DNA from: a virus
Reading direction: 5' to 3' (one strand)
Length of the DNA: 64,000 nt
IMG/VR virus record: IMGVR_UViG_2716884766_000001
Span: 1-64,000 of that record
In this document: piece after piece, positions 1-64,000 of the stretch
How positions within the stretch are numbered: position 1 is the first letter of the stretch
Layout of the letters: each line of letters starts with the position of its first letter
Program-made: the position numbers and the translations under genes
Notes under the pieces: generated by a model
Databases searched by the model: none
What the model saw: only the letters and a program-made list of their open reading frames with translations
What the model was told of the DNA's origin: nothing

Positions 1-539
1 ACTTCATGCTTCACACCACGTGGTGTACAAAACTCTCTCTTCAACCAGTTAGCAAACTTAACTGCGTCTAGATGATACCCAACATTTTTCTTTCCTGAGA
101 ATGATTCAAAGTCACTAATGGCAACTTTATTCTCTTTAATAATTCTCCAGTAAGGTGTCATCCATTCAGCAAACGATACCTCTGGATTACCATTGGTTGC
201 TCTGTAATGGAAGAACCAATCTAATATATCAGCATTGGCATTAGCAGGAGCAGCCCCATCATAGAAAGGATAATGGAAGTCTCCATACTCGCTAAAGTTT
301 TTAAAACATACGCTATACTTATATGTGGCTTCACACTCATCCATCCAGTTATCTGGGATGTTCATCTCAAGTGTCCAGTCACGAAAAAATTGAGTGGTTG
401 ATTCACCCACACCAATAGTAGGGATATCATCCGACTCAATTAGAGTAATCTTCTTTTTTGGAAATGATTTAATCAGAGTAGCAGCGGTCATCCATCCTGC
501 GGTACCGCCACCGACTATACAAATTGATTCAATTTTCAT
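1..539 (-). CDS. Tryptophan halogenase (PrnA-like flavin-dependent halogenase), runs off the left window edge
   Basis: Not in the ORF track. Manual translation from ATG at 539 gives MKIESICIVGGGTAGWMTAATL...ITLIESDDIPTIGVGESTT...ATYKYSVCFKNF...GYHLDAVKFANWL, i.e. the GGGTAGW FAD motif, IGVGEST and YHLDA motifs of the Trp halogenase family. Confidence 0.9.
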   Translation of the reverse strand, partial: MKIESICIVGGGTAGWMTAATLIKSFPKKKITLIESDDIPTIGVGESTTQFFRDWTLEMNIPDNWMDECEATYKYSVCFKNFSEYGDFHYPFYDGAAPANANADILDWFFHYRATNGNPEVSFAEWMTPYWRIIKENKVAISDFESFSGKKNVGYHLDAVKFANWLKREFCTPRGVKHE

Positions 540-548
540 AATGTAGGT

Positions 549-1067
549 TTATGTTCCCTTGTATACAGGTCTATTAGTTGTTGGATCTAATTCCCAACCA
601 GGTTCGTAAACAGTTTCGTTCTTGAACTTAGTTAGTTTCTGTCTCTTCTCAGCAGGAAGACTATTCCAAGCGGGTGCGTCTTCAGTACCCATCTCAAATT
701 CTTTCTTCCCTGCGTAGAACGTTGCATCCGCATCCGCAGCGTCCTGATTTACAATGCTTGTTTTTACAGCAGTTACGTGATCTTTCCATGTGGTAGTACC
801 ATTCATTTGATCCCAATACATCATATCGAGTTGCTCCTCGATTTGACCATATTCTACTTTTCTTTTCATCTGTTGGTTTCTTTCCAGTCTATCAGCACTG
901 TCAAAAAACTCACCATTATATAAGACCCACATGTTAGTGACGTTATCATCGTCACATGTGATCCATCTTAAAGGAGAATCATCTCCTTGATATACCTCGA
1001 ACTCTTCACCAGGCTCAACCACATCGGTGATGAATCCACGATAGTCTACTAAACAACTTTTAGCCAT
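549..1067 (-). CDS. Hypothetical protein, possible tail-fibre assembly/accessory protein
   Basis: 172 aa; YGQIEEQLDMMYWD...WKDHVTAVK motif resembles small proteins that follow fibre genes in marine phages; preceded by a late-promoter-like CTAAATA. Confidence 0.6.
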   Translation of the reverse strand: MAKSCLVDYRGFITDVVEPGEEFEVYQGDDSPLRWITCDDDNVTNMWVLYNGEFFDSADRLERNQQMKRKVEYGQIEEQLDMMYWDQMNGTTTWKDHVTAVKTSIVNQDAADADATFYAGKKEFEMGTEDAPAWNSLPAEKRQKLTKFKNETVYEPGWELDPTTNRPVYKGT

Positions 1068-1089
1068 GTTTCTATTGAATCCGTAATTC

Positions 1090-1096
1090 TATTTAG
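1090..1096 (-). promoter_or_regulatory. T4-like late promoter (CTAAATA) overlapping the upstream stop codon
   Basis: Plus strand TATTTAG at 1090-1096, about 23 nt upstream of the ATG at 1067. Confidence 0.55.
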
Positions 1097-1848
1097 ACAA
1101 ACTCTAAAACTATAATCGCACCAGACATACCGTTAGCACCCTGATAAGAACGCTGATATCCTGATGTACCACCCGCACCGCGAGCAGCTTTTAATTGAGA
1201 ACTCCTTGCTCCCTGTGCCCATTGTCCGTGAGCACTACATGTACCACTACCAAAGTATGATCCACCACCATGTCCTAGGTAGTTCATGTGACCAATGCCA
1301 CCACCACCATAGATGTTAAGGTTACCACCTGATCCAAGACCAGATAGTCCTCCACAATGTTGATAACTTTGATTAGCACCTAGTCCACCACTAGCGGAAA
1401 GATAATTTCCGAATGATGAGGTACCTCCCCCGCCACCATTTCCAGAGTAGTATGTACCACTCGTAGAACCGTTACCTATTGTACAGTATACACTAGAAAT
1501 ACCTCGAACGTCAATAACTTCTTCAGCATATCCAGCCGCACCGCCTGATTCAGCATGTCCTGATCCACCGCCACCGCCACCTGTGACGCGAACGATGATT
1601 CTGTTTATACCATCAGGTCTAGTCCAAGTACTACTGGTATAAAATGTTTGAATACTTGCTGGACCTATATTTCTAAAGATTGCCTCACTGTTATTACTGA
1701 CTAGATACTTACCTTCCTGATCAGTAGGATCGGGAGGTATAGAAGAACTATTCAATATGGTACCACCCAAGGATAGATTATATCCACTGGGTATTAATAT
1801 ATTTTGACCCGATGCTGCGTCGAGTTCATTTGTGTAAACGTTTGACAT
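1093..1848 (-). CDS. Glycine-rich domain protein, paralogue 3 (putative fibre-tip/adhesin)
   Basis: 251 aa; TWTRPDG...VRVTGGGGGG...GGTSSFG...G.IIVLEF pattern of phage Gly-rich domains; clearly homologous to the two neighbouring ORFs. Confidence 0.75.
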   Translation of the reverse strand: MSNVYTNELDAASGQNILIPSGYNLSLGGTILNSSSIPPDPTDQEGKYLVSNNSEAIFRNIGPASIQTFYTSSTWTRPDGINRIIVRVTGGGGGGSGHAESGGAAGYAEEVIDVRGISSVYCTIGNGSTSGTYYSGNGGGGGTSSFGNYLSASGGLGANQSYQHCGGLSGLGSGGNLNIYGGGGIGHMNYLGHGGGSYFGSGTCSAHGQWAQGARSSQLKAARGAGGTSGYQRSYQGANGMSGAIIVLEFV

Positions 1849-1850
1849 AG

Positions 1851-2612
1851 TTATCTAAAGTTCCAGACACATACAACACCCGCCATACCACGAGCACCTC
1901 TACGAGATGTATGATATCCAGGTGACCCACCGCTACCTTTAGCGGCTCTGTATTGGTGATTATAGGCATAATGACCACCACGAGGATGTCCTGTTGATCC
2001 TGCTCCTCCAAAGAAGGAACCTCCACCAGGATTACCAGACCAGTATTCGTGACCTGATCCTCCTCCACCATATATATTCAACTGACCACCAGACCCTACG
2101 CCAGGTAGTCCTCCACAGTGCTGATAGTTACGGTTGGCACCGTTACCACCAGAGGCAGATAGGTAGTTACCGAATGATGATGAACCACCATTAGCAGCAC
2201 CACCAGAGTAGTATGTACCACCCCATGATCCAGGCTGTCCTATAGTAACAGATATAGATGATACACCTGTTACATCAATAATTTCTTCTGCATATCCTCC
2301 TGCTCCTCCTGCTTCTCCAACACCTGATCCTGCTCCCCCTGCACCGCAGATTCTAACAAGAATTCTTTTTACTCCACTAGGTCTTGACCATGTACCATTA
2401 GATGTCCATACAGACATAGACACAGCACCATGATCTTCCCAGTTACGAGCTGATCCATTACTTACAAGGATTTTACCATTCTGCCCACTAGGAGATGGCA
2501 TGACACTACTAGAGTCTAGGTTTTTACTTCCTAATCTCAGTGTATATCCTGATTGAATTGTTACGTTTGACCCTGATTGAGGTCTCAGTTCATTTACTTT
2601 TAGTATACTCAT
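1851..2612 (-). CDS. Glycine-rich domain protein, paralogue 2 (putative fibre-tip/adhesin)
   Basis: 253 aa; shares YYSG, SSFGNYLSASGG, YQHCGG and GHPRGG motifs with its neighbours. Confidence 0.75.
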   Translation of the reverse strand: MSILKVNELRPQSGSNVTIQSGYTLRLGSKNLDSSSVMPSPSGQNGKILVSNGSARNWEDHGAVSMSVWTSNGTWSRPSGVKRILVRICGAGGAGSGVGEAGGAGGYAEEIIDVTGVSSISVTIGQPGSWGGTYYSGGAANGGSSSFGNYLSASGGNGANRNYQHCGGLPGVGSGGQLNIYGGGGSGHEYWSGNPGGGSFFGGAGSTGHPRGGHYAYNHQYRAAKGSGGSPGYHTSRRGARGMAGVVCVWNFR

Positions 2613-3364
2613 TATTTAAACTCCCAGACTACAACCATACCGTGTTTGCCTTCAGGTCCTAAGTAGGATCCAAACCATCCGTTTGCTCCACCTGAGCCAG
2701 GTGCTGAACGAGCTTGATGGTTTCTAGAATAGTCTCCACCTCTAGGATGACCTCTGGCAGCACACCCACCGAAGAAACTATATCCTCCTGTTCCATTATA
2801 TCTTCCATGACAGCTTCCACCGCCACCGTACATATTAACATCACCACCAGCTCCAACTCCAGGAACTCCTCCTGAGTGTTGATAAGTTTGGTTTGCCCCA
2901 TCTCCACCAGTTGCTGACATGAATGAACCAAAGGATGATGAAGAACCCGCACCTGATCTACCAGAGTAGTAAGTTCCTGTACCACCAGTTCCAATAACAA
3001 CTGATATTGTAGCTGTACCAGTAACATTTAATATCTTCTCCGAAAATCCACCAGCTCCACCTGATTCACCATGTCCAGATGAACCGCCTCCTGCGGCTAC
3101 CAGACGTACCATAATCTGATTAACACCAGATGTTTTAGTATATGTACCTGATGATGTAAATACCTGCATCCCATTAGCACCATAGGTATTGTAAACGATA
3201 GATTCACCATCGCTACCTACTGCTTTATTAGTCTGTCCTGATGCTGAAGGCAAAACAGAGTTCTCACTAATAGTCTTCCCACCCAACGATAATTTTGTCG
3301 TGGAAGGGATTGTTATAACTGAACCTGAATATGCTCTCAGGTTATTAACATAAAGTCTTGACAT
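2612..3364 (-). CDS. Glycine-rich domain protein, paralogue 1 (putative fibre-tip/adhesin)
   Basis: 250 aa; same motifs; its start abuts the stop of the 4471-aa gene and its stop overlaps the next start (TAATG). Confidence 0.75.
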   Translation of the reverse strand: MSRLYVNNLRAYSGSVITIPSTTKLSLGGKTISENSVLPSASGQTNKAVGSDGESIVYNTYGANGMQVFTSSGTYTKTSGVNQIMVRLVAAGGGSSGHGESGGAGGFSEKILNVTGTATISVVIGTGGTGTYYSGRSGAGSSSSFGSFMSATGGDGANQTYQHSGGVPGVGAGGDVNMYGGGGSCHGRYNGTGGYSFFGGCAARGHPRGGDYSRNHQARSAPGSGGANGWFGSYLGPEGKHGMVVVWEFK

Positions 3365-6300
3365 TTAGATAATTACCCAACTACCGCCATTTGCGATTGA
3401 AATTGTATACCCATTGTTAACTGTTAGAGGACCAGCAGTGAAACATGAGTCTCCATTATTTATAGTGATACTCTCAGAGATAGATTGACGGTTTCTCTTT
3501 ATTATACCATATCTATCAACCCATTGCTTGTCTCCATTAGCACGAAGAACAACGGATCTCTGACCACTTGATACACCCACAGAACTTGAATCAATGTTAA
3601 GACCATTGTCTCCTCTGATCTCCATTCTGTAAGAGTTCTGAGTTGTGTCACTACCTGGTTCATAGAATGTCCATGTACCATAGTCACCATCACATGAAGC
3701 AATACTGTAGTCAGCATTGTTTCTCCAATAATAGTTATCACCACTACTATAGTATGTATGTGAGTCGTTAGCGAAGTAGAATCTTCTCTGACCTTCAGTG
3801 GTTGTGATCCACTCGTTAGTTGTTCTCTTCAAGTATGGAAGATCTAACGCATGGTATCCGTCAACCATATCAGCGTTCAAGTTAGAGTTAACTGTAGTAG
3901 ATGATATGTTGAATGGAGCAGTACCAGTTGAAACACGTGACCGTATTCTTCCGAAGAAGTGTACAGTAGAATCATTATAACGATACTTCATAACACGAGT
4001 ATCAGATCCACCATCTCTTCTGTAGAATGTTATGTCATCACCAGCTTCAGAGTTGAACGCACCAGGTGAGTTATCTCCATTGTAAGCGATACCACCACCA
4101 TAAGATAATGATTGTCCAACGTATAAGTATCCTGTACCTTGGTTATTACCAAATGCTTCAAAACCACACTGATAAGAGTCACCAGCTAATGCTCTAACAT
4201 ATGTGTTACCACTTCTACTTGTAGTACCAAAGGCAGCGTCTCCAGTAGATTGTAATGATATACCAGGATTGCTATCACCGATACCTAAACGTCCATTTCT
4301 GAAGTATACATTGTTGTATGATAGGTAAGAACCATTGTAACCGAATGAGTTACCATCATTACCAAATCTGATATAACCTTGACTTGAACTATTCTTACCT
4401 TTAATGGATAGAACGTTAGTGGTTGCCTTACCTACGGTAATACCATTACCATCACCAAGATTTAAAATTGATGTACCATTGTTAGTAAAGATACCTTGGT
4501 CACCGTGTATATCACTTACAAAGATATCACCAGATGATGTTCTACGTACAAGGTTGTTGCCCGCGTTGCCAGAGCTCTGAGTATAACCATCAACATAGTG
4601 TGCATCAAGTTGTGAGTTAACACCATCGTTACCCGCATGCCACACTGTGTTACTGTTGATAGTAACGCTACTGGACTTGATGTCCATGAGACCGTTACCA
4701 TTAGATGAGTTACCACCTGAGAACTCGAATCTTACATCATAGTTGTTTGATAGACCACCTGATCTTATATCAAAGTATGGTGTAGATACGATTCCTGCTC
4801 TACCCATTTCAAACAGAGCACCCTCAGCAGTATTGCTTAGAGCGAATACTTGTGAAGCACCTGTTGTTAATAGGTTAGATGATGTAACAGTCCACTTAGA
4901 GCCAGGGTTAGGACCGAAGACTCTGATGTCCTTGTTACCATAAGCACCAACGAATGTTATAGAACCAGTAACAACTGTATACTTAGCGTCTACAGTAGTA
5001 TCATTAGTCTCTGTGATACCACCTGGATCAATAGTGATTGTACCTATGTTATTTACAGCAGCATCATCAGCATATAGAGTGTATGTACCACCCGCTGAAA
5101 GGTTACCCGCAGGGTTTGAACCTGTTGCTGCGAAGAAGTTAGGAATGTATAATTGATATTTCTCTCCAGAGGATACAACGTAGAAGTTGTCAGCGACAAA
5201 CTTGTCTCTACCTAATAGAGTTGGTAAAGCTGGATCGCCAAGAACACCTACTGTTCTCTGGTCATGAATGTTATAACCTTGCTGATACCATAGACCTTGC
5301 TGATTATCTAAGAAGTCAGCGTTAGGACCTGGTAGTGTACCACGACGAGGTTCGTTAATGTCAGGAGGACCATCGTTCTCTGAATGCCATATCTTAGCCC
5401 AGTTACCATATACGTTAGATATGTCTGAGTTACCACGTAAGTATAGGTTGTCTGTAGCAGAGAATGATAACTGAGCAACAGAGTTGCCAGTAGCAGATCT
5501 TCTGAATGTTAATGTACCGTTTCTAGTTCCACCCGCGTCAGTTGGAATACCGTTAACGTTGTTAGATCTGAGTGCTAACTGAGCACCAACGTTTGCTGCT
5601 GATACGAGGTTAGCGTTAGCAGATGATGGAGCAGTTGTCTCAGCGAATAGTACGTTAGAGAAGTCAGCAGTACCAGATATGGATATAGCGTATGTGGTAT
5701 TTGCTAGACGTTGTGGATCAATAACACCTTCAACTAGGTTGGAAGCATTCTGATAGAACGCACCTTGGTTACCATCTAGTTTGTCAGCATTAAGTTCTGA
5801 TCCCGCACCTTGGTCGATGGATACTTCACCATTGTCTGTAACTCTGAATCCACCCTCTGTCTGATCACCAAGTGCTTGTTCAGCAACGTTCTTACGGAAC
5901 TTAGCAATACCGTAGTTACCAAAGACTGAACCACCAGCTTGTAATGTTGTTGGTGTAAGTTTGTTTGCCTTCTTAACGTCAATAGATGCGTTACCGAAGA
6001 ATCTAGGTAGAATACCCTTACGTGCGTTTAGTGTTGCTGCCTGTGATGGTGTACCTAGTTCATTTGGAACTGTTAGTACGAAGTCACCGTTATATCCAGT
6101 ACCTGGTGTAACCACAGATACACTGGTTATGACACCGAATGCTTGTGATGATGTTAGTGTTGATACACTGATCTCAACTGGTTGCTGTACTGTACCACCG
6201 AATAGAGGACCATCGAAGGTTAGTGTGTCACCACCTAAGTATCCAGATCCACCATTTAGTATGAGGTCAACTGATAGTGTACCTACACCGTCAGTAGTAA

Positions 6301-9300
6301 ATCTTATTTGAGCACCTAGACCCGCACCAGTTGTTGTAGATGGTGCTACGTCAAAGGTTGAGTTTGCTGTGTATGATTCAGGTGTCTGATTAAGGTTACT
6401 TACAGTAGCGATAATACCACCAGTAGTAACGTCAGCAACTGTGTAAGTAGCACGTGCTACTCCTGAGTCAGAGATAGGTACGTTACCACCCAACATTGGG
6501 ATGTTCTGATATGTACCGTTTGTATATCCTGTTCCTGCGACTGTTATGTCAACCTTCTCAATGTATGATGTGTCAGATAGACTTGACTCAGCAACCATAC
6601 AGTCAGCAGTTGAGAACTTGATAGACTGTATAACGTTCTGGTAAGAACTATCACCTCTTAAGAATGTGAATGAGTTCGCTATACCTGTTTTACCTAAACG
6701 CTCTGGGTCAATAGTACCCGCAACGATGTTAGATGCGTCAATGTTAGTTGATGATAACTGTGTCCAGTTAGCAGCGTCTTTAGCAGATGTGTTAACTGTT
6801 CTAATGACATCAACGATCTTCTTACGTTCGTAGTTACCAGATGTTAGCAGTGCGACTGCTGTTATAACTGTGTACTCGTTAGCGTTAACTGGAGTTACAT
6901 CATAGAAACCTGATGGAGATGAACCAGATGTAAAGTTAAGGTATACGATGTCACCTTGACTAAATCCATGATTGAGTTCTGTGACTGTGATATCGAATGT
7001 ATCATGTACGTATGTACCTGTAGCAACTGTCTGATTTGCTTCGTCTTGTAAGAAGTCAACGTTAGAGTACTTAATATTGTTCGCTAGGTCAACAGCTAAT
7101 CTTGCTTCAACTCTTGCTACATTACCTTGAGAAGTAGCAGTTGTACCACCTGTAGGAGCAGCAGTGAAGGTTACAGTAGGTTGTGTGAAGTATCCAGAAC
7201 CTTTGTTTGTAATTGTTATTGTGGATACTTGTCCGTTAACGATTGTACATGTCGCTGTTGCTTGTGTACCTGAACCGCCAGGTGCTGAGATTGTAATACC
7301 TGGTGGGTTTGTATATCCAGATCCAGTGTCGTCAACTAGAATGTCTCTAACAACACCTTGCTCATATCCTGTAATGATACCTTGAGCACCACTAGCAGAA
7401 CCAATAAGTATGTTGCCAGGTGTATATGTTAATGTTGAGTCAGGTGTGAACGCTACGAACATAGTGTCCAAATCATTCTCAAGAATGTAGGATATAGCAG
7501 CACCTTCAGTACGTAATGTATGAGTACCAGATCCTTGACTTGTTAGATTTCTAGCAGTACCACCTTGAGCATCAGATAGTGATGTAGCAAGTTTGATGTA
7601 GTCTGTGGTGTTAGCACCTACAGAGTGTACGATCACATAGTACTGAGCACCGTCTGCCAAGTTACCAATGTTACCAGTTCCTTGGAAGTAAGTTAGAATA
7701 TCACCTGTTGCTAGTCCGTGACCAGGTATTGTGATGTAGTTGTTAACTGTATCAACTGAAGCTGGTACGAATGTGAATGATGTAGATGTAGTTTCAATAG
7801 CGATGTCACCAGCTGATGCGTCTTCGATTGCTAGTCTCTCTGCTGTAGAAGCTACAGATGTAATATTGAATGGACGTAACGCAGGGATCTGTTCAATGTT
7901 GATCTTACCAGAGGTAGTCAACTGTACCAGAGCAGATGGAACAGCGTTAGTTGAGAATGGCTGGTTTAGGTATGGACCTAGTTTGTTAGTGATGTAATCC
8001 TTAACCGCTGCCTGTGTAGGTAGTAAGGAGTCAGAAGCGAACGCACCACCTAGTTCGTCACTGTCTGAAAATCCAGTGATAGTAATGGATCCACCAACAA
8101 TCTTAATAGATGAAAGTTCAGAGATACTAACAGTACCAACGAAACTAATAGAACCAGTTCTGTTGAAGATAGTAACGAAGTCTCCAACCTTGAAGTCACC
8201 AAACTCGTTAGTACCTGATGTATAAACCTGTCCGAATGATTCTTCAACAGCTTCGTTAGCAGGGATACCAACACCACCGTTTTGTGGTAGTGCTAAGTAT
8301 GTGTCACCCGCACCAACATATTCCCACGTATGTGAGGAAGAGTTACATACAGATGGTCTGTGTAATCTTATAGTCTTACCAACCAGAGTATCTAAGTTAC
8401 CCTGATCATATGATACTTCTGTATTTGTTGCGGTCTCATTTAGAGAAATTCCTAGACCGTCGTTTGTTGTAATATTAGCAGTAACCTGTGTACCGATAGA
8501 ACCAGATAACTTCTCTACACCTAGAATAAAGTATTCTTTAGCAGGGTCAGTATTAGTGTAACCATCAAACTTGATGATGTAATCTTCAATCGGGAAGTTA
8601 GTTAGTGTTGATCCACCAACCTCGATGATCTGACGACCTGTCTGAGCACCATTGTTATCAGTTTGGTTAACAACGTTTGTAACTGTACCTATGTCAAACT
8701 CATAAGCATCCTTTCTAAATCCAGTTGCTTTAAGAGCACGAGTACCGAAGTTAGACGCTGAGTTAGTTAGTGATGCATATCCACCTGACTGTACGATAAC
8801 TCCGTCTCCACCGAAGATAACGAACACAGACACCAACTGAGTATATCCATCGTTAAGAATGTTGTATCCAACACCACCACCGACTGAGATGATCGTGAAT
8901 GCGTTGGCAACCATTGACTTACCCTGTTTAGGGAAGACAGCACGTTCTCTACCGTTAGCATCTTGATAGACACCTGGTCTGGGAACGTTAGGTTCAGCAA
9001 CTTTAGCACCGTCAATCTCAGCACCTGACGCTCCTAAGAAGGAGATCAATGATGCGTTCTGAATATAAGGTGATGCCTCGATGACTGGTAGGTCAAGTAA
9101 GTCACCTAACATAGGAACTATTTTAAGACCACTGTCATCTTTAAGCAGTGTGCTTGGTTCAGTTAAGGTAACGCTACTTAGTGATGTAGGTGTAGCAAGA
9201 GCATTATCTAAAATTGTATGTAATGCTGTTAGAGCATTGATAGCAGCTCCACACTCAGGTTGATTATGATCAACTGTAGATGATGCGTTATGGAATGGTG

Positions 9301-12300
9301 CTATAGATGTAAACTTAGCTTCTGGTAACTGGTTACGTATAGCAAGGACTGCCATGTCCTTTGCCTTCTGGTATACAGCACGTGTTTGAGCAACTTCGTT
9401 GTTAACGTAGTTGATATTTGTTCCGAGAATATATTTGCTTGCGGCTTCAATAGTCTTCTTGTTACCACCATATCTTAAGTCATACATCCATGAACGTAGA
9501 ACATGTCTTACGTCATCAATACATTGATCATCAGATACAGGATATGTTCTAGCGACACCATCAAGATTACCAGGTGTACCTGTAGTACCGATAGCTTGTG
9601 TAATTATACCAGTTAATGTTGTGATAGAAGAAGCAACGTCAGCACAACGGTTAACGTATGATGCTGTTCTGGTTACAGATGATAGACTTCCTGTGTCAAT
9701 CGCAACCTCAACGATATTCATTAAGGTAGTGATAGAAGATATAACCACGTTACAGATTGGTAGACCTGTATCCTGTGTGATAGTTAGATCTTTAACCTGT
9801 GCTATAGATGTATGTCCACCTGTTACTACAGTCTCGTTCTGGAATACTTCGATAGCAACTTTCTGTGCCTCTCGTAAAGCATATATTGAATGATGTTCTT
9901 CACCTTCTAGATGAGCACCAGTAACATACATGTTAGCAGCGTCATAGGTAAAGTCGTTTCCACCCATTGCTAGGTTCCAAGAAACAACCTGTAGAATATC
10001 TACAACGTCATCCTTACAGTCAACGTTAGTACCTGATACTTCAACACCGTTAGAAGTAGCAGAGATGAATCTGTGTGGGAAGTCACCACCACTCTTAACA
10101 ACGACTCTGTTGATACATCCTGTTGTAGCACTTACGAATGTATGTGCTGTGGTGTTAGTAGGTGTAGTTCCTTGTAAAGCATTGAACTCAAATGTGTCAG
10201 CAGTTACACGCTCAATCTTAACAGACTTGTTGAATATAGGATCGCCAGGTCTAGGATAAGCATGGTTAGTTACGTTACTGTCTTGAGCACAAGTGAATAC
10301 GATACTCTCTTGATCTACCTTGATATAGTCTCCTGCGATCAAACCATGACCAACTTTGGTTACTGTCATCCAACCAGTAGTTGAGTTGTAATCAACAGTT
10401 GTAGGAGTTACTCCTGTAGCAGGAACAAAGGTGTGATCAGTTACGTTAGTAGAAGGTGTCTGACTTAGAACATTAAAGTTTAGAGTTGTGTCTTTAACAC
10501 TGATACCATTAGCAGTAGCAGATACGAATGCGTGAGTAGTCTCGTTTGAAGATGTTGCGATACAAACCTCGAATGTATCTTTATTAACAACCTTGACATG
10601 TCTCCACTCATTACTGTCTGGGTCTTTTTGAATGATTCCATTTGCTACAGCAGATACAAATACGTGTGTAGTAGTGTTAGTAGATGGAGTTACATCTAAA
10701 GTCTTAAATGAGAATGTATCGTTACTTACAGCAGTAACAGGAATGAATATGCCACTGATAGGATCAGTTGATCTTGGATATGCGTGTTCAGTTGCGTCAC
10801 CATCTTGTCCACATGTAAATGTGATAGCACCATCTTTAACCTTGATGTACTCACCTTTCTTAATACCGTGACCAGCTACAGTGACTGTTACTACACCAGT
10901 AGCAGTGTTGTAACTAGCATCTGTTGGTGTAAATTTCTTTCTCTCTGCTCTTGGATATGAATGGTTAGTAGCATTGCTGTCATGATCACATGTAAATGTG
11001 ATTGAGTCATCAGCAAACTTAACCATGGAGTCTTCTCTCAATCCATGATCAGCAGACGTAATTGTTATCTTACCTTCTGTTGGTACATATACTGCGTTAG
11101 TTGCTGTTAATGTTGAATCAGTAATAGATGTAATTTCAACAGCAGTATCATATAGTGGGTCTTTCTTGATTGATAGACCATTTGTTGTAGCAGATACAAA
11201 TGTATGAGCAGTTGTGTTGGTTGAAGGAATGTTACCTACACCCAATACCTGTACGTTAAATGTATTAGTAGAAACGTTTGATACAGTTAACCATCTGTCA
11301 TTAGCATAGTCTGTTGCTCTTGGATATGTATGGTTAGTACCATTATTATCCTCCATACAAGTGAATGTTAATGAGTCAGTAGCAAACTTAACCTGATCTC
11401 CATTAGCAAGACCATGGTTAGATGCTGTAACTATCATCACACCTGTAGAACCTTGATAGTTAGCACTCTCAACTGTGTCTGTGTCTACAGCAGATCTTGG
11501 ATAGTATTTGGTTGATACGTTACCATCTTGTGTACATGTGAACCCTATTGAATCAGGAGCAAGTCTCATGTATGTTCCTGCCTTAAAGTTGTTAGTACCA
11601 ATGTTGACAGACATAGCCCCTGTATTTGGGTTATATGCTGCGTCTCTTACATCGTACCCGTCAACAGTTGTAGGTCCTACATTGATGTCAATAGTATTAA
11701 CACTAGCAGATACAACAGGTGACCAACCATTACCATTAGCAGGGTCGGTTGCTCTTGGATATGTGTGAGTGGTATTACCATCATCCATGTCACATGTCCA
11801 AGTCATGCTATCAGTAGCAATCTTAAGATACTTGGAAGTGTCAATACCGTGACTTAAGATAACAGCGTCAGCTAAAGCATTCTGGAATACATGAGTAGAT
11901 GTATCACTAGAAGCACCAACGTTAACTGTAATAGTTGAACCAGATACTGCTGTAATTGCTAGGTCTTGCTCGTAAGCCCTATCTCTCTTCTTCTCTAATC
12001 CATTTGCTACAGCAGATACAAATGTATGTGTTGTAGTGTTTGGTGATATTGCTACGTTAACTTCAAATCCTAATCCTGTAGTGTTAGAAACTTCTAACCA
12101 CTTACCAATAACAGGATCTGTATCACGTGGATATGCGTGACTACCTGTACCAGCTTGACAGTCAAATACGATTGACTCTTCTTTGAATCTGATCCAGTCA
12201 CCATCAGTCAATCCATGACCAGCTGTTGTTGTTACGCTTAGTACACCAGTACCAGGTGTGTATACTGCCCCAGAAATTGTTGAGGTATCAATAGTAGTAC

Positions 12301-15300
12301 GTGGATAATAGTGATCAGTAGACTGTCCATCAAGATCACATCTGAAGTTAAGTGATCCTGTTTTAATTCTAATCTTATCGTTAGTCGTTAATGTATGAGT
12401 ACCGATATTAAGTTCTAGTAAACCTGAAGAAGGAGTGAATGAAGCAGCTGATACTTGTTTAACATCAGTATTAACTGTTACTGTCATCAATCCAGTAGCA
12501 GGATTATATTCTGCGTGTTGAGCAGTTCTCTTTTGTGGAGATGGAACGTTGAATGTTCTAGGTGTAGTCTTCTTGATAGCGTTTAGACTATCGTTAAGAA
12601 TAGCACTGTGTATGATTTCAAATAATGAATCTACAGCAGCTTTTACCTCTACACAGTCAGCAGCTGTATGTCTACCAGCTGAGTTTGATACATCATGTGT
12701 AATAGTGAGATCAAATGTCTGTGTTAATCCATGATCACCTCTTACCACAACCTCGTTGTTAGCAAGAACTAATTTACAAATTTCTCTAGCATGTTCGATA
12801 CAACGAACTGATTGGAACTCCTCGTCATCTAGGTGAGGTGTACCAACATAATACTTCGCAGCATCCCATACTTTATTGTTACCACCGTGCTGTACGTTGA
12901 AAGCAACAGCATCAACAATATCTACGATGTCATCTATACAATCTTGTCCGTTACCTGTTGGAACGTGTAGTGTGGGATCTTCAGCAAGTTCCCAAGCATA
13001 TGCCTCAGCACCGATAAACTCTCTGTTAGCAATTAGTAGATCGTGAGCATCAACTACCTTGTTATTAGCAACTTCAAATCCAAAGTCAGCATTCATTCTA
13101 CCGACTGCTATGTCAGCAATGAACTGTCTGTTAGCCCATATTAGGTTACGAGCATCAGCATGTTTGTTACTTTGACCTGATCCTGCTGCGTCAGGAGTAA
13201 TTGTAAAGTCTCTAATCTGTGTAAGACCATGACTACCCTGTACAGTAACAGGATCATTTCTCATGATCTGTATAGCAATGTCTCTTGCGTGGTTGAATGT
13301 CTCTACAGATTCATTCTCTTCACCTACGACATGAGAACCATCAACGTAATACTTAGCACCATCCCATACTTGGTCGTTACCACCGTATGCTAGGTTATAT
13401 CCCATTGCCTCACAGTAGTCAACAATATCATCAATACATGCTTGGTTACCAGTAGGAACCTGATATGATGGGTTGTTGGCAAGCATTCTGTCTACTGCTT
13501 CCTGAGCAATAAACTGTTTGTTAGCAAGGATTAGAGATGTACCATCAGCAGATCTATCTGAAGGAGGTACACTGTTTGGTGTCTGCCATGGAGCAGGGAC
13601 TGTTATTGTAATATCTCCACTGTCTGTGCTAGCACCACCTAAGATAATGGTAGCAGTTCTGTGGTCAGCAACATCATCTATGATGTATGAACCATCAGGA
13701 GTAGCACCACTGAATACTATACTATATGCGTTCTTACCAAATACACCATGACCTCTTGGGCAGACAACTGTCATTACATTACCAGAGCATGTGTATGTAC
13801 CCTTTCTTGTAAATGTGGCAGAAGTTCCTGCGTTATTTAATTTCTTGACGTGAGCATATGACTCTAAAGCTATAAAGTCAACGTTGTTATTGATTGTCTC
13901 AGCACCGTCTCTTTGCTTAGACATCTCTTTGAAGTCAGCACCAAACTCAACCTTCTCAAATGCGTAAGGAGAGTTCCTTAATGACATCAAAGCATAGTTT
14001 GTAGCAGAACAAACCTGTTGGTCTCCAGATGGATCAAAGTCTGTAGCAAACTTAGAACATGAACCTCTGACTACAAACTTAAGTGAGTAACCATCAGCAC
14101 GTTCTATACGATGTGTAACGTATTTTCTTCCGTTGAAGTCACCAAGGTTATCAAAGATAGCAGCACTACCAGATCTAGTAACACTGTCTGATCCTCTGAT
14201 TATAAAGTATACTTCGTTTGTTGATGCGTTATATCTAGCAACACCAGCTCCTAAGTTAGAACTGCCACCCAAAATAGTAGCAAAATCACTCTGTGCTTGT
14301 GCTAGTGTACCAGCTCTATATGTCGCAACATGGAATGATTTATCTTGATGTTGACTACCAGTACCACTAAAGTTAAGACGAATACCAACACCCTTGTCAG
14401 CTGGAGGAGCATCAGAAATACTGATCAACGTTGGCCAGATCACATTCATCTTAGAAGGATCTGTATTAGCAAACGTTACTGTAAGAGTATTGCCACTCTG
14501 GGTGTATGTACCGCTAGCACTGGTACCAAAGTCTATAGGACTATATGGTAGACCGTAGATATGAACTTCTTGTCCTGCTTCGTAGTCATGACCAACAAAA
14601 GGAATACCTTCTATTGTTCTGGAAGCAGAAGTTACCTCAAAGGAAATACCTCTGTAAGTCTCTTGTGTGTTTAACGAACTATCGACTTGGTTGATGTCAA
14701 TAACGTTAAGTGCTTTCTCGAATCTATGATAACCTTTACCTATATCCGTGATAGGAAGGATAACAGGATCATCAGCACCAGATATATCAATATTGGTAGC
14801 ATCGGCTTGAGTATTTGCGACTTGGAAATAGTTGTTGTCTACTTTATAGACGTAGTATAGACCATTATTTGTAAGACCACCTATGTCCCCTGCCTTTGAA
14901 GAACGATAGTATACACCGTTACCAGTGAATAAACCATGCTTAGGGAAATAGAATGTATTATCTTTTACACTAATTCTACATGTGAAGAGTGTGTGTTCGT
15001 CTCCTGTACCAGGATCACCTAGGTCTCTTCTACCTGTGGTTGTTTGTAAGTTAAGTGCGTTAGCAGCAGTATCATATAATTCTAATGAATTGTCATCTAT
15101 AACTCTAACAAAATATGAGTCACCAGATGTTAAACCAGCTGGAGCAGTGCCACCTTCATTCTCTACTTTATATTCTACTTTGAAACCAGTCTTTAATCTG
15201 TGTAGAGGAACAGATATTTGATTTGTAGTAGCATCTACGATAGTAGCATTACTACCATCGAAACGTAATGTCTCTGTCTCAGAGTTAATTACCCACTGAT

Positions 15301-16780
15301 ACCTTTGGTGTTTGATAACCTCAGTTTCAGGTCTTTGTGATTCTCTATCAGCAACGTCGAGTGAGTCAGATGGTGAAGCACCTGTCTTAACGATGTTAGC
15401 GTAGACATCAGCATAGTATAATCTTTCAGCGAGCTGGAAGGTTGATTCATCATCATCCATCAGTACCGTGATAGTACCAGATGAGTATGGTGATGCTTGA
15501 GGACCTGTAAACGTGACAGCTTCAATGATCGCTCTAGCAGAAGATGATCCACCCTCTACAGCGTATCCAACAAGTAATGTAGTATTGTCACCTGTGTGGT
15601 TCTCAAATGTAATAGCAAAGATGTTTCTACCTTTGTTTTCTAGACCTGGTGAGAACTCAAATGGTTCTAGGTCTGGTTCATACATTAATCTCTGCTTATC
15701 GTCAAACACATAAGCATACTTCCATGTATAGTCAGGAGATCCATTAGCATCTAAGTGGTCTCTGAATACAACACCAGAACAATACGTCTCGTTTGACGCT
15801 TTGATCATGTGTCTGTCCATGTTTAATGGACGTAGGATAACTCTTCTTAAGTTATCTCCAATCAGTGAACAGTTAAATGGTAGAGAGATCGGGTTGTCTT
15901 CTACATAATCACCACCTGAACAGATGATAGAAACATATTCAGGAGTCTGTGTGTCTTGCTGTAAACTATAAGCTATCTGTGCTGCTTTCTTAATTGTACG
16001 AACTGGTTTAGCAGCTGATCTACCATCGTTAGCATCATCACCAATACCAGCTACAGATGATACGTAAACACGACCACCATTGTCAGCAGTAGCAACGTCA
16101 TATACAAACTTGGTAGTAGCAATTCTATTATTCTGTGTCTGACGAGGAGGGTTGTCAGCAGTTGGATAGTAGATTGTACCAAAGTCAGAAGCTGTTGGGT
16201 CTGTCTCTTCAAAGTTAATTAAATTAGGACCTCTAAGGTCTAGTCCCTTAGTAACAAACTCGTTAGTAACGTCTAGGTTTCTAATTTGAGCAGTATCTGA
16301 GATGATAGATCTTGTAGTTCTGATCTGTCCTTCAACGTCAAGGTCAAACTCAGGATTGGTGTTGTTAATACCAACACGAACGTTACCTGTAGCACTCTTG
16401 GTTATGAATATAGCGTCTTCTTCATCAGCACCTGATCCGATACTGAACTCCATCTTGTCAGATGCGTTAAAAGTTAATGATCTAACACTTCTGTATGATA
16501 TTGATGTGGCAGCTTCAATAAAGTTTGTACCTGTACCTGTAATTGTAAATGTATCTTCGTCTACGACAGTAATATTATAATTTCCAGCTGTAAAAGTTCT
16601 TAGTAAACTATCTTGACCTGGCTTAACGTATAAGAGATCGTTGTTGTTTAACTTGTGAGCAATAGATGTAACAGTAACTATACCATTCGCACGTCCATAC
16701 GTAGCACTTGTCCACGGACCCTGCGGGACCTGACCTGTACCCTCTATTCTCTGTTGCGAAGAACTCTGCCTAAGTGTCAT
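3365..16780 (-). CDS. Giant tail-fibre / virion structural protein (4471 aa) with nested repeat domains
   Basis: N-terminal pectin-lyase-like beta-helix start (VYVS...DGRSAAKPVRTIKKA); nested helical and beta repeats; G.GY...P hairpin repeats; fibre-shaft motifs LNADKLDG, NADFLD, LDAHYVDG, LNADMVDG; C-terminal AGPLTVNNG...GGSWVII. Confidence 0.85.
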   Translation of the reverse strand: MTLRQSSSQQRIEGTGQVPQGPWTSATYGRANGIVTVTSIAHKLNNNDLLYVKPGQDSLLRTFTAGNYNITVVDEDTFTITGTGTNFIEAATSISYRSVRSLTFNASDKMEFSIGSGADEEDAIFITKSATGNVRVGINNTNPEFDLDVEGQIRTTRSIISDTAQIRNLDVTNEFVTKGLDLRGPNLINFEETDPTASDFGTIYYPTADNPPRQTQNNRIATTKFVYDVATADNGGRVYVSSVAGIGDDANDGRSAAKPVRTIKKAAQIAYSLQQDTQTPEYVSIICSGGDYVEDNPISLPFNCSLIGDNLRRVILRPLNMDRHMIKASNETYCSGVVFRDHLDANGSPDYTWKYAYVFDDKQRLMYEPDLEPFEFSPGLENKGRNIFAITFENHTGDNTTLLVGYAVEGGSSSARAIIEAVTFTGPQASPYSSGTITVLMDDDESTFQLAERLYYADVYANIVKTGASPSDSLDVADRESQRPETEVIKHQRYQWVINSETETLRFDGSNATIVDATTNQISVPLHRLKTGFKVEYKVENEGGTAPAGLTSGDSYFVRVIDDNSLELYDTAANALNLQTTTGRRDLGDPGTGDEHTLFTCRISVKDNTFYFPKHGLFTGNGVYYRSSKAGDIGGLTNNGLYYVYKVDNNYFQVANTQADATNIDISGADDPVILPITDIGKGYHRFEKALNVIDINQVDSSLNTQETYRGISFEVTSASRTIEGIPFVGHDYEAGQEVHIYGLPYSPIDFGTSASGTYTQSGNTLTVTFANTDPSKMNVIWPTLISISDAPPADKGVGIRLNFSGTGSQHQDKSFHVATYRAGTLAQAQSDFATILGGSSNLGAGVARYNASTNEVYFIIRGSDSVTRSGSAAIFDNLGDFNGRKYVTHRIERADGYSLKFVVRGSCSKFATDFDPSGDQQVCSATNYALMSLRNSPYAFEKVEFGADFKEMSKQRDGAETINNNVDFIALESYAHVKKLNNAGTSATFTRKGTYTCSGNVMTVVCPRGHGVFGKNAYSIVFSGATPDGSYIIDDVADHRTATIILGGASTDSGDITITVPAPWQTPNSVPPSDRSADGTSLILANKQFIAQEAVDRMLANNPSYQVPTGNQACIDDIVDYCEAMGYNLAYGGNDQVWDGAKYYVDGSHVVGEENESVETFNHARDIAIQIMRNDPVTVQGSHGLTQIRDFTITPDAAGSGQSNKHADARNLIWANRQFIADIAVGRMNADFGFEVANNKVVDAHDLLIANREFIGAEAYAWELAEDPTLHVPTGNGQDCIDDIVDIVDAVAFNVQHGGNNKVWDAAKYYVGTPHLDDEEFQSVRCIEHAREICKLVLANNEVVVRGDHGLTQTFDLTITHDVSNSAGRHTAADCVEVKAAVDSLFEIIHSAILNDSLNAIKKTTPRTFNVPSPQKRTAQHAEYNPATGLMTVTVNTDVKQVSAASFTPSSGLLELNIGTHTLTTNDKIRIKTGSLNFRCDLDGQSTDHYYPRTTIDTSTISGAVYTPGTGVLSVTTTAGHGLTDGDWIRFKEESIVFDCQAGTGSHAYPRDTDPVIGKWLEVSNTTGLGFEVNVAISPNTTTHTFVSAVANGLEKKRDRAYEQDLAITAVSGSTITVNVGASSDTSTHVFQNALADAVILSHGIDTSKYLKIATDSMTWTCDMDDGNTTHTYPRATDPANGNGWSPVVSASVNTIDINVGPTTVDGYDVRDAAYNPNTGAMSVNIGTNNFKAGTYMRLAPDSIGFTCTQDGNVSTKYYPRSAVDTDTVESANYQGSTGVMIVTASNHGLANGDQVKFATDSLTFTCMEDNNGTNHTYPRATDYANDRWLTVSNVSTNTFNVQVLGVGNIPSTNTTAHTFVSATTNGLSIKKDPLYDTAVEITSITDSTLTATNAVYVPTEGKITITSADHGLREDSMVKFADDSITFTCDHDSNATNHSYPRAERKKFTPTDASYNTATGVVTVTVAGHGIKKGEYIKVKDGAITFTCGQDGDATEHAYPRSTDPISGIFIPVTAVSNDTFSFKTLDVTPSTNTTTHVFVSAVANGIIQKDPDSNEWRHVKVVNKDTFEVCIATSSNETTHAFVSATANGISVKDTTLNFNVLSQTPSTNVTDHTFVPATGVTPTTVDYNSTTGWMTVTKVGHGLIAGDYIKVDQESIVFTCAQDSNVTNHAYPRPGDPIFNKSVKIERVTADTFEFNALQGTTPTNTTAHTFVSATTGCINRVVVKSGGDFPHRFISATSNGVEVSGTNVDCKDDVVDILQVVSWNLAMGGNDFTYDAANMYVTGAHLEGEEHHSIYALREAQKVAIEVFQNETVVTGGHTSIAQVKDLTITQDTGLPICNVVISSITTLMNIVEVAIDTGSLSSVTRTASYVNRCADVASSITTLTGIITQAIGTTGTPGNLDGVARTYPVSDDQCIDDVRHVLRSWMYDLRYGGNKKTIEAASKYILGTNINYVNNEVAQTRAVYQKAKDMAVLAIRNQLPEAKFTSIAPFHNASSTVDHNQPECGAAINALTALHTILDNALATPTSLSSVTLTEPSTLLKDDSGLKIVPMLGDLLDLPVIEASPYIQNASLISFLGASGAEIDGAKVAEPNVPRPGVYQDANGRERAVFPKQGKSMVANAFTIISVGGGVGYNILNDGYTQLVSVFVIFGGDGVIVQSGGYASLTNSASNFGTRALKATGFRKDAYEFDIGTVTNVVNQTDNNGAQTGRQIIEVGGSTLTNFPIEDYIIKFDGYTNTDPAKEYFILGVEKLSGSIGTQVTANITTNDGLGISLNETATNTEVSYDQGNLDTLVGKTIRLHRPSVCNSSSHTWEYVGAGDTYLALPQNGGVGIPANEAVEESFGQVYTSGTNEFGDFKVGDFVTIFNRTGSISFVGTVSISELSSIKIVGGSITITGFSDSDELGGAFASDSLLPTQAAVKDYITNKLGPYLNQPFSTNAVPSALVQLTTSGKINIEQIPALRPFNITSVASTAERLAIEDASAGDIAIETTSTSFTFVPASVDTVNNYITIPGHGLATGDILTYFQGTGNIGNLADGAQYYVIVHSVGANTTDYIKLATSLSDAQGGTARNLTSQGSGTHTLRTEGAAISYILENDLDTMFVAFTPDSTLTYTPGNILIGSASGAQGIITGYEQGVVRDILVDDTGSGYTNPPGITISAPGGSGTQATATCTIVNGQVSTITITNKGSGYFTQPTVTFTAAPTGGTTATSQGNVARVEARLAVDLANNIKYSNVDFLQDEANQTVATGTYVHDTFDITVTELNHGFSQGDIVYLNFTSGSSPSGFYDVTPVNANEYTVITAVALLTSGNYERKKIVDVIRTVNTSAKDAANWTQLSSTNIDASNIVAGTIDPERLGKTGIANSFTFLRGDSSYQNVIQSIKFSTADCMVAESSLSDTSYIEKVDITVAGTGYTNGTYQNIPMLGGNVPISDSGVARATYTVADVTTGGIIATVSNLNQTPESYTANSTFDVAPSTTTGAGLGAQIRFTTDGVGTLSVDLILNGGSGYLGGDTLTFDGPLFGGTVQQPVEISVSTLTSSQAFGVITSVSVVTPGTGYNGDFVLTVPNELGTPSQAATLNARKGILPRFFGNASIDVKKANKLTPTTLQAGGSVFGNYGIAKFRKNVAEQALGDQTEGGFRVTDNGEVSIDQGAGSELNADKLDGNQGAFYQNASNLVEGVIDPQRLANTTYAISISGTADFSNVLFAETTAPSSANANLVSAANVGAQLALRSNNVNGIPTDAGGTRNGTLTFRRSATGNSVAQLSFSATDNLYLRGNSDISNVYGNWAKIWHSENDGPPDINEPRRGTLPGPNADFLDNQQGLWYQQGYNIHDQRTVGVLGDPALPTLLGRDKFVADNFYVVSSGEKYQLYIPNFFAATGSNPAGNLSAGGTYTLYADDAAVNNIGTITIDPGGITETNDTTVDAKYTVVTGSITFVGAYGNKDIRVFGPNPGSKWTVTSSNLLTTGASQVFALSNTAEGALFEMGRAGIVSTPYFDIRSGGLSNNYDVRFEFSGGNSSNGNGLMDIKSSSVTINSNTVWHAGNDGVNSQLDAHYVDGYTQSSGNAGNNLVRRTSSGDIFVSDIHGDQGIFTNNGTSILNLGDGNGITVGKATTNVLSIKGKNSSSQGYIRFGNDGNSFGYNGSYLSYNNVYFRNGRLGIGDSNPGISLQSTGDAAFGTTSRSGNTYVRALAGDSYQCGFEAFGNNQGTGYLYVGQSLSYGGGIAYNGDNSPGAFNSEAGDDITFYRRDGGSDTRVMKYRYNDSTVHFFGRIRSRVSTGTAPFNISSTTVNSNLNADMVDGYHALDLPYLKRTTNEWITTTEGQRRFYFANDSHTYYSSGDNYYWRNNADYSIASCDGDYGTWTFYEPGSDTTQNSYRMEIRGDNGLNIDSSSVGVSSGQRSVVLRANGDKQWVDRYGIIKRNRQSISESITINNGDSCFTAGPLTVNNGYTISIANGGSWVII
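9188..13915 (-). repeat. Four nested ~140-aa helical repeats (D[AG]..LI..N..FIA / C.DD / GGN / C..V...I)
   Basis: Four N-terminal motifs, four C.DD-GGN cores and four terminal Cys helices appear in bracket-like rather than tandem order. Coordinates are approximate. Confidence 0.8.
10031..12524 (-). repeat. Eight nested ~100-aa beta repeats (A.Y.P.TG / HGL / FTC..D / H.YPR..DP / H.FVSA..NG)
   Basis: Eight F/W-x-C motifs and eight YPR motifs in the translation, with motif order showing insertion of copies into copies. Coordinates are approximate. Confidence 0.85.
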
Positions 16781-16793
16781 CTTTTAATCCAGT

Positions 16794-17333
16794 TTATGCT
16801 GTTGATACTTTTGTGATATCAATGATACCAATCCACTTCACGGTTGAAGTAGTCGAAACTGCTTCAACATCAAAACTAAAGAATGCGTTACTTCCTATCT
16901 GGAACGCTACAGGAGTCACAGTCCAAGTCTCTACACCAGGTAGATGCTCATGTATGACATTCTCATACTGTGCTTGGAGTGTGGGAACACCTTGAGTGTC
17001 CACTGTAATCACTGCGTCAAATGCTGACGCAAAAACATATATGTTATTATTTACCTCTTGACCAAATACCTTTGCCTTCACAAATGCCACACTGTTGTGA
17101 CCTAGAGGAGGTGTATTAGTTGAGGTGTTTGTACTTCCATCAAAACTTAAACGAAGTAAATTATTAGCTGGATCAGTTGTCCTTTTGCTAATGAATATAT
17201 CGTTAGATGCATCAGTGAAATCATCGGCAACCATGTGAATTGCTGAGATGTTCTTAAGTTCAAGTTGAGGATTTAATACCTCGGTTGAACCGACTCCGAA
17301 CCCGCCTATTGATGAGAAGTTTTTTGTTGCCAT
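16794..17333 (-). CDS. Hypothetical virion structural protein
   Basis: 179-aa beta-rich ORF between two giant structural genes, downstream of a perfect TATAAATA. Confidence 0.7.
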   Translation of the reverse strand: MATKNFSSIGGFGVGSTEVLNPQLELKNISAIHMVADDFTDASNDIFISKRTTDPANNLLRLSFDGSTNTSTNTPPLGHNSVAFVKAKVFGQEVNNNIYVFASAFDAVITVDTQGVPTLQAQYENVIHEHLPGVETWTVTPVAFQIGSNAFFSFDVEAVSTTSTVKWIGIIDITKVSTA

Positions 17334-17353
17334 GGTGTAGGGTTACCTTCGAT

Positions 17354-17361
17354 TATTTATA
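17354..17361 (-). promoter_or_regulatory. T4 late promoter TATAAATA
   Basis: Plus strand TATTTATA at 17354-17361; contains the TAA stop of the 2377-aa gene; about 20 nt upstream of the ATG at 17333. Confidence 0.8.
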
Positions 17362-20300
17362 CCTTAACTTTAGTTGTAGTAAAGCGTCCAGTGAAAGTTG
17401 TTGAACTGCTAGCCTGTGATGATTTATTTAACGAGATAGTTACATCATCAGCGTTGACAGTAACAGTAGCATCCATTAGATCATTATCAGATGTAATGGA
17501 GTTTGTGATAGTGGCATGTGCCACAGTTCCTGCTGCTCCACATATAGATGTAACTTCAAACATATGAACTTTACCATCATTACTTTCAAGAGTAATAAGT
17601 GTCTTAGCACCTTTATATACTGTCTTGTCAAATTGTGCGATAGATGCAGAAGTAGTGAATGATGTAAGCACTCCACCTTCTACTCTTGCTGAATCTAATT
17701 CAACAAATGTAGCAGTAGAATCTAGGACTGTTAAGTAATTTGTTGCTCCACCCGCTTCATAATTTCTGTTGACTTTGAGTCCTGCCTTCGCAGCACTAGA
17801 ATCTAATGACAAGAACTGCTTGTCATTATTCATATTAAAGCGAAGTTCGCTTTGTAAAGCACTGATCTTACCGTGAGCAACGTCAGCATTAGTTAATGTT
17901 GCTACAGTGAATGTTATGTCAGTACCAGCTCCACCACCTAGAAGACCACCACCAATAGTGATTACCTCTCCGATTTCATAATTTATACCACCAGTGTTAA
18001 TAGTGATAGTGGTAAGAGTACCGTTCGCGTCAGTTGTAAGATCAAAGGTAGCACCTGATCCTGCGAACTCAGATACACCAGCTACACCTGTGAAACTTCC
18101 TGATGGATCATAAGCAGCTGCTGTCGCATTGAATGTTCCATCGTTAGCACCAAGTGTACCGTCATTAAAGGTAGCGATTGTACCTGACACCAACTGATGC
18201 TTCATGAAGAATCCACCAGTTACCTCAACGTCTTTACTTCCTCTAACTTTTAATAGTGATACACCTTTTCTTTGTACGTCTAATGTATCTGTTCCTGTTG
18301 TACCATTGATGGAGAGTGTACCCTCTACATCCATCAATTTAGTAGTCTTTAATATAAACTTATTAACATCTATTGATAGAGAATTAAATCCTGCGTTATA
18401 GAACTCGAATGTATCTTCGTCAGAACCAGGTGTTGTCTCAGTTAATATGTAAGTATCTTGGTCAACGTCACGTACACCACCAAGTGATACGTAGTCGATA
18501 CCATTGTATCCTTCAAACTGTGATGTTGTAGTATTGTATCTGATACCACCAAGGTAGGTGTCATCAGCACCTGGTCTATTATTTGTATTACCAACTGGAA
18601 CTATAAGTGTACCAGTAGTATCGCAAAGAATATTTTTAGCAGGTCCTGGTTTGATTGCTATACCTGTACCAGCTACATCAACTATAACAACTTGCTGTAC
18701 AGAGTCAGTTCCTATAACAGCAGCATCAAGAGTTACAGTGTCACCCGCTTCGTAATTTTTACCACCCGCATTAACGACAACAGATGTAATAGAACTACTT
18801 ACGATTGTGACATCAACAGTACCACCAGATCCTTTTCCAGTTCCTGTTGCTGTAATTGCTACACCTGTAAATGTACCATCAGTAAATGTAGTACCAGATC
18901 CAGTTGTGTTTAGTGTAACTAACGATCCAAAACTATTTGATACACCTGAAGCAGTGTTCTGTAGAACTGCGTCAGTAATCTTTAATCTACCACCTGACTG
19001 TAAGTAACCTGAAGTTTCAAGGTCACCTGTACCCATCGCAACGTTGAATACAGTATTACCACCATTATCAACTTTAAAGTTTCTACCAACAAGACCTGTA
19101 AGAGTTATTCCACCATTTCCTTTTGGTGTAAATGTAATATCTACGTCAGCATCAGTACCAATCGCTGATATAGATGCGTCATTATTAATCTGTAAACCTT
19201 TAGCAGATGTACCAGTGATGATAGTTGCGTTAGCAACGTCAACTTTTAATACAGGACTAGCAGTTGTTGTATCAACACCAACTTGGAAGTCATTTCCTAT
19301 ATTCAAAGATGTACCATATACTGCCTTCTCTACACCAGCTATTGCTATACCAAACTCATCAGGATTCTTATGGAAGAGACCTGTTGTGAGTGAAGTTGCG
19401 AAATTTAAACTTGGAGCAGCAGCTGTACCATCAGCAAGATTTGCTGTTACGTTTGTAATTGCTACGTTACCTACAGTCTGTGTTAGATCACCTTCTAGAG
19501 TTAAGTTACCTGTTTGTGTGGTGTCACCAGTTACAGTCTGGGTACCTGTGATTGATAATGTATCAGCAGCTTCATCACCAAGAGTCATATTACCCTTGAC
19601 TACTAAGTCGCCATCAGCAGTGATGTTACCAGTTGTTGTTATATGTCCAAACTCACCTTCTACTTGAAAGACTGTTGCTTGCTTACCAATACTTAATGTA
19701 CCCTCGTATAGGGTTGGGTCTTTAGTACCAGCTACCTTAAATGCGTCAGATATAAGAGCAGAGTCATGTGTAAACTCAAATCTATCAGCACTGGTTACAC
19801 CACCAACTGTTAATTGGAATGGGTTACCACTTGTAGCAGGTCCTGATTCGTTACCAGAGACACGTGGTATTAATGTTTGTCCTACGTTATATCCAAAACC
19901 ACCATCAGAGATAGTTACGTCTTTAATGAAACCAACTTTAGTAACAGTGTACTGGAATCCAGAACCACTACCACCAACATCTCCTTGATCTACAGAAAGA
20001 ACGTCTCCTACAGTATAAGGTCCTCCATCAAGACTAATATTAGTTACTTCGTTTATAACAGTTGTATTAGCAGTCAACTGCATATCAAGACCGCTTCCAG
20101 TACCACCTATATCAGCTTGTCTTGCTTGAATGTCATTTCCTACTTGATAGTTTTCACCTTGTGCGTTACTAAAGACTTGTGTAACCTGTCCACCTTCAAC
20201 AGTAACATCTATTGATAATCCTGTACCATAACTTCCTGCTGAACCAGAGTTGATAGTAACACTAGCACCCATGTTAGCATGACTAGAACAGATATAATCT

Positions 20301-23300
20301 GCTGTCTCTCCTGCTGTGCCTGGTCTCAATACAACGTCAGTATATGCTCCTGCTGAGCCAGGTGTTCCTACAGAGATTGAAACGATATCAGTAGCTAGAG
20401 TTCCACCATCTTCTCTACCCATGGTGATTGGGTGTCCTGCGTTAGAGGAATCACTCTGATCAAAACGATAGGTGTTGCCCTCTGTCATAGTGAGAGCTGC
20501 CTGTGTGCTACCATTGATGACATATACGTCATCAGGAGGAGGTGTGCCAGGATTTGATATTACTGTAACAGTATATGTTTGTGTTGGGTTGTTGTAAACA
20601 CTTACTGAATCATATTGTCCGTCTGTATATCCACTACCACCGTTTGATACGTTGACTACCCAACCTGGTACTCTAAAGTCAGCACTAGCAGTCTGTGTTG
20701 GTTCTGTACCACCACTTACGAATGTAAAGTTAACACCTTGATAAAAGCCTGGTGTGTAGGCACTACCATTATTTGTTATGTTACCAGTCAGTGACTGGAT
20801 ATTAACTGATGTCTCGGCATCTCCACCAGCTCCACCAATAAGTGTCAAAGTAGGAGCAGTGTCGTAACCAACACCAGGACCAGTTATCTCAATACCAGAT
20901 AGTCTACCGTTTCTCTTACTGAAAGCTGGTTGTAGAACAGCATCAGTAATAGGATTACCACCCTGTATTAGAATCGTAGGAGTAAAGTTATAACCCGCAC
21001 CAACGTTTGTTATGTTGACAGCACCGATTGGGAAACCGATAGTTGCTGTAGCAGAACCGCCACCACCTGTACTATCTCCTGTAGCATTTGCTATTGAAAC
21101 AGTTGGAGCAGATGTATATCCACTACCTCTAGAGTTAATAGCAATATTATTAATAGATCTACCACAATAGACTTGAAGAGAAGCAGCGTTTGCTCCTACG
21201 TCTTCTGAGAAAGTAATTGAAGGTAGAGAGTTACCATCATATAATGTACCTTGCTCAGTAATAGTGATGCCTGTGATTACACCAGCTGATGCTGTAAGAG
21301 TTGCTTCAGCGTTAACACCCTTCAATGAGTGTGACTCAGCACTACTGGAATCAGCAGATGGTGATAGAGATATAGCAGAACCACCTTGTGATGTTGCTAG
21401 TCCAAAGTTATCACCCGACTTATTAACAACGTAATAGATTGTACCAGAGCTTAATCCAATACTCTCAGATCCTGAGTTATTGTCATAAACGATTCTTAGG
21501 TTGTTAGTAAATGGGTTGTTAGGAAGAGTAAATGTAGTACCAGATATATCACTGAAAGTATCAAATGTAACCTGATTAGGTTCTTCAATAGTGATAGTTG
21601 GTGTGCCTGTATAAGTTGATCCACCGTCACTAATATCAATTCTGTTGATTACACCATACTGTTCAAGAACTGCTGTAGCATCAGGGTTTGTAGTACCCGC
21701 AGTGAATGTAATATCAGGAGGTGTAGTATAAAGTTGACCAGGACTGGTTACAGTAACAGTCTTCAGTGAACCATCGTTAGTGTCGATAGTACAAGATGCC
21801 TGACCGTTAACAGCAGGGTTTGTATCTAATGTTAGGGTTGATGAACCGCCAGTATATCCATCACCTGTATTATTAACAGTGACTGATGATAACTTTTCAG
21901 TAGATATGAGAAGGTTCGTATCGGATAATAGTCCATAAGCGTTGAATCCACCTCTTCGTTGCTGTTGACCGAGGAAGATGTCAATAGAACCAGTTTGAGC
22001 AGTGTTGAAACTACCTACCTTGTTTTGGTCAAAGTAAGCGTTCTCGTTAAATATTACCTCACCGTTGAATGTAATGTCTTCGTTACCCGCAGGGTCGATT
22101 AGTAGAGCACCACTTGTAGTAGAGAAAGTGTTACCCGCTAGTCTTATATTACCTGTCTCGATGTATGCAGGATAGATGTTTGTAGTACCAGTGGAGTCAG
22201 ATAATCCAATACTGGTTGCTTGCTGTGATGATGATGTTGACTGGAAGTTAACGTTACCTGTTTCTTGGTCAACTAAGAATACCTCACCGACTCTGAAGTC
22301 ACCCTTCTGGTCAGTAGATGAGTAGAATACTCTACCACCATTTGTTTCTACGACTTCGTTAGCTTGGTTTGCTAGAGATGCGTCATTGGTAAAGTCCTTG
22401 CCAGAACCAATGTACATGAAGTTGTGTGCTGATAGAATTAGTTTACAACCATTACCATCAGAAACAGCACCCTTTAAACCATAGATGTTAGCAGATGCTA
22501 TAGACTTAAGTTCACAACCGAACTCACTATAGTCAACAAGTGCTATACCTGTAGCAGAGTCACCACCTGTAGAACGAACATCCTTTGGAGAAGGAGTGTC
22601 ACTAAATGAACTTGCTTGATCTGTACCATTAAAATGTATTAAAAGAACTGTATTAACATCTGTACCATACTCTGAAGATGGAGCAGTAAAGTTACTTGTA
22701 AATCTTGCTGTACCGTGACTGACTCTAACTTCATCTATACGTCCTGTGAAGAAGTCACCACCGACTGTACCATGATTAGAACCAATGTTTAATGGTTTTG
22801 TATTACCATAGTTTCTATTATCTGTATCTCCTCCTGCTCCTGTGATTGAAGTACCATCTAAAAATACCTTTGTAGTACCGTTGTAACGTGCTAGAGCAAC
22901 GTGATGCCAAGTGTTGAGGGATAATGTACCTCCACTTAGATGTTCTGTAGTATCAGTACTAAACTTTAATGTACCACCTGTTTGATATAATCTAGGAGCT
23001 ACATCAGAATCAGATGTTCTGAAGTCAAAGATTGTAGAAGTTCCAGTGGTAGAAGTAGCATAAACAAATGCTTCTACAGCAAAGTTTGCTGTACCAAAAC
23101 CAAAGTCTTCAACAGTCTCAATACTAACAAAGTCACCAGTACCATCAAGTTCTAGTGACGCAGTTCCAAATTTTTTAATTCCAGTATCCAGTCTAGCGTC
23201 AGCGTTAGGAGTAAGAGTCTTACCCTCTTCTAGTGCTGTAGTAAACTGTCCTTCACCTTTTCCGTTTAGGTATATGTAATTACCATCATTGGATGTGATA

Positions 23301-24490
23301 GCACCATAACCTACCGCTTTCTTATATGTGACATTACCAGATGTATTACCCGCTGTAAGAGCAAAGGTAAATGTATCAGCTGTTGGTGCTCCTGTTACCT
23401 GATAATAACCATCAGTAGCACTGCCCCCAATAAAGTCACAGTATACGCGGTCATTCGTAGATAAACCATGAGCCGTCCTCGTAACTGTTACAACGTTAGA
23501 AGATAAAGCATAAGTACCAGATCTAAATTGGTCTTCTAATTCATATATTTCTTCACTAGCATCAAAGCTACCAGTTACACCTGATAGTTTTAATCTTACT
23601 TTACCAGTTCCATGCTTACCTGTAGCACCCTGTATACCTTTAATACCTTCGTTAGCGAAGTATATGAAAGAGTTCTGCCACTCACAACGAACACCGTTAG
23701 TTAAGAGAATACCAACTGAGTTAGGTACGATGAATGTTGCTTCGTTGAATAATACTGATGTTTCTAGAGTATTGGCACTAGCAATAGCACCATCTAGTTT
23801 AGCACCACGTCCTGCATCCCCTGCGTCAAATCCATAGGGGTCACTAGCAGATGTGGTTGATCCTTTGTTTAGGACTGTGACTCTCTGTACATAAGCACTT
23901 CTATCTGAGTCCCAGTTGTTAGCAGCAACGAAGGCATAACCTGTGTCGTTACTACTATTGTAGAACATGTCCTTAACAGTTAGTTCTGATACAGTGGTGT
24001 CACCATTCAATACAAAACAGTTAAGATCGTTTGTTGCTGTTGTTGGATATATCTGTGTCGCTCTTAATCCTGCTCCTCTAACTGCCACTCCGTCTGGAAC
24101 TGTTAGGGGAAATTCTTCTTGATATTCACCAGCTGCTATATTAACTGTATCTCCTGCTGAAGCAGCGGCTAGGGCATATTTGATTGAAAGGAATGGAGTA
24201 GAAGCATGCCTACCTCTATTTGCTCCACCTAATAGTGTAGCAGAGTCTGTACCTGTTTTAGCAACGAATAGATGATTACTAGGACCATTAGTAATATCAG
24301 ACGCAAGCATAGACGCAGTAACACTAGCGGTGTTTGGAGCCGCGTTACCTATCTCTACGATAGTACCTGAATTGTTTACAAAGAGTTTTTTATCCGCGAT
24401 ATTAATCGCGACTTCCTTATCGACTAGATCACTATTGGTCGGTGTCGCGTTCGGGGTTATCGAGCTCTTTAGTTTGATCCTCGTTGCCAT
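17357..24490 (-). CDS. Large virion structural / fibre protein (2377 aa): beta-helix, LamG/ConA-like and cupredoxin-like modules
   Basis: N-terminal RIKLKSS...EVAINIADKKLF; beta-helix start (LFVAKTG...PFLSIKYAL...GDTVNIAAGEYQE); LamG-like region (KFGTASL...NTWHHVAL...FTGRIDEVRVS, about 22625-23180); G.GY...P repeats; GIRYNTTTSQFEGY motif. Confidence 0.85.
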   Translation of the reverse strand: MATRIKLKSSITPNATPTNSDLVDKEVAINIADKKLFVNNSGTIVEIGNAAPNTASVTASMLASDITNGPSNHLFVAKTGTDSATLLGGANRGRHASTPFLSIKYALAAASAGDTVNIAAGEYQEEFPLTVPDGVAVRGAGLRATQIYPTTATNDLNCFVLNGDTTVSELTVKDMFYNSSNDTGYAFVAANNWDSDRSAYVQRVTVLNKGSTTSASDPYGFDAGDAGRGAKLDGAIASANTLETSVLFNEATFIVPNSVGILLTNGVRCEWQNSFIYFANEGIKGIQGATGKHGTGKVRLKLSGVTGSFDASEEIYELEDQFRSGTYALSSNVVTVTRTAHGLSTNDRVYCDFIGGSATDGYYQVTGAPTADTFTFALTAGNTSGNVTYKKAVGYGAITSNDGNYIYLNGKGEGQFTTALEEGKTLTPNADARLDTGIKKFGTASLELDGTGDFVSIETVEDFGFGTANFAVEAFVYATSTTGTSTIFDFRTSDSDVAPRLYQTGGTLKFSTDTTEHLSGGTLSLNTWHHVALARYNGTTKVFLDGTSITGAGGDTDNRNYGNTKPLNIGSNHGTVGGDFFTGRIDEVRVSHGTARFTSNFTAPSSEYGTDVNTVLLIHFNGTDQASSFSDTPSPKDVRSTGGDSATGIALVDYSEFGCELKSIASANIYGLKGAVSDGNGCKLILSAHNFMYIGSGKDFTNDASLANQANEVVETNGGRVFYSSTDQKGDFRVGEVFLVDQETGNVNFQSTSSSQQATSIGLSDSTGTTNIYPAYIETGNIRLAGNTFSTTSGALLIDPAGNEDITFNGEVIFNENAYFDQNKVGSFNTAQTGSIDIFLGQQQRRGGFNAYGLLSDTNLLISTEKLSSVTVNNTGDGYTGGSSTLTLDTNPAVNGQASCTIDTNDGSLKTVTVTSPGQLYTTPPDITFTAGTTNPDATAVLEQYGVINRIDISDGGSTYTGTPTITIEEPNQVTFDTFSDISGTTFTLPNNPFTNNLRIVYDNNSGSESIGLSSGTIYYVVNKSGDNFGLATSQGGSAISLSPSADSSSAESHSLKGVNAEATLTASAGVITGITITEQGTLYDGNSLPSITFSEDVGANAASLQVYCGRSINNIAINSRGSGYTSAPTVSIANATGDSTGGGGSATATIGFPIGAVNITNVGAGYNFTPTILIQGGNPITDAVLQPAFSKRNGRLSGIEITGPGVGYDTAPTLTLIGGAGGDAETSVNIQSLTGNITNNGSAYTPGFYQGVNFTFVSGGTEPTQTASADFRVPGWVVNVSNGGSGYTDGQYDSVSVYNNPTQTYTVTVISNPGTPPPDDVYVINGSTQAALTMTEGNTYRFDQSDSSNAGHPITMGREDGGTLATDIVSISVGTPGSAGAYTDVVLRPGTAGETADYICSSHANMGASVTINSGSAGSYGTGLSIDVTVEGGQVTQVFSNAQGENYQVGNDIQARQADIGGTGSGLDMQLTANTTVINEVTNISLDGGPYTVGDVLSVDQGDVGGSGSGFQYTVTKVGFIKDVTISDGGFGYNVGQTLIPRVSGNESGPATSGNPFQLTVGGVTSADRFEFTHDSALISDAFKVAGTKDPTLYEGTLSIGKQATVFQVEGEFGHITTTGNITADGDLVVKGNMTLGDEAADTLSITGTQTVTGDTTQTGNLTLEGDLTQTVGNVAITNVTANLADGTAAAPSLNFATSLTTGLFHKNPDEFGIAIAGVEKAVYGTSLNIGNDFQVGVDTTTASPVLKVDVANATIITGTSAKGLQINNDASISAIGTDADVDITFTPKGNGGITLTGLVGRNFKVDNGGNTVFNVAMGTGDLETSGYLQSGGRLKITDAVLQNTASGVSNSFGSLVTLNTTGSGTTFTDGTFTGVAITATGTGKGSGGTVDVTIVSSSITSVVVNAGGKNYEAGDTVTLDAAVIGTDSVQQVVIVDVAGTGIAIKPGPAKNILCDTTGTLIVPVGNTNNRPGADDTYLGGIRYNTTTSQFEGYNGIDYVSLGGVRDVDQDTYILTETTPGSDEDTFEFYNAGFNSLSIDVNKFILKTTKLMDVEGTLSINGTTGTDTLDVQRKGVSLLKVRGSKDVEVTGGFFMKHQLVSGTIATFNDGTLGANDGTFNATAAAYDPSGSFTGVAGVSEFAGSGATFDLTTDANGTLTTITINTGGINYEIGEVITIGGGLLGGGAGTDITFTVATLTNADVAHGKISALQSELRFNMNNDKQFLSLDSSAAKAGLKVNRNYEAGGATNYLTVLDSTATFVELDSARVEGGVLTSFTTSASIAQFDKTVYKGAKTLITLESNDGKVHMFEVTSICGAAGTVAHATITNSITSDNDLMDATVTVNADDVTISLNKSSQASSSTTFTGRFTTTKVKV

Positions 24491-24632
24491 TTATAGCATT
24501 CTCTGATGATTGATCTTGTATACTATTTAACTGGTTTTGTAAATCCAGTATCTTCGCCTCAAGCATAATGTTGGATAATGTCAGTTCAGAAACTTTACGT
24601 TGTAATGTGGAAATAATAATGTTTACGTTCAT
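24432..24632 (-). CDS. Small coiled-coil hypothetical protein
   Basis: 66 aa with heptad pattern (LQRKVSELTLSNIMLEAKILDLQNQL); fills the gap in the operon; its 3' end overlaps the next gene. Confidence 0.6.
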   Translation of the reverse strand: MNVNIIISTLQRKVSELTLSNIMLEAKILDLQNQLNSIQDQSSENAINGNEDQTKELDNPERDTDQ

Positions 24633-24644
24633 GAGTTTTCAGTG

Positions 24645-26324
24645 TTAGAAAACACCTCCATCTAAAGTGTCTGTCCATACAGGAACTCCTCCTGATGTCA
24701 CAGTTAAAACTTGGTATGAAGTTGTTGCGTCAGAACCTGTACCAGGTGATGCCATGTTAGCAGCAGCTGTTACGGCCAATGGATTTGTACCGTCACCATA
24801 AGGAATACCATACTGAGTAAAGGTTGAAACACCTGTACCACCATATTGTACTTCGAGGTCAGTATCTAGTTCTAGGTCACCAAGTACGACTGTACCACGG
24901 TTACCTGTTACACCGAAGACTGTACCAGTGTCTGTAGCATTCTCAATGAATGTCCAAGCACCAGCTCCATCAGCACCTCCAGTGCGATCATAACCAAAGA
25001 AACCAAACTGAGCAGCACTACCTGTGTGGTAGTGAACTTTAACACCTCTGTCTAGTCCGTCACTAGCATCTCTTACAGCAGTAATAGTTGCACCACTATC
25101 TAGGTTACCAGTGATTGCCTGATCTAGAGTGATCGTTTTGGCACCTGAGTTAATAGATTGAATGTTTGTTGAGTTTGCTATACTTGTTCCAGTAATATCA
25201 TCACCAACATTTAATCCTACCACTCTGTCTACAGTAAGAACTGTAGCACCTGATGTAGCAGAAGCAGTCAATGTTAATACAGTTGTAGGATCACCTAACT
25301 CGATTGTAGGGTCGTTAACTGACATTGAAGCACTGTTAACTGTAGTTGTAGTACCATCAATCTGTAGGTCACCTTTAATTATGACCAAACCATCTGCGTC
25401 ACCACCAGCTGGAAATGGGTCAATGATCATCTCTGTACCAGAGGTAGTAGAGAGGATATTACCATCCATCTTTAACTGGTCAATAGTAAACTCACCAGTC
25501 TGGTTGATAGTACCAGAAACTGTTTGTGTACCATTGAATGTAACACCATTCTCAAATGTAGTTGTTGAGTTAACTGTTAGTGTGTCGGTGTTAGCAGTAC
25601 CGATTGTAGTATCGTCATCAACATTTAAGTCTTTGATCCATGCTTTAGCACCAACTGCTAAACCACCTGATACCATCACAGCAGCAGTTGTGGAGTTGGA
25701 CGCTGTAGTAGTGTCAGCAAATGTTACTTGAACACCTGTGTCATACTGCTGATCAGCACCAGCCCATCTTAGTTTGTCTGTAGTTGTCTCATCATAATAT
25801 ACACGTGCGTCATTTCCTGTACCGAACTTTAGGGGGATATCGTCCTGTATAAGAACTGAAGCAGCTGCGTTACCACCTGACACTCTTCTGACTTGTAAGT
25901 CACCGTCAGAGTCGTCCCAGACGAACTCAAGGTCTCCAGATGTACCGAACTCTACTTCCTGTCCATCTTGGAAAACAACCTTACCAGTGCCATTAGCACC
26001 GATGATTAGGTCTGCGTCTGTTGTGCTTGTGTCAATTACGTTCGCATTGATCTGAACGTCATCAACCAAGAGTTGATCTATTTTACTATTACTATCTACA
26101 ATGATAGATGAATCCGCTGTCAGTACGCCATGTACCTGATCCATCATATCTGTATAATACTTACCACCTACAACCTGAGCAGCAGAGTTGTTGTCTCCAA
26201 CAAATAGTCTGTCTCCTAAGTTTGCCTGTGTACCTGAACCTACGGTTAGAGCTAATTCACCAAATTCAATGGTACCTGGTGCTGCTGTTCCCGTACTTCT
26301 TTTGACCAGTAGCTTTGATGCCAT
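24645..26324 (-). CDS. Virion structural / short fibre protein (559 aa)
   Basis: N-terminal LVKRSTG..APG..FGELA fibre-attachment-like motif; GDLQIDGTTTTVNS and GGTG motifs; ends LDGGVF. Confidence 0.75.
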   Translation of the reverse strand: MASKLLVKRSTGTAAPGTIEFGELALTVGSGTQANLGDRLFVGDNNSAAQVVGGKYYTDMMDQVHGVLTADSSIIVDSNSKIDQLLVDDVQINANVIDTSTTDADLIIGANGTGKVVFQDGQEVEFGTSGDLEFVWDDSDGDLQVRRVSGGNAAASVLIQDDIPLKFGTGNDARVYYDETTTDKLRWAGADQQYDTGVQVTFADTTTASNSTTAAVMVSGGLAVGAKAWIKDLNVDDDTTIGTANTDTLTVNSTTTFENGVTFNGTQTVSGTINQTGEFTIDQLKMDGNILSTTSGTEMIIDPFPAGGDADGLVIIKGDLQIDGTTTTVNSASMSVNDPTIELGDPTTVLTLTASATSGATVLTVDRVVGLNVGDDITGTSIANSTNIQSINSGAKTITLDQAITGNLDSGATITAVRDASDGLDRGVKVHYHTGSAAQFGFFGYDRTGGADGAGAWTFIENATDTGTVFGVTGNRGTVVLGDLELDTDLEVQYGGTGVSTFTQYGIPYGDGTNPLAVTAAANMASPGTGSDATTSYQVLTVTSGGVPVWTDTLDGGVF

Positions 26325-26545
26325 TAGAATGTACCCCCGTTAATCGTTATGTTGTTTAATACTGTTGTTGGTATGAACTTAGCTATACTTTGTTTGTATA
26401 CTAAAACACTACCGTCTTGTAAACCACCTGAGCTTGTGTCTGTCAGGTCAACGTCAGCTAAAGCACCAACGTTTCCACCCCCACCGCCTGTAGCGACGCG
26501 GGTTACTCTTGGAATTGATTGATCTCCAAATCTTAACCTTGCCAT
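26324..26545 (-). CDS. Small structural protein
   Basis: 73 aa; LADVD...DGSVLVY repeat-like motif and terminal NGGTF; overlapping stop/start with both neighbours. Confidence 0.7.
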   Translation of the reverse strand: MARLRFGDQSIPRVTRVATGGGGGNVGALADVDLTDTSSGGLQDGSVLVYKQSIAKFIPTTVLNNITINGGTF

Positions 26546-26883
26546 TAAAGTGTTACTCCCTCAAGTACGCTTACTGTTCCTTCTAACACTCTCGTCTTTA
26601 GACCAGAGGGAGAAGTTATTACGACATCATATACATACCGTCCTGACTTCATTGCTGTCGTCTGAACCGCATTTAGTGAAAGTTGTACACGACCCGCTGT
26701 TACGGGTGTCATGATTGCTGCTGTAACTGTGACAGAAGAACTACTTGTATAATGCTTCTTGATCATTGATGCTACAGTATATCCAGTCATATCGAATTCT
26801 GTCCCGTTATCATTCTCAACTGTGAAGTCAATATTGAAATCGGAACCTTGATATACGAGTAAGTTGGATACCGCAGATGCCAT
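26545..26883 (-). CDS. BppU-N-like baseplate-associated protein
   Basis: 112 aa; QGSDF...DMTGYT...G.VQLSL...QT...GRYVYDV...TRVLEG motif. Confidence 0.7.
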   Translation of the reverse strand: MASAVSNLLVYQGSDFNIDFTVENDNGTEFDMTGYTVASMIKKHYTSSSSVTVTAAIMTPVTAGRVQLSLNAVQTTAMKSGRYVYDVVITSPSGLKTRVLEGTVSVLEGVTL

Positions 26884-26906
26884 GGTATAAAATTTTCCCT
26901 AAAGAG

Positions 26907-26913
26907 TATTTAT
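26907..26913 (-). promoter_or_regulatory. T4-like late promoter (ATAAATA)
   Basis: Plus strand TATTTAT, 24 nt upstream of the ATG at 26883. Confidence 0.65.
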
Positions 26914-26920
26914 CTCAGAG

Positions 26921-27217
26921 TTATTTATTGCTTTTTTCCACTAGAACTTGAAGCATAGACTTGAGTTCTGTAATCTCATCTTTGAGGTCTAGAACTTCAT
27001 CACGCTTCTTGCTAGCTTCAGCACGGGCTTTGATATATGCCTCGTACGCAGCACGATCCGTATTAACAATAGCATTGCTATCTGGATCTCTTCCTAGGTG
27101 TTTATGATCTTCTACTTTTATTAAACCTTTTTCGTCTCTTGGGTCTAGTATACCCTGCTCTCTACGAGCAGTGATTTCTTTTTCTCGTTCTCTGGCTATT
27201 GCCTCAAAGTCTTCCAT
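26921..27217 (-). CDS. Conserved hypothetical protein downstream of the VrlC-like gene
   Basis: 98 aa; KVE.H..L.RD..SNAIVNTD..AY..Y motif and a C-terminal coiled coil. Confidence 0.75.
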   Translation of the reverse strand: MEDFEAIAREREKEITARREQGILDPRDEKGLIKVEDHKHLGRDPDSNAIVNTDRAAYEAYIKARAEASKKRDEVLDLKDEITELKSMLQVLVEKSNK

Positions 27218-30200
27218 TATGCCAATGCAATGATTCTTAGGTCTTTGACTCTTGGGATGTAAGGTTGATTATAGTTCTTAAGGACTATCTTAAGTTGGAA
27301 TCCATCATAAGCAGGAGCGTCATCCAAGGTGTATTCAAAATCACCGAAGACAAATGGGTCATTTTGGGGAACCATTAATCCACTATCGGGACGACCATCC
27401 GTGTTAAAGAACTCAAAGTTCAAGTCATCAGGGTCACCAGTATAACCTACTGGTACTAACTTATACATCACCTGTATCGTTGAAAACTCAAATGTATTTG
27501 CTGCCATTGCCACTTTGACACCAGTAGCGGAGTTATCCAATCTAGCGAGTCTAGTGATGTATATAGCAGCGTTCTCATCGCCTATTCCAGAGGTAGGAGC
27601 AGCGTTGTTGATGAGGTTCGCAGTAGTTGTGACACTCATACGTTGTGTGTCTACTACAGGAGATAGGTGTGTAACGTCAGAGAAGAAGTTTAACTCTAAG
27701 TCTAAAGATTTACCACCTGACATATTACTAATTTCATTTTGCTTAGAAGCAATGACCTTAGTAGCAAGGAAGTAATTGATATCATTTAATGTGATATCTC
27801 TAAATGTAGTGTCTTTAACAAATGAAGTCTCAGCAGTGTAACCAGCTGGGAAAGGTCCTGATGATGTACCAGAAGTACCTAACGCTCTAGCACTGATGCT
27901 ACAGCCTGGTTGTGCTTGAGTCTGTATTGAAGGAGTAAGTACATCCCATGGTATATTTTGTGAGATAGAAACATTGTCTCCACCCGCTGTCAATGTCTTA
28001 TGTGCTTTGACCCCTGTAATGTTTAATCTATACTTATGAGGACTGTTCAATGTAGTCAATCCACCAAATGTAGATGTATGATGTGTGCCATTTATCTTAG
28101 TGAGAGGTATTCCTGCTAAGTTATAGCATTCTACTGTAGCACCAAGTATATGAGCTGTTCCAGTAGCAGCACCTGAGTTAGTTACTGGATCCCAATTTCT
28201 ACCACTCACTGAACCCGCATTATGTCCAACAATATCAACAACCCAATCAGGAGATCCAGTATTGATATTCTCGTATGCGATAATTTCATCACCAATCTTG
28301 AGGAAACCAGGATTGGTATCGGATACAGCAGGGGCAGAGTTGCCAGGTCCGATGTTACCACTAGCAGCAGATAAACTAGCTGCCTGTGAAGCATTACCTC
28401 CAATACAAACATGGAAGTTACCCGCTTCGATCAGAGTAATCTGTGATACACCTGAAGCTGCTAGAGCAACCTTAAGTGTAGTATCACCAACCTCAGACTT
28501 AACACCACTCATCACAACATAGTTGAGTGATGACTGCATACCATGATTACTATGGAATACATCAATATATGTGTTGTCGTCTGTAGTAGCAATAGCGTTT
28601 GGTAGAGCACTTATGAATCCACCATTGTTCTCTTCCAGTGTGGCGTTGTTTAGAATCACCTTAGACTGGCTGAGAGTTGTAGGTAGAGTAAAGTCTGCTC
28701 TGTAGATCTTGAACATCAAGTCTTCAAACTGTGATGGTGTCCAAGTAGATGCGTTCTGTGACTTGAATAGAACACCGATATATGGCTGTTCAGAGATCTT
28801 CTCTCCTGCGTGAGCAGCATCAATAGCATCTTCACCTAATAGTGAGATGAATACTTTATATTGGTTTGAGTCAGATGTAACAACAATAGCATGTTCCTGT
28901 TGATGTCCGATGAACACAGGAGATTCAAATGTAAATGTTGTTGGTGTTGAAGCATCAGTAGATGTTACTACATCTTTTGCTTGTTTAATAACTTTAGAGA
29001 AAGGAACGATGGTCTGTGTAGGTGTACCATTTTCTACTGTCCTTATATCAATAGCAACTGGAATCTCAAAGTCTTTCTGTTGGAAGAATAGATCAATCTT
29101 AGTTAAGAATACACCACCCTCTAAGTTCTCATCTTGAATCAAGAATGTCTGTGCTAGTGGGTCAGACCATAGAGTTCTGTTCTGAGTGAACTTCTGCTCA
29201 TCAATCTGTGCGTTACGCACAGATATAATAGTCTCCTGTGTAGTCTGTAAGATACCTGTAGCAGCGTATTCTGTCTGTGCTGATGACTCAGACTCACCTT
29301 GTACCTGTGAATCATTAACTGTATCAGATAGACGGAAGATACGTGTACCTGTCTTAAACTTAGGATTAGTTGCTTTGCTTGGATCAGGTATAAAGAATGT
29401 ACCCTTAATAAATCCAGCTGGGTCTGTGATTAGTTTTCTTTCTTTAACTTTCGCTTTAGCACCTGAACTTTGTCCGACAAGGATTTCATTCGGGATTGGA
29501 TTGCCAGAATACGCTCCGAGAGCTTGAGCAGCAAGAGCACTGGTATCAAGGTTAATCCAGCCGAGGTTCGCTGTGTAGTCGGATACCGACGATATATTAA
29601 CGTTCGTGTATGGGTTGACTGTGTAGTTATCATTAGGTTCTAATATCCTTAATGAGCATCCAGAGGTGAGACCTTTTACTGTCTCTCCAACTTGGAATGG
29701 TGTACTATTAGTATCTGCATCATCTGTTGGGTTCTTTGTCACCTCAAGTAGTTTAGGTGTAACGAATGCTTTGATATCTACCCCATCAAAGAATGGATAG
29801 AATCTTGTCTTAGGCTTAAGTTTCTCACCCTTAAATTCTATGTTTCTGGAACGCATGTTCTGTATGTGTTCCACAGATACAACCTTATTACCTAAGCTCT
29901 GCTGTTCGATAACAGGTGTAATCTTATGTCTGATACCAGATCTTGTCTGGTCAGTTCTAATTCTTGTGAATACTTCAGTTCTTGTTCTACGACGCTTACC
30001 CTTACCAGTTGTTACCTGTCTTGTCTGTTGTACAGCACCTGACCATGTAGTCTGCCATGATCCCCACTGAATAGGTGTAATACCATTCTGATCAGCGTTG
30101 AATGAACGTAGACTTGTCATGTAGTTACCTTCAACCACAGGACCTTGTATAGCAGCAAGTGATTTAGTATCTACCCAATCATCTGATGCAGGAGTTAACT

Positions 30201-33200
30201 TGATGTCACCTATAAATGTAAACACGTTAAATGGGTTTACATTCTCAAGAGCAGAAGCATATGGTTGATCAACTAATACTATGTCATTATATGGTAGTGT
30301 GATTAGATCACCTGTCTGTTGTATATTCTGAGATGTAGAACTAACAATAAGAGGTAAGTTAGTTGTATAGTGTGCGGGACGTAGGTGTCCTTCTTCAAAG
30401 TCAACTGATACTCTGTAGTCAGGATGGAATGTATCACTGGTTGCTAATGATGCGAAGTTGTCAACGATAAATCCATTCTTGAATCTATCCATACCATTGC
30501 TATCACGAACAGCAAATGTAGCAGTTTCAGCTTCTAATAATGATAACTGTGTATAGTATTCAAGAGTCTTGATTCTCATCTCAAGAGTCTGAATATCTCT
30601 AAACGTATATCTCTTATAGTTTGTCTGTGTAATAACTACATCTTGATCTACATCGAACACATATGGACTGATCTCTAATGTAGCAAGAAGCATAGCATCT
30701 TCTGGATCAGATGGTTCTACAGGTGTCTCAGATGGTTCACCTTTGATTATAACAATTTTAGAATCCTTATTAATACCAACCTTATCAATTCTACCCAAAT
30801 AGTATTCGTAGGATAGGATTGTAGTATCTGCCTGACCAGGTATACCTACAAGGTTACCAGTAAATGCTCTGTTAGAGAAATCAAAGTACTCATTATCAGT
30901 AAGTAAATATGGAGACTGTCTTGTACCACTACCAGATATTTTATCTGGAACCATAGGACGGAAGTCTAAACCATTTCTAAGAGGTATCTCACCAAATGTA
31001 GGAATCTCTTTATAGTCCTCAGATGAGTATGAGTCAACACTATAGAATCCATCTCCTGATGTAGTTTGGAATCTATCAAAGATAACTAAGATTCTACGAG
31101 TCGGAGCTGCGTATCCTGCCTTCCTTACAATACGAGAGTAATCATAATACTGTTCTCTTTGTCCATTATCTAACTCATAAGATGATGTAATATTATTAGA
31201 ACCAACTCTAATAGTTCCTACTGTGATTTTACCACTAGCAGTAGGGGTAGAAATATTTTCATCACCTGTAAAACTATTGTCATTTAACATGACATAGAAT
31301 ACTGTAGTGCTGTTAAAGTTTACGATCTGTGCTTTAGCACCAGATGAAGCACCTGTTAATATTTGACCAACCTCAAGTGTACCTATAAGGTTACTGTACT
31401 GAAGATTAGGAATCTCAGGATCAGCGTCATCAGCTGATTCATATACTGCCTTAAGTTTGAATACGTCAGGGCAACCAAGAGATATTTGTTTGTCTTCTAA
31501 TCTATGTCCATATCCTGCTGTAGTCTGTGTCAAACCATTAGCTGTTGTACCAGAGGTATGATCTATCCTCAACACCCTCATAAGTTCTGTTGTCTTTGCT
31601 TTAGCAGTTCTATTGCTTGAGTAAACTGTAGCGATTACGATAGCAGCACTTGTACCAGAGTTTAGTCCAGTAATAGAAGCACTAGCATCACCAGGTGATG
31701 ATGTGGTTGATATACCACTACCTACTGTGTACGATGTCCCTGCGTTGGTTCCTGCAGTGGCGATGACTTGGAAGTCATCTCCATCGGTAACATCTCTGAA
31801 CGTGAGGTTAGATCCTGCTGATAGAGAGAATGCTCCTCCTGTGACTGAGACGGAGTACGTCTTCCTGAAGTACCCAAGAGGGGCAACAGCACTACCAGAG
31901 CTATTAGTGGAAGTGGATTTGACAGCAGCTTTCGGAATTGGCGATATAAGTGTTCTCTTTTGAGCTTCCCTAATTTGTCCTCTGAGTAAGATGATATCTC
32001 CATTGATTGCTCCATTAGCGATATTGTTTGATGTGACTCTTTCAATAGCAATTTGTCCTGAATTGGTGATTGAGGTAACTCTAACTTCATGAGATAAGTT
32101 GTTGTTAGAGAATGCTAAGATGTCATTGATTCTTAACTGAGACACAAAGTTAGACAATGAAGCAGTTAAGGTAGCAGTTGTATTAGATGACTGACCTGAT
32201 AATACGGGTGCGTTAGCAGCAACAGGTGCTTGTACATCAAGAATAAGATCAGCAGTAAAACCACTCTTATAGAATGATTTACAGTCAGTGAACTGATAGT
32301 CTGTAACACCATCGTTGGCAGCATTATGAATTGTACCAATAGCTGCTGAGGGTGCTTCGTCTAAGGCAATTTGTTCATTATGAATGAATGTACCTGTAAC
32401 ACCTTCAAATAGAATATTAGAAGCACTACCGTTTGTTCTAGAGTATCCAGTAGCACCTGATGACATACCAACATATTTCTTACCAGATACCATATTAACA
32501 GAACCAGTTAAGATGATGTTTGTGTATAGATCAATGTCTGCTAGATTAACTTGATAAACTGTACTTGTGGTATTTCTATCCCCTGTATCAAATGAGAATC
32601 CAAAGACTCTTGCTTGTCCTATAGCACCACCAGGAGCAGAACCACCACTAGAAATTTTTCTGTTTCTTAATTCGATTGTATCATATAACTGTACACCACC
32701 ATATAGATTAGTAATTCTTACAAAGTTACCAAAGTCAGATGATATAGATTGTGAATCAGCAGCAGCAAATGTTCTTGGTTTGACTACATCTTTAAATGTG
32801 TTAGCTAACTTCTCTGTTCTATAACCTGAAACGTATGCTGTACCTGGTGAGATCTGAACTGCTAGATGCTCCTCTACAGGAACGTTGCCATCTTGTGTAA
32901 TTTGATCAGCAGTATATACACCATTATTAAATGCGTCGTTTAGATTCTCTCTTACATCTATACTAAATCTCTTGACATAGTAGTCACCAGACTCTTCTTT
33001 AGTTCTAGTTGCTAGTACATCATTAATAAATCCTAGATCACTACGTTCTACCTTGTTTTCAATAGCACCAATATTGGTACGTAGTAACTCGATAAAGTCA
33101 GCAGAGTTAGGGTCTGCTAAGTTCTTTTTAACCAGAGATAGATTGATTTTAAATCTATCAGCACCTGGTGCTGAGAAGTTTGTACTACCTATCGCATTAT

Positions 33201-33906
33201 CATACAGAGTAGCATCTTCGTCAGCAGTTATAATTCTTTCTTCTACCTTTAGACCAACCTTGTATGATGGAGTATTAGAATACTGATCTAATACAAGTGT
33301 TTGTTCTTGTACAGGTACAAAATATCCACGAACAAAATATACACCTTTACCTACGTTAGCAGTAGACCCTGTTGCTGTACTATTAGAGTTAAGTAACTGA
33401 GCAAGAGGTGTACCAGCTACGATAGTAGATGTACTGTAAGTTATATCTTCTTCACAAGTTAATATTTCGCCAGCTTGGAATACACTGGTTGAGTTGTCAT
33501 CTGCTTTTGTTAGATATGTCAAATAAAATGACACATATCCACGAGTAGATTGTGTAGCACTAATAGAGAAATTGACTCTAGCACGGATGTTTGAAGTGGC
33601 ACCCTTCACAACCTTGCCATTAAGTGCTTCTCTGTATAATTCTACAGGTAAGTTAAGATAATTATTTTGAACTAATACTACTGGATAATTTCTATTCAGC
33701 GTGATACCGCCAGGTACCACCATACTACCTTCCTTGTAGACACCTTGACCAAATGTATCAATTTGGTTTTGTAAAAGTGACTGGAGGGTAGTAAGTTCTC
33801 TTGCCTGTACTGGAAAGCCAGGTTTAAATAATACTTTTAGAAATCCCTTATCATCATCGAAATCGTCGAAATAAGGAGATATATTCAGGTTAGTATTCTG
33901 TGCCAT
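27217..33906 (-). CDS. VrlC-like / DUF4815 virion structural protein (2229 aa)
   Basis: N-terminus NLNISPYFDDF...VLFKPGFPVQARELTTLQSLLQNQI; APGADR; DRFKNGFIVDNF; DPLAQTF; LFKSQNASTWT; follows gp8 as in cyanomyoviruses. Confidence 0.85.
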   Translation of the reverse strand: MAQNTNLNISPYFDDFDDDKGFLKVLFKPGFPVQARELTTLQSLLQNQIDTFGQGVYKEGSMVVPGGITLNRNYPVVLVQNNYLNLPVELYREALNGKVVKGATSNIRARVNFSISATQSTRGYVSFYLTYLTKADDNSTSVFQAGEILTCEEDITYSTSTIVAGTPLAQLLNSNSTATGSTANVGKGVYFVRGYFVPVQEQTLVLDQYSNTPSYKVGLKVEERIITADEDATLYDNAIGSTNFSAPGADRFKINLSLVKKNLADPNSADFIELLRTNIGAIENKVERSDLGFINDVLATRTKEESGDYYVKRFSIDVRENLNDAFNNGVYTADQITQDGNVPVEEHLAVQISPGTAYVSGYRTEKLANTFKDVVKPRTFAAADSQSISSDFGNFVRITNLYGGVQLYDTIELRNRKISSGGSAPGGAIGQARVFGFSFDTGDRNTTSTVYQVNLADIDLYTNIILTGSVNMVSGKKYVGMSSGATGYSRTNGSASNILFEGVTGTFIHNEQIALDEAPSAAIGTIHNAANDGVTDYQFTDCKSFYKSGFTADLILDVQAPVAANAPVLSGQSSNTTATLTASLSNFVSQLRINDILAFSNNNLSHEVRVTSITNSGQIAIERVTSNNIANGAINGDIILLRGQIREAQKRTLISPIPKAAVKSTSTNSSGSAVAPLGYFRKTYSVSVTGGAFSLSAGSNLTFRDVTDGDDFQVIATAGTNAGTSYTVGSGISTTSSPGDASASITGLNSGTSAAIVIATVYSSNRTAKAKTTELMRVLRIDHTSGTTANGLTQTTAGYGHRLEDKQISLGCPDVFKLKAVYESADDADPEIPNLQYSNLIGTLEVGQILTGASSGAKAQIVNFNSTTVFYVMLNDNSFTGDENISTPTASGKITVGTIRVGSNNITSSYELDNGQREQYYDYSRIVRKAGYAAPTRRILVIFDRFQTTSGDGFYSVDSYSSEDYKEIPTFGEIPLRNGLDFRPMVPDKISGSGTRQSPYLLTDNEYFDFSNRAFTGNLVGIPGQADTTILSYEYYLGRIDKVGINKDSKIVIIKGEPSETPVEPSDPEDAMLLATLEISPYVFDVDQDVVITQTNYKRYTFRDIQTLEMRIKTLEYYTQLSLLEAETATFAVRDSNGMDRFKNGFIVDNFASLATSDTFHPDYRVSVDFEEGHLRPAHYTTNLPLIVSSTSQNIQQTGDLITLPYNDIVLVDQPYASALENVNPFNVFTFIGDIKLTPASDDWVDTKSLAAIQGPVVEGNYMTSLRSFNADQNGITPIQWGSWQTTWSGAVQQTRQVTTGKGKRRRTRTEVFTRIRTDQTRSGIRHKITPVIEQQSLGNKVVSVEHIQNMRSRNIEFKGEKLKPKTRFYPFFDGVDIKAFVTPKLLEVTKNPTDDADTNSTPFQVGETVKGLTSGCSLRILEPNDNYTVNPYTNVNISSVSDYTANLGWINLDTSALAAQALGAYSGNPIPNEILVGQSSGAKAKVKERKLITDPAGFIKGTFFIPDPSKATNPKFKTGTRIFRLSDTVNDSQVQGESESSAQTEYAATGILQTTQETIISVRNAQIDEQKFTQNRTLWSDPLAQTFLIQDENLEGGVFLTKIDLFFQQKDFEIPVAIDIRTVENGTPTQTIVPFSKVIKQAKDVVTSTDASTPTTFTFESPVFIGHQQEHAIVVTSDSNQYKVFISLLGEDAIDAAHAGEKISEQPYIGVLFKSQNASTWTPSQFEDLMFKIYRADFTLPTTLSQSKVILNNATLEENNGGFISALPNAIATTDDNTYIDVFHSNHGMQSSLNYVVMSGVKSEVGDTTLKVALAASGVSQITLIEAGNFHVCIGGNASQAASLSAASGNIGPGNSAPAVSDTNPGFLKIGDEIIAYENINTGSPDWVVDIVGHNAGSVSGRNWDPVTNSGAATGTAHILGATVECYNLAGIPLTKINGTHHTSTFGGLTTLNSPHKYRLNITGVKAHKTLTAGGDNVSISQNIPWDVLTPSIQTQAQPGCSISARALGTSGTSSGPFPAGYTAETSFVKDTTFRDITLNDINYFLATKVIASKQNEISNMSGGKSLDLELNFFSDVTHLSPVVDTQRMSVTTTANLINNAAPTSGIGDENAAIYITRLARLDNSATGVKVAMAANTFEFSTIQVMYKLVPVGYTGDPDDLNFEFFNTDGRPDSGLMVPQNDPFVFGDFEYTLDDAPAYDGFQLKIVLKNYNQPYIPRVKDLRIIALA

Positions 33907-35429
33907 TAGAATTCAATTACTACTTTGAGCTCTTCGTTTTGATCCGCAGATCTTGTTATTGGGTTCCTATTGTCTATGTAGAGGATTTCTCCAGAGTTGA
34001 TTTCAACTTCCCCGTTAGCATATCCTTCGATAAATGACAGTCCTAATTCATAGACAGAAACACCGATAGTGATTTGAGTCAAAGGTACTGAAGATGTACC
34101 AAAGTTCGCATCAGGTGTAGCAGTTACAATATCAGAAGATGTAATTTCATAATTACCCGCAAATTCTACGACGTTACCAGAGGTGACACCATCATTTGAA
34201 TCTTGATAGTATCTCATCACTTTAGTTGTAGAGTCATAAGAAACAACGTATCCTTTCGCACCTGTTGTGGTTTGAGTGATAGTTGTGCCAGGTGAAAATG
34301 TTCCACTAGGTGTACCAGTTCCAGACTGAGGGAAGATCAATGCTTTTACAGCAGACCTTGTGTTCTGATCTGAAATAGAGGTTGTATTATAATCAAATGG
34401 ATTAAGAACCAGACCAACTCTACGGAATGTAAGGTCAGTTGGGAAATCTACAAATGCTGTTGATGTTTCTAGTTTAGAAGCAAACATGAGACGGTAAGCA
34501 CCTATCTCTCTTGTAGCATCTGAACCATGTCCACCGTTAGGAGGAATGATGATATCGAGAACAGCACCCGATCCACCAGAACCGATGTTAGGAATCAATC
34601 CTACATCTATTGTTGCGAAACTATAGTTAGAACCTGAGTTAGTAACAGTAACGTTAACAACAGATCCAGACTCTACAGTCACAGAACAAAAACCTTGAGT
34701 ACCACCATTTATTTGCCAGTCACCACGAATAGGTACGTTGGTGTAGGTATCATTATTATATCCTTGACCTTGATTCTCGATAACAACTGTATCAATAGAA
34801 CCAGGTCCAGCAGCAGCCTGTACTAAACTATTCTCAAGTACAGGTATAAACTCTGTAGTAACAAATTTTAGAATATTATCAGCATCAATAGTATACATAT
34901 ACTTCCAACGATACTTGTACTCAGATGAGTCGTTGGTTTCAATAACTGTTGTTGATGTTCCTGTTGGTTCAACCAGTGAAGGTCTACCTCTAGGATATGT
35001 GGGAGACTGACCGTTGTACAAACACTTGTACACGTTGAAGTCAGAGTTCATCACATAAAAGTTTGAGTCATATAAACGAGTAGCACCATTAGCAGTAGTT
35101 TTAGCAGGACTATAGTCAGGTTTGTACATGGAATATGTACGACCAGTTCCACCAGTAGTCTCTGTCGGGTCTATCCAATCTACTCTAGGTACAACGAGAG
35201 AGGTATCAGTAATGTCTACTCTCTTAAACGCAACTGAATCTGCATATGCTAAACGATGATAGGTGAAACTATCAATAGGCTCGTTAGTAGGTGGAGAATC
35301 AGGTGAACCCCATTCTTTAGCACGTCCAACAAACAAATACACTTTATTTGCGTCCGAGCCAGTACTACCGAGAGTGTTGCGAAACGCTTCGGCTGCGTAA
35401 ATTCTAAATTTATCGGTTACAAGTGCCAT
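33906..35429 (-). CDS. gp8: Baseplate wedge subunit gp8
   Basis: YLFVGR..W, VPRVDW, FYVMNSDFNVYKCL, YRWKYMYTI, PPNGGHG, GEILYIDNR.PITR...Q.EELKVVIEF. Confidence 0.9.
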   Translation of the reverse strand: MALVTDKFRIYAAEAFRNTLGSTGSDANKVYLFVGRAKEWGSPDSPPTNEPIDSFTYHRLAYADSVAFKRVDITDTSLVVPRVDWIDPTETTGGTGRTYSMYKPDYSPAKTTANGATRLYDSNFYVMNSDFNVYKCLYNGQSPTYPRGRPSLVEPTGTSTTVIETNDSSEYKYRWKYMYTIDADNILKFVTTEFIPVLENSLVQAAAGPGSIDTVVIENQGQGYNNDTYTNVPIRGDWQINGGTQGFCSVTVESGSVVNVTVTNSGSNYSFATIDVGLIPNIGSGGSGAVLDIIIPPNGGHGSDATREIGAYRLMFASKLETSTAFVDFPTDLTFRRVGLVLNPFDYNTTSISDQNTRSAVKALIFPQSGTGTPSGTFSPGTTITQTTTGAKGYVVSYDSTTKVMRYYQDSNDGVTSGNVVEFAGNYEITSSDIVTATPDANFGTSSVPLTQITIGVSVYELGLSFIEGYANGEVEINSGEILYIDNRNPITRSADQNEELKVVIEF

Positions 35430-35449
35430 TAGTATAGGGCTTTATAGGT

Positions 35450-35457
35450 TATTTATA
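35450..35457 (-). promoter_or_regulatory. T4 late promoter TATAAATA upstream of gp8
   Basis: Plus strand TATTTATA at 35450-35457, overlapping the gp7 stop codon. Confidence 0.8.
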
Positions 35458-38400
35458 CTGTATAAACACGGATAGTTGGAAGGATCTCCATTGTACCCGT
35501 TGCTGTCAAAGATACTGGTAAAGATATGCTGAACGCAGTGTCACTCGCACGAGTAATCTTATACGTTCCATTTAATGATCCTGTAGGCCAATTTCCAATA
35601 GCAGATGTAAATCTGATGAATCTCTCCATACCAGTTTGGAGATTATGATTAGAACCCATTGTGATCACACAGTTAGTTCCACTACTATTGAAGTTTCCAG
35701 ATTCAGGTCCGTTAGCGTAACCAAATCCAAGAGCAGTTCCTGTATTTTTGAATCCTCTACCGTTTGTAGTAACAGTAAATGTCTCTGCTGCGTAATCTAC
35801 AGAACCATATAAGATTCTTTCACAACCCCATGTTGATGTTGAGGCATTCCAGAAAGGAATTAACAACTCACCGTTAGTTGGGAATCCAACTCCATTATTA
35901 TAGTATGCGTCAAGAACAGGAATAGTAGCAGTCTGCTGACCGATAGCACCAGTTAATTGTGTGGTGTATAGGAATGTACCATTAGATACTGCTCTGTCTC
36001 TCTGTGTCCTCTCTAAAGCGATTGGATGATATGGTGTGACAGAAGGAGGAGTATTGTAATTAGAACCACCTTTTAGGTTCTTGATGCCAATAACTCTACC
36101 ACTACCTTGCTCAATAATAGTCTCAGCAAATGCTCCAGATCCACCGCCACCACTAAAGATTAGGAATGGGGCAACCTCATAGTTAGATCCAGAATCAATT
36201 ATATTGACTTGTACAACAACACCGTTAACTACAACAGATTGGAATATAGCAACATTCGGTTTTAGACCTGTATACTCATATGTATCTAAGGAGGAAGAAC
36301 TAGCAATAGTAGCAAGTCTTCTGATGTCTCCTTCTGACTGTACCTGTAGTAAGTCGCCAGGATCAAGAGCAGAATATGTATCCTCAATTACAATATCAAG
36401 ATCAGAACCAGTGTAGATGTATATTAATACTTCACTACCAGCTCTAGGTGCTTCACTAAACTCAAGAATAGAACCATCCAATGTGTATGATACTTCAGGT
36501 TCCTGATAAACACCGTTCAAGAACATGATAAGGTTGTTAGCAGGGATAACCTGAGTAGAATCAGATTCTAGTGAGAATGGTTGGTCATTCTTCTTAAGTA
36601 TGAATGTCTTCTTCGTACCGTTCATGAATGGTGCGATAGAGTCCATATCTTGTAACTGTCCCACATAGAAACAGTAGAAGTCCATATTACCCTTTGGTGC
36701 TTCAGTAAAGTTAATTGTAGAAGGTGTGCCAGAGTAACTATATGCTGTACCTAACTCCTGTATGTGTGAGTTCAAGAATAATAGGAACCTGTCGTTAGCA
36801 GGAAGTGTATATCCTGATCCACCTACAGTAGCAGCAAAACCAGTTGTTGTTCCGTTGAATGTAACTGTCTCTACTTCAACTTGGAATGAGTTACCCACTG
36901 TACCACCTACGTCAGCAGCATCTACACCAAGTACGTCTGTGTTCTTATATCCGTCTCCACCACTGACTAAGCTTACACCTGTAACAGCACCTGTAGTTCT
37001 TGCTATAGGAGCACTGAGTGTACCAGCTGCTGTAGAAGCACTACCACCTGTGAGAGATAAGGTAGGTGTAGAAGCATATCCTACTCCTGTCTCTTGTACG
37101 ACTATTCTTTCTAAATGTCTACCTACAATAGCAGCTGCGGTAGCAGTTGTAGTTATTGTGTCGGCAGGATTCGCAATAATCTCAATAGTGACATCGTTAT
37201 ATCCAAATCCACCTTCATCAACTGTAATACCAGTGAGAGCCCCACCAGACACAGTAGCGGTAGCAGCAGCATTAAACCCAGTCTTTGATGTAATCTTAAC
37301 TGTTGGTACATTAGTATATCCGACTCCTCCGACGATAATTCCGATTGATTTGACATAACCTCTTTCTGCTAATACTGGTACATAGGATCCTGCTGTTGTT
37401 GGAGATCCACCAGAGATCTGAACTGTAGGAGCTGTCTCATATCCATCACCATGATTACCAACTGTTCTAGTTATACCAGAGAAGTTACCTTGGTTCAAAG
37501 CTGTATATGCTAGATCCATCAAGGTATCAACAGTTGCTTGTACAGCAGTACACGCTTCTCTAACTCCATAACCTTGCTTCACAGCATTAGGAGTAGCACT
37601 CAAGAATGTATGTGTATAGTTTCCACCAATAGTAAGAGCATTGGTTAGAGATGATGAGTATACATGTGTTGAAGCATTAGTAGCAGCAATACCAACGTTA
37701 ACTGTAATCCTGTCAATAGAAGATCTTACAATACTTAATGGTTGATCATATGCCTGATCCTTCTTCTGTTTCAATCCATTTGATGTAGCAGATACGAAAG
37801 CATGTGTTGTTGTGTTTGTAGAAGGTATAAAGTCTAATACTCTAACTTTAAATGTATCTGTGGTTACATTTCTAATCCTTAACCATTTGCCACTCACAGG
37901 GTCTGTAGAACGTGGATATGTATGGTTACTACCATTACCATCCTCAGCACAAGTAAAGGTCAATGAGTCATCGTCAAACTTAACGTAGTCACCCTTTCTC
38001 ATAGAGTGCCCAACTACAGTAACTACCATGTCACCGTCAGCAGGAGTGTATACAGCGTTGGTGACTGTGTGGTTGACTATATCTGTTCTTGGATATGAGT
38101 GAGTAGAACTGCTACTTCCTGCTATACCAACGTCAACTGTAATAGTTGTTGCTGATACTGCTGTGATTGCTTCAGCAACACCTGATGATGGGTCGCTAGC
38201 CCTAGGGTATGCATGATTAGTTGCGTGATTATCAGCAGCACAAGTAAATGTAACTGAATTATCAGCAAAGGTTACTGTGTTAGATGTGGTCAAACTATGT
38301 GTACCTATCTCAACTTCCATAAGACCTGTGAGTGGATCATAGGTTGTACCTGTCGCTGCTGTGAATGTTCCTGACGCTCCATTACCCGCTGTGATACCGT

Positions 38401-41400
38401 TTGTAGTACCAGATACGAATGTGTGAGTTCCAACTGCAGCATCACAAGTAAATGTGATACCACCATCAGAGATCTTAAGAGTTGTGCCTCTAACATGTAG
38501 ATTATATGCTACTGCTGCCTTGAATATGTGATCAGTTGTGTTAGTAGATGGAGCTGTGTTTAATACTTGTACTTTAAATGTATTTCTAGTTACATCTGTA
38601 ATAGGTTGCCATAGTTCACTGATAGGATCACTGCCTCTAGGATAAGCATGGTCACTAGCATGACTATCTTCCTGACATGTGAAGATAAGTGAGTTGTCAT
38701 CTATGATAATCTCATCTGTAGGTGTCAAACCATGATTCTCACAAGTTACAGTCATGATACCTGTAGTAGGATTATAGTCAGCACTGTCTATGCTGAGTGT
38801 TCTTTCAGATCTTAGTCCATGAGGTATAACAACAGCACCAGTAACAGCAGTTTGGAAGGTATGAGTATGTCCACCACCACTCTGTACAGCATCATTAGCA
38901 ACATAACCTGGTTTCCATCTGTGAGTAGATGTATTAGTAGATGGTGTAGAACTTAATGACTGGATAGTTATAGATGTGTCTGTAACAGCAGTAATTGTTA
39001 GAGCAGCTCCACTAGCAGGGTCACTAGGTCTTGGATATGAGTGGTCTGTCTGATAGAAGTCCATCAAACACTGATATACAAGAGAGTTATCTGTAATTGT
39101 AATAGCATCACCAACCTTGAGGATGTGATTGCCGATAGTTAACTCAACAAGACCTGTAACTGGATCGTAGTTTGAACCTGTGACAGTATGATTGACTAAA
39201 GGACTAGGTCCTACGTTAACTGTGATTGTATTATTTGTCTTCGCAATAATCTTAAGTGCTTTATCATAGAATGGATCTTTTCCAAATCTAGGATACATCT
39301 TAGTAGCATTGTTACCGTCCATTGAGCATTTGAATCCCAATGACTCAGGTCTGAACATAATCTCTTCACCTATCTCCATGCTGTGTGAACCAATGTTCAC
39401 TGTCATAGAACCTGTATTAGCATTATAGGTAGCAGCAGATACATTGAACTGTGTGTTATAGACTTCCATGTCCATATCACCAGTAGCAGGGTCATAGGTG
39501 GCATCTGTAATCTGATAGTTTACAGTAGGAGACTCTCCGACATACAATGTGATCGTAGTTCCTGTCTTAGAAAGGATAGGAAGTGACTTACGGTATGCCC
39601 AGTCTGTAGATCTAGGATATTTGTGATGTGTAACACTACCATCTTGAGCACACTTGAATGTCAATGACATATCATCAAGTTTAACTCTTGTTCCTACCTC
39701 TAGACTATGAGATCCTATTGTTATCTCTACTTGTCCTGATGTGGCAGTGTATACAGCGTTAGTTACGTTGTACTGAGTAGCATCAGTGCTCTGATATGCT
39801 GTAATTGTAGGATCTTTATACTGTGACTTGTCTGTAAGGTTAAGATGTGAGTATGTCTCGAATGATTCCTGTTGTATTGCCTTCAATACCATCTGACGTG
39901 CTTCTTCAAACACATAAAGTGTCTCTGCCTCTTCTCCTGCCACATGACTTCCTACGAAATACATGTTCAGTGTGTCATATAGAGTATGGTTACCACCATA
40001 TGCCACGTTAGTAGCAACTGCGTTCAATACATCTCTTGTATCAGACTTACATTGTCCATCACCCAAGCCAGGTGCGTTAAATCCAGTAGGAGCAGTCCTC
40101 GTAAAGGCACTCATAGTGTTAGTATCTACTGCTACCTCGACAATATTCATTAAAGTGTGTATTGTTGCTCTAGCACTAGCACATTGATTATCAGACCTAG
40201 TAATACCACCATCATACTTCTGTATCTCACCGTGATCACCAACTACAGTCACCGCTTCGTTAGCAATAACCTGTCTGGCTATCTTGTCAGCCTCACGGAA
40301 GGCATAAATCGTATGAATCTCTTCACCTGCTACATGAGCACCATCAACATAGTACTTGGCAGCATCGTATACCTCACTATTACCACCAAACTTAGCATTG
40401 ATAGCAACTGCCTCTAATACATCTCTTACATCATCAACACAGTCCTCATCATTGCCTGTTGGTTCTACAAATAGAGTTGGTTCTGTCTTATTGACATGGA
40501 TCATCAAGTCAGTATTGATAGCAGTAACAACAATATCAACAAACGTACTGATAGCGGACTTAGCACTAGCACAGCCGTCGTATATGTAAGTAACGTCTTC
40601 AAAGTATTGTTCATAACCATGATCTCCTGCGATTGATACTGTCTCATTCAAGATTACCTTGTCCATCAGACCTTTCATCTGATTAACAGCTGCTATTGTC
40701 TGCTGTTCTTCACCTTGTATTACACTACCAGAACTATATGCTGATGTGTAGTAGAAGGAAGCATCATATACCTTATTATTAGCACCAAATAGTAAGTTGA
40801 AAGCAATCGCTTCCAATATATCCATCAAGTCATCTCTACAGTCTTGTTCTGTGTATCCCTGAGCATGTGTATAACCAGGATAGTCAATAGTCTTGAATAG
40901 GTAGTATGCTTCCCAGACAATAAAGTCTTTGTTTGCCATAATCAAGTTATAGGCATCAAAGTGTCTCTTGTTAGCAATAGTATATGGTATATCAGCATGC
41001 ATCCTATCCACTGCTTCTCTAGCAATGAAGTCCTTATTCATTAAGATAAGGTTAGCTGCGTCTGCTACCTTGTTATCTACAGGTGTACCATACTTATTCA
41101 TCAGTCCCACAGCAATGTCTGCTATGACTCCTGCGTTGTTGTCAATCAGTGTTCTAGCATCAGCATATTTGTTATCGGTGACAAAAGTAGCACTATCGAG
41201 GACATTTGTTACAACTATGTTACCAGTTGCCCCCGATCCGTCTGATAATTTGTTAGTGAATGGAACGTTGTTGTATGTACCCGCAGTATAGCCTGTACCT
41301 TGATATACTCCATCAGTTGTATTCAGGGCGGTGATAACATCACCAAACTGATCTAACTGGAAGTTTCCAGATATATCAGATCTCTTGAAGTACATTATGA

Positions 41401-44400
41401 TAACTGATGAGTTCCTCATTGGAGGTTCTAAGAATGTTATCGTACTGCCTGAAAGAGTGTATGATGTAGGGTTCTGTACAATACCGTTGATAGTAACCAT
41501 CAACTGATTCTTATTTGTAGGTACAGTTGCTGTACCTCTAGTTCTTAACTGGAAGTTTCTATTAACATCATCAAATTCTACAGTTAGTTGATGCTGTGAG
41601 TCTGTTGATAGTGCTGTAATGTCTACAGTAGTATCAGCAACACCAACATTGATTGTTACATCATTACCAACTACATTAGTGATTGCTAGTGGTGTGTTGT
41701 AGGCAGGGTCTGTTGAACGTGGATAAGCATGAGTAGTAGCATGGTTATCTCCCGCACAAGTAAAGGTAAAGGCACCTAATCCTAATGTAATTGTATGACT
41801 GGTAGTCATTGTATTACTAGAAACTGTAAATGTTAGGTCACCTGTTACGGGGTTGTATGTCGCAGCAGAAGGTGTGCCAGTAAATCCATTACTACCTGTG
41901 ATTGGTAAGGCACTTACAAATGTATGAACAGATCCACCTGTTGTGGTAGATAGTTTAAAGTTATCATCATCTACACGAGTGACATAGTACGTACCTACTG
42001 GTAAACCACCTAGAGTTATACCTTCTCTAACATAAGGATAGTTACCTACATTCTGAGTTGGAATGTTGCCTGGATTGTCAATCGCATCCCAAACAATTTG
42101 AGCTAACACAGTTATAGCAGATTGTACATCAGCACATCCACCAGGATCTTGTGTGATTGTGACATCAGTGAATGGTAATAGGTTTTGAATTGCTTGTATG
42201 GCTAAGTCTCTAGCATACTGTATAGCAGCTATAGTCTCAACTGTCTCACCAACGATATAGTCTATAGCACCACCAACAACATAAGACTCAGCAGCATCTA
42301 CAGAGAATTTGTTACCACCATAGCGTAAATCATTACACCATGCGATAACTATAAGTCTTAGGTCTCTAGCACATGTGTCTGCGTTGTAATCTGGTTTAGT
42401 ACCATCAGTTAAGTTAGGATAACTCTGCTCTAACCATGTAATAGTAGTAGCAATGATATAATCTAAGTTGCCTAGTATTAAATTACGGGCATCTTGGAAT
42501 CTATCACCTTGTACAAGGTAAGATACTCTCTGATTTGATATTAGTCCGTGGTTGGCAAATGTAATCTGCTCATTTGATATATCTACGACATTACTATCTG
42601 TACCATTGAAGGTAATAGTCCTCTCATTGATAGGATCCATCTTATCAACAACAGCAGATAATATCTTTCTAACGTCAAGTAACTGTTTACCAACAACCTG
42701 AATGTTAGTTGGAACTGTTGCTGTGTAATCTGGTTTACCAAGTACAAAGTTCTCGATACGAGCTAACTTACCTGTGTTAGACGCGGATGGTTTAGGTACA
42801 AAGAAGGTTGTGCCATTAAATGACTTATTCTCATCACCAAATCTTTGTTCCCACCAGTCATTAGGATCTGGATTAGCACCATTGTAATATGATCTACGTT
42901 GATATCTCTTAAAGGCTGATTGTGATACGACCTGTGTACCTAATACCCTGAAACCAGCTGGGTGAGCAGAATTCTTAAATTGGTTCTTCCAGTCCCGTAC
43001 GTTGATTGGCGAGTTGACCACGTATGAGAACTCTTGGTATCTGTCACTATCGTATAGACGCTGATCGTTAAGATCAAGTATACCAGTAGTACGCTTAAAC
43101 TCAGCAGTAGCAGTGGCAATAGGTGATACAGTAAAGTTAGCGACTGATCTGTCAAAGTCATGTATTTCTCCAAAGGCATTAGACTGTAAACCGAAGACTG
43201 GTTGGTTAAGAGCAAACTCTCCTACCTCTACTTCAACAGATAGGACTCTACCTTTAGAATCCCATGCTTTTACTATACCCTGAGCAGAGAATGAAGCTAC
43301 AGATGAACCTTGATATACTTTCTCACCGATAGCAAATGACGCAGGAGTCATTGATACAGTAATCTGATCTCCTAAGTCTGTGGTTGTTAGGTTAAAGGTT
43401 GCTGTTCCTCCACTACCAATAGAAGGTTGACCTGTTATTGTTATTGATGATCCTGCCAAAGCATTTGCTAGTGTTGTTGCCATCTTGAGCTGGTTACTAG
43501 CAAGACCATTAGCAAGTGAAGGTGCTATAGCATAATATGTGACATTTGCTTGAAGAGGAGCTGGTAATGTACCATCTATCTCTAATAATTGTACTTTTGT
43601 ACCTAAAGGTATCTTAGTATCGTATGGGAAGTTAAGTGTACTGTTAGATTGTAGAGGAACGAATGAGTGAGTAATTCTTGCTTGTACAGCAGGAGTAGAT
43701 GAGTAACCTCTACCTGCATTTGCTATTGTAATTGCCTGAATAACTTCGTTGTCAATAATAGCATCCATAACGGCACCGCTTCCACCTCCACCAATGAGTT
43801 CGATGGTTGGTTTGGTAACGAAGGATCCACCACCGTTTGTAACAGTGAAGAAGTCAACGATTTGAGTTCGTGTGAGCTGTAAATTATAGTTTGTATTAAC
43901 GCTTGGTTTGAGGGTTCTATCATGACTGTAATTGTACGTGATATTGTCTCCACCAAGACTGATGATCTTACCTAGATCACTAGACTTGAGTAGTATGGAA
44001 GCACCATTTCCTGTACCCTGCTTAACTGTAATAATAGGAGGATTTTGGAATCTAGTTCCTGCGTTTTCAATAACAATAGAACTTACAGTCTCATCTATGA
44101 TCTCAGCACGTAGTACAGCATCTATACCTGTACCACCAGAGATCTGAACTTCAGGAGCAGATAAGAAACCTGATCCAGAGTTAGATACAATAACCTGATC
44201 AATAGAAGCATCTATAGTTGTACCTGTGACTGCCTTACGAACAAAGTCAAGTGAGTCAACTCTAAGAACAAAGTCATCTGCTGAACTACCACCTGTAATA
44301 TCCTCACCACGAATAGTAATAAGGTCACCTAGTGAATAGTTTGCTCCACCCGCTAATACATTAGCAGTTGTTACGTCTTGATTGGACGCAGAAATGATAA

Positions 44401-47400
44401 CTTGAATTGATACCCCACTACCACCTGTAGGAGCTACAGATTCCTGTGATACGGTATATGTACCTGGCGTAAAGTTAGCAGAACTATTCTGACTATTGAC
44501 GCTAAGAGTAGCTACACCACCGTAGTATGGGTCATCAATAAAGATTTCAGGGGCAGTACGGTAATTACTACCTCCATCACCATTTATAGCTATATTACTT
44601 ATAGTTCCTATCTCAGGACCTGATGAAGGAACGATAGCAGCAACGTTTGCTTGCTCACCACCAACTGCTGTTATTTTTGCTTGGTTTGATCCTGCGTATA
44701 TCTTATTAGTAGCAGCAATAGCAGTGGTAAACATGATGAAACCACGAGTAGCAGCACCTGGTAGATTATTACGTAATGGTTGTACTCTAAGTGTAGATGT
44801 ATTTGGATCCCAACTGATTACCTTACCTCTAGCAGTATCACCGTCAAGAACTAACTTAGATGCTATAACGTCACCTGGATTAAAGTCACCAAAGATCTCA
44901 TCTAGTGTCAAATCTACAAAGTCTGGCATAGAGCAGACAACAGCAGGAGGATTAGCACCATCATATCCAATACCCGCTTCTAATACTGATACGTCTTCTA
45001 GTTTACCTGAGATAGTAGCAAATGCTTGAGCACCACCACCTGACCTTTCTACACCTGTAAATTTAGGGAATGTAGAATAGTTTCTGCCTGGATCACCTAT
45101 GTTGATACTAGCAATACCACCTGAAGGGAATATAGAGTTAGTAGAGTATGAAATCAGATTAGCAGCTGTATAGTTATTCTCTGGTTCTCTTGCTAATATA
45201 AAGTTAATTGTAGTTGTAGTAGGAATTGCTGTGACTGTGTTCGCTCCTAGGAATGGATCGTTAACTACGCTCAGGTAGCTACCAGATACACCACCATTGA
45301 TATCAAAGTAGAATAATGTGCCAGGTACATCATCTAGTGATATAGTAATTGATATTTGTTCTCCTGTAACTGGATCATTCTCTGATCCAACAATATTTTT
45401 ATATGTGAATACATTAGTATTCTCTTTATCAAAGGTAAACTCTAGTCTCTTACCAGTATTAGATGAGTCAGTGGTGTTAAACTTATAAAGGTGACCGTTG
45501 ATAAGATCTAACTTAGGTTCTTTGACATACACTACACATGCTGTAGTAATAGCAGTATCAGTTATAATACCAACTGCTTTCTTGAACTGGAATCTTCTTC
45601 CTGTGCTTATACCTGTAACTGTGAACGTACCATCATAGTCAACTGGGTTAGTTCCTGTAATAATAACCTCATCACCTATCTTCACTTGATGGGCAGCTGT
45701 ACCTCTAGCAGTAAACTCTTGATTTATCTTACTAGGAGTGATGTAGAATCCATTAACACCACCAATATCGCTAGTAACAATAGGATCTAACTGCTCATTG
45801 TTGTAGTAACCACTACCTTCCTTTGTTAGAGTGACAGATGTTACCTCACCACTATTACCAACGACAATAGTAAACTCAGCACCTTCACCTGAAGAGGCAG
45901 AACTATTAGCAAGAGGAACGTTAGTATATGTGCCAGGTGTACCACCACTACCAGCTAACATTGTCCATTCATCTTGTACTATACCACCAGTCTTTTTGAC
46001 ATTACCAATATCTACAGAGAAGTTTTGACCTGTATTACCAATATTAGAGATATTGGCAGTTAGTACATCTCCATTGCTGTAATTCTTACCTGTATTCTGT
46101 ATAGAGACAGATGTGACCGTATTTCCACTTACGATGATATCAGCAGAAGCATTTTGCCCTGTACCGCCAATTAGAGGTACATTCGAGTAATTACCATCTG
46201 TGAGTCCTGTACCGCCAGTAATCGAGATATTAGCTTGTAATATCCTACCCTTTGAACTAATGATGAAATTAGTCAAATCAAAGTATTTAAAGTGATATTT
46301 GTCGTTTACAACCTTTACATCAATCTCACGGGTGTATTGGTTGTCTCCAATCGCAATATCAACACTATCGCCAATTTTTAAGAAATGATCAGTCGCTGTA
46401 GTGATAGTTCCAGTAATTACGTCTGTAGTCGAGTTTACAGAAGAAACAATCGCAGATGTGCCAGATCCAGAGATTTTAGACACTCTAGCGGAAACACCAC
46501 TTCCTCCAGTGCCTGTTTCGTCAAATATGAGTCTATCGTTAACTTTATAGTTGAAACCTGGACCTTCGATCAGATATTGGTCTAATCCACTTGAGAAGTA
46601 CCTATTTGTCGCAGATACGAATAATGAGTCAACAGAACCACCCTGAATGCTTGGGAAGAAGTCAAAGTACCCAATACCGACAGTTACGAAGCCAATGAAG
46701 GATTCATCGTTTTCTAAGACAATAGGAGTCGTAGAATCTTCCATAGCGAGTATATACTCGACTGGGTTGCCTTTATTCTTTCTTCTTACTAATGCTGTGT
46801 CTGTAGCAACATATGGACGTTTATAGCGAACTGCGTCTTCTGTAAAGTTTCTTTGGAGTCCATTTCCCTTCCAGTTGACATCTTCTGCCTGAGAGTAGTA
46901 ATTAGGTCCTACAAAGTAAGGAAACTTCGGATTTCCAGTTGTTCCGTCTAATGCTGTGAAATATGCGTATATACCAGCTGGATATTCGGGAGTTACGCAG
47001 AATCGACCATTATACTGATCTAAGTCGCCTAATCCTTCAACATATTCGTAATCTTCGATATATGTCCCCATCTTGTCGATTTGTGCCAAATCATTACCAA
47101 CTAACGCATCTCTTTCCGTTCTGATGCGATATGAGCTGATCATTTGCTTGATCTGGTTATATGGGTTCTTATTCTCTCTATCTGCGTATCCGTAAGGTCC
47201 GTAAATGGGATGTCCGTCAAATGACCATCCTAAGATCGGTGAATGCCTTGTTGGGTTTAATTCTGCGTATGTTGTGTCACTTACGTTATCTCCAAGTAAG
47301 AAACGCAACTTTTTGGGATTATATAAGTATCCGTACTCTCCACCATAGATTCCGAAGTTAGCACCTTTGATTGATACACCATTATTACTATCTGCTATTT

Positions 47401-50275
47401 TAGGTGATACAAACAGTGGATCTCCGACTTCATCCGCACTAGCAGCTAAGTTCTGCGTCAATATAGGTAATTCGACTTGGAAGGTAGCTCCAGAACCAGG
47501 ATACACGATATCAACAGTTGTTATACCAGAAGTGTAACCTACACCTCCATTAGTGACTGTAATACCCGTAACTTGCTGTGTACCAGAATCTATACTCGCA
47601 AAAGCAACCGCACCGACTCCATCACCACTAATAACAACGTCAGGAGCACCATAGTAGTTACTACCACCAAATGTCAAGATAATAGATACAATCTTACCAT
47701 TTACGATAGATGGGTAAGCAACAGCACCAGATCCAGATACTAGAGTGATATTTGGTCTTTGATTGTAGTTTGTACCATTGTTTGTGATTGTTATGCCTTC
47801 AGCTTCTAATCCACCACGAACAACCGCTGTACCAGTCGCACCTTGTCCACCACCACCAGATATTACCACTGTAGGTATAGATTGGTATCCTGAGCCAGGT
47901 GCGGACACGGATATAGCAGTTACGACTCCTGCGGTGATTGTAGCAGTCGCAGATGCTTCAACTGTAGGACTTCCACCCACAATACCAACTGTAGGAGCTT
48001 CCGTATAACCAGATCCTCCGTTTTCTACGTTTACCGCAAATAATGAACCAGATACGCTTACAGTAGCTTCAGCAGACAATCCTTCGTATTCCCAGAGGCA
48101 ACCACCGTCTTGTACTGGATCTGGAGTTGTATGTGTAGGTTCTTGTCCTAATTCTGCGGTTTTACCGCTTCCTAAGTTCTTATATCTGTATCCTAGACTA
48201 TTTCTGATTCTTTGGTTAAGAAAGAAGGATGTACCCTTTCTATGGATTGGTTCAAACTCTACAATCGGTGGATTAGTGATATCATACCCAGATCCCGCAT
48301 TTAGAACCGTAATTGACTTTACACCACCAAATAGTTTCGTTTCTACTGATTTATAGGAGAACATTGGTACTCCATTCACAGCAAACCCAACTTGACCCAC
48401 AGGAGTCGGAGTTTTGATAGATTTAGTAGTTGTTTCGAGAGGAATGCGTTTTAGATATCTCTGGTTGCCAGGATCTAGGTCTCCGCTGCCAAAAGGTCCT
48501 ATTTCATGACCAGGTACACCTGGTGACGCAATTATCGCATATTCTGAAGATCTGTAGACATTCTGTACATCAGATGGTGTATCCTCTAATCCTAAACGTA
48601 TAGATGTGTCAACTGACGTAGTTTTCGCAAATTCACGTGTAACTAGGAATGGTACGTCCACACCACGGATAGGAGTGCTAGGAATTAAGATACTAAACTC
48701 AAAATTGTTACTTACACCAAGTACAGTGAATGATGAGTTATATACGTCCTCTGGAGCGTTCAAAATGACAACTCTGTCTTCTCTTCTTAATCCGTGCTCT
48801 TGTTCAGTCGTAATATTCGCTACAACACTACCATCTGCCTTCGGAACGTCTAAAACTAGCAATGTTCCGTTTAGGAGCTTCTTAACGTTGTATACGAAGC
48901 TTTCCCAGATAGGATCTAACGCATCAAAGCCTGGTTCTGATGGTGTGGTGACTTTTGAGTCTTGTAAGTAATATTTACCGCCACTTACGATGTCTATTCC
49001 TCTTGTACCGCCAAATACCTTTAAACTGATCTTAGATTCGTCTCTATTGCTGTATCCAAAGATTTCATAGGAAGAAGTTACCTCAGATCCTGCAATATGG
49101 GGTGCATTGACTGTATCTTGTCTCGCACGGGTACATCCTAGGAACTGGGTGACTGTTTTGTCTGTATAGTTGATAATCTCGTCATCTATACGAATAGAGC
49201 CGTTCTGTTCTGGCCATCCAATAGTAGAGTCGACTGTTACGACGTTTTCCGTAAGGTTAGAACTTAGATCTTCAGAAAGGAGCGTTTTATACGGAGTTGT
49301 GAAACTTCCATCGCCATTTTCCGTATCTACATCTAATTCATAGATCTTTCCGTCTTCGGTAAACACCTCAACTACGGATTTTACGTATATACGTGCGGAA
49401 TTGACAAGAGGGTCGTTTGGATCGTTCTCTTGGAATAATACTTCACCTGTAAGTTCCACAGGGTTTCCGCTTATCGCTGTAGCACGAATAATCTCCCTTA
49501 CAGTGTAAAATGCGTCACTAGGTTTGAATATTCTTTCTTTAGGGTACTCAATAACTGCTTCTACACCAAAGAGCACTCTCATCAAGTACTTAAATGACCT
49601 TGATGTACCTTTAGCAGCGTAAAAGTCCTTAAGACGCTTAGTAACTGTTGATTGTTGGATTTGGGGGTCAAACTTAGAAGGGAATGACTCAGCAAACTGA
49701 TCTCTGAACCTCTGTAGTAAGAATAGAGGTAAAAGGTTGTTTAGGTTGACTACTGTAGCACCAAAAGCATGTGTAGCTGCTACAGATGTTGAAAATGTGT
49801 ACTCTGATAGTAAACCTATCTTGGTAGTGGCATGAAATCCTCTAACACACTCTTGAAACTGTGTTTGGGACTTACTCTTGTAGTATATGATCTCTTCGTC
49901 TATCATTAAGAGACCTTCCTTTGGAAAATCTCTAGTATTTCCTACGTCAATGACTGTTGAGTCTAAAGTCACCCCAGAGGACGCTGTAGTCGACTCTACG
50001 AGGTCATTTAGCTTGTCTATGTTATAATATTCATCTATGTTCTGTATTATGTCAACAGGGTTACCCTTTAGTTCAAGTGATTTAAAGTAATACTTGACAA
50101 ATTGTATAAAGTCAGGATAATCCTCTTGGATAAACTGAGGCATTTGCTCCTCAAGTCTATCCGAGACTTTAGATTTAGATTCTGGCGAAACCGAAGCGTC
50201 AATCGGGTCAACTGTGACCTCAGTTTGAGGTGTGACCCACGACGCAACTCTCCACGACGACTGCTCAGCTGGCAT
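35453..50275 (-). CDS. gp7: Baseplate wedge initiator gp7, greatly expanded (4940 aa)
   Basis: Lies between gp6 and gp8; QMPQFIQEDYPDFIQFVKYYF, KDFYAAKGTSRSFKYLMRVLFG and DSDRYQEFSYVV...HPAGF core motifs; also a split YHYH-like domain and nested repeats. Confidence 0.88.
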   Translation of the reverse strand: MPAEQSSWRVASWVTPQTEVTVDPIDASVSPESKSKVSDRLEEQMPQFIQEDYPDFIQFVKYYFKSLELKGNPVDIIQNIDEYYNIDKLNDLVESTTASSGVTLDSTVIDVGNTRDFPKEGLLMIDEEIIYYKSKSQTQFQECVRGFHATTKIGLLSEYTFSTSVAATHAFGATVVNLNNLLPLFLLQRFRDQFAESFPSKFDPQIQQSTVTKRLKDFYAAKGTSRSFKYLMRVLFGVEAVIEYPKERIFKPSDAFYTVREIIRATAISGNPVELTGEVLFQENDPNDPLVNSARIYVKSVVEVFTEDGKIYELDVDTENGDGSFTTPYKTLLSEDLSSNLTENVVTVDSTIGWPEQNGSIRIDDEIINYTDKTVTQFLGCTRARQDTVNAPHIAGSEVTSSYEIFGYSNRDESKISLKVFGGTRGIDIVSGGKYYLQDSKVTTPSEPGFDALDPIWESFVYNVKKLLNGTLLVLDVPKADGSVVANITTEQEHGLRREDRVVILNAPEDVYNSSFTVLGVSNNFEFSILIPSTPIRGVDVPFLVTREFAKTTSVDTSIRLGLEDTPSDVQNVYRSSEYAIIASPGVPGHEIGPFGSGDLDPGNQRYLKRIPLETTTKSIKTPTPVGQVGFAVNGVPMFSYKSVETKLFGGVKSITVLNAGSGYDITNPPIVEFEPIHRKGTSFFLNQRIRNSLGYRYKNLGSGKTAELGQEPTHTTPDPVQDGGCLWEYEGLSAEATVSVSGSLFAVNVENGGSGYTEAPTVGIVGGSPTVEASATATITAGVVTAISVSAPGSGYQSIPTVVISGGGGQGATGTAVVRGGLEAEGITITNNGTNYNQRPNITLVSGSGAVAYPSIVNGKIVSIILTFGGSNYYGAPDVVISGDGVGAVAFASIDSGTQQVTGITVTNGGVGYTSGITTVDIVYPGSGATFQVELPILTQNLAASADEVGDPLFVSPKIADSNNGVSIKGANFGIYGGEYGYLYNPKKLRFLLGDNVSDTTYAELNPTRHSPILGWSFDGHPIYGPYGYADRENKNPYNQIKQMISSYRIRTERDALVGNDLAQIDKMGTYIEDYEYVEGLGDLDQYNGRFCVTPEYPAGIYAYFTALDGTTGNPKFPYFVGPNYYSQAEDVNWKGNGLQRNFTEDAVRYKRPYVATDTALVRRKNKGNPVEYILAMEDSTTPIVLENDESFIGFVTVGIGYFDFFPSIQGGSVDSLFVSATNRYFSSGLDQYLIEGPGFNYKVNDRLIFDETGTGGSGVSARVSKISGSGTSAIVSSVNSTTDVITGTITTATDHFLKIGDSVDIAIGDNQYTREIDVKVVNDKYHFKYFDLTNFIISSKGRILQANISITGGTGLTDGNYSNVPLIGGTGQNASADIIVSGNTVTSVSIQNTGKNYSNGDVLTANISNIGNTGQNFSVDIGNVKKTGGIVQDEWTMLAGSGGTPGTYTNVPLANSSASSGEGAEFTIVVGNSGEVTSVTLTKEGSGYYNNEQLDPIVTSDIGGVNGFYITPSKINQEFTARGTAAHQVKIGDEVIITGTNPVDYDGTFTVTGISTGRRFQFKKAVGIITDTAITTACVVYVKEPKLDLINGHLYKFNTTDSSNTGKRLEFTFDKENTNVFTYKNIVGSENDPVTGEQISITISLDDVPGTLFYFDINGGVSGSYLSVVNDPFLGANTVTAIPTTTTINFILAREPENNYTAANLISYSTNSIFPSGGIASINIGDPGRNYSTFPKFTGVERSGGGAQAFATISGKLEDVSVLEAGIGYDGANPPAVVCSMPDFVDLTLDEIFGDFNPGDVIASKLVLDGDTARGKVISWDPNTSTLRVQPLRNNLPGAATRGFIMFTTAIAATNKIYAGSNQAKITAVGGEQANVAAIVPSSGPEIGTISNIAINGDGGSNYRTAPEIFIDDPYYGGVATLSVNSQNSSANFTPGTYTVSQESVAPTGGSGVSIQVIISASNQDVTTANVLAGGANYSLGDLITIRGEDITGGSSADDFVLRVDSLDFVRKAVTGTTIDASIDQVIVSNSGSGFLSAPEVQISGGTGIDAVLRAEIIDETVSSIVIENAGTRFQNPPIITVKQGTGNGASILLKSSDLGKIISLGGDNITYNYSHDRTLKPSVNTNYNLQLTRTQIVDFFTVTNGGGSFVTKPTIELIGGGGSGAVMDAIIDNEVIQAITIANAGRGYSSTPAVQARITHSFVPLQSNSTLNFPYDTKIPLGTKVQLLEIDGTLPAPLQANVTYYAIAPSLANGLASNQLKMATTLANALAGSSITITGQPSIGSGGTATFNLTTTDLGDQITVSMTPASFAIGEKVYQGSSVASFSAQGIVKAWDSKGRVLSVEVEVGEFALNQPVFGLQSNAFGEIHDFDRSVANFTVSPIATATAEFKRTTGILDLNDQRLYDSDRYQEFSYVVNSPINVRDWKNQFKNSAHPAGFRVLGTQVVSQSAFKRYQRRSYYNGANPDPNDWWEQRFGDENKSFNGTTFFVPKPSASNTGKLARIENFVLGKPDYTATVPTNIQVVGKQLLDVRKILSAVVDKMDPINERTITFNGTDSNVVDISNEQITFANHGLISNQRVSYLVQGDRFQDARNLILGNLDYIIATTITWLEQSYPNLTDGTKPDYNADTCARDLRLIVIAWCNDLRYGGNKFSVDAAESYVVGGAIDYIVGETVETIAAIQYARDLAIQAIQNLLPFTDVTITQDPGGCADVQSAITVLAQIVWDAIDNPGNIPTQNVGNYPYVREGITLGGLPVGTYYVTRVDDDNFKLSTTTGGSVHTFVSALPITGSNGFTGTPSAATYNPVTGDLTFTVSSNTMTTSHTITLGLGAFTFTCAGDNHATTHAYPRSTDPAYNTPLAITNVVGNDVTINVGVADTTVDITALSTDSQHQLTVEFDDVNRNFQLRTRGTATVPTNKNQLMVTINGIVQNPTSYTLSGSTITFLEPPMRNSSVIIMYFKRSDISGNFQLDQFGDVITALNTTDGVYQGTGYTAGTYNNVPFTNKLSDGSGATGNIVVTNVLDSATFVTDNKYADARTLIDNNAGVIADIAVGLMNKYGTPVDNKVADAANLILMNKDFIAREAVDRMHADIPYTIANKRHFDAYNLIMANKDFIVWEAYYLFKTIDYPGYTHAQGYTEQDCRDDLMDILEAIAFNLLFGANNKVYDASFYYTSAYSSGSVIQGEEQQTIAAVNQMKGLMDKVILNETVSIAGDHGYEQYFEDVTYIYDGCASAKSAISTFVDIVVTAINTDLMIHVNKTEPTLFVEPTGNDEDCVDDVRDVLEAVAINAKFGGNSEVYDAAKYYVDGAHVAGEEIHTIYAFREADKIARQVIANEAVTVVGDHGEIQKYDGGITRSDNQCASARATIHTLMNIVEVAVDTNTMSAFTRTAPTGFNAPGLGDGQCKSDTRDVLNAVATNVAYGGNHTLYDTLNMYFVGSHVAGEEAETLYVFEEARQMVLKAIQQESFETYSHLNLTDKSQYKDPTITAYQSTDATQYNVTNAVYTATSGQVEITIGSHSLEVGTRVKLDDMSLTFKCAQDGSVTHHKYPRSTDWAYRKSLPILSKTGTTITLYVGESPTVNYQITDATYDPATGDMDMEVYNTQFNVSAATYNANTGSMTVNIGSHSMEIGEEIMFRPESLGFKCSMDGNNATKMYPRFGKDPFYDKALKIIAKTNNTITVNVGPSPLVNHTVTGSNYDPVTGLVELTIGNHILKVGDAITITDNSLVYQCLMDFYQTDHSYPRPSDPASGAALTITAVTDTSITIQSLSSTPSTNTSTHRWKPGYVANDAVQSGGGHTHTFQTAVTGAVVIPHGLRSERTLSIDSADYNPTTGIMTVTCENHGLTPTDEIIIDDNSLIFTCQEDSHASDHAYPRGSDPISELWQPITDVTRNTFKVQVLNTAPSTNTTDHIFKAAVAYNLHVRGTTLKISDGGITFTCDAAVGTHTFVSGTTNGITAGNGASGTFTAATGTTYDPLTGLMEVEIGTHSLTTSNTVTFADNSVTFTCAADNHATNHAYPRASDPSSGVAEAITAVSATTITVDVGIAGSSSSTHSYPRTDIVNHTVTNAVYTPADGDMVVTVVGHSMRKGDYVKFDDDSLTFTCAEDGNGSNHTYPRSTDPVSGKWLRIRNVTTDTFKVRVLDFIPSTNTTTHAFVSATSNGLKQKKDQAYDQPLSIVRSSIDRITVNVGIAATNASTHVYSSSLTNALTIGGNYTHTFLSATPNAVKQGYGVREACTAVQATVDTLMDLAYTALNQGNFSGITRTVGNHGDGYETAPTVQISGGSPTTAGSYVPVLAERGYVKSIGIIVGGVGYTNVPTVKITSKTGFNAAATATVSGGALTGITVDEGGFGYNDVTIEIIANPADTITTTATAAAIVGRHLERIVVQETGVGYASTPTLSLTGGSASTAAGTLSAPIARTTGAVTGVSLVSGGDGYKNTDVLGVDAADVGGTVGNSFQVEVETVTFNGTTTGFAATVGGSGYTLPANDRFLLFLNSHIQELGTAYSYSGTPSTINFTEAPKGNMDFYCFYVGQLQDMDSIAPFMNGTKKTFILKKNDQPFSLESDSTQVIPANNLIMFLNGVYQEPEVSYTLDGSILEFSEAPRAGSEVLIYIYTGSDLDIVIEDTYSALDPGDLLQVQSEGDIRRLATIASSSSLDTYEYTGLKPNVAIFQSVVVNGVVVQVNIIDSGSNYEVAPFLIFSGGGGSGAFAETIIEQGSGRVIGIKNLKGGSNYNTPPSVTPYHPIALERTQRDRAVSNGTFLYTTQLTGAIGQQTATIPVLDAYYNNGVGFPTNGELLIPFWNASTSTWGCERILYGSVDYAAETFTVTTNGRGFKNTGTALGFGYANGPESGNFNSSGTNCVITMGSNHNLQTGMERFIRFTSAIGNWPTGSLNGTYKITRASDTAFSISLPVSLTATGTMEILPTIRVYTV
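37481..41173 (-). repeat. Three nested helical repeats enclosing a seven-copy beta-repeat tree in gp7
   Basis: Three consecutive N-halves (YADARTLI, VADAANLI, HFDAYNLI) then three cores (CRDD, CVDD, CKSD); seven F/Y-x-C...YPR beta units at about 37574-39787. Confidence 0.8.
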
Positions 50276-50277
50276 TA

Positions 50278-52152
50278 CTAACTATAACTTGATTCTGGTA
50301 CGACACCTGTTCCAGAAGTGTTTGAACCACTGGAAATCTCATCATCAATTACATTTACGACTAGATTATCTATACCCAATGTCAGATAGGTCTCTCTGAG
50401 AGAAACAATGTCATTAGATTCTGGAACTACGGAGAATTGTAAAATATTATCAGTAGCATTGACTACTTCAGTGATTACTAAGTCGTTAATAGTAATTTCT
50501 CCCATTGTATAGTCGATAGTTCCCCAGTTACCACCAATGTACTGTTTAGAACCATCTGCGTTAACATAATAAAGACGGATAGTTCCTAATCCATCATCAT
50601 TCAAGTAAAATACCTGATTACCGCCATCAGCACGTTTGAAACCATTAGTTTCCAAAGTTGGTGTATCTAATTGTGCGTTAATTCTGTTACCGAAGCAAAT
50701 TTTGTAATTGAATCTCTGATTTAGAGAAACAGGTACATTTTTACGCATTCTCACTTTTGTAATGTTGGATGTGATAGCTGGTTCCGCATCATCAATGATC
50801 TTTCCGACCTTAGAGTACTTAAACTTACCACCAAACTTGTTAAACTCAGCGGAAGCGTTTAATGTCTCCATTGTACGGTAAATAATTTGCTTTATATCTT
50901 CTTGACTTCTTCTAGTGTCGTTTGGGTTGAAATAAACATAAGAAACGAGGTCAATAAACAAAACAGATGGATCCATGATCTTGGGTTCTACCGCACCTAC
51001 TGAATATGAACGTATTTTCTTCGATACTGCATCTTTTTCAGATATAGAAAGACGATCTGCGTTCTTAGGTTTGATAACAACGATCACTTTACCGTATTCG
51101 GGTGGATCTGCCTCTTCACCACCAAAAGCAACGATAGATTGTACGTTAGGATAGATCTGAGGTATGATTGCTTCATAGTCCTTAGTAGTTACTGCTCTAC
51201 CGAAGGCAGAATAGAACTTAGGAGCAGAATATTTGATAGCATCAATGCTTTCTGGAGCCGCACCGCCATCTGGGACTGCTGTAAGGTCTAAAGTGATGCC
51301 AGAAGTGATAGGAGTGTTCCTAGAGTCTTTAACAGTACCCGCAAATGAGTATCCTGATAATCCATTAGGTCCTGTACCTATAGATGTTGGGTACTTTACT
51401 TCAATTACGTCACCATTAACTAATCCTTCGCCAAGGATACCATCACCGAAGATTATTTCGGGTCTCCTTGTCTCTGCTTCTTCTAAAAAGAAGACTTTAC
51501 TTATATTGTTTACTGTTGTTATATCTGTTGCCTGCAAATATGCATCAGTGACAGTTCCACGTGTTACTTCCACAGTCATAGCTGACGTATCAGCATTAAG
51601 GTTGCCTAAGATGAACCTCTGTCTTTCTGATTCTGTTTTTACGAACGTGTCAGTGATGAATATTCCTTCGTATGCTACTACATCTGTAAATGTTGCTTTA
51701 CCATCTAATGTATTAACTGATACGATCAAATCTTTAGGTATGGAGAAGATATAGTTCTCTCCACTCTCTCCAGTGAATGATGTAAACACCCCTTTATTGA
51801 TTTGTACTGATTCTGGGTATCCTCTACCATTCGCCCCTGTGCCATATATCGTCTGTACGACCACTGTAAAGGTCGCACGGGCACTTCTAGCACTCCTTGG
51901 GGTATATCCTATTAGTTTAGCTAACTTTACTACGTTTTCTCTTAGAACTGCAGTGTCTAAGAAGTTCTCGTTGATTGCTAGGTTGGCATTAACCGCTGAA
52001 TAGTAACTATTATAAGCAAGTACGTCTAAAAGAGTTGACAGAGAGGATCCTTCAAAGTCATAATCCGAAAATTCAGACTGTCCCTGTAGATATGCTTTTA
52101 GTTGTGCCTTAATCTCGTGAAATTCTAACGAGTTAACTTGGGTTAGTGCCAT
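50278..52152 (-). CDS. gp6: Baseplate wedge subunit gp6
   Basis: FSDYDFEGSSLSTLLDVLAYN...LIGYTPRS...RAVTTKDYE...GGEEA.PPEYGKV. Confidence 0.95.
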   Translation of the reverse strand: MALTQVNSLEFHEIKAQLKAYLQGQSEFSDYDFEGSSLSTLLDVLAYNSYYSAVNANLAINENFLDTAVLRENVVKLAKLIGYTPRSARSARATFTVVVQTIYGTGANGRGYPESVQINKGVFTSFTGESGENYIFSIPKDLIVSVNTLDGKATFTDVVAYEGIFITDTFVKTESERQRFILGNLNADTSAMTVEVTRGTVTDAYLQATDITTVNNISKVFFLEEAETRRPEIIFGDGILGEGLVNGDVIEVKYPTSIGTGPNGLSGYSFAGTVKDSRNTPITSGITLDLTAVPDGGAAPESIDAIKYSAPKFYSAFGRAVTTKDYEAIIPQIYPNVQSIVAFGGEEADPPEYGKVIVVIKPKNADRLSISEKDAVSKKIRSYSVGAVEPKIMDPSVLFIDLVSYVYFNPNDTRRSQEDIKQIIYRTMETLNASAEFNKFGGKFKYSKVGKIIDDAEPAITSNITKVRMRKNVPVSLNQRFNYKICFGNRINAQLDTPTLETNGFKRADGGNQVFYLNDDGLGTIRLYYVNADGSKQYIGGNWGTIDYTMGEITINDLVITEVVNATDNILQFSVVPESNDIVSLRETYLTLGIDNLVVNVIDDEISSGSNTSGTGVVPESSYS

Positions 52153-52550
52153 TATCGTTTCAATATAACTTCTAGGTTATCAATAACATTAGGCAAGCCA
52201 GTAATTAGATAATAAATCTCTACTCTCATATCATTGTCTCTTTCAATGAACTCTGATCTGACAGCATAACAAACCACACGTGGTTCATACTGGTTTATAC
52301 AATTTTGTATCTGTGCTTCTACAGCAGTAGACTGCCCACTCTGATACAATTCAAACAAAGCACCAATAATGTTCCCACCGTACTGAGGTAGGAATGGTTT
52401 CTCATAAAAGTTGTATCGAACAATGTTCTTTACAGACTCTTTGATTGCTTCTTCGTTTTTTAATGTATTAACGTCATTCGTTATTGGATTTCTTCTAAAA
52501 GTTAGATCAAAATCCTTAAACGCTCGACTTGGTAGGGCACCTTTTGCCAT
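52152..52550 (-). CDS. gp25: Baseplate wedge subunit gp25
   Basis: FKDFDLTF..NPITND...AIKESVKNIV...EKPF.P.YG...YEPRV (GPW/gp25 family). Confidence 0.92.
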   Translation of the reverse strand: MAKGALPSRAFKDFDLTFRRNPITNDVNTLKNEEAIKESVKNIVRYNFYEKPFLPQYGGNIIGALFELYQSGQSTAVEAQIQNCINQYEPRVVCYAVRSEFIERDNDMRVEIYYLITGLPNVIDNLEVILKR

Positions 52551-52577
52551 ACTATACCTACGTATTCGACCTAGAAG

Positions 52578-52748
52578 TTATTTAGACACGTTTTCAAAGG
52601 GTTTTCTCTTCTTTCTTGGTCTATCTGATCTAGGATCGGTAATTAGGTATCTACAATACTCATTTCCATGGTCATAAAAGTGATCTGACATGTCAACGGG
52701 TATATTTGCGTTCCTTTTTCCGTCTACAATTCTATTTGCCTTGGCCAC
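52578..52748 (-). CDS. Small hypothetical protein (probable GTG start at 52748)
   Basis: VAKANRIVDG...VDMSDHFYDHG...YLITDPRSD; the longer ORF-track start overlaps the upstream gene. Confidence 0.55.
   Translation of the reverse strand: MAKANRIVDGKRNANIPVDMSDHFYDHGNEYCRYLITDPRSDRPRKKRKPFENVSK
52579..52585 (-). promoter_or_regulatory. T4-like late promoter (CTAAATA) upstream of gp25
   Basis: Plus strand TATTTAG, 29 nt upstream of the gp25 ATG. Confidence 0.6.
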
Positions 52749-52869
52749 GATACATTTTCCTCGCTTTATTTCGGGATGTAGCAGAGTATTTAGAATGTTG
52801 TCCTTTACCCTGTCTTGTTTTCTTTGGTTTTGATTCAATACTGTTTCCAGTGTTCCATGTTACTGCCAT
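52732..52869 (-). CDS. Small basic protein (45 aa)
   Basis: MAVTWNTG...PKKTRQG.G..SKYSATSRN..RK.YRGQG; start re-placed at 52869, just after the PAAR stop. Confidence 0.7.
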   Translation of the reverse strand: MAVTWNTGNSIESKPKKTRQGKGQHSKYSATSRNKARKMYRGQGK

Positions 52870-52877
52870 AATTTTTG

Positions 52878-53165
52878 TTATCCTGCAAATACGTTTGATG
52901 ATCCTGCTGCGACTGATGTACAACCGCCTAATCCGTCTCCTACTCTACCACAACCTTTGCCATTGACAAAGACTGTACCACTTCCACTTGAAATAGAAGC
53001 AGAATGAGGTGGACATGGATTACCAGGTTTTAAGTGTGTGGTGTTCTTATCTCCTTGACGAGAAATAGGTCTACCATTAGCAAAGACGTTACCTGAACCC
53101 TGTGCTCTAGACATTCCAGAACAATGGGCTACATCTGCGTCTCCAACTCTTGTTACTGCGGGCAT
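52878..53165 (-). CDS. PAAR-repeat spike tip protein (T4 gp5.4-like)
   Basis: MPAVTRVGD..VAHC...GSGNVFANGRPISRQGD...CPPH...GSGTVFVNGK..GRVGD...GSSNVFAG; start re-placed at 53165. Confidence 0.9.
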   Translation of the reverse strand: MPAVTRVGDADVAHCSGMSRAQGSGNVFANGRPISRQGDKNTTHLKPGNPCPPHSASISSGSGTVFVNGKGCGRVGDGLGGCTSVAAGSSNVFAG

Positions 53166-53169
53166 GTGT

Positions 53170-53667
53170 TTAATAGTAATTTGAAATGAAGGAACGTATA
53201 CCTTCCCACTCATTATATATCTTCAATTCGAGAGTGAAGGTTGCGGGACTCTGTGCTGTCATGTTACCAGACGGTCCTGATTCCCATTGGACTGTGATAT
53301 CAAAGAACTCAGAGACATAATTACTGCCATCTTGGTTCAGATCGTAAAGAACCTTATCATCAGGCATGTTATCAGTGCCTTCTACTGTTGTTGGAGTAGA
53401 GTTAAGGTTAGTTTTGCCCTGTTCGACGTATGTAAAGAAGTCTGAAAAGGGATCTGCGAGCGTTCCTGTGATTGAAACGCTTGTTGTACCAGGTGTTATT
53501 ACTAAATTCGGTTGATTACCCTGTACAGTGGCATTGACATTCGTTACAGCACACTGATTCGGACTCGATACACTACATGAAGCACTCACTGAGGTGTTCA
53601 TAGTGAAGTTTGGTCGGGTTATATCGGGTAATCCTGTTATTACGTCGGGTGATATTGATACACTCAC
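53170..53667 (-). CDS. Hypothetical protein (possibly baseplate-associated)
   Basis: 165 aa, beta-rich, directly upstream of PAAR in a late operon. Confidence 0.7.
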   Translation of the reverse strand: MSVSISPDVITGLPDITRPNFTMNTSVSASCSVSSPNQCAVTNVNATVQGNQPNLVITPGTTSVSITGTLADPFSDFFTYVEQGKTNLNSTPTTVEGTDNMPDDKVLYDLNQDGSNYVSEFFDITVQWESGPSGNMTAQSPATFTLELKIYNEWEGIRSFISNYY

Positions 53668-53882
53668 TTCTGTTCTCTTGCTTGAAGCATAGTTAGGAAG
53701 TTTACCATGTTCTCCATCAACGCATGGTCGTTAATATCATGCGGTGGGTCTGGATACTTAGGCATAAACTTAATTAAATGGTCAAATTTATCGGGAATAT
53801 CAGAAATTTTATGATACTCTATCAATTCTGTGCCCTGACGAACAACAAAATCGCCTTCGAGGGATAAAAATTGTGCTTCCAT
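53664..53882 (-). CDS. Hypothetical protein
   Basis: 72 aa; DIPDKFDHLIKF.P..P.PPH motif; preceded by late-promoter-like ATAAATA. Confidence 0.75.
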   Translation of the reverse strand: MEAQFLSLEGDFVVRQGTELIEYHKISDIPDKFDHLIKFMPKYPDPPHDINDHALMENMVNFLTMLQAREQK

Positions 53883-53897
53883 GATGTTTTTTACAAA

Positions 53898-53904
53898 TAT
53901 TTAT
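53898..53904 (-). promoter_or_regulatory. T4-like late promoter (ATAAATA) at the start of the baseplate operon
   Basis: Plus strand TATTTAT, 16 nt upstream of the ATG at 53882. Confidence 0.65.
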
Positions 53905-53941
53905 CCCGTCGTGCGGATGCAACGACGCGATTTTTTGTATT

Positions 53942-54145
53942 TCAGTACGAAGTATCAGTAATCGCTAGATTATCGTCTTCGTCTAGGGTAATTTCTACGT
54001 AATTTAACTCCGTATTATAGGTCCACATGAGTTTTTCCCAGATTCCGTGGAAATCTTCCTCATCTACACCTCTCATTATACATCTATCTTCCCAATAGAG
54101 GTGATAAATCTTAGAGTTTTTCGATAGAGTTGAGTCTTTTGTCAT
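53942..54145 (-). CDS. Hypothetical protein
   Basis: 67-aa ORF, acidic C-terminus, in the same operon orientation. Confidence 0.65.
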   Translation of the reverse strand: MTKDSTLSKNSKIYHLYWEDRCIMRGVDEEDFHGIWEKLMWTYNTELNYVEITLDEDDNLAITDTSY

Positions 54146-54290
54146 GTTCGAGTACTACGTCTACTAATTTTTCATAATTTTCCTTATTTGGTCGCTTCAT
54201 TAGAAGCTCCATACTATTAAGGCGGGTCTCCAACGCTTCAATTTGTGATTTGAGAGCGTAGAGACAGTCAGATATCTCTTGCTGAGTCAT
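54111..54290 (-). CDS. Small coiled-coil hypothetical protein (59 aa, not in ORF track)
   Basis: MTQQEISDCLYALKSQIEALETRLNSMELLMKRPNKENYEKLVDVVLEHDKRLNSIEKL; ATGA overlap with the upstream gene. Confidence 0.7.
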   Translation of the reverse strand: MTQQEISDCLYALKSQIEALETRLNSMELLMKRPNKENYEKLVDVVLEHDKRLNSIEKL

Positions 54291-54460
54291 TCTTCTATAT
54301 CAAAACTCCATTGTATAGACTTAATATAGTCAAAAGTACATGATATGTCTTTATCACAGTCAATATCATACTTACGATCACAAAGAAATTTACGTAATTC
54401 GTAAATCCCAGAGAACTTTCCCTGTTTTTCTTGCTTCTCGTCGTATAGAATGTACTTCAT
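54287..54460 (-). CDS. Small hypothetical protein (57 aa, not in ORF track)
   Basis: MKYILYDEKQEKQGKFSGIYELRKFLCDRKYDIDCDKDISCTFDYIKSIQWSFDIEE; GAGG just upstream; directly downstream of a sigma70-like promoter. Confidence 0.72.
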   Translation of the reverse strand: MKYILYDEKQEKQGKFSGIYELRKFLCDRKYDIDCDKDISCTFDYIKSIQWSFDIEE

Positions 54461-54487
54461 ACCCTCTAGCTAGTTGTCTTCCTTCTA

Positions 54488-54515
54488 ATTATAACACATA
54501 TTATCAGCAAGTCAA
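54488..54515 (-). promoter_or_regulatory. sigma70-like promoter TTGACT-N16-TATAAT (extended TG)
   Basis: Plus strand ATTATA at 54488-54493 and AGTCAA at 54510-54515. Confidence 0.7.
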
Positions 54516-54718
54516 CACAAATTCACAAATTCTTTAGGTTCTTTTAAGGATTTCTCCATATGAGCATCGTTCCAATGACGTATATTACCCGCTACGATGA
54601 AACAATTAGTGACTATGAGTTGTATGAAGATAAAAGTACGTATCCCCGCTATGATATCTGCCTCTCGATCAGACTTTCCAGACTTCTCTCCGAGTGCTTT
54701 TGCCCAAATTCGCCACAT
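54512..54718 (-). CDS. Small membrane hypothetical protein
   Basis: MWRIWAKALGEK.G..DREAD.IA.IRT...TNCFIVAGNIRHWN; one hydrophobic segment. Confidence 0.75.
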   Translation of the reverse strand: MWRIWAKALGEKSGKSDREADIIAGIRTFIFIQLIVTNCFIVAGNIRHWNDAHMEKSLKEPKEFVNLC

Positions 54719-55305
54719 TAACAGTTCTTATTCAAGTCTTCTGCCATATTACCACCGATCTCTGCTCCCTGTTCTCCACCAAACATAGCTATCCACCCTG
54801 CTGCTACCCATCCTACGAATGGTATAGTACTCACTGTAGGTGCTGCTGCTGCTCCAACGCTTGTTCCGACAAGTCTCCCAGTGCCTTCAGCACTACCTAC
54901 TGCCTTAATACATGCTAAATCTTTGTCTGAGAGTTCGGGATTACTGTCAGTAAACTCTTGGTAAGGTGCTAACCAACTTCTTTTGTTACTTACTGCTCCA
55001 CCTTGGTTGGTCTTACCATCCATGAAGTACTCTTCAACTGTCTTAGTTGTCTCTGTTGCTAGTCCTAAGAATCCTCCCTTCTCTTTCACGTCCTTAGTAA
55101 TGTATGCTGTCTTAGGATCGTTTGCCTTATAAGAGATTCTATATCTATCTGGTTCTACTTCTGCTTGGAAAGTACCGTAATCACCATCTGGGATATTGAC
55201 TACTGGTAAGCTTCTCTCTTGTTTGTTCGTTGCTATCATTCCAATCATAGCAATATGAGAGACTCCTACGAGTACTCCCAATGATAATCCAATCCACTTA
55301 ATCAT
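54718..55305 (-). CDS. Hypothetical protein with N-terminal TM segment and C-terminal glycine-zipper-like region
   Basis: 195 aa; hydrophobic N-terminus; GRLVGTSVGAAAA...GGEQGAEIGG. Confidence 0.75.
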   Translation of the reverse strand: MIKWIGLSLGVLVGVSHIAMIGMIATNKQERSLPVVNIPDGDYGTFQAEVEPDRYRISYKANDPKTAYITKDVKEKGGFLGLATETTKTVEEYFMDGKTNQGGAVSNKRSWLAPYQEFTDSNPELSDKDLACIKAVGSAEGTGRLVGTSVGAAAAPTVSTIPFVGWVAAGWIAMFGGEQGAEIGGNMAEDLNKNC

Positions 55306-55510
55306 TTTCTTCTTTAGTATAAGGAGTGAAGACTATTAACTCTTCGCCATCCTTAACTTCCTTCATCTCTGGGTGTATATTATAAGATGTTTTAGGTTTT
55401 GTGTCAAGTGACATGAGTACAGATGACATGCTTCGCCACATAAACGCAAAAGATGCTCCTAGCACTGCTGCGAAGCATATAAAATATACGAATATGGTTA
55501 TGTCATTCAT
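55298..55510 (-). CDS. DUF2973-like small membrane protein
   Basis: TM helix followed by IHPEM...GEELIVF, resembling the cyanobacterial DUF2973 HPE motif. Confidence 0.65.
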   Translation of the reverse strand: MNDITIFVYFICFAAVLGASFAFMWRSMSSVLMSLDTKPKTSYNIHPEMKEVKDGEELIVFTPYTKEEND

Positions 55511-55607
55511 CTGAAGAGTCCTTCCCTGTATAGTATCTATAATACTCTATCTCTAAGAGTCTACAGAGTTCTTCAAACTCTTCATCCGTCAGTAGGTCTA
55601 AATTCAC
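55503..55607 (-). CDS. Possible 34-aa ORF (GTG start)
   Basis: VNLDLLTDEEFEELCRLLEIEYYRYYTGKDSSDE; fills the gap between two genes and overlaps both. Confidence 0.4.
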   Translation of the reverse strand: MNLDLLTDEEFEELCRLLEIEYYRYYTGKDSSDE

Positions 55608-55815
55608 GTTTCTCGTAATCGTAGTTGGGGTGGGGTTGAGCAGAGATCACAGGATCCTTAGTTTTGTTCTTAATCACAATAAATCTATCAGCAGCAAAGG
55701 TTCCTGCCAGTTGTACCACTACCTCATCTCCATCCTTCCAATTAATACTGCCATCCTTCTTGGTATGTAGCATTGCTTCCTGTATCTGATCAATTAACTC
55801 TTGTGTGAGTTTCAT
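55582..55815 (-). CDS. Hypothetical protein
   Basis: 77 aa; MKLTQELIDQIQEAMLHTKKDG.INW...LAGTFAADRFIVIKN. Confidence 0.75.
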   Translation of the reverse strand: MKLTQELIDQIQEAMLHTKKDGSINWKDGDEVVVQLAGTFAADRFIVIKNKTKDPVISAQPHPNYDYEKREFRPTDG

Positions 55816-55898
55816 TTCTTAAATGCTCCGAGTTTAGTTAATACGTATAATCCGAGTACAACCCAGAATATAAGTTCAAGTGCGTAGTTAGTCGTCAT
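55812..55898 (-). CDS. 28-aa single-pass membrane peptide (not in ORF track)
   Basis: MTTNYALELIFWVVLGLYVLTKLGAFKK; ATGA overlap with the downstream gene. Confidence 0.6.
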   Translation of the reverse strand: MTTNYALELIFWVVLGLYVLTKLGAFKK

Positions 55899-56127
55899 GA
55901 TCATCCCAAGGGTCGGCAAGTCCTTTGTTAGCAAAGAAAGCTTTGTATACACCAAACCCTGCCAAGAGTGTGGTAATCACTGCTACTGATATCCCAAACG
56001 TGATGTTGGGGTTAGCATTATAGTGAGGTATGAGTGCGTTACACTTCGTCCAAGTACCTGGCAGTGTATACACAGGGGGGCACGATAACAGCATATCTCT
56101 TATCGCATACATTTCAGATCCAATCAT
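55888..56127 (-). CDS. psbN: PsbN-like protein with an N-terminal extension
   Basis: C-terminal half (TFGISVAVITTLLAGFGVYKAFF...LADPWDDHDD) matches the PsbN pattern: TM helix, G[YF].[LV]Y.AF, L.DP[FW]..H.D. Confidence 0.75.
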   Translation of the reverse strand: MIGSEMYAIRDMLLSCPPVYTLPGTWTKCNALIPHYNANPNITFGISVAVITTLLAGFGVYKAFFANKGLADPWDDHDD

Positions 56128-56259
56128 AGGGGGGTTTTACCTCAGAAAAAATTTTTAAATATTTTTGAAACGCACGTACCCACTTTTGTAGGTTAGCTGC
56201 GTGGGACTCTTTTATAACGGGGGGGCGGGGGCGACTGCCCCAACCACTGCCTTTGCGAC

Positions 56260-56451
56260 TCACCCGTGAAAGAGTGGTCGCATATAGTCTTTGAACTTCT
56301 CACGCATGTCATCAGCAAGAACCCATAATTGCTCTTCTGATAGAGCGTTCTTGGCATCTGCTAACTGTATAGTTAGTTCGTCATAGCATGCCTGAGAGAT
56401 GCCCTTATTAGTTAGGTCATACTTATGTAGTTCAACATGATTAAAGAACAT
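56260..56451 (-). CDS. Hypothetical early protein
   Basis: 63 aa; GISQACYDEL...QLWVLAD.MREKFKDYMRPLF. Confidence 0.7.
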   Translation of the reverse strand: MFFNHVELHKYDLTNKGISQACYDELTIQLADAKNALSEEQLWVLADDMREKFKDYMRPLFHG

Positions 56452-56454
56452 GAT

Positions 56455-56697
56455 TTAAAATCCTCCGTTAAGTGAATCGTTTAATTTCTCAATGTAATCA
56501 GCATATGTGTCATGCTGATTGCCTAGACGTGTAATCCAGTTGTTATACCAATAACAATTAGATCCGTCCTCTAGGATAGGATCAGCGGTTAACTCACCGC
56601 CTACCTTACGTGTGAGAGTGGGGGTTGCTACCTCACTCTGTGTATATCCTTTCTGTGCTAACTGTGGATAGAATTCGTTGAAATCTGAATTGTTCAT
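56455..56697 (-). CDS. Hypothetical early protein
   Basis: 80-aa ORF downstream of a minus-strand TATAAT at 56725-56730. Confidence 0.7.
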   Translation of the reverse strand: MNNSDFNEFYPQLAQKGYTQSEVATPTLTRKVGGELTADPILEDGSNCYWYNNWITRLGNQHDTYADYIEKLNDSLNGGF

Positions 56698-56769
56698 AAT
56701 GTGTAATTAACTGTGTATAACCCTATTATAGTACGTACTGTATATAAACGGGGGGGTTATCTGTGAACG

Positions 56770-56955
56770 TTAACAATTCGTTACACTATAATCCCACGGA
56801 GCAGGTTCGCATATCTTCTCTGTGAGAGAATCAAACGCATCTTCCGATGCGTCATCTATCCACCCCATGTCTATAAAATAGGTTGCCATCTTCACTAGAA
56901 CTGCTTCCTCTGGTTCGGTAACATTTAGGGTGCGTTCCCATACTGCCTTAGTCAT
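56770..56955 (-). CDS. Hypothetical early protein
   Basis: 61 aa; GGAGG Shine-Dalgarno upstream and TAATG coupling. Confidence 0.7.
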   Translation of the reverse strand: MTKAVWERTLNVTEPEEAVLVKMATYFIDMGWIDDASEDAFDSLTEKICEPAPWDYSVTNC

Positions 56956-57140
56956 TAATGATACCCTCCCTTAGATTCAAATACATCTTCGTTCCAGTGT
57001 TCATGCTCTTCTAGAATGCCAAGGTTGATTGCTATCTGGTCATAGCATTCCATAGCACTGCGGGACATACGACCCGCTGTATAGTCCCAACCTAAATCAG
57101 CGAAGTCGTCATAGAGTTTTTTAACGTTTACAGGTTTCAT
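56955..57140 (-). CDS. Hypothetical early protein
   Basis: 61 aa; DLGWDY..GRMS.S motif; GGAGG Shine-Dalgarno and TAATG coupling. Confidence 0.7.
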   Translation of the reverse strand: MKPVNVKKLYDDFADLGWDYTAGRMSRSAMECYDQIAINLGILEEHEHWNEDVFESKGGYH

Positions 57141-57322
57141 TAGTTAACCTCCATCCATTTGATGTCTGCCTTAGTGCCTACCTTGAAAATACAGACGCGA
57201 TCCATGGTATCGGTTGCCATGTCAAGTGCTGTGTCCTCAGCGGATGCGAAGTCGTTTTTAAATTCAGCACCTATCAAAACTTGGTTTCCCCAGTGTGAAG
57301 GTTGGATTGCCCATGTTGTCAT
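57140..57322 (-). CDS. Hypothetical early protein (start re-placed at 57322)
   Basis: MTTWAIQPSHWG...; AGGAG Shine-Dalgarno and TACAAT -10 (57353-57358) upstream. Confidence 0.7.
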   Translation of the reverse strand: MTTWAIQPSHWGNQVLIGAEFKNDFASAEDTALDMATDTMDRVCIFKVGTKADIKWMEVN

Positions 57323-57388
57323 GTTGGATTGCTCCTGTGTTTGTATAGTACTATTGTAGTCTATTTTGTTGGAAAAAATAGCATTGAT

Positions 57389-57412
57389 TGTGACACAAAT
57401 AATATTGTCACA
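57389..57412. promoter_or_regulatory. Palindromic early-promoter box, copy 1
   Basis: TGTGACA-caaataatat-TGTCACA; centre 42.5 bp from the minus-strand TACAAT at 57353-57358. Confidence 0.75.
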
Positions 57413-57431
57413 CCAGACCGCGACGGTCTGG
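57413..57431. terminator. GC hairpin (possible terminator or processing site)
   Basis: CCAGACCG-CGA-CGGTCTGG just downstream of the gene ending at 57448; no clear U-tract. Confidence 0.4.
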
Positions 57432-57447
57432 GCGGCTCGTTTGACGC

Positions 57448-57603
57448 TCAAGTAACAGACCTCCTAAACTCTAGACATATCTCTTTGAAATAGTCCATGT
57501 CCTCTGCTGACACATAGTCTGCTCCGTCCTCTCCAAAATAAGAGAATGTTTCATTCACTCTCTTAATAAAGGTAAGCAATGCGATTTCGTTTGGTGTATA
57601 CAT
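57448..57603 (-). CDS. Hypothetical early protein
   Basis: MYTPNEIALLTFIKRV...; start re-placed just after the upstream stop. Confidence 0.65.
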   Translation of the reverse strand: MYTPNEIALLTFIKRVNETFSYFGEDGADYVSAEDMDYFKEICLEFRRSVT

Positions 57604-57605
57604 GA

Positions 57606-57773
57606 TTAGTGCCTGTCTGAGATGTACCATACCCCATAGTTGTTTATTCTTTGGGGTTCAAAGTTTCTCTTTGACATTTCAAAGAGTGCTGCCTTAACAA
57701 CTGGATTGTTAATTGCTGTTTCGTTAGCAAGTACCTTTCCGTCGTAGATAGGTCTTAATTGAGAGTCAAACAT
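57606..57773 (-). CDS. Hypothetical early protein (start re-placed at 57773)
   Basis: MFDSQLRPIYDGKVLANETAINNPVV...GVWYISDRH; TATAAT at 57798-57803 upstream. Confidence 0.7.
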   Translation of the reverse strand: MFDSQLRPIYDGKVLANETAINNPVVKAALFEMSKRNFEPQRINNYGVWYISDRH

Positions 57774-57797
57774 AGTTTTCTTGTTTGTTACTCTTCT

Positions 57798-57906
57798 ATT
57801 ATAGTTCGGATTACACATAATAATGACAATAAAGGACACTAATATAAGTGGCACACTGCCAGCTTAAAATTCCAGAGCTACATGCTATAATGAAGGTAGA
57901 GCTCAT
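57798..57906. promoter_or_regulatory. Bidirectional promoter module with palindromic box, copy 2
   Basis: ATTATA(57798)-GGACACTaatataAGTGGCAC(57834-57854)-TGCTATAAT(-10 at 57886)-GGTAGAGCTCAT. Confidence 0.8.
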
Positions 57907-58142
57907 TTCCCTACCCCCTTTTTAAAATCACATTTCATGTAGTCTTTGATCTCTTCCACCACTTCATCATAGCTATCGTCCCAATAGTTGCGAGCTTCCT
58001 CGATGAACTCATGCTCACCCAGTTTATCGAAGTAATTAAACAAGTCGTTGGATACATACTCCTCTAGGTCTTTGGTGGACATATTGTCCACCATTCTCTC
58101 TGTTAAGAACTCTTTGAGTTCTAGTAGTAATTCTCTATCCAT
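57903..58142 (-). CDS. Hypothetical acidic early protein
   Basis: 79 aa; ERMVDNMSTKDLEEYV motif. Confidence 0.75.
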   Translation of the reverse strand: MDRELLLELKEFLTERMVDNMSTKDLEEYVSNDLFNYFDKLGEHEFIEEARNYWDDSYDEVVEEIKDYMKCDFKKGVGK

Positions 58143-58655
58143 TTATAGATACCCTGCTACTTCACATCCTGGTTCATCATAGAACCACGATACAGACAAA
58201 TCGTCAAACTGTTCACGGATTGCGTAACAAATCTCTTCGGGTGGCGACCATGCTGTATCGAATGTTACTTGAAATCCATGTGGCATGTCAGAGTCCTCTA
58301 TATCCACACAGTAGCAATCCCACTTCGTTCCCCAGTTATGGACTCTCCAGTTGTACCATCTATCATCATTTACATCAGTGCTAGGGAAATATAAACCCCT
58401 GCCAAAACCTTTGTCTTTATATACTGGCAACTCACCGACCTCACCTCTAGGGTTAGAGAATGAATATTCTTTGACATCACTCTCAGCAAGTGGAACTTTA
58501 GACCAGTCTGGTTCGGGTATGAATGATCCAAACACTGTGTCAACTGGTTCTTTAAGTTCATCAGCAAGTGCCTTGTTAAAGATTGCGTGTAGTTTGAGAA
58601 TTGCTGTTGTATCCTCTGAGTAGAATTCTACTCTGTTGTGACAATGATTAGGCAT
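58143..58655 (-). CDS. DUF1281 / YubB-type ferredoxin-like domain protein
   Basis: MPNHCHN...WYNWRVHNWGTKWD...FDTAWSPP...FYDEPG signature; TAAGGAG Shine-Dalgarno; start re-placed at 58655. Confidence 0.8.
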   Translation of the reverse strand: MPNHCHNRVEFYSEDTTAILKLHAIFNKALADELKEPVDTVFGSFIPEPDWSKVPLAESDVKEYSFSNPRGEVGELPVYKDKGFGRGLYFPSTDVNDDRWYNWRVHNWGTKWDCYCVDIEDSDMPHGFQVTFDTAWSPPEEICYAIREQFDDLSVSWFYDEPGCEVAGYL

Positions 58656-58678
58656 AAACTCCTTAGTTGTATAATACA

Positions 58679-58787
58679 ATTATACTGCCACAGGTGACAG
58701 TATGGTGAAAAAATGGACACTAATATAAGTGGCACATAGCCACGTGAAAAGAAGCATGGTCCTTGCTATAATGGGGGTAGAGCTCAT
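58679..58787. promoter_or_regulatory. Bidirectional promoter module with palindromic box, copy 3 (direct repeat of copy 2)
   Basis: ATTATA(58679)-GGACACTaatataAGTGGCAC(58715-58735)-TGCTATAAT(-10 at 58767)-GGTAGAGCTCAT; spacing identical to copy 2. Confidence 0.8.
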
Positions 58788-58951
58788 AATTCCTCTATGT
58801 CCTCTATGACCCATTCACCTGCATATTCGTCCTCAACATCGAATGCATTTACATTCTTATGCAGGAGCTCTTCGGCTTCCTGCATTGTTTCTGCTTCGAC
58901 TAGCACGGTGAAGTAATTCACCTCGCTGCACTGGATTCTAAATTGATTCAT
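58784..58951 (-). CDS. 55-aa protein, DpnD/PcfM-like (not in ORF track)
   Basis: MNQFRIQCSEVNYFTVLVEAETMQEAEELLHKNVNAFDVEDEYAGEWVIEDIEEL; V.VEA....EA motif; ATGA overlap. Confidence 0.65.
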   Translation of the reverse strand: MNQFRIQCSEVNYFTVLVEAETMQEAEELLHKNVNAFDVEDEYAGEWVIEDIEEL

Positions 58952-59139
58952 TCGGGTTTCATTGTAAAGTGTAAATCATTGACTAGGAACCCGCTGCTAG
59001 CGGTTAATTGTTCGCAGAGGTCTTGAAGGTCTGTTGCTTCCCAGATCCCCCAATGATCCTCTGTTATTGCTTCGCGGTTAGTCTTTGAGATCCACTCCTC
59101 ATCGAATGCGAAATTGACTTGAGTTACGAAATATTTCAT
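58948..59139 (-). CDS. Hypothetical early protein (start re-placed at 59139)
   Basis: MKYFVTQVNFAFD...GIWEA...DL...LT...GFLV; GGAGG Shine-Dalgarno and ATGA overlap. Confidence 0.7.
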   Translation of the reverse strand: MKYFVTQVNFAFDEEWISKTNREAITEDHWGIWEATDLQDLCEQLTASSGFLVNDLHFTMKPE

Positions 59140-59438
59140 TTGAATGAAACCTCCCTCATGTCGCATGAGTACATTACAGAGTCTTGACGAAATGCTCTTT
59201 TGTATGCTTCACCCACTTCAAATAATGCGTCCTCATACTGTCTACCAGTAACAGAGAAACAAACTATTGCTTCCATTGTTCCTTTGTAGATCCCCATACC
59301 GTGAGTAATTGTGGCATACTCAAGACGGGTGAGCACTTCATCTTTGATGAACTGTTCTAACATCTGATTGGTGACAGTTCCCTCGTCTCCGATGTTTCTG
59401 CCGACTGTTAGTGTGGTTGTCTCCAAGGTTAACCTCAT
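59136..59438 (-). CDS. DUF3574-like protein (PII/ferredoxin-like fold)
   Basis: GRNI...G.VT...EQFI..EV..R...T....G.YKG..E...YKRAFRQDSV pattern. Confidence 0.7.
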   Translation of the reverse strand: MRLTLETTTLTVGRNIGDEGTVTNQMLEQFIKDEVLTRLEYATITHGMGIYKGTMEAIVCFSVTGRQYEDALFEVGEAYKRAFRQDSVMYSCDMREVSFK

Positions 59439-59452
59439 TGATTGATATCTCT

Positions 59453-59549
59453 ATAATAGTTCCTAGCCCTGACTAATACAAGTGATAGTGTGCACTAATA
59501 AAAGTGGCACACTCAATGCACTATACGGTGCAGGATTTGCTATTATAAT
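59453..59549. promoter_or_regulatory. Divergent promoter pair around palindromic box, copy 4
   Basis: GTGTGCACTaataaaAGTGGCAC (59488-59510) with TATTAT on both strands, each 41.5 bp from the centre; lies between divergent genes 59438(-) and 59553(+). Confidence 0.75.
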
Positions 59550-59552
59550 AAT

Positions 59553-59756
59553 ATGAAAAACTTCCAAGAATTCATCGACTACTGCCTAGACTTCTACGGG
59601 TGGAATGGTCTATACGACCAAGGTCGAACACGTGAGCAAATTGCTTACGCTACTCTATACTACCTTGACTCATGTAATGATCAAATTACTTGGGGATATG
59701 GTGACTCACTCGACAGAGAAAGAGTCCGTGACATTATGAACGAGTTGTACGACTAA
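59553..59756 (+). CDS. Hypothetical early protein
   Basis: 67 aa; FIDYCLDFYG..GLY...GDSLDRERVRDIM; apparently leaderless. Confidence 0.75.
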   Translation: MKNFQEFIDYCLDFYGWNGLYDQGRTREQIAYATLYYLDSCNDQITWGYGDSLDRERVRDIMNELYD

Positions 59757-59989
59757 TGGCATATTGTGACGTTTGCGGTAACTTTGATGATTCTCATTTT
59801 GAGGATCTCAAAGAGACCTATCAAGACATACCCAAAGATGCACATCAGCCTGATTTGTATTATTATTGGGATGCACCCATAGAAGAGGACTATTCCTGGC
59901 GAGATGCACACCCACACGTAGACTGCATGTGTGAAATCTGCTTTGATATAGCTAATCATGATAAACAAATAATATGGGCTGATCATTAA
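59756..59989 (+). CDS. Small Cys-rich (putative Zn-binding) protein
   Basis: CDVC near the N-terminus and CMCEIC near the C-terminus; TAATG coupling. Confidence 0.7.
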   Translation: MAYCDVCGNFDDSHFEDLKETYQDIPKDAHQPDLYYYWDAPIEEDYSWRDAHPHVDCMCEICFDIANHDKQIIWADH

Positions 59990-60051
59990 TGAAACTAAAA
60001 AAGAAACCAAAGAGACCAGGACCAATGCCTGTAGTCATCACCCCAGACAGT

Positions 60052-60110
60052 GTGACACTTACACAAACTGTCCACACATGTCCCAAATGCGGTTTTACCG
60101 CTGCTATAAT
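60052..60110 (+). promoter_or_regulatory. Palindromic box copy 5 plus extended -10
   Basis: GTGACACTtacacaaACTGTCCAC (60052-60075) and TGCTATAAT (-10 at 60105). Confidence 0.75.
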
Positions 60111-60136
60111 AGAAAAGTAAACAACCGAGGTAAACC

Positions 60137-60367
60137 TTGAAATTAAACTCAATCGCTAAAAACCAAACTGAAGTCACCCTCTCAAATGGTGATCAGGTAT
60201 TTTTCAGTTACAGGACCCCAGTCGCGTGTTACATTGCTAAAAAGGGACGCTATGCAAGAACTGATGCATGGTACTCATCAACCACTACAAGACATATTAA
60301 CAAGTGGTTGGGCAATCTTGAGTACGACGTAATCCCCCAATCATACCTAGACGAGATCACCCTCTGA
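60137..60367 (+). CDS. Hypothetical phage early protein (TTG start)
   Basis: FFSYRTPVA...YSSTTTRHINKWL motif; GAGG Shine-Dalgarno upstream. Confidence 0.75.
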   Translation: MKLNSIAKNQTEVTLSNGDQVFFSYRTPVACYIAKKGRYARTDAWYSSTTTRHINKWLGNLEYDVIPQSYLDEITL

Positions 60368-60394
60368 TCTCCTAGGTATCAAATGATACAACAA

Positions 60395-60423
60395 AACCCC
60401 GACAGGTCATCCTGTGCGGGGTT
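60395..60423. terminator. Intrinsic terminator between convergent genes
   Basis: AACCCCG-ACAGG-tcat-CCTGT-g-CGGGGTT hairpin; minus strand followed by TTTTGTTGT. Confidence 0.7.
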
Positions 60424-60444
60424 ATCCCAGTGCAACTTGACAAA

Positions 60445-60621
60445 CTACTTGCAGGGCACCTGGTAACAGAGTCCTTCGAGTACATAATAATCTGCCAGCT
60501 CGTAGAGCTCTGGATACTGCTCGATTAGATCCGTATCCAGTAGAAATTGGACGATTTCCACTGTGTCACACGGTGATAGCGTCCCGCTGTGATATTCTGC
60601 TATAATATCCTTATAGTTCAT
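60445..60621 (-). CDS. Hypothetical protein (likely start MNYKD at 60621)
   Basis: ORF-track protein; ATAAATA late-like motif at 60642-60648 upstream. Confidence 0.65.
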   Translation of the reverse strand: MNYKDIIAEYHSGTLSPCDTVEIVQFLLDTDLIEQYPELYELADYYVLEGLCYQVPCK

Positions 60622-60625
60622 AGAA

Positions 60626-60787
60626 TTAATAGTCTTCATGGTATTTATTCTTACTTTGAGACTTAATCCTCTTACTATTAGATATCATATCACCATAGCC
60701 ACTTCTCTCTAGATCCTCAATATCATTCATTTCTCTCATTTTCTGTGAGAATGACTCTTTTTTGTATCTTTTGCTACTTTTTCCCAT
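60626..60787 (-). CDS. 53-aa basic protein (not in ORF track)
   Basis: MGKSSKRYKKESFSQKMREMNDIEDLERSGYGDMISNSKRIKSQSKNKYHEDY; fills the gap between two genes. Confidence 0.6.
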   Translation of the reverse strand: MGKSSKRYKKESFSQKMREMNDIEDLERSGYGDMISNSKRIKSQSKNKYHEDY

Positions 60788-60789
60788 TC

Positions 60790-61089
60790 CTATACTATTT
60801 GAGATAAAGTACCATTTCTTACCAGTTCATTAAATTTCTTCCCTAGTGAGAGATGTTGCTCCTTTACAAACTTTTCTATCTCTTTCACAAATTCTGAGAG
60901 GTTCTCAGTATAGTTATAGAAATATTCAGTATCTCTACCTTGGAAGATTATTCCCACTTTCCCATCTTTTATTTGAATCTGGTTAATAGCTGTACTTATC
61001 TCAGAAATGTCAAAAACGACATCTTTTACCACTTTCCGCGACTTTCTGCGTTTTGTAGCGGTTTTTACCTTTTTCGCAGTTTCTGCCAT
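60790..61089 (-). CDS. KTSC-like domain protein with a basic N-terminal tail
   Basis: STAINQIQI...VGIIFQG...EYFY...SLGKKFNELVR resembles KTSC (S..I......L.V.F..G..Y.Y...S.G.[YF]FN..IR); AAGGA Shine-Dalgarno. Confidence 0.55.
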   Translation of the reverse strand: MAETAKKVKTATKRRKSRKVVKDVVFDISEISTAINQIQIKDGKVGIIFQGRDTEYFYNYTENLSEFVKEIEKFVKEQHLSLGKKFNELVRNGTLSQIV

Positions 61090-61114
61090 GTTCCTTTGTT
61101 TTTGTTATATTCTA

Positions 61115-61208
61115 ATTATATCAGAGATTCTCGGAGAAAATACCAAAAGTGGACAGTTTTATTTCTGGCACACTCTCGCTTGACTTTCGAGTGACCGCAG
61201 GCTAAGAC
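61115..61208. promoter_or_regulatory. Palindromic box copy 6 with flanking promoters
   Basis: GTGGACAGTtttattTCTGGCAC (61149-61171); minus-strand TATAAT at 61115-61120 (40.5 bp); plus-strand TTGACT-N17-TAAGAC at 61180-61208 (42.5 bp). Confidence 0.7.
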
Positions 61209-61295
61209 AGCAATTCCTCCGCACATTCTGGAGGTATTCTGTACATATTCTAAGGTCACTCTATTCTCACTCTAGTTCTCTCAGATACATTTATT

Positions 61296-61502
61296 TTAAC
61301 ATTTAATTAAACTACGATTTATAGTCCCATGCTCTGAATAAGTAGAAGCATCGTCCAACAAAACAGTTAAGTTCTTGAAAGGACCATAGAATCTGTTAGA
61401 GTTATCATAACTCCAAAAGTGCCCCTTCCGCGTGTTCTTCGTAACTATGGTCACTGATCCCTTTGAGGTTGAGATCACTGTCTTCGATGCTTGATTCCAC
61501 AT
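61296..61502 (-). CDS. Possible hypothetical protein (MWNQ start)
   Basis: 68 aa; YGPFK motif; overlaps the 3' end of the upstream ORF by about 100 nt. Confidence 0.45.
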   Translation of the reverse strand: MWNQASKTVISTSKGSVTIVTKNTRKGHFWSYDNSNRFYGPFKNLTVLLDDASTYSEHGTINRSLIKC

Positions 61503-61728
61503 AGGATTTAATAAGTTTAACTGATGACCAGAGATGACGATAGATACAAACATTGACTTGTCTGTCTCTACTACTCTCTGTTCCCTCTATTGTTAAAGTG
61601 AAGTATGATGTTGGTGTATGCTTATGTAGATGATTAGGTGTTGCTATACAAATACAATTTACATAGCCTCTATACCCATCTACCTCTACTAAATCCCCTT
61701 GCTTGAACTGTAGTGGCATAGCATCCAT
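61405..61728 (-). CDS. Hypothetical protein (SH3-like N-terminus)
   Basis: FKQGDLVEVDGYRGYVNCIC...VCIY..W; CTAAATA at 61743-61749 upstream. Confidence 0.65.
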   Translation of the reverse strand: MDAMPLQFKQGDLVEVDGYRGYVNCICIATPNHLHKHTPTSYFTLTIEGTESSRDRQVNVCIYRHLWSSVKLIKSYVESSIEDSDLNLKGISDHSYEEHAEGALLEL

Positions 61729-61758
61729 ATCAATACTGACTCTATTTAGATTGGGTGC

Positions 61759-61817
61759 GAGAAAACAAAACGGTCTGGATACACACAGTTAAAGTATCCA
61801 AGTGGTTTGTTTTCCCT
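61759..61817 (-). ncRNA. Structured 5' leader or small RNA hairpin
   Basis: GGGAAAACAAAC-cacu-UGGAUAC-N11-GUAUCCA-gacc-GUUUUGUUUUCUC starting at the predicted TSS of a consensus promoter. Confidence 0.5.
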
Positions 61818-61823
61818 GAGTAT

Positions 61824-61881
61824 ATTATAGTCTGTTAGTGTGTATGTGTCAACCCATGTGTGATGGTTTATTATCTGTCCA
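61824..61881 (-). promoter_or_regulatory. Consensus sigma70 promoter TTGACA-N17-TATAAT plus degenerate box copy 7
   Basis: Plus strand ATTATA at 61824-61829 and TGTCAA at 61847-61852; TGTGATGGTttattaTCTGTCCA at 61859-61881 centred 41.5 bp from the -10. Confidence 0.8.
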
Positions 61882-62418
61882 TGATAATGGTATATTGTCC
61901 ATGTTTACTGTTAAATTAAATGATAATACTGTTCTACGTTGTTCACTTGTGTGTGGATGTGTATAGTGGTGTAAGAAACTAGGAAATAGAATAAGGTCAC
62001 CTTCCTCTACCTCTGGTTCATATGTTAACTGCTCTCCTGTAATGAAGTGGTCGTATGGTGCGATGAAGTTAGTAGGTCTATGATACTTGGAGTTGTACTC
62101 AATGTATAATACTGCTGAGTATCCACCATGTCCATGATTATGTGTTGGATGATACATGTATGGGAGTGCTCGTTCATACCATGCTCTTACAATACGTGGA
62201 TCACAATTATAGTCATGTGCGAACCAACTTAGTTCATCATGTAGTATATCTGATATGTCATTGATATAATTATTGTCACCACGATAGTCAGAGAGTACTT
62301 GTTCGTCTCCCTGTACCATGTCCAGTGTGTCTATGTGTCTCAATAGCCTTTGTTTCTTCTGTTCCCACCAACTACACTTGTAGTGTGTCAGTGGTATATG
62401 AAACATGTTTATATCCAT
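61849..62418 (-). CDS. 2OG-Fe(II) oxygenase (TIGR02466-like)
   Basis: HPTHNH...SAVLYI...EGDLILFPSFLHH...RTVLSFN; start may be 62406. Confidence 0.85.
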   Translation of the reverse strand: MDINMFHIPLTHYKCSWWEQKKQRLLRHIDTLDMVQGDEQVLSDYRGDNNYINDISDILHDELSWFAHDYNCDPRIVRAWYERALPYMYHPTHNHGHGGYSAVLYIEYNSKYHRPTNFIAPYDHFITGEQLTYEPEVEEGDLILFPSFLHHYTHPHTSEQRRTVLSFNLTVNMDNIPLSWTDNKPSHMG

Positions 62419-63644
62419 GCTGTTGCGGGTTTACCATGCTTGAAGATAGTATCAACTGTGCGTTGTACTCTCTTTGCTGTTGCCTTACCATAGTTATTAT
62501 ATACAGGTATACTTATGAACCCTGTTGGTTTGTTGTAGTTATGGTATGCTCTAGGTCTCAATGTACCATTGCTGATATTGTTTCTATCCTGTGTGTCAAG
62601 TCGAATTACACGTCCGATAGTCTGTGCCATTTCAACTGTCGATAGGTTACGTAACAGTACAACATTAGTCAGACCAGATACATTGATACCTTCTGACAAT
62701 ATACTGTAATGAAACAGTACGAACTTCTGACCAGTAGCACTGAATGTGTCCAACTGTGTGAAGAACTGACTACGTGATACCTTCTTACCATTGATGATAG
62801 CACCATGCTTAGATGTAATAGTCATGACATTATAGTCTGCTTGACGTAGATCACGGAATAGATCTGTGAATGCCATCATAGCATTGATAATACGTGCTGA
62901 CGGTGCTGATACTAATACTCTCTCAGCATCATCAGCATTAATGACTCTTAATACTGTCTCAGCATCAATGTCTGCTACCTCTTCACGTGTCCTTACAGTG
63001 TCCACTGTGTGTACATTTACTGTCGGAGGAAGTATAGCACCACAATCAAGTAATTCATCTGCTGATACTGTGATTAGATTATTACCATATACATCCTCAT
63101 TGTTCATGCCACGTTCATGTTTAGCACTCATTTTAGGTGTAGCAGTGAAGAAGTACTTACGTCTGCTCTGCTGTGACACAATAGATGTAGCCTCAAAAAA
63201 ATTGCGTTGCGTAGTGTTGTGTGCTTCGTCACAATAGAAAGTGTCTACGAAGAACTGGTTATTTGCTATCTTGTGAAGACTATGATATGTAGTGAATAGT
63301 ATTACATGAGCACCGAATGTATGTGCTGAAGATACGAACCTCATGATGTCATCCTGTGAGGTCACAGAATAGAATGGAGAGTCACCACTGTGTACACTAC
63401 CAATCTTGTAGTTAGATACACTGTTAAGTATCTCATTGAACTCATTAGCAAGTTGTAGTGCTAACATAATACGTGGAGCAGCAACTACAGTAAGTGTAGG
63501 ATAGTCACTCTGAACTAACTGAGTACGTAAGTCCTCAATCATACAAATAGTCTTACCACCACCTGTAGGAATATACACTGTGCCATGCTCATTGTTGTAT
63601 AGAGCGTCGATAGTGCGTTCTTGATGTGGTCTGAGTGATAACAT
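62409..63644 (-). CDS. SF2 (ResIII/DEAD-like) helicase
   Basis: LRPHQ, PTGGGKT (Walker A), DEAH, TATP, LSEGI, QTIGRVIR; start re-placed at 63644, downstream of the promoter at 63666. Confidence 0.88.
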   Translation of the reverse strand: MLSLRPHQERTIDALYNNEHGTVYIPTGGGKTICMIEDLRTQLVQSDYPTLTVVAAPRIMLALQLANEFNEILNSVSNYKIGSVHSGDSPFYSVTSQDDIMRFVSSAHTFGAHVILFTTYHSLHKIANNQFFVDTFYCDEAHNTTQRNFFEATSIVSQQSRRKYFFTATPKMSAKHERGMNNEDVYGNNLITVSADELLDCGAILPPTVNVHTVDTVRTREEVADIDAETVLRVINADDAERVLVSAPSARIINAMMAFTDLFRDLRQADYNVMTITSKHGAIINGKKVSRSQFFTQLDTFSATGQKFVLFHYSILSEGINVSGLTNVVLLRNLSTVEMAQTIGRVIRLDTQDRNNISNGTLRPRAYHNYNKPTGFISIPVYNNYGKATAKRVQRTVDTIFKHGKPATAWI

Positions 63645-63665
63645 AGTTGCTTCGTTGTTATCACT

Positions 63666-63723
63666 ATTATAATGTAATTTGATAGTCAATTCATGTAATA
63701 GTGTACAGTTATTCTATTGTCAC
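63666..63723 (-). promoter_or_regulatory. Palindromic box copy 8 plus -10 element for the helicase
   Basis: GTGTACAGTtattctATTGTCAC (63701-63723), centre 41.5 bp from the minus-strand TATAAT at 63666-63671. Confidence 0.75.
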
Positions 63724-64000
63724 AACCCCTTCGTAGATTGCCCTGTTAGCAATATATCTCTCCCATGCTCTAGCATCTATCTCCCATGGTTCATCCCAAT
63801 ACTTAGTGAAGGGAGATACTATTTGCTTATGCCATGTGCTACTACCGTCTCTCTTCTGTCCCCACTCTCCCTTGACACGTTGTTTCACGTGTACCATTTC
63901 ATGTGCGAGTGTGACTAGGTAGTCCCATTTACTGAGACCATTATGTATTTGTATCTCAAAGAATCGTGGACGTGTAGCACTGTCCAGACATAGCATCTGT
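63709..64000 (-). CDS. Zincin-like metallopeptidase (HExxH), probably 5'-truncated by the window edge
   Basis: TLAHEMVHVKQR...PWEIDA; the frame stays open to position 64000. Confidence 0.75.
   Translation of the reverse strand, partial: QMLCLDSATRPRFFEIQIHNGLSKWDYLVTLAHEMVHVKQRVKGEWGQKRDGSSTWHKQIVSPFTKYWDEPWEIDARAWERYIANRAIYEGVVTIE

What the first reader, a model, noticed from the sequence alone, without database searches (positions are those of the whole stretch)
37481..41173. gp7 carries a ((( ))) nest of three helical modules
Seen: three opening segments in a row (NKYADARTLIDNN, NKVADAANLILMN, KRHFDAYNLIMAN) are followed by three cores (CRDD...FGAN...CASA; CVDD...FGGN...CASA; CKSD...YGGN). 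The outermost terminal helix (CTAVQATVDTL) appears only after the ~740-aa beta tree. Inference: repeated insertion at the same site after helix 1 builds an out-and-back stalk projecting from the baseplate wedge. T4 gp7 is only about 1,000 aa.
Basis: partly seen in the sequence, partly recalled or inferred. Interest (0 to 1): 0.85.

Follow-up and report, generated by a model that had tools for sequence, protein, structure and literature searches.

The report
Nested phycobiliprotein-like domains in phage gp7
A giant baseplate protein of a Prochlorococcus virus holds three copies of the host's light-harvesting pigment-protein fold, inserted one inside another like Russian dolls; the copies keep the pigment-attachment residues, so it can now be tested whether the virus particle carries pigment.

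Summary
Every quoted motif sits at the stated place in a 4940-aa minus-strand ORF (35453..50275), which lies between gp6-like and gp8-like genes of a T4-like cyanomyovirus. The pieces fit as a nest:
- Opening piece a, core 3 and the far terminal helix form the outer unit.
- Opening piece b and core 2 form the middle unit.
- Opening piece c and core 1 form the contiguous inner unit.

A 57%-identical orthologue has the same nest without the beta array, so the array is a clean 744-aa insertion four residues before the last helix's Cys. Across 77 architectures of giant relatives, the domain pieces follow a balanced-bracket grammar that shuffles never reach.

It is a phycobiliprotein-like globin domain (helices A to H, lacking X and Y). 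A family profile matches only phycobiliproteins among solved-structure sequences, and the AF2 model aligns to beta subunits at Z 18. All four units in this protein keep the Cys and Asp of the bilin site.

Not shown: direct helix-to-core contacts, because no coordinates were available; the stalk geometry; and any pigment. This scan has reported such nested domains in other cyanophage proteins. I found no paper describing them.

The parts
35453..50275 (-). Giant gp7-position baseplate gene (4940 aa, P0001)
   Evidence: ORF. It lies between a gp6-like gene (phrog_219) and a gp8-like gene (phrog_438). Its N-terminus matches phrog_2885 'baseplate wedge subunit'. Pfam PF23786 Baseplate_wedge scores 37.5 bits against a cut-off of 27. 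The P-HM2 gene in the same position is annotated gp7 and is 4454 aa.
41096..41179 (-). Opening piece a (aa 3033-3060): helices A and B of the outermost unit A
   Evidence: Matches unit-profile positions 2-29. Strongly conserved among 17 orthologues (A4).
40985..41080 (-). Opening piece b (aa 3066-3097): helices A and B of the middle unit B
   Evidence: Matches unit-profile positions 2-33. The weak Pfam PF00502 match of this protein falls here, on profile positions 29-64.
40499..40975 (-). Innermost complete unit C (aa 3101-3259; opening piece c, core 1 and its last helix)
   Evidence: Matches profile positions 2-157. AF2 pLDDT 91.6, pTM 0.89. The listed Foldseek matches (to rank 50) are all phycobiliprotein beta subunits.
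40109..40474 (-). Core 2 and its last helix (aa 3268-3389): helices E to H of unit B
   Evidence: Matches profile positions 34-157, which exactly complements piece b.
39797..40081 (-). Core 3 (aa 3399-3493): helices E to G of unit A
   Evidence: Matches the profile from position 35. Collinear with P0031 up to ...QYKDPTITA.
37565..39796 (-). Beta-repeat array (aa 3494-4237, 744 aa) inserted in the G-H loop of unit A
   Evidence: Absent from orthologue P0031, with clean flanks on both sides. Holds six C...YPR motifs. Its length ranges from 0 to about 1460 aa among orthologues.
37478..37564 (-). Last helix of unit A (aa 4238-4266, Cys 4242)
   Evidence: Directly follows core 3 in P0031. 76% mean column identity across 15 orthologues. 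Found by the independent profile at positions 131-155.
42068..42511 (-). Upstream uninterrupted unit U0 (aa 2589-2736), carrying a C-A-R-D motif
   Evidence: Matches profile positions 2-155. In orthologues the same unit is split by one or two inserted units.

Best explanation
Residues 3033-4266 of the gp7-position protein are three phycobiliprotein-like globin domains nested by recursive insertion. Each domain has helices A, B, E, F', G and H and lacks the X-Y hairpin.

Unit C is whole. It sits in the B-E loop of unit B, and unit B sits in the B-E loop of unit A. Unit A also carries a 744-aa beta-repeat array in its G-H loop, four residues before the Cys that starts helix H.

Shown here: homology to phycobiliproteins, the fold of the unit, the complementary break points, the insertion seen by comparing orthologues, and the bracket grammar in relatives.

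Inferred: each split unit still folds as one domain. Unit A would then act as a hub on the baseplate protein with two branches: the helical B-to-C arm, and a beta array of variable length that probably contacts the host surface. The fold appears to be used because it tolerates inserts at a few loops.
For: Fold and family:
- A profile of 39 diverse complete units (A1) matches 98 distinct solved-structure sequences. Every one of the 60 listed is a phycobiliprotein or close relative; the best is phycoerythrin beta at E 1.9e-5. The unit's Cys and Asp fall on C-L-R-D of the beta Cys82 site.
- AF2 of the window's own unit C gives pLDDT 91.6.
- The listed Foldseek matches (to rank 50) are all phycobiliprotein beta subunits, probability 1.00, TM 0.61-0.76.
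- VIA-align gives Z 18, rmsd 2.1 A over 138 residues.
- Relative P0033 scores 77 bits on Pfam PF00502.

Nest:
- Rebuilt units align over their full length with contiguous units.
- The pieces cover complementary profile positions.
- P0031 is collinear with P0001 aa 3028-3493 and aa 4238-4449, so the far helix belongs to core 3.
- U0, which is uninterrupted here, is 62-70% identical to the two OUTER halves that flank one or two inserted whole units in P0111, P0031 and P0025. It is only about 35% identical to the inserted units.
- In 77 unique architectures, 243 continuation pieces match the top of a bracket stack. The shuffle maxima are 160 and 210.
- The number of opening-only pieces equals the number of cores lacking them in 66 of 77 architectures, r 0.92.
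- AF2 of the natural array-free nest gives pLDDT 81.6 and pTM 0.73. Its only two bridge residues, 71 and 237, lie in the linker entering and the linker leaving unit C.
Against: - Packing of pieces a and b on cores 3 and 2 was therefore not seen directly.
- In the model, pieces a and b are unbroken helices of 27-28 residues, whereas the A/B helix of unit C is kinked.
- Some structural alignments place the end of piece b where helix Y lies in phycobiliproteins.
- P0001 itself stays below the Pfam PF00502 cut-off: 14.7 bits against 22.2.
- The C-terminal half of the unit has no sequence match to phycobiliproteins on its own.
- The architectures compared are related proteins, not independent samples.
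- The hub and host-contact role is inference only.
Confidence: 0.82

Rival explanations
1. The three opening pieces form a separate helical bundle, or an X/Y-like N-terminal extension of unit C. Cores 2 and 3 would then be truncated globin domains without A/B helices.
For: - Pieces a and b are predicted as unbroken helices joined by a 5-residue linker.
- VIA alignments that extend to model residues 53-61 place the end of piece b on phycobiliprotein residues 13-20, the X/Y region.
- I had no contact data.
Against: - Pieces a and b match the A/B positions of the unit profile, not X/Y.
- The counts of opening-only pieces and cores lacking them agree in 66 of 77 architectures.
- Break and resume positions are complementary, with a median difference of 0.
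- Split outer halves stay 62-70% identical to an uninterrupted orthologous unit.
- A pTM of 0.73 for 495 residues suggests a confidently fixed overall arrangement rather than loosely tethered parts.
Confidence: 0.08
2. The units are working biliproteins. A bilin made by the phage reductase is attached at the conserved Cys residues, perhaps by the phage CpeT-like protein, so the baseplate carries pigment. This can hold together with the nest.
For: - Cys and Asp of the C-x-x-D site are kept in all four units of P0001, and the full C-A-R-D motif in U0.
- A second Cys at the start of helix H is present in at least 90% of units.
- Cys is rare in this protein, 27 in 4940 aa, and 8 of them fall at these two positions.
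- The same contig encodes a CpeT-family match, the only one in the assembly, and a bilin reductase.
Against: - The Arg of C-x-R-D is lost in three of the four units.
- Some units in relatives lack one Cys or the other.
- No pigment data exist.
- The Cys residues could instead stabilise the fold outside the cell.
- CpeT and the reductases are usually read as acting on host antennae (my own knowledge, not checked in a paper here).
Confidence: 0.2
3. The pattern is a chance arrangement of low-complexity helical repeats and has no domain meaning.
For: None found.
Against: - Piece E-values range from 1e-5 to 1e-54.
- The unit model is confident.
- The pieces are conserved among orthologues at 76-82% mean column identity.
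- Shuffles never reach the observed grammar.
Confidence: 0.01

Closest known systems
Phycobiliprotein beta subunits (CpcB, CpeB, cryptophyte PE/PC beta; Pfam PF00502)
   Same: - Same globin-like fold from helix A to helix H: Z 18, rmsd 2.1 A.
- Sequence similarity over helices A, B and E.
- Cys and Asp of the C-L-R-D bilin site are conserved.
- A Cys at the start of helix H. By range arithmetic and positions I recall from memory, it falls on beta Cys153 or Cys158.
   Different: - No X-Y hairpin, so no alpha-beta monomer of the usual kind.
- Part of a 4940-aa virion protein.
- The Arg of the site is mostly replaced by Asp or Ser.
- The C-terminal half shows no sequence similarity.
- P0001 is below the Pfam cut-off.
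- The units are inserted into each other.
- No pigment is known.
ApcE (core-membrane linker) alpha-allophycocyanin domain with its PB-loop
   Same: A phycobiliprotein fold that sits inside a large multidomain protein and carries an insertion of 50-70 residues in a loop (PMC11789067). From memory, that loop lies between helices B and E, the same site as here.
   Different: The ApcE insert is a loop, not a whole folded domain, and it is not recursive. ApcE is a pigment-bearing part of the host antenna.
T4 gp7 baseplate wedge protein and cyanomyovirus gp7 (for example P-HM2 PHM2_086, 4454 aa)
   Same: The same gene position, gp25-gp6-gp7-gp8. The N-terminus matches a PHROG annotated 'baseplate wedge subunit', and Pfam PF23786 is over its cut-off.
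   Different: About five times longer than T4 gp7 (about 1030 aa, from memory). No sequence match to any solved chain. Most of the length is inserted modules.
Recursive domain-in-domain insertions, such as the nested barrel motifs of the Si3 insert of cyanobacterial RNA polymerase
   Same: Copies of one domain inserted into loops of other copies, which gives a balanced-bracket order along the chain.
   Different: A different fold (helical globin against beta barrel), a different protein and a different biological setting.

Membership tests
Phycobiliprotein (Pfam PF00502) | Score over the Pfam gathering cut-off (22.2 bits) | tested here: not met
   P0001 segment 3030-3500 scores 14.7 bits, E 0.031, on piece b only. 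The six-frame search gives 9.9 bits. Relatives do pass: P0033 at 77.4 bits and P0119 at 27.6 bits.
Phycobiliprotein (Pfam PF00502) | Specific sequence homology to solved phycobiliproteins | tested here: met
   Profile A1, whose first row is P0001:3100-3260, matches 98 distinct solved-structure sequences. All 60 listed are phycobiliproteins or close relatives; best E 1.9e-5, over helices A, B and E. The C-terminal half alone matches nothing.
Phycobiliprotein (Pfam PF00502) | Globin-like fold with helices A, B, E, F', G and H | tested here: met
   AF2 pLDDT 91.6. Foldseek probability 1.00, TM 0.61-0.76, all listed matches beta subunits. VIA-align Z 18, rmsd 2.1 A, 138 residues aligned.
Phycobiliprotein (Pfam PF00502) | N-terminal X-Y helix hairpin that builds the alpha-beta monomer | tested here: not met
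   Units start at beta residue 31-34 in both the sequence and the structure alignments. No separate X-Y segment precedes U0 or unit C.
Phycobiliprotein (Pfam PF00502) | Bilin-site Cys82 and Asp85 (C-x-R-D) | tested here: met
   The motifs are C-A-R-D (U0), C-R-D-D, C-V-D-D and C-K-S-D. Cys and Asp are present in at least 90% of 39 units and align to C-L-R-D. The Arg is kept only in U0.
Phycobiliprotein (Pfam PF00502) | Second bilin-site Cys of beta subunits (Cys153/158) in the G-H loop | tested here: inconclusive
   A Cys at the start of helix H is present in at least 90% of units. Model Cys204 lies 19 residues before the aligned end (223), which pairs with chain residue 172 or 177. That points to residue 153 or 158 only if helix H has no gap. 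The site numbers are from memory.
Phycobiliprotein (Pfam PF00502) | Covalently bound bilin | not testable with these tools
   Needs spectroscopy or mass spectrometry of virions or of recombinant protein.
T4-type gp7 baseplate wedge protein | Gene order gp25-gp6-gp7-gp8 | tested here: met
   The neighbours match phrog_261, phrog_219 and phrog_438. P-HM2 has the same order, with the gene there annotated gp7.
T4-type gp7 baseplate wedge protein | Sequence similarity to baseplate wedge families or to T4 gp7 itself | tested here: inconclusive
   phrog_2885 covers aa 28-590, and PF23786 scores 37.5 bits, over its cut-off. phmmer against solved chains, a set I assume includes T4 gp7, finds nothing.
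Nested (domain-in-domain) insertion | Split pieces are complementary, balanced in number and ordered last-opened first-closed | tested here: met
   Model positions run 2-29 | 2-33 | 2-157 | 34-157 | 35 onward | 131-155. In relatives, 243 pieces match the top of the stack, against 17 crossing and 28 orphan. Counts are equal in 66 of 77 architectures.
Nested (domain-in-domain) insertion | Split halves fold together as one domain | tested here: inconclusive
   The AF2 nest model is confident (pTM 0.73), and the linkers entering and leaving unit C are bridged.

The most novel reading that the evidence does not exclude
The nested units are the missing acceptors for phage-made bilins. The phage CpeT-like lyase would attach a bilin to the conserved Cys residues, so the baseplate of this Prochlorococcus phage would carry chromophores. 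These could sense or respond to light at adsorption.
Probability: 0.17. Interest if true: 0.92.

Novelty: new variant of a known kind. Interest (0 to 1): 0.7.

Why it matters
- It identifies an unannotated part of the giant cyanophage gp7 as a captured host fold.
- It shows that this fold accepts whole domains at a few fixed loops, which is useful as a natural guide for protein engineering.
- It explains part of how gp7 grew about five-fold over the T4 protein.
- The beta array ranges from 0 to about 1460 aa at one loop, which marks a likely site of host-range change.
- The conserved bilin-site residues, together with a CpeT-like gene and a bilin reductase on the same contig, turn an old question (what the phage pigment genes are for) into a simple bench test on virions.

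Tried and rejected
- megablast of the segment against phage records found no match.
- phmmer of the segment and of the whole protein against solved chains found no match.
- Pfam on single units found no match, even at E 10.
- A profile of the C-terminal half of the unit against solved chains gave only a chance kinesin hit at E 0.73.
- hhalign of the unit profile against the host-like CpeB of the same assembly gave the same register but was weak: E 0.0045, probability 7.8.
- The structural second look at the nest model aligned only unit C, so it could not show the split units.
- I tried to pair each opening piece with its core by comparing similarity profiles against 60 reference units. Piece a fits core 3 best (0.82 against 0.72 and 0.66), but pieces b and c do not discriminate, so the test is inconclusive.
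- More distant gp7 relatives (P0114, P0120) are too rearranged for a site-by-site comparison.
- Five literature searches found no description of phycobiliprotein-like or self-nested domains in phage tail proteins. The paper on bilin-associated globins (PMC10151467) does not mention phage virion proteins.
Full report
WHAT IS THERE

The window is the structural block of a T4-like cyanomyovirus, with all genes on the minus strand. The finding lies in a 4940-aa ORF, 35453..50275 (P0001). Upstream are a gp25-like and a gp6-like gene, and downstream a gp8-like gene (PHROG matches). The nearest named phages are Prochlorococcus phages P-HM1, P-HM2 and MED4-213, at 61% identity in gp6. In P-HM2 the gene in this position is annotated gp7 and is 4454 aa. 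The assembly holding the window is a 1.6-Mb Prochlorococcus-like genome, with this phage on contig C3.

THE OBSERVATION

Every quoted motif is at the stated coordinate:
- Opening segments start at aa 3035, 3068 and 3103.
- Cores start at Cys 3146, 3279 and 3409.
- The far helix starts at Cys 4242.

I rebuilt the units as the nest predicts: a + core 3 + far helix, b + core 2, and c + core 1, which is contiguous. All three align end to end with each other and with a fourth, uninterrupted unit upstream (U0, aa 2588-2748). A profile of 39 diverse complete units from relatives (A1) contains neither of the two outer units. It finds the pieces at complementary positions: 2-29, 2-33, 2-157, 34-157, 35 onward and 131-155.

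WHAT THE MODULE IS

Many giant relatives carry precomputed Pfam PF00502, 'Phycobilisome protein'. P0033 scores 77 bits on it, while P0001 reaches only 14.7 bits, on piece b.
- Profile A1 matches 98 distinct solved-structure sequences. All 60 listed are phycobiliproteins or close relatives. The best is phycoerythrin beta at E 1.9e-5.
- In those alignments, unit positions 3-63 fall on beta residues 33-99, and the unit's nearly invariant Cys and Asp fall on C-L-R-D.
- AF2 of the window's own unit C gives pLDDT 91.6 and pTM 0.89, with six helices.
- All listed Foldseek matches (to rank 50) are phycobiliprotein beta subunits.
- VIA-align gives Z 18, rmsd 2.1 A over 138 residues, pairing model 72-223 with chain 31-177.

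The unit is therefore the globin part of a phycobiliprotein, helices A to H, without the X-Y hairpin.

THE NEST

Four lines of comparison support it.

1. Orthologue P0031 (57% identity, 4445 aa) is collinear with P0001 aa 3028-3493 and then directly with aa 4238-4449. The far helix therefore follows core 3 at once in P0031. The beta array is a clean 744-aa insertion four residues before Cys 4242. That helix is 76% conserved by column in 15 orthologues whose arrays run from 0 to about 1460 aa.

2. U0 is uninterrupted here. In P0111, P0031 and P0025 it corresponds to two outer halves, 62-70% identical to U0, that flank one or two whole inserted units. The inserted units are only about 35% identical to U0.

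3. I parsed the profile pieces of 121 giant relatives (77 distinct architectures) with a bracket stack.
   - 243 continuation pieces match the last-opened unit; 17 cross and 28 are orphans.
   - 1000 shuffles of piece order reach at most 160 matches, and shuffles of the closing pieces alone reach at most 210.
   - Insertion sites cluster at profile positions 30-40, about 80, 108-115 and 127-131.
   - The number of opening-only pieces equals the number of cores lacking them in 66 of 77 architectures (r 0.92).
   - For early breaks, resume-minus-break has a median of 0.
   - These proteins are related to each other, so the counts are not independent events.

4. AF2 of the natural array-free nest (P0031:3281-3775, 17 orthologues) gives pLDDT 81.6 and pTM 0.73. 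Pieces a and b score 83-94. The only two bridge residues, 71 and 237, lie in the linker entering and the linker leaving unit C, so they must pair with each other, as an inserted domain requires.

LIMITS

Packing of pieces a and b on cores 3 and 2 is therefore inferred, not seen.
- In the model, pieces a and b are unbroken helices. Some alignments place the end of piece b where helix Y lies in phycobiliproteins. This keeps the separate-bundle rival alive at a low level.
- The 'stalk' geometry is not shown.
- The beta array leaves the base unit A at its G-H loop, not the tip. The likely shape is a hub with two branches.

PIGMENT SITE

All four units keep the Cys and Asp of the site. U0 keeps the full C-A-R-D motif. 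A second Cys opens helix H in at least 90% of units. By range arithmetic, it would fall on beta Cys153 or Cys158; those positions are from memory, so this is an inference. Cys is rare in this protein: 27 in 4940 aa, with 8 at these two positions and 7 in the beta-module motif C...YPR. Contig C3 also encodes the only CpeT-family match of the assembly, and a bilin reductase, 14 and 32 kb beyond the window. Whether virions carry bilin is untested.

NOVELTY

Five literature searches found no description of this. ApcE is a known case of a phycobiliprotein domain with a loop insert (PMC11789067). I reached the phycobiliprotein reading. A later look-up showed that this scan has reported nested phycobiliprotein-like domains in fibre and gp7 proteins of other cyanophages. 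This window is therefore a further, well-supported case.

Noticed in passing
window 9182-13921, minus strand (4471-aa ORF 3365..16780 = P0084): The window's other giant protein holds a second nest of four of the same units. The profile pieces are 4-52, 3-129, 2-32, 2-157, then a gap of about 845 aa, then 35-156, 128-156 and 42-156. The brackets balance.
   Followed up: partly
G000 contig C3:78032-78184 and C3:96157-96708 (same contig, beyond the window): A 145-aa ORF matches the C-terminal part of Pfam CpeT at 33 bits and is the only CpeT-family match in the assembly. A 207-aa ORF matches ferredoxin-dependent bilin reductase at 59 bits.
   Followed up: partly
G000 contig C2:89009-89422 (L001:1414-1941, minus strand): The assembly is a 1.6-Mb Prochlorococcus-like genome, 95% complete. 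It has its own 175-aa phycoerythrin-beta-like gene (95 bits on PF00502, motif VCLRD). The phage contig therefore sits in a host assembly.
   Followed up: partly
window 37565-39796 and 41700-41760 (P0001 aa 2840-4122): The beta module motif F-x-C ... H-x-Y-P-R-x-x-D-P occurs seven times, six of them inside the 744-aa array. The conserved Cys and His hint at a metal site or other fixed chemistry. The module has no Pfam family.
   Followed up: no
orthologues P0002, P0025, P0027, P0031 (same loop as window 37565-39796): The beta array in the G-H loop of the outer unit ranges from 0 aa (P0031) through about 630 aa (P0002) and 744 aa (this window) to about 1250 and 1460 aa (P0025, P0027). The flanks stay conserved.
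   Followed up: partly
window 46946-47344 (P0001 aa 978-1110): A Pfam YHYH domain (PF14240, E 3e-26) sits in the N-terminal third of gp7. It is shared by the gp7-type relatives but not by the fibre-type relatives that carry PF00502.
   Followed up: no
relatives P0033-P0073 (fibre-type giant proteins): These proteins insert units before the last helix rather than after helix B. This gives runs such as ((((() ())))) whose break and resume positions match at 112-131. Nest depth reaches 5-6 in many of them.
   Followed up: partly

Follow-up and report, generated by a model that had tools for sequence, protein, structure and literature searches.

A tree of nested β-barrel modules, with a hub that carries four daughter domains, in a giant gp7-like baseplate wedge protein of a marine cyanophage

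A region of a giant baseplate wedge protein, the gp7 homologue of a marine cyanophage, most likely forms a real tree of domains produced by repeated in-frame insertion of one barrel module into its own copies (probability roughly 0.85). Residues 3502–4234 of this protein split, with no remainder, into seven β-barrel module copies of ~105 aa each. A root copy holds a hub and the hub holds four daughters, one of which holds a further copy and another of which is circularly permuted. With S denoting a standard and P a permuted copy, the nest is written S[e:S[a:S[e:S] b:S c:P d:S]]. The window analysed is a stretch of 64,000 nucleotides (positions 1 to 64,000 of IMG/VR record IMGVR_UViG_2716884766_000001). 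An original prediction, made from its letters, had described such a hub at 37574-39787, which corresponds to aa 3497-4234 of a 4940-aa open reading frame, and each landmark peptide that it quoted was found once, on the minus strand, where it had been placed.

The gp7 gene and the layout of the nest

Positions 35453-50275 of the window, on the minus strand, consist of one unbroken open reading frame of 4940 codons. The product matches the Pfam family Baseplate_wedge (PF23786, 37.5 bits against a cutoff of 27), Pfam YHYH (92.9 bits) and phrog_2885, a baseplate wedge subunit (E 2.5e-186). Its neighbours are a gp6-like gene at 50278-52152 (phrog_219) and a gp8-like gene at 33906-35429 (phrog_438), in the expected order gp6, gp7, gp8. 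A Pfam scan of gp7 and the module copies placed no family over the module; DUF4183 matched gp7 weakly, under its cutoff (E 5.8e-4) and outside the nest. The module itself is covered by PHROGs 1276, 5342 and 701 and was found in structural proteins of 323 cyanophage records. Searched against PDB sequences, the module profile gave no match below E 0.1. Sequence matches in the PDB for a 781-aa region were confined to TAL-effector proteins, were of low complexity with zero accepted stretches, and were treated as spurious.

An HMM of the module (length 106) was built solely from copies B, C and E, which are the three without interruption. Unsupervised peeling, in which full-length matches are excised and the search is repeated with no prior parse, returned the identical tree. 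A landmark parser based on regular expressions was too noisy, and HMM peeling was used in its place. The features are as follows, with the evidence for each in brackets.

35453..50275, minus strand: gp7-like baseplate wedge protein, 4940 aa, that carries the nest (intact open reading frame, Pfam and phrog_2885)
41624..41941, minus strand: stand-alone permuted copy Z, aa 2779-2884, elsewhere in gp7 (rotated HMM, 86 bits)
39527..39772, minus strand: root copy R piece 1, aa 3502-3583, module strands 1-8 (HMM, peeling)
39461..39526, minus strand: hub H piece 1, aa 3584-3605, strands 1-3 (removal costs 24 bits)
39200..39460, minus strand: daughter A piece 1, aa 3606-3692, at hub site a (HMM, peeling)
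38876..39199, minus strand: copy B, aa 3693-3800, uninterrupted leaf in A at site e (110 bits)
38828..38875, minus strand: daughter A piece 2, aa 3801-3816, closing strands (A joined, 72 bits)
38807..38827, minus strand: hub H piece 2, aa 3817-3823, seven residues with the conserved His-Gly-Leu, between two inserted domains (removal costs 18.6 bits)
38489..38806, minus strand: daughter C, aa 3824-3929, standard leaf at hub site b (123 bits)
38435..38488, minus strand: hub H piece 3, aa 3930-3947, strands 4-5 with an invariant Cys at the end (removal costs 29.5 bits)
38117..38434, minus strand: daughter D, aa 3948-4053, circularly permuted leaf at hub site c (rotated HMM, 96 bits)
38084..38116, minus strand: hub H piece 4, aa 4054-4064, strand 6 with the invariant Tyr-Pro-Arg (removal costs 20.6 bits)
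37766..38083, minus strand: daughter E, aa 4065-4170, standard leaf at hub site d (145 bits)
37628..37765, minus strand: hub H piece 5, aa 4171-4216, invariant Asp, strands 7-10 and closing His (HMM, peeling)
37574..37627, minus strand: root copy R piece 2, aa 4217-4234, closing strands (HMM, peeling)

When joined, the two pieces of the root copy matched the module HMM over its full length with 81 bits. Repeats can mislead assemblers, and most relatives of this protein come from metagenome assemblies, so that the nest might in principle be an assembly artefact or the gene dead. However, the frame is uninterrupted throughout, the copies are 28-47% identical to each other and thus too different for assembly collapse or chimeras, and near-identical full-length proteins occur on many independent contigs. 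The probability of an artefact or a dead gene is considered negligible.

The hub as a single discontinuous barrel

The five hub pieces, once joined, scored 67.0 bits across HMM positions 2-103 of 106, the full-length outcome that the original prediction had named as a check on its claim. Control joins of five random pieces of the same lengths, taken from the rest of gp7, reached at most 8.7 bits (2000 joins), and shuffles at most 10.9 bits (1000 shuffles). The score fell by 12-30 bits when any single piece was dropped, and the native order of the pieces scored best among all 120 orders. The signature residues Gly16, His25, Cys44, Tyr55-Pro56-Arg57, Asp60 and His93 (profile columns) are all present in the hub and are spread over pieces 1-5. 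None of them varies among 28 orthologues (52-93% identity), and neither does the Pro-His-Gly of the seven-residue piece. Across 1494 module copies of the family their conservation stays at 96-100%, whether a copy hosts no insertion or as many as 6. By profile match, signature residues and predicted fold alike, the hub belongs to the cyanophage family of ~105-aa modules.

Leaf E, folded alone with a deep alignment, was predicted as an all-β domain of ten strands (pLDDT 95.6, pTM 0.87) with TM scores of 0.9-0.98 to predicted cyanophage proteins. A Foldseek search of the PDB returned no match at E ≤ 0.001; for the endosialidase and E1 FCCH barrels discussed below it gave E ~0.02 and TM ~0.5. An AlphaFold2 model of the native 745-aa segment (pLDDT 80.4) contained the expected strands in each hub piece, at pLDDT ~65-86, with the strand of piece 4 at ~70. 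Structural alignment placed the single-barrel PDB chain 7lrn_B over model residues 89..721, the first and last residues of the hub (Z 5.7, 79 aligned, rmsd 3.9). Chain 6l2u_B covered 4..744, corresponding to the root (Z 6.3, 86 aligned), and 5i4q_C covered 112..323, corresponding to A with B inside it (Z 5.6). The hub and root were therefore predicted as compact barrels assembled from separate pieces, in agreement with what the original prediction had expected of such a model. The 79 residues aligned to 7lrn_B bring at least three of the five hub pieces into one barrel, which is not proof for all five, and with a pTM of 0.59 from a 28-row alignment the model is not a reliable guide to how the seven barrels are arranged relative to one another. 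Support for the predicted three-dimensional assembly of the hub comes from pLDDT, from secondary structure and from the residue spans of the structural alignments. Independently of the model, direct-coupling analysis of 1417 distinct copies (Neff 918) gave strand pairings typical of a barrel and a proximity of Cys44 to His93. The analysis also paired columns 1-3 with 104-106, as would touching termini; these pairs are probably gap artefacts and were not used. That the Cys and His residues of the module bind a metal is conjecture.

Some features of the hub could be taken as signs of decay, with the pieces as decayed remnants or linkers and the four daughters strung like beads between them. The hub scores 55-67 bits, below the 110-145 bits of the leaves, and across the family the median HMM score drops as the number of insertions climbs. 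The hub is also the most diverged domain between orthologue groups that carry daughter D and those that lack it, with 64-68% identity compared with 73-96% for the other copies. Despite this, the match to the module is full length with every piece contributing, the signature residues are retained among orthologues and in multi-insertion hosts, and the native model predicts the hub pieces as strands with one single-barrel chain laid over their whole span. Decay is regarded as very improbable, and the evidence favours a hub that is one complete, discontinuous domain.

Daughter D and the insertion sites of the family

Twenty orthologue clusters lack daughter D through an exact gap of 106 codons, and in these the hub loop resembles the family consensus. 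The DNA alignment shows this gap as an in-frame indel of 318 nt between flanks that are ~90% identical, and both forms occur as intact open reading frames in dozens of independent metagenome contigs. Judged from these sequences, D is still polymorphic in natural populations, and as a whole unit. The nearest non-orthologous relatives of D are permuted copies in other giant proteins, at 64-69% identity, compared with at most 46% to any copy in the same protein, and local duplication was accordingly rejected as its source. The junctions share an identity of 4 nt only, which is uninformative on mechanism. As the D-bearing proteins do not form one clade on a tree of the flanks, the tree does not polarise gain against loss of D.

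The indel also bears on the topology of the hub. Sequence alone cannot assign two consecutive closing strands to their barrels, and D starts with a closing strand that it could in principle donate to a neighbour. The chain might then be interleaved or strand-swapped, with the closing strands and the permuted copy complementing neighbouring barrels and no domain hosting four complete daughters. However, the natural indel removes exactly one closing strand plus strands 1-8 and leaves the hub with its own closing strand and an intact loop. The permuted form of the module exists on its own, as shown by copy Z in another part of gp7, and the family includes 128 permuted copies at the top level. Structural alignments in the native model likewise match the nested boundaries of hub, root and A. 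A swapped arrangement is thus judged quite improbable. Taken together, the joined-piece test, the invariant residues, the relatives without D and the native model bear out the claim of a real branch point, in which one ~105-aa domain carries four daughters.

In a survey of 121 homologues, 1494 module copies were identified, of which 651 were hosts to a total of 962 insertion events. Six sites account for these insertions, and together they occupy five of the nine connections between strands. The four sites of the hub occupy three of the nine connections of the modelled fold, because a single long connection contains both a and b, one to each side of the conserved His. The tight turns between strands 1-2, 2-3 and 4-5 are practically unused family-wide, and few events occur between strands 9-10. 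The suggestion in the original prediction that the fold tolerates insertion at nearly every surface loop was therefore an overstatement, with four tight turns essentially unused.

The insertion sites are moreover not equivalent, a point that had gone unremarked. The site after the conserved Cys (site c) takes circular permutants only, throughout the family, which couples the topology of an insert to its site.

Known nested domains and implications for the baseplate

The closest precedent for the gp7 nest is the SI3 insertion of the β' subunit (RpoC2) of cyanobacterial RNA polymerase, in which sandwich-barrel hybrid motif domains are nested up to six levels deep, with bifurcating nodes at hosts that bear more than one insert (PMC13114784; structures in PMC10895346 and PMC10120043). 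In both, small β domains of one family are inserted in each other's loops, and the host chain resumes beyond the insert to complete its domain. The gp7 nest differs in that it is part of a baseplate protein of the virion and not of the trigger loop of a polymerase, its module matches no Pfam family in sequence, a 105-aa host takes four inserts at four distinct points with one a circular permutant, and its tree differs by whole domains between close relatives. No SI3 or sandwich-barrel hybrid motif chain was present among the structural matches listed, an absence that does not exclude a relation.

The best structural match of the module was 4p22_B, the first catalytic cysteine half-domain (FCCH, PF16190) of the ubiquitin-activating enzyme E1 (Z 8.2, rmsd 2.9, 80 residues). 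FCCH is likewise a barrel inserted into another domain, but it belongs to a eukaryotic enzyme and is ~16-18% identical, and the Z-score is middling, which points to a likeness of shape and is no evidence of homology. The β-barrel of phage endosialidases (PF12195), which is inserted in the β-propeller of the K1F and phi92 enzymes, is similarly a small all-β barrel that serves as an inserted domain in a phage host-recognition protein. Chain 4hiz_A of this group aligned to the module over 77-78 residues with Z 7.0-7.7, also in the middling range (rmsd 2.0-2.6). Neither family exceeded its gathering score in the 88 module copies examined. PF12195 appeared below threshold in 5 of the 88 (best E 0.013) and PF16190 in 3 (best E 0.0065), with neither found in copy E of the window, and PF16190 is recorded on some homologues. 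The Cys, Tyr-Pro-Arg and His signature is not a known feature of the endosialidase barrels, and the likeness to them implies no sialic-acid binding. The N-terminal and wedge regions of T4 gp7 match the cyanophage protein, and both genes lie between gp6 and gp8 homologues. T4 gp7 has about 1000 aa, the cyanophage protein being nearly five times longer, and T4 gp7 is not known to contain such a module tree. A search of open-access papers and bioRxiv found no prior description of such a tree in cyanophage or other phage structural proteins.

In the favoured reading, the hub (aa 3584-4216) would be a single ten-stranded barrel from which the chain exits four times, builds a daughter and returns. 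The exits would lie after strand 3 (a), after His-Gly-Leu (b), after the invariant Cys (c, the permutant) and after Tyr-Pro-Arg (d), and no signature residue would be more than a few residues away from one of these sites. The hub would sit in the strand 8-9 loop of the root copy (site e), and the root copy inside a helical module of gp7. Insertion may be tolerated because standard and permuted modules begin and end at neighbouring points, and because the hub keeps every signature residue. Daughters would be gained and lost as whole units, the most likely route being recombination with genes from other cyanophages that carry the module, and not local duplication. The barrels of the nest probably form a compact and branched group at the periphery of the baseplate wedge, where they would act as a multivalent surface decoration or a glycan-binding adhesin. 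A binding role as such can be put forward tentatively, and a purely structural or spacer role is somewhat less likely.

Hosts with several inserted domains are uncommon, and a 105-residue barrel with four insertions, in which one returning piece is only seven residues long, is an extreme case. The hub is a natural map of where the module fold accepts insertions. The family as a whole constitutes a large natural insertion-profiling data set on which connections of a small barrel take a whole domain and which never do, and the survey can be used directly in the design of fusion proteins that branch or switch. The interest for protein engineering that had been foreseen for the hub is reasonable.

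The same position of gp7 holds 6, 7, 11, 12 or 13 modules in related cyanophages, which suggests that proteins of the baseplate periphery diversify by gain and loss of whole nested domains. In the open-access and bioRxiv literature searched, such a mode of host-range evolution has not been described for phage particles. These observations can be combined, as a working proposal, in a module that serves as a self-compatible branching scaffold with a grammar of six insertion points, of which the one after the Cys accepts permutants only and four accept standard copies only. The cluster of Cys, His and Asp residues, possibly a metal site, may clamp the bases of the insertion loops and so confer the unusual tolerance to insertion. 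Whole-domain gain and loss by recombination between structural genes would then remodel tree-shaped receptor-binding clusters on the cyanophage baseplate.

The seven-module nest and its five-piece hub

The window derives from a T4-like cyanomyovirus, and its minus strand carries a run of very large open reading frames (ORFs). One of these, of 4940 aa, matches the Pfam baseplate-wedge family, a YHYH domain and PHROG 2885, ‘baseplate wedge subunit’ (E 2.5e-186), and is adjoined by gp6-like and gp8-like genes. The closest cultured relatives by DNA are Prochlorococcus phages P-HM1, P-HM2 and MED4-213, with 66-69% identity over gp6-gp25.

Features of the window
35453-50275, minus: gp7 homologue, 4940 aa
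50278-52152: gp6-like gene
33906-35429: gp8-like gene, on the other side of gp7
37574-39787, minus: module nest, aa 3497-4234 of gp7
38117-38434, minus: hub site c
39776-40135 and 37406-37573, minus: flanks of the root copy, parts of a helical module
~46946-47344, minus: YHYH domain PF14240 (92.9 bits), aa 978-1110, N-terminal third of gp7
41624-41941, minus: stand-alone permuted copy Z, aa 2779-2884 of gp7
10040-12529, minus: second nest, aa 1418-2247 of a 4471-aa ORF (3365-16780)

Residues 3502-4234 of gp7 consist of seven module copies of ~105 aa with nothing left over, and each landmark motif of the module occurs exactly seven times. The original prediction described a root copy enclosing a second copy split into five by its daughters, and each landmark it quoted was found once, at the position given. 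The root (R) is in two pieces and the hub (H) in five, of 22, 7, 18, 11 and 46 residues. Of the hub's daughters, A is in two pieces and encloses leaf B; two others, C and E, are leaves of the standard form; and D is a leaf starting with the module's closing strand and therefore a circular permutant. Peeling, in which full-length matches to the standard or rotated profile were excised and the search repeated without a prior parse, returned the same tree, S[e:S[a:S[e:S] b:S c:P d:S]] (S, standard; P, permuted; lower-case letters, insertion sites). The root copy itself sits inside a helical module of gp7; when its flanks are joined, they align with the helical module that comes before, right through the join (34% identity, E 1e-22), placing leaf B five levels deep.

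The proposal that the hub pieces together make one full-length module was borne out. Joined, they scored 67.0 bits over positions 2-103 of 106 against a profile for which only B, C and E, the uninterrupted copies, were used. The corresponding maxima were 8.7 bits for 2000 random concatenates of five pieces taken from other parts of gp7 and 10.9 bits for 1000 shuffles. Deletion of any single piece cost 12-30 bits (18.6 bits for the seven-residue piece), and the native order scored highest among all 120 piece orders.

Within 28 orthologues (52-93% identity), there is no variation in the hub Gly, Cys and Tyr-Pro-Arg, in the Pro-His-Gly on the seven-residue piece, or in the Asp directly past the fourth insertion and the closing His. 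Family-wide, the signature residues are 96-100% conserved in copies hosting 0, 1, 2, 3, 4, 5 or 6 insertions. This conservation indicates that selection maintains the hub as a domain. Four of the invariant residues, His, Cys, Asp and His (profile columns 25, 44, 60 and 93), correspond to hub aa ~3819, 3944, 4173 and 4204, each a few residues at most from an insertion point; conjecturally, the set may act as a metal or polar clamp.

Predicted structure and relation to known folds

Leaf E, modelled from an 88-row alignment of diverse copies, is predicted to be a ten-stranded all-beta domain (pLDDT 95.6, pTM 0.87). In the model of the native 745-aa segment (28 orthologues; pLDDT 80.4, pTM 0.59), all hub pieces bear the strands that the leaf model predicts for them, with block pLDDT of ~58-86. 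When this model was aligned all-against-PDB, small single-barrel chains aligned both to leaves and to discontinuous domains: 7lrn_B spans model residues 89..721, exactly the first and last residues of the hub (Z 5.7, 79 aligned, rmsd 3.9), 6l2u_B spans the root (4..744; Z 6.3, 86 aligned) and 5i4q_C spans A enclosing B (112..323; Z 5.6, 69 aligned). The two largest hub pieces amount to 68 residues, fewer than the 79 aligned, so at least three pieces contribute to one barrel. Direct-coupling analysis of 1417 distinct copies (Neff 918) independently recovered hairpins 5-6 and 7-8, contacts of strands 3 and 4 with strand 8, and the proximity of Cys44 and His93.

The module falls in no Pfam family, and by sequence it matches no solved structure. 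In shape it comes nearest to the barrel of E1 FCCH (Z 8.2) and to that of endosialidases (Z 7.0-7.7), each of which is an inserted domain too; the scores are middling, with matching Pfam hits below threshold. Many structural proteins of cyanophages have predicted structures that match the module at TM ≥0.9. The closest known architecture to the nest is the SI3 insertion of cyanobacterial RNA polymerase, which is recursively nested over six levels with bifurcating nodes (PMC13114784; also PMC10895346, PMC10120043). A search of open-access papers and bioRxiv gave no description of comparable nesting in a protein of phage particles. New here are the hub with four daughters, the whole-domain polymorphism in nature, the map of sites across the family and the rule linking site to topology.

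Insertion sites across the family

The survey covered 1494 module copies (1208 standard, 286 permuted) in 121 homologues, 651 of them hosts. The 962 insertion points group at six places, none within a strand, which correspond to five of the nine inter-strand connections of the leaf model; tight turns are unused.

Insertions per module copy
0: 843 copies
1: 456
2: 113
3: 54
4: 23
5: 4
6: 1 (P0090)

Insertion sites (profile columns)
a: 21-24
b: 26-29
c: 45-49
d: 57-59
f: 71-76
e: 82-91

The four distinct sites used by the hub equal the maximum seen, other four-site hosts showing patterns abde, bcdf and bdfe. Peeling of the wider set ran to as many as nine rounds. The topology of a daughter goes with its insertion site: site c, after the invariant Cys, holds 72 permuted daughters (37 clusters at 70% identity) and no standard one; among the daughters at a, b, d and f, 471 are standard and a single one is permuted; and site e accepts both. 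The nearest relative of a permuted copy was another permuted copy in 97 of 120 sampled, against a permuted share of 19% overall. The rule may thus stem from geometry, from descent with homology-guided transfer or from both.

Domain polymorphism and the role of the nest

A search of 5.8 billion proteins yielded a graded series of gp7 orthologues, in which the same conserved flanks enclose 630, 737-740, 1146, 1256-1260 or 1357 residues, or about 6, 7, 11, 12 or 13 modules. The orthologues with 11-13 modules (P0012, P0013, P0019, P0021 and P0027) have deeper trees and more permuted inserts at site c. Exactly daughter D is missing from twenty cluster representatives (73-86% identity), where an ordinary consensus-like loop joins the invariant Cys to the Tyr-Pro-Arg motif. 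In DNA the difference is a clean 318-nt in-frame indel that keeps the few loop residues at both sides, with flanks ~90% identical, and the two forms are found, with the ORF intact, on dozens of independent metagenomic contigs. In more distant orthologues the hub has daughters at a, b and d, and a subtree at site e in place of D at c.

Local duplication was rejected as the source of D, since no other copy in the protein exceeds 46% identity to D, compared with 64-69% for permuted copies of other giant proteins. The four D-bearing proteins do not form one clade in a tree built on 1200 residues of flanking sequence, and phages that occur together have likely recombined. Copy Z is polymorphic too: orthologues of 4936-4940 aa have it, a 4834-aa protein has D but not Z, and the ~4730-aa orthologues are without both.

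The same phage carries a second nest in another protein, with eight copies of the module nested four rounds deep.

The location in a baseplate wedge protein, the restriction of the module to cyanophage structural proteins and the variable module number together suggest a surface-exposed, fast-evolving cluster. Tentatively, with a probability of roughly 0.4, the nest would serve as a multivalent adhesin or decoration; a role as a structural spacer is somewhat less likely.

Follow-up and report, generated by a model that had tools for sequence, protein, structure and literature searches.

A two-fold box at a fixed distance from −10 elements in putative activator-dependent promoters of a T4-like cyanomyovirus

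T4-like cyanophages, which are among the most abundant viruses of the ocean, have none of the T4 proteins Alt, Mod, MotA, and AsiA and start their transcription programme by some other route. The stretch of DNA analyzed here (the window) is the initial 64 kb of a T4-like cyanomyovirus contig of 189 kb (IMG/VR record IMGVR_UViG_2716884766_000001) from a Prochlorococcus-like single-genome assembly. The closest DNA matches of the contig are Prochlorococcus and Synechococcus myoviruses, and its T4-like markers include genes for a gp6-like baseplate protein, a PAAR protein, and a UvsW-type helicase. A first reading of the sequence alone had pointed to eight palindromic boxes at a fixed distance from −10 elements and had proposed that they license early transcription through an activator. 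What are these boxes, and what could read them? With a probability of about 0.7, we consider that they belong to activator-dependent promoters of the phage, one for each small early-type transcription unit.

Structure and positions of the box cassettes

All eight boxes are present in the window at the positions first given and take the form TGTG(A/C)CA-N10/11-TG(T/G)C(C)AC. The box is two-fold and 23–25 bp long. On the strand that carries the downstream gene, a −10 hexamer (TACAAT, TATAAT, or TATTAT) follows the near edge of the box by 27–30 nt. Measured on that strand, the distance from the box center to the near edge of the hexamer is 40.5–42.5 nt, as the sequence-only reading had stated; with the hexamer taken as −12 to −7, this places the center at about −52.5 to −54.5. 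The box spans about −64 to −41, with the end of the near half-site at about −41. The cassettes, their targets, and the unboxed promoters of the same region are as follows.

57353..57412, minus strand: cassette 1; box 57389–57412, perfect TGTGACA-N10-TGTCACA; 30-nt gap; −10 TACAAT 57358–57353; targets, the gene with ATG 57322 plus the small genes that follow it (minus)
57798..57856, minus strand: cassette 2; box 57832–57856, GTGTGCCA-N10-TGTCCTT (minus strand); 28-nt gap; −10 TATAAT 57803–57798; targets, genes 57773–57606 and 57630–57448 (minus)
57886..57891, plus strand: second TGnTATAAT, on the far flank of box 2 and 30 nt from it
58679..58737, minus strand: cassette 3; box 58713–58737; 28-nt gap; −10 TATAAT 58684–58679; targets, genes 58655–58143 (DUF1281_C-like) and 58142–57903 (DUF7326) (minus)
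58767..58772, plus strand: second TGnTATAAT, on the far flank of box 3 and 30 nt from it, a duplicate of the 57886 unit
59453..59512, minus strand: cassette 4, leftward arm; box 59488–59512; 29-nt gap; −10 TATTAT 59458–59453; targets, genes 59438–59136 (DUF3574), 59166–58948, and 58951–58784 (minus)
59488..59550, plus strand: cassette 4, rightward arm; box shared with the leftward arm; 30-nt gap; TATTAT 59542–59547 overlapping TATAAT 59545–59550
60052..60110, plus strand: cassette 5; box 60052–60075, GTGACA-N11-TGTCCAC; 29-nt gap; −10 TATAAT 60105–60110; target, gene 60137–60367 with a TTG start (plus)
61115..61173, minus strand: cassette 6; box 61149–61173; 28-nt gap; −10 TATAAT 61120–61115; targets, genes 61089–60790, 60787–60626, and 60639–60445 (minus)
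61824..61880, minus strand: cassette 7; degenerate box 61858–61880, GGACA-N10-CATCAC (minus strand; proximal half CATCAC); −35 61852–61847 and −10 61829–61824; target, gene 61728–61405 (minus)
63666..63725, minus strand: cassette 8; box 63701–63725; 29-nt gap; −10 TATAAT 63671–63666; targets, the UvsW-type helicase gene (ATG 63644, end 62409) and a 2OG-Fe(II) oxygenase gene (62418–61849) (minus)
66695–66718, outside the window: extra box before a DUF7717 gene
151667–151689, outside the window: extra box before a CobS-like AAA_5 ATPase gene
54515–54488: unboxed promoter, canonical TTGACT-16-TGnTATAAT
55407–55379: unboxed promoter with a TTGACA-like −35

The −10 hexamers belong to the primary-sigma class. 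A TTGACA-like hexamer 16–18 nt upstream of the −10 is missing from seven of the eight boxed promoters in the window and from nine of the ten on the whole contig, which bears out the earlier statement that most of them lack a −35. Cassette 7, alone among the eight, has a perfect TTGACA-17-TATAAT, i.e., a canonical sigma-70-type promoter. The promoter at 54488 carries no box, again as first described, and on the contig boxed promoters that lack a −35 stand side by side with canonical ones.

At three boxes, a −10 element lies at the proper distance on either flank; the two-fold form of the box allows it to serve promoters to its left and right. To the right of cassette 4, the first plus-strand gene has its ATG at 59553, directly behind the TATAAT at 59545–59550, so the rightward mRNA may be leaderless. 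The TGnTATAAT at 57886 points toward the 3′ end of the minus-strand gene upstream of it and is a possible divergent or antisense promoter. Boxes 2 and 3 share an identical 21-nt core. The box of cassette 1 adjoins a terminator-like hairpin (57413–57431), and that of cassette 5 sits within a 43-codon ORF (59989–60120).

The term “palindromic” holds only in part. The elements are two-fold, repeated, and of fixed geometry, but in seven of nine copies the arms are non-complementary, so a protein site describes the box better than a hairpin does. Conserved information is held by the half-sites and not by the 10-nt spacer, which is AT-rich in the contig boxes.

We scored the window with a position-weight matrix. 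In the structural half (1–52000) no site exceeded 8.4 bits, compared with 20–30 bits for the boxes, in agreement with the earlier remark that none had been seen at late promoters. This matrix was trained on the boxes themselves, and a stricter pattern derived from relatives was therefore added. On the 189-kb contig, the stricter pattern found 6 boxes, compared with 0.37 expected from 60 first-order Markov simulations; when a −10 at 26–31 nt was also required, 5 boxes were found and 0.08 were expected from the same number of simulations. The contig carries ten boxes in total, eight inside the window and two beyond it, and the genes behind them are small genes of unknown function, a helicase gene, or a cobS-like gene.

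Occurrence of the cassette in other cyanophages

When the box search was extended to related phages, the cassette was found in Syn9 (5 cassettes at 43.1–48.6 kb, in the small-gene run before the helicase), in P-TIM40 (at least 10 cassettes at 45–55 kb), and in MED4-213 (2 cassettes at the spot orthologous to cassette 2). The Syn9 and P-TIM40 cassettes have the same half-sites and a 28–31-nt gap to the −10. Dozens of marine viral contigs share it as well. An exact-pattern scan of IMG/VR matched more than 120 contigs; a TATAAT or TATATT lies 28–30 nt from the box in matches of 35–42% GC, and never in contigs above 50% GC. Twelve of these IMG/VR boxes precede cobS homologues, like the contig box at 151667. 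No such box was found in P-SSP7, a T7-like podovirus of the same host genus, and among the genomes examined the cassette is limited to the T4-like cyanophage lineage. Conservation of the small genes in the boxed region is poor from phage to phage, in contrast to that of the box.

An early-gene regulatory element was reportedly described by Doron et al. in 2016 for the T4-like cyanophages Syn9 and P-TIM40. Our cassette appears to match that element by its occurrence in these two phages and by its setting. As far as can be told, the initial suggestion that similar motifs had already been noted in cyanophages was right: the cassettes of the contig are probably a further instance of a cassette type reported for two phages. 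In the searched literature citing the 2016 element, we found no description of its motif. The early timing of the boxed genes is presumed from the same study of Syn9 and P-TIM40.

Candidate readers of the box

Of the proposal of activator-licensed early promoters, the part that stands is a fixed-geometry promoter element of the small-gene region, and the absence of a −35 fits an activator that binds the box. In such a mechanism, the TATAAT-like −10 would be used by the host RNA polymerase with its primary sigma factor, and a sequence-specific protein on the box would most likely substitute for −35 recognition and recruit or stabilize the polymerase. Since the template of early genes is naked DNA that has just been injected, the simplest assumption is a protein that the cell already contains.

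One host protein can be named as a tentative reader. PMM1637 (PlmA), a GntR-family protein, binds the element CGRE1, which lies in the yfr2 small-RNA promoters of marine picocyanobacteria, and raises the activity of the yfr2 and yfr4 promoters (Lambrecht et al., 2018; PMC6191309). We rebuilt CGRE1 from the yfr2 promoters of approximately 100 host-family genomes as AAC-TGKCAC-N1-2-GTGMCA-GTT(A/G), in which the GTGMCA ends 45–49 nt before the −10. A CGRE1 site is expected to have its proximal edge about 55–57 nt upstream of the start site. The distal half of the phage box has the consensus TGTGACAcTt and ends 44–48 nt before the −10; it shares its 10-nt word, and also its orientation, with the proximal half of CGRE1. 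The word TGTG(A/C)CA followed by nTT is common to both, the consensus being.ATGTGACAGTTAA for the host half-site (50 promoters) and ..TGTGACAcTtat for the phage distal half (29 boxes from 4 phages), and the similarity of the two profiles was equalled by only 1 of 20,000 column shuffles. Relative to the −10, the distal half sits where CGRE1 has its proximal half, but the whole phage box is centered about 14 nt closer to the promoter. The host assembly contains a single GntR-family gene, which has 78% identity to that of MED4.

The arrangement of the halves differs. CGRE1 is inverted, TGKCAC-N1-2-GTGMCA over 21–22 bp, whereas the phage box is everted, GTGMCA-N10/11-TGKC(C)AC; the partner half-site lies 1–2 nt upstream in CGRE1 and 10 nt downstream in the phage. 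The proximal half of the phage box is often a 7-mer, TGTCCAC, which was not observed in CGRE1, and the CGRE1 arrangement was not found on the phage contig. Moreover, PMM1637 neither shifts nor activates the yfr5 promoter, which keeps the proximal half-site only (PMC6191309). The core of the shared half-site carries only about 10–11 bits, and the host searches described below, together with the lack of the box in P-SSP7, also speak against PlmA. Because the arrangement differs and the one-half promoter is not bound, PlmA is only a candidate. It is the best one that can be named, as the host's single GntR-type regulator whose operator half-site the box reproduces; that the host PlmA reads the boxes and turns on the early genes of T4-like cyanophages is possible, though we regard it as doubtful, and the comparison of sites makes it a candidate and not a finding. 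If this were true, the start of infection would be wired to the nitrogen, carbon, and light status of the host, and a host operator would have been recast by the phage as a high-affinity site that works in both directions. PlmA partners with the PipX–PII nitrogen/energy signaling pair, and the identity of the reader would tell whether the onset of infection couples to host physiology.

A phage protein is an unlikely reader, but it is the alternative that survives best. Such a protein would be delivered with the virion, as T4-type virions inject proteins, or made from the first transcripts, in which case the promoters would be delayed-early. In its favor, the everted N10 arrangement is phage-specific: the search of host genomes that had been suggested found it nowhere in the intergenic DNA of 60 host-genus genomes, where the sole recurring match was inside an HlyD-like coding gene, and 1.41 Mb of host contigs contained no site at the phage-box score. 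The restriction of the cassette to the T4-like cyanophage lineage, with none in P-SSP7, points the same way. However, no DNA-binding domain was found in the approximately 40 small proteins of the 50–68 kb region, and no GntR domain anywhere on the contig. A reader encoded in this region would need to be conserved, yet its small genes are not, and a phage reader leaves the copy of a host half-site at the host's −10 distance unexplained.

It is very improbable that the box is an operator at which a phage or host repressor shuts otherwise constitutive promoters at the early-to-middle switch. A two-fold site found at every promoter of a temporal class is characteristic of an operator, and GntR-family proteins are mostly repressors, but a box at about −64 to −41 is clear of the −10 and the start site and is poorly placed for occlusion. 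The promoters have neither a −35 nor an extended −10 (TGn) and are unlikely to be strong unaided, and the box is most degenerate at the only one of them that does have a perfect −35, as would be expected if box and −35 were alternatives. We also consider it very improbable that no separate factor is involved and that RNA polymerase reads the element, through its alpha C-terminal domains on an UP-element-like spacer or through an alternative host sigma factor. The spacer of the contig boxes, at about −57 to −48, is AT-rich and lies in the UP-element zone, but that of Syn9 is not AT-rich and the GC-containing half-sites are kept there; conservation in the half-sites instead of the spacer, and −10 hexamers of the primary-sigma type, also argue against this reading. 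Least credible of all is a structural or recombinational role, as hairpins (terminators or processing sites) or as the repeated ends of mobile gene cassettes similar to the promoter-early stem-loops of T4-type coliphages, because, although the boxes lie at the borders of small gene units, some adjoin terminator-like hairpins, and boxes 2 and 3 are near-identical including their flanks, hinting at cassette duplication, the arms mostly do not pair, and across phages the half-site word and its −10 distance are kept but base pairing is not; a recombination role could be secondary, yet it leaves the geometry unexplained.

Comparison with known promoter systems

The activator-dependent reading resembles several known systems. 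The regulator of CGRE1 likewise raises the activity of a promoter that has no good −35, and here the contig sharpens one concrete candidate, since half of the PlmA operator is copied at the host distance and paired differently. The MotA/AsiA-dependent middle promoters of T4 also have a good −10, no −35, and an upstream activator box instead. The T4 MotA box is a single 9-bp element centered at −30 and read by a phage protein, whereas the contig box has two parts, spans −64 to −41, and would belong to the early class. Cyanomyoviruses lack motA and asiA (PMC2984593).

Like the cassettes, cyanobacterial promoters of the NtcA/CRP type have no −35 and carry a two-fold, dimer-type site ahead of the −10. 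NtcA sites are GTA-N8-TAC, centered near −41.5, and CRP sites are TGTGA-N6-TCACA. We rejected the box as a site of either protein, as the sequence-only reading had done, since both sequence and spacing misfit: the conserved inner triplets are ACA-N10-TG(G/T), and 14 nt separate TGTGA from TCACA in the only perfect palindrome.

The PeSL (promoter-early stem-loop) cassettes that Arbiol et al. are said to have described in 2010 in T4-type coliphages are likewise repeated promoter-containing units flanking single small early genes in plastic regions. PeSLs combine a canonical early promoter with a stem-loop, whereas the units of the contig have no −35 and a two-fold box that does not pair.

The cassette also resembles the element reported from Syn9 and P-TIM40: the phage group is the same, as is the setting, small-gene runs beside a UvsW-type helicase, and the box-plus-−10 cassette occurs in those two phages themselves. 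Compared with Syn9, the contig phage is an uncultured relative from a host single-genome assembly with more AT-rich spacers, and it adds to this cassette type a clean set of cassettes, mapped in full, from a wild infected cell.

Setting of the phage contig

The window covers bases 1–64,000 of the phage contig, C3 (189,106 bp, 40% GC), which is one of 32 contigs in a 1.6-Mb assembly; the other contigs all have GC contents of 27–37%. In a DNA comparison, only Prochlorococcus and Synechococcus myoviruses matched the region, and they did so patchily. Besides giant structural ORFs, the window has genes for a gp6-like baseplate protein, a PAAR protein, and a UvsW-type helicase, as well as a psbN-like ORF. 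Outside the phage contig, the assembly contains Yfr2, a small RNA of picocyanobacteria, and a gene resembling PMM1637. On the basis of the myovirus matches, the window genes, and these two host features, the contig is read as a near-complete genome of a T4-like cyanomyovirus inside a high-light Prochlorococcus-type cell. The four giant ORFs listed here take up most of the window's structural half, and P-TIM40 has a comparable 22-kb virion-protein gene adjoining its baseplate genes. The ORF with the PsbN domain lies in the small-gene region and would represent an auxiliary gene related to photosynthesis. An Rfam scan of 53–64 kb detected no known RNA families.

3365–16780, minus strand, giant ORF of 4471 codons
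17357–24490, minus strand, giant ORF of 2377 codons
27217–33906, minus strand, giant ORF of 2229 codons
35453–50275, minus strand, giant ORF of 4940 codons
55888–56127, minus strand, ORF of 79 codons with a PsbN (photosystem II) domain (E = 1.5e-8)

Structure of the boxed promoters

A sequence-only reading had placed eight palindromic boxes upstream of −10 hexamers at the end of the window and interpreted them as an early regulon. All eight boxes are present at those positions, and the spacing of 40.5–42.5 nt, measured between the centre of the box and the box-facing edge of the hexamer, is correct. Read on the strand of the downstream gene, the half-site distal to the −10 is TGTG(A/C)CA, with GGACA in two copies; the spacer, which is AT-rich in this phage, is 10 nt long (11 nt in one copy), and the proximal half is TGTCCAC, TGGCAC(A), or TGTCAC(A). 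The hexamer, which is TACAAT, TATAAT, or TATTAT, stands 27–30 nt beyond the box, and the start codon lies 15–30 nt from the hexamer in most units and about 95 nt from it in the unit at 61.8 kb. As had been claimed, most of these promoters lack a −35: in seven of the eight, nothing resembling TTGACA occurs at that position, and the same seven also lack the TGn extension of the −10. The box at 61858–61880 is indeed degenerate (its proximal half is CATCAC), and it overlies a perfect TTGACA-17-TATAAT promoter. The promoter at 54488 is unboxed, as described, and of the canonical type. The observation holds in every detail; the regulon interpretation is upheld in part, as a real repeated promoter element that is mostly without a −35. 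Three canonical sigma-70-type promoters are interspersed with the boxed ones:

54488–54515, minus strand, canonical promoter, TTGACT-16-TGnTATAAT
55379–55407, minus strand, canonical promoter, perfect TTGACA-17-TATAAT
61824–61852, minus strand, canonical promoter, perfect TTGACA-17-TATAAT

Because the boxed promoters have no −35 and the canonical promoters have one, the region contains two promoter classes. Between 57 and 64 kb, the boxes delimit nine short transcription units, each with one to four small genes, and hairpins close some of these units (57413–57431; about 60372–60420). Between two divergent units, the box at 59488–59512 has a correctly spaced −10 on both sides. On its plus side, TATTAT (59542–59547) fits the usual gap and would put the start on the A of the ATG at 59553, so that the mRNA of the 67-codon gene at this position is possibly leaderless.

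Boxes 2 (57832–57856) and 3 (58713–58737), both upstream of minus-strand genes, are accompanied on their far sides by a second element:

57886–57891, plus strand, TGnTATAAT, 30 nt from box 2
58767–58772, plus strand, TGnTATAAT, 30 nt from box 3

These extended −10 elements are parts of a near-duplicated unit, GCTATAATG..GGTAGAGCTCAT (57862–57910 and 58744–58800, plus strand), which runs antisense to the upstream gene and points into its 3′ end. Among the sequences compared, it occurs in two copies, both in this phage, and may represent either a promoter, divergent or antisense, or a remnant of cassette duplication. The ORFs at 57811–57906 and 58680–58814, which overlie boxes 2 and 3, have only the box and the −10 in common and were read as non-coding.

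Specificity of the element and its occurrence in relatives

With a position-weight matrix built from the boxes themselves, and hence circular, the boxes scored 20–30 bits and the next-best site on the 189-kb contig scored 14.3; no site exceeded 8.4 bits in the structural 52 kb of the window. With the same matrix, no site in 1.41 Mb of host contigs exceeded 18.7 bits. Because the matrix is circular, we also used a stricter pattern derived from the relatives. It matched six boxes on the contig against 0.37 expected in first-order Markov simulations, and five boxes with a −10 at 26–31 nt against 0.08 expected. A looser pattern allowing two mismatches gave seven matches against 3.7 expected in a shuffle test, which was not significant. 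Therefore, the signal resides in the half-sites, the spacing, and the −10 taken together, and not in a loose consensus. Two further boxes occur on the contig outside the window, and two weaker cassette candidates that a composite scan gave (54053 and 64418) were too degenerate to count.

66695–66718, perfect GTGGACA-N10-TGTCCAC box, preceding a DUF7717 gene and a methylase operon
151667–151689, box preceding the gene of a CobS-like AAA_5 ATPase

In Syn9, five cassettes (box, gap, and −10) lie at 43.1–48.6 kb, within the run of small genes preceding its helicase, and P-TIM40 has at least 10 at 45–55 kb. MED4-213 has two cassettes, located downstream of its DUF7326 orthologue, and cassette 2 of the present contig occupies the same position. 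No cassettes were found in P-SSP7, a T7-like podovirus of the same host genus. The P-TIM40 cassettes at 50.3–55.1 kb contain a third conserved word, (G)CACTACCG, 7–9 nt after the box; faint versions of it follow the boxes at 59488 (plus side) and 66695 on the present contig.

An exact-pattern scan of IMG/VR for GTGGACA-N10-TGTCCAC matched at least 120 stretches, and since the pattern specifies only fourteen bases, chance matches are possible. Among the matches listed, none in contigs above 50% GC had a −10 near the box, and these look like chance; in contigs of 35–42% GC, the box mostly had TATAAT or TATATT on one side, at a distance of 28–30 nt. At least 12 of the matched boxes are upstream of cobS homologues 70–79% identical to the cobS of the phage contig. 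The cobS box of this phage differs from those boxes in the distal half, and the cobS upstream regions have nothing in common beyond the box and the −10. As these loci were picked by the box, the independent evidence consists only of the linkage to cobS and the site in this phage.

Candidate readers of the box and comparison with known systems

The yfr2 and yfr4 promoters contain a palindrome, CGRE1, that is bound by PMM1637, the homologue of the host GntR-type regulator PlmA; in an E. coli reporter, PMM1637 increases the activity of both promoters (Lambrecht et al., 2018; PMC6191309). The yfr5 promoter, with the proximal half only, is neither bound nor activated (PMC6191309), and a single common half-site is therefore insufficient. 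As the text of that study prints no CGRE1 sequence, we collected Yfr2 genes with Rfam RF01701 from the host (one copy) and from genomes of its genus (40) and family (60), and aligned their upstream regions. The resulting CGRE1, AAC-TGKCAC-N1-2-GTGMCA-GTT(A/G), fits the published description (21 or 22 nt, GTTG/GTTA flanks, near edge at −55 to −57; PMC6191309); scans with CGRE1 read as GTTA-N14-TAAC gave noise only. Its most conserved part is the promoter-proximal half, (A)TGTGACA(G/A)TTA, the only half kept in many high-light-type yfr2 promoters, which ends 45–49 nt before the −10. The phage distal half has the consensus TGTGACAcTt and ends 44–48 nt before the −10. Columns that were not forced by the site-picking pattern, namely the TG preceding the core and the T at positions +2 and +3 following it, also agree, and the observed similarity was reached by one of 20,000 column shuffles.

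The only detected Yfr2 gene of the host (contig C2, ~256070–256150) has a perfect TGTCAC-AT-GTGACA CGRE1. After it comes another inverted repeat, GTTGAA-N13-TTCAAC, which was not observed in other yfr2 promoters. On another host contig (C7, ~74260–74400), directly past the 3′ end of a tRNA, CGRE1-type half-sites TGTCAC-TTA-GTGCCA are followed by TGTGACAC-GAG-GTGTCAGTTAA; this cluster could be a further PlmA-type target or an island border.

The GntR family is represented by exactly one gene (329 codons) in the host and by none in the phage. The product of the host gene has an N-terminal winged-helix domain, its C-terminal part belongs to no known family, and it is 78% identical to the single copy in a MED4-sized genome. 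In CGRE1, the partner half-site lies 1–2 nt upstream and is inverted, whereas in the phage box it lies 10 nt downstream and is everted. The CGRE1 arrangement was not found on the phage contig, nor the phage arrangement in the intergenic DNA of 60 host genomes, and a host regulon with the phage arrangement was rejected, with no host site reaching 20 bits. A GTGACA-N11-TGGCAC site (GTGACAATAGAAACTGTTGGCAC) recurs at one locus in 17 of the 60 host-genus genomes (L202–L220); it lies inside a gene for an HlyD-like membrane-fusion protein and is a coding coincidence, which would be miscalled as a phage-type box if host genomes were scanned for the motif. In the accessible literature, we found no paper connecting PlmA or CGRE1 with cyanophages. 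Host PlmA is a tentative candidate for the reader of the phage boxes, with roughly three chances in ten. The half-site word, its distance to the −10, and the single host GntR gene speak for it; the different placing of the partner half-site, the absence of either arrangement from the other genome, the yfr5 result, and the lack of a paper making the link speak against it.

If the reader were phage-borne, the phage-specific placing of the half-sites would be explained, but no DNA-binding domain was found in about 40 proteins of the region. The box fits poorly as a repressor operator, given its site at −64 to −41 and promoters without a −35. Direct reading by RNA polymerase fits poorly too: the Syn9 spacer is not AT-rich, yet the half-sites are conserved. 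An NrdR box (ACAC-N8-GTGT) is resembled by three boxes only and fails in the others. TGGCAC recalls the −24 element of sigma-54, but there is no TTGC at N5, and cyanobacteria are not known to have sigma-54. The duplicated cassettes of boxes 2 and 3 suggest that the units are also mobile, but a hairpin or recombination role fails because the arms do not pair: they are non-complementary in seven of nine box copies, as 6-mer and 7-mer half-site variants are mixed, indicating selection on a protein-binding word rather than on a hairpin.

According to an older review, cyanomyoviruses lack alt, modA, modB, motA, and asiA, and their early and middle control was then called unclear (PMC2984593). A description of the Syn9 early motif was not found in the accessible literature. 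The 2016 study of Doron and colleagues reportedly showed that a novel regulatory element controls the early genes of Syn9 and that host-like promoters drive its middle genes; the same is said to hold for P-TIM40, and the elements are said to be widespread in T4-like cyanophages. The three canonical promoters of the present region may correspond to that host-like middle class. Because the cassette is present in Syn9 and P-TIM40 and stands beside canonical promoters, we file it under this element; it would then be one more example of a promoter type that T4-like cyanophages are already reported to have, and not new in kind.
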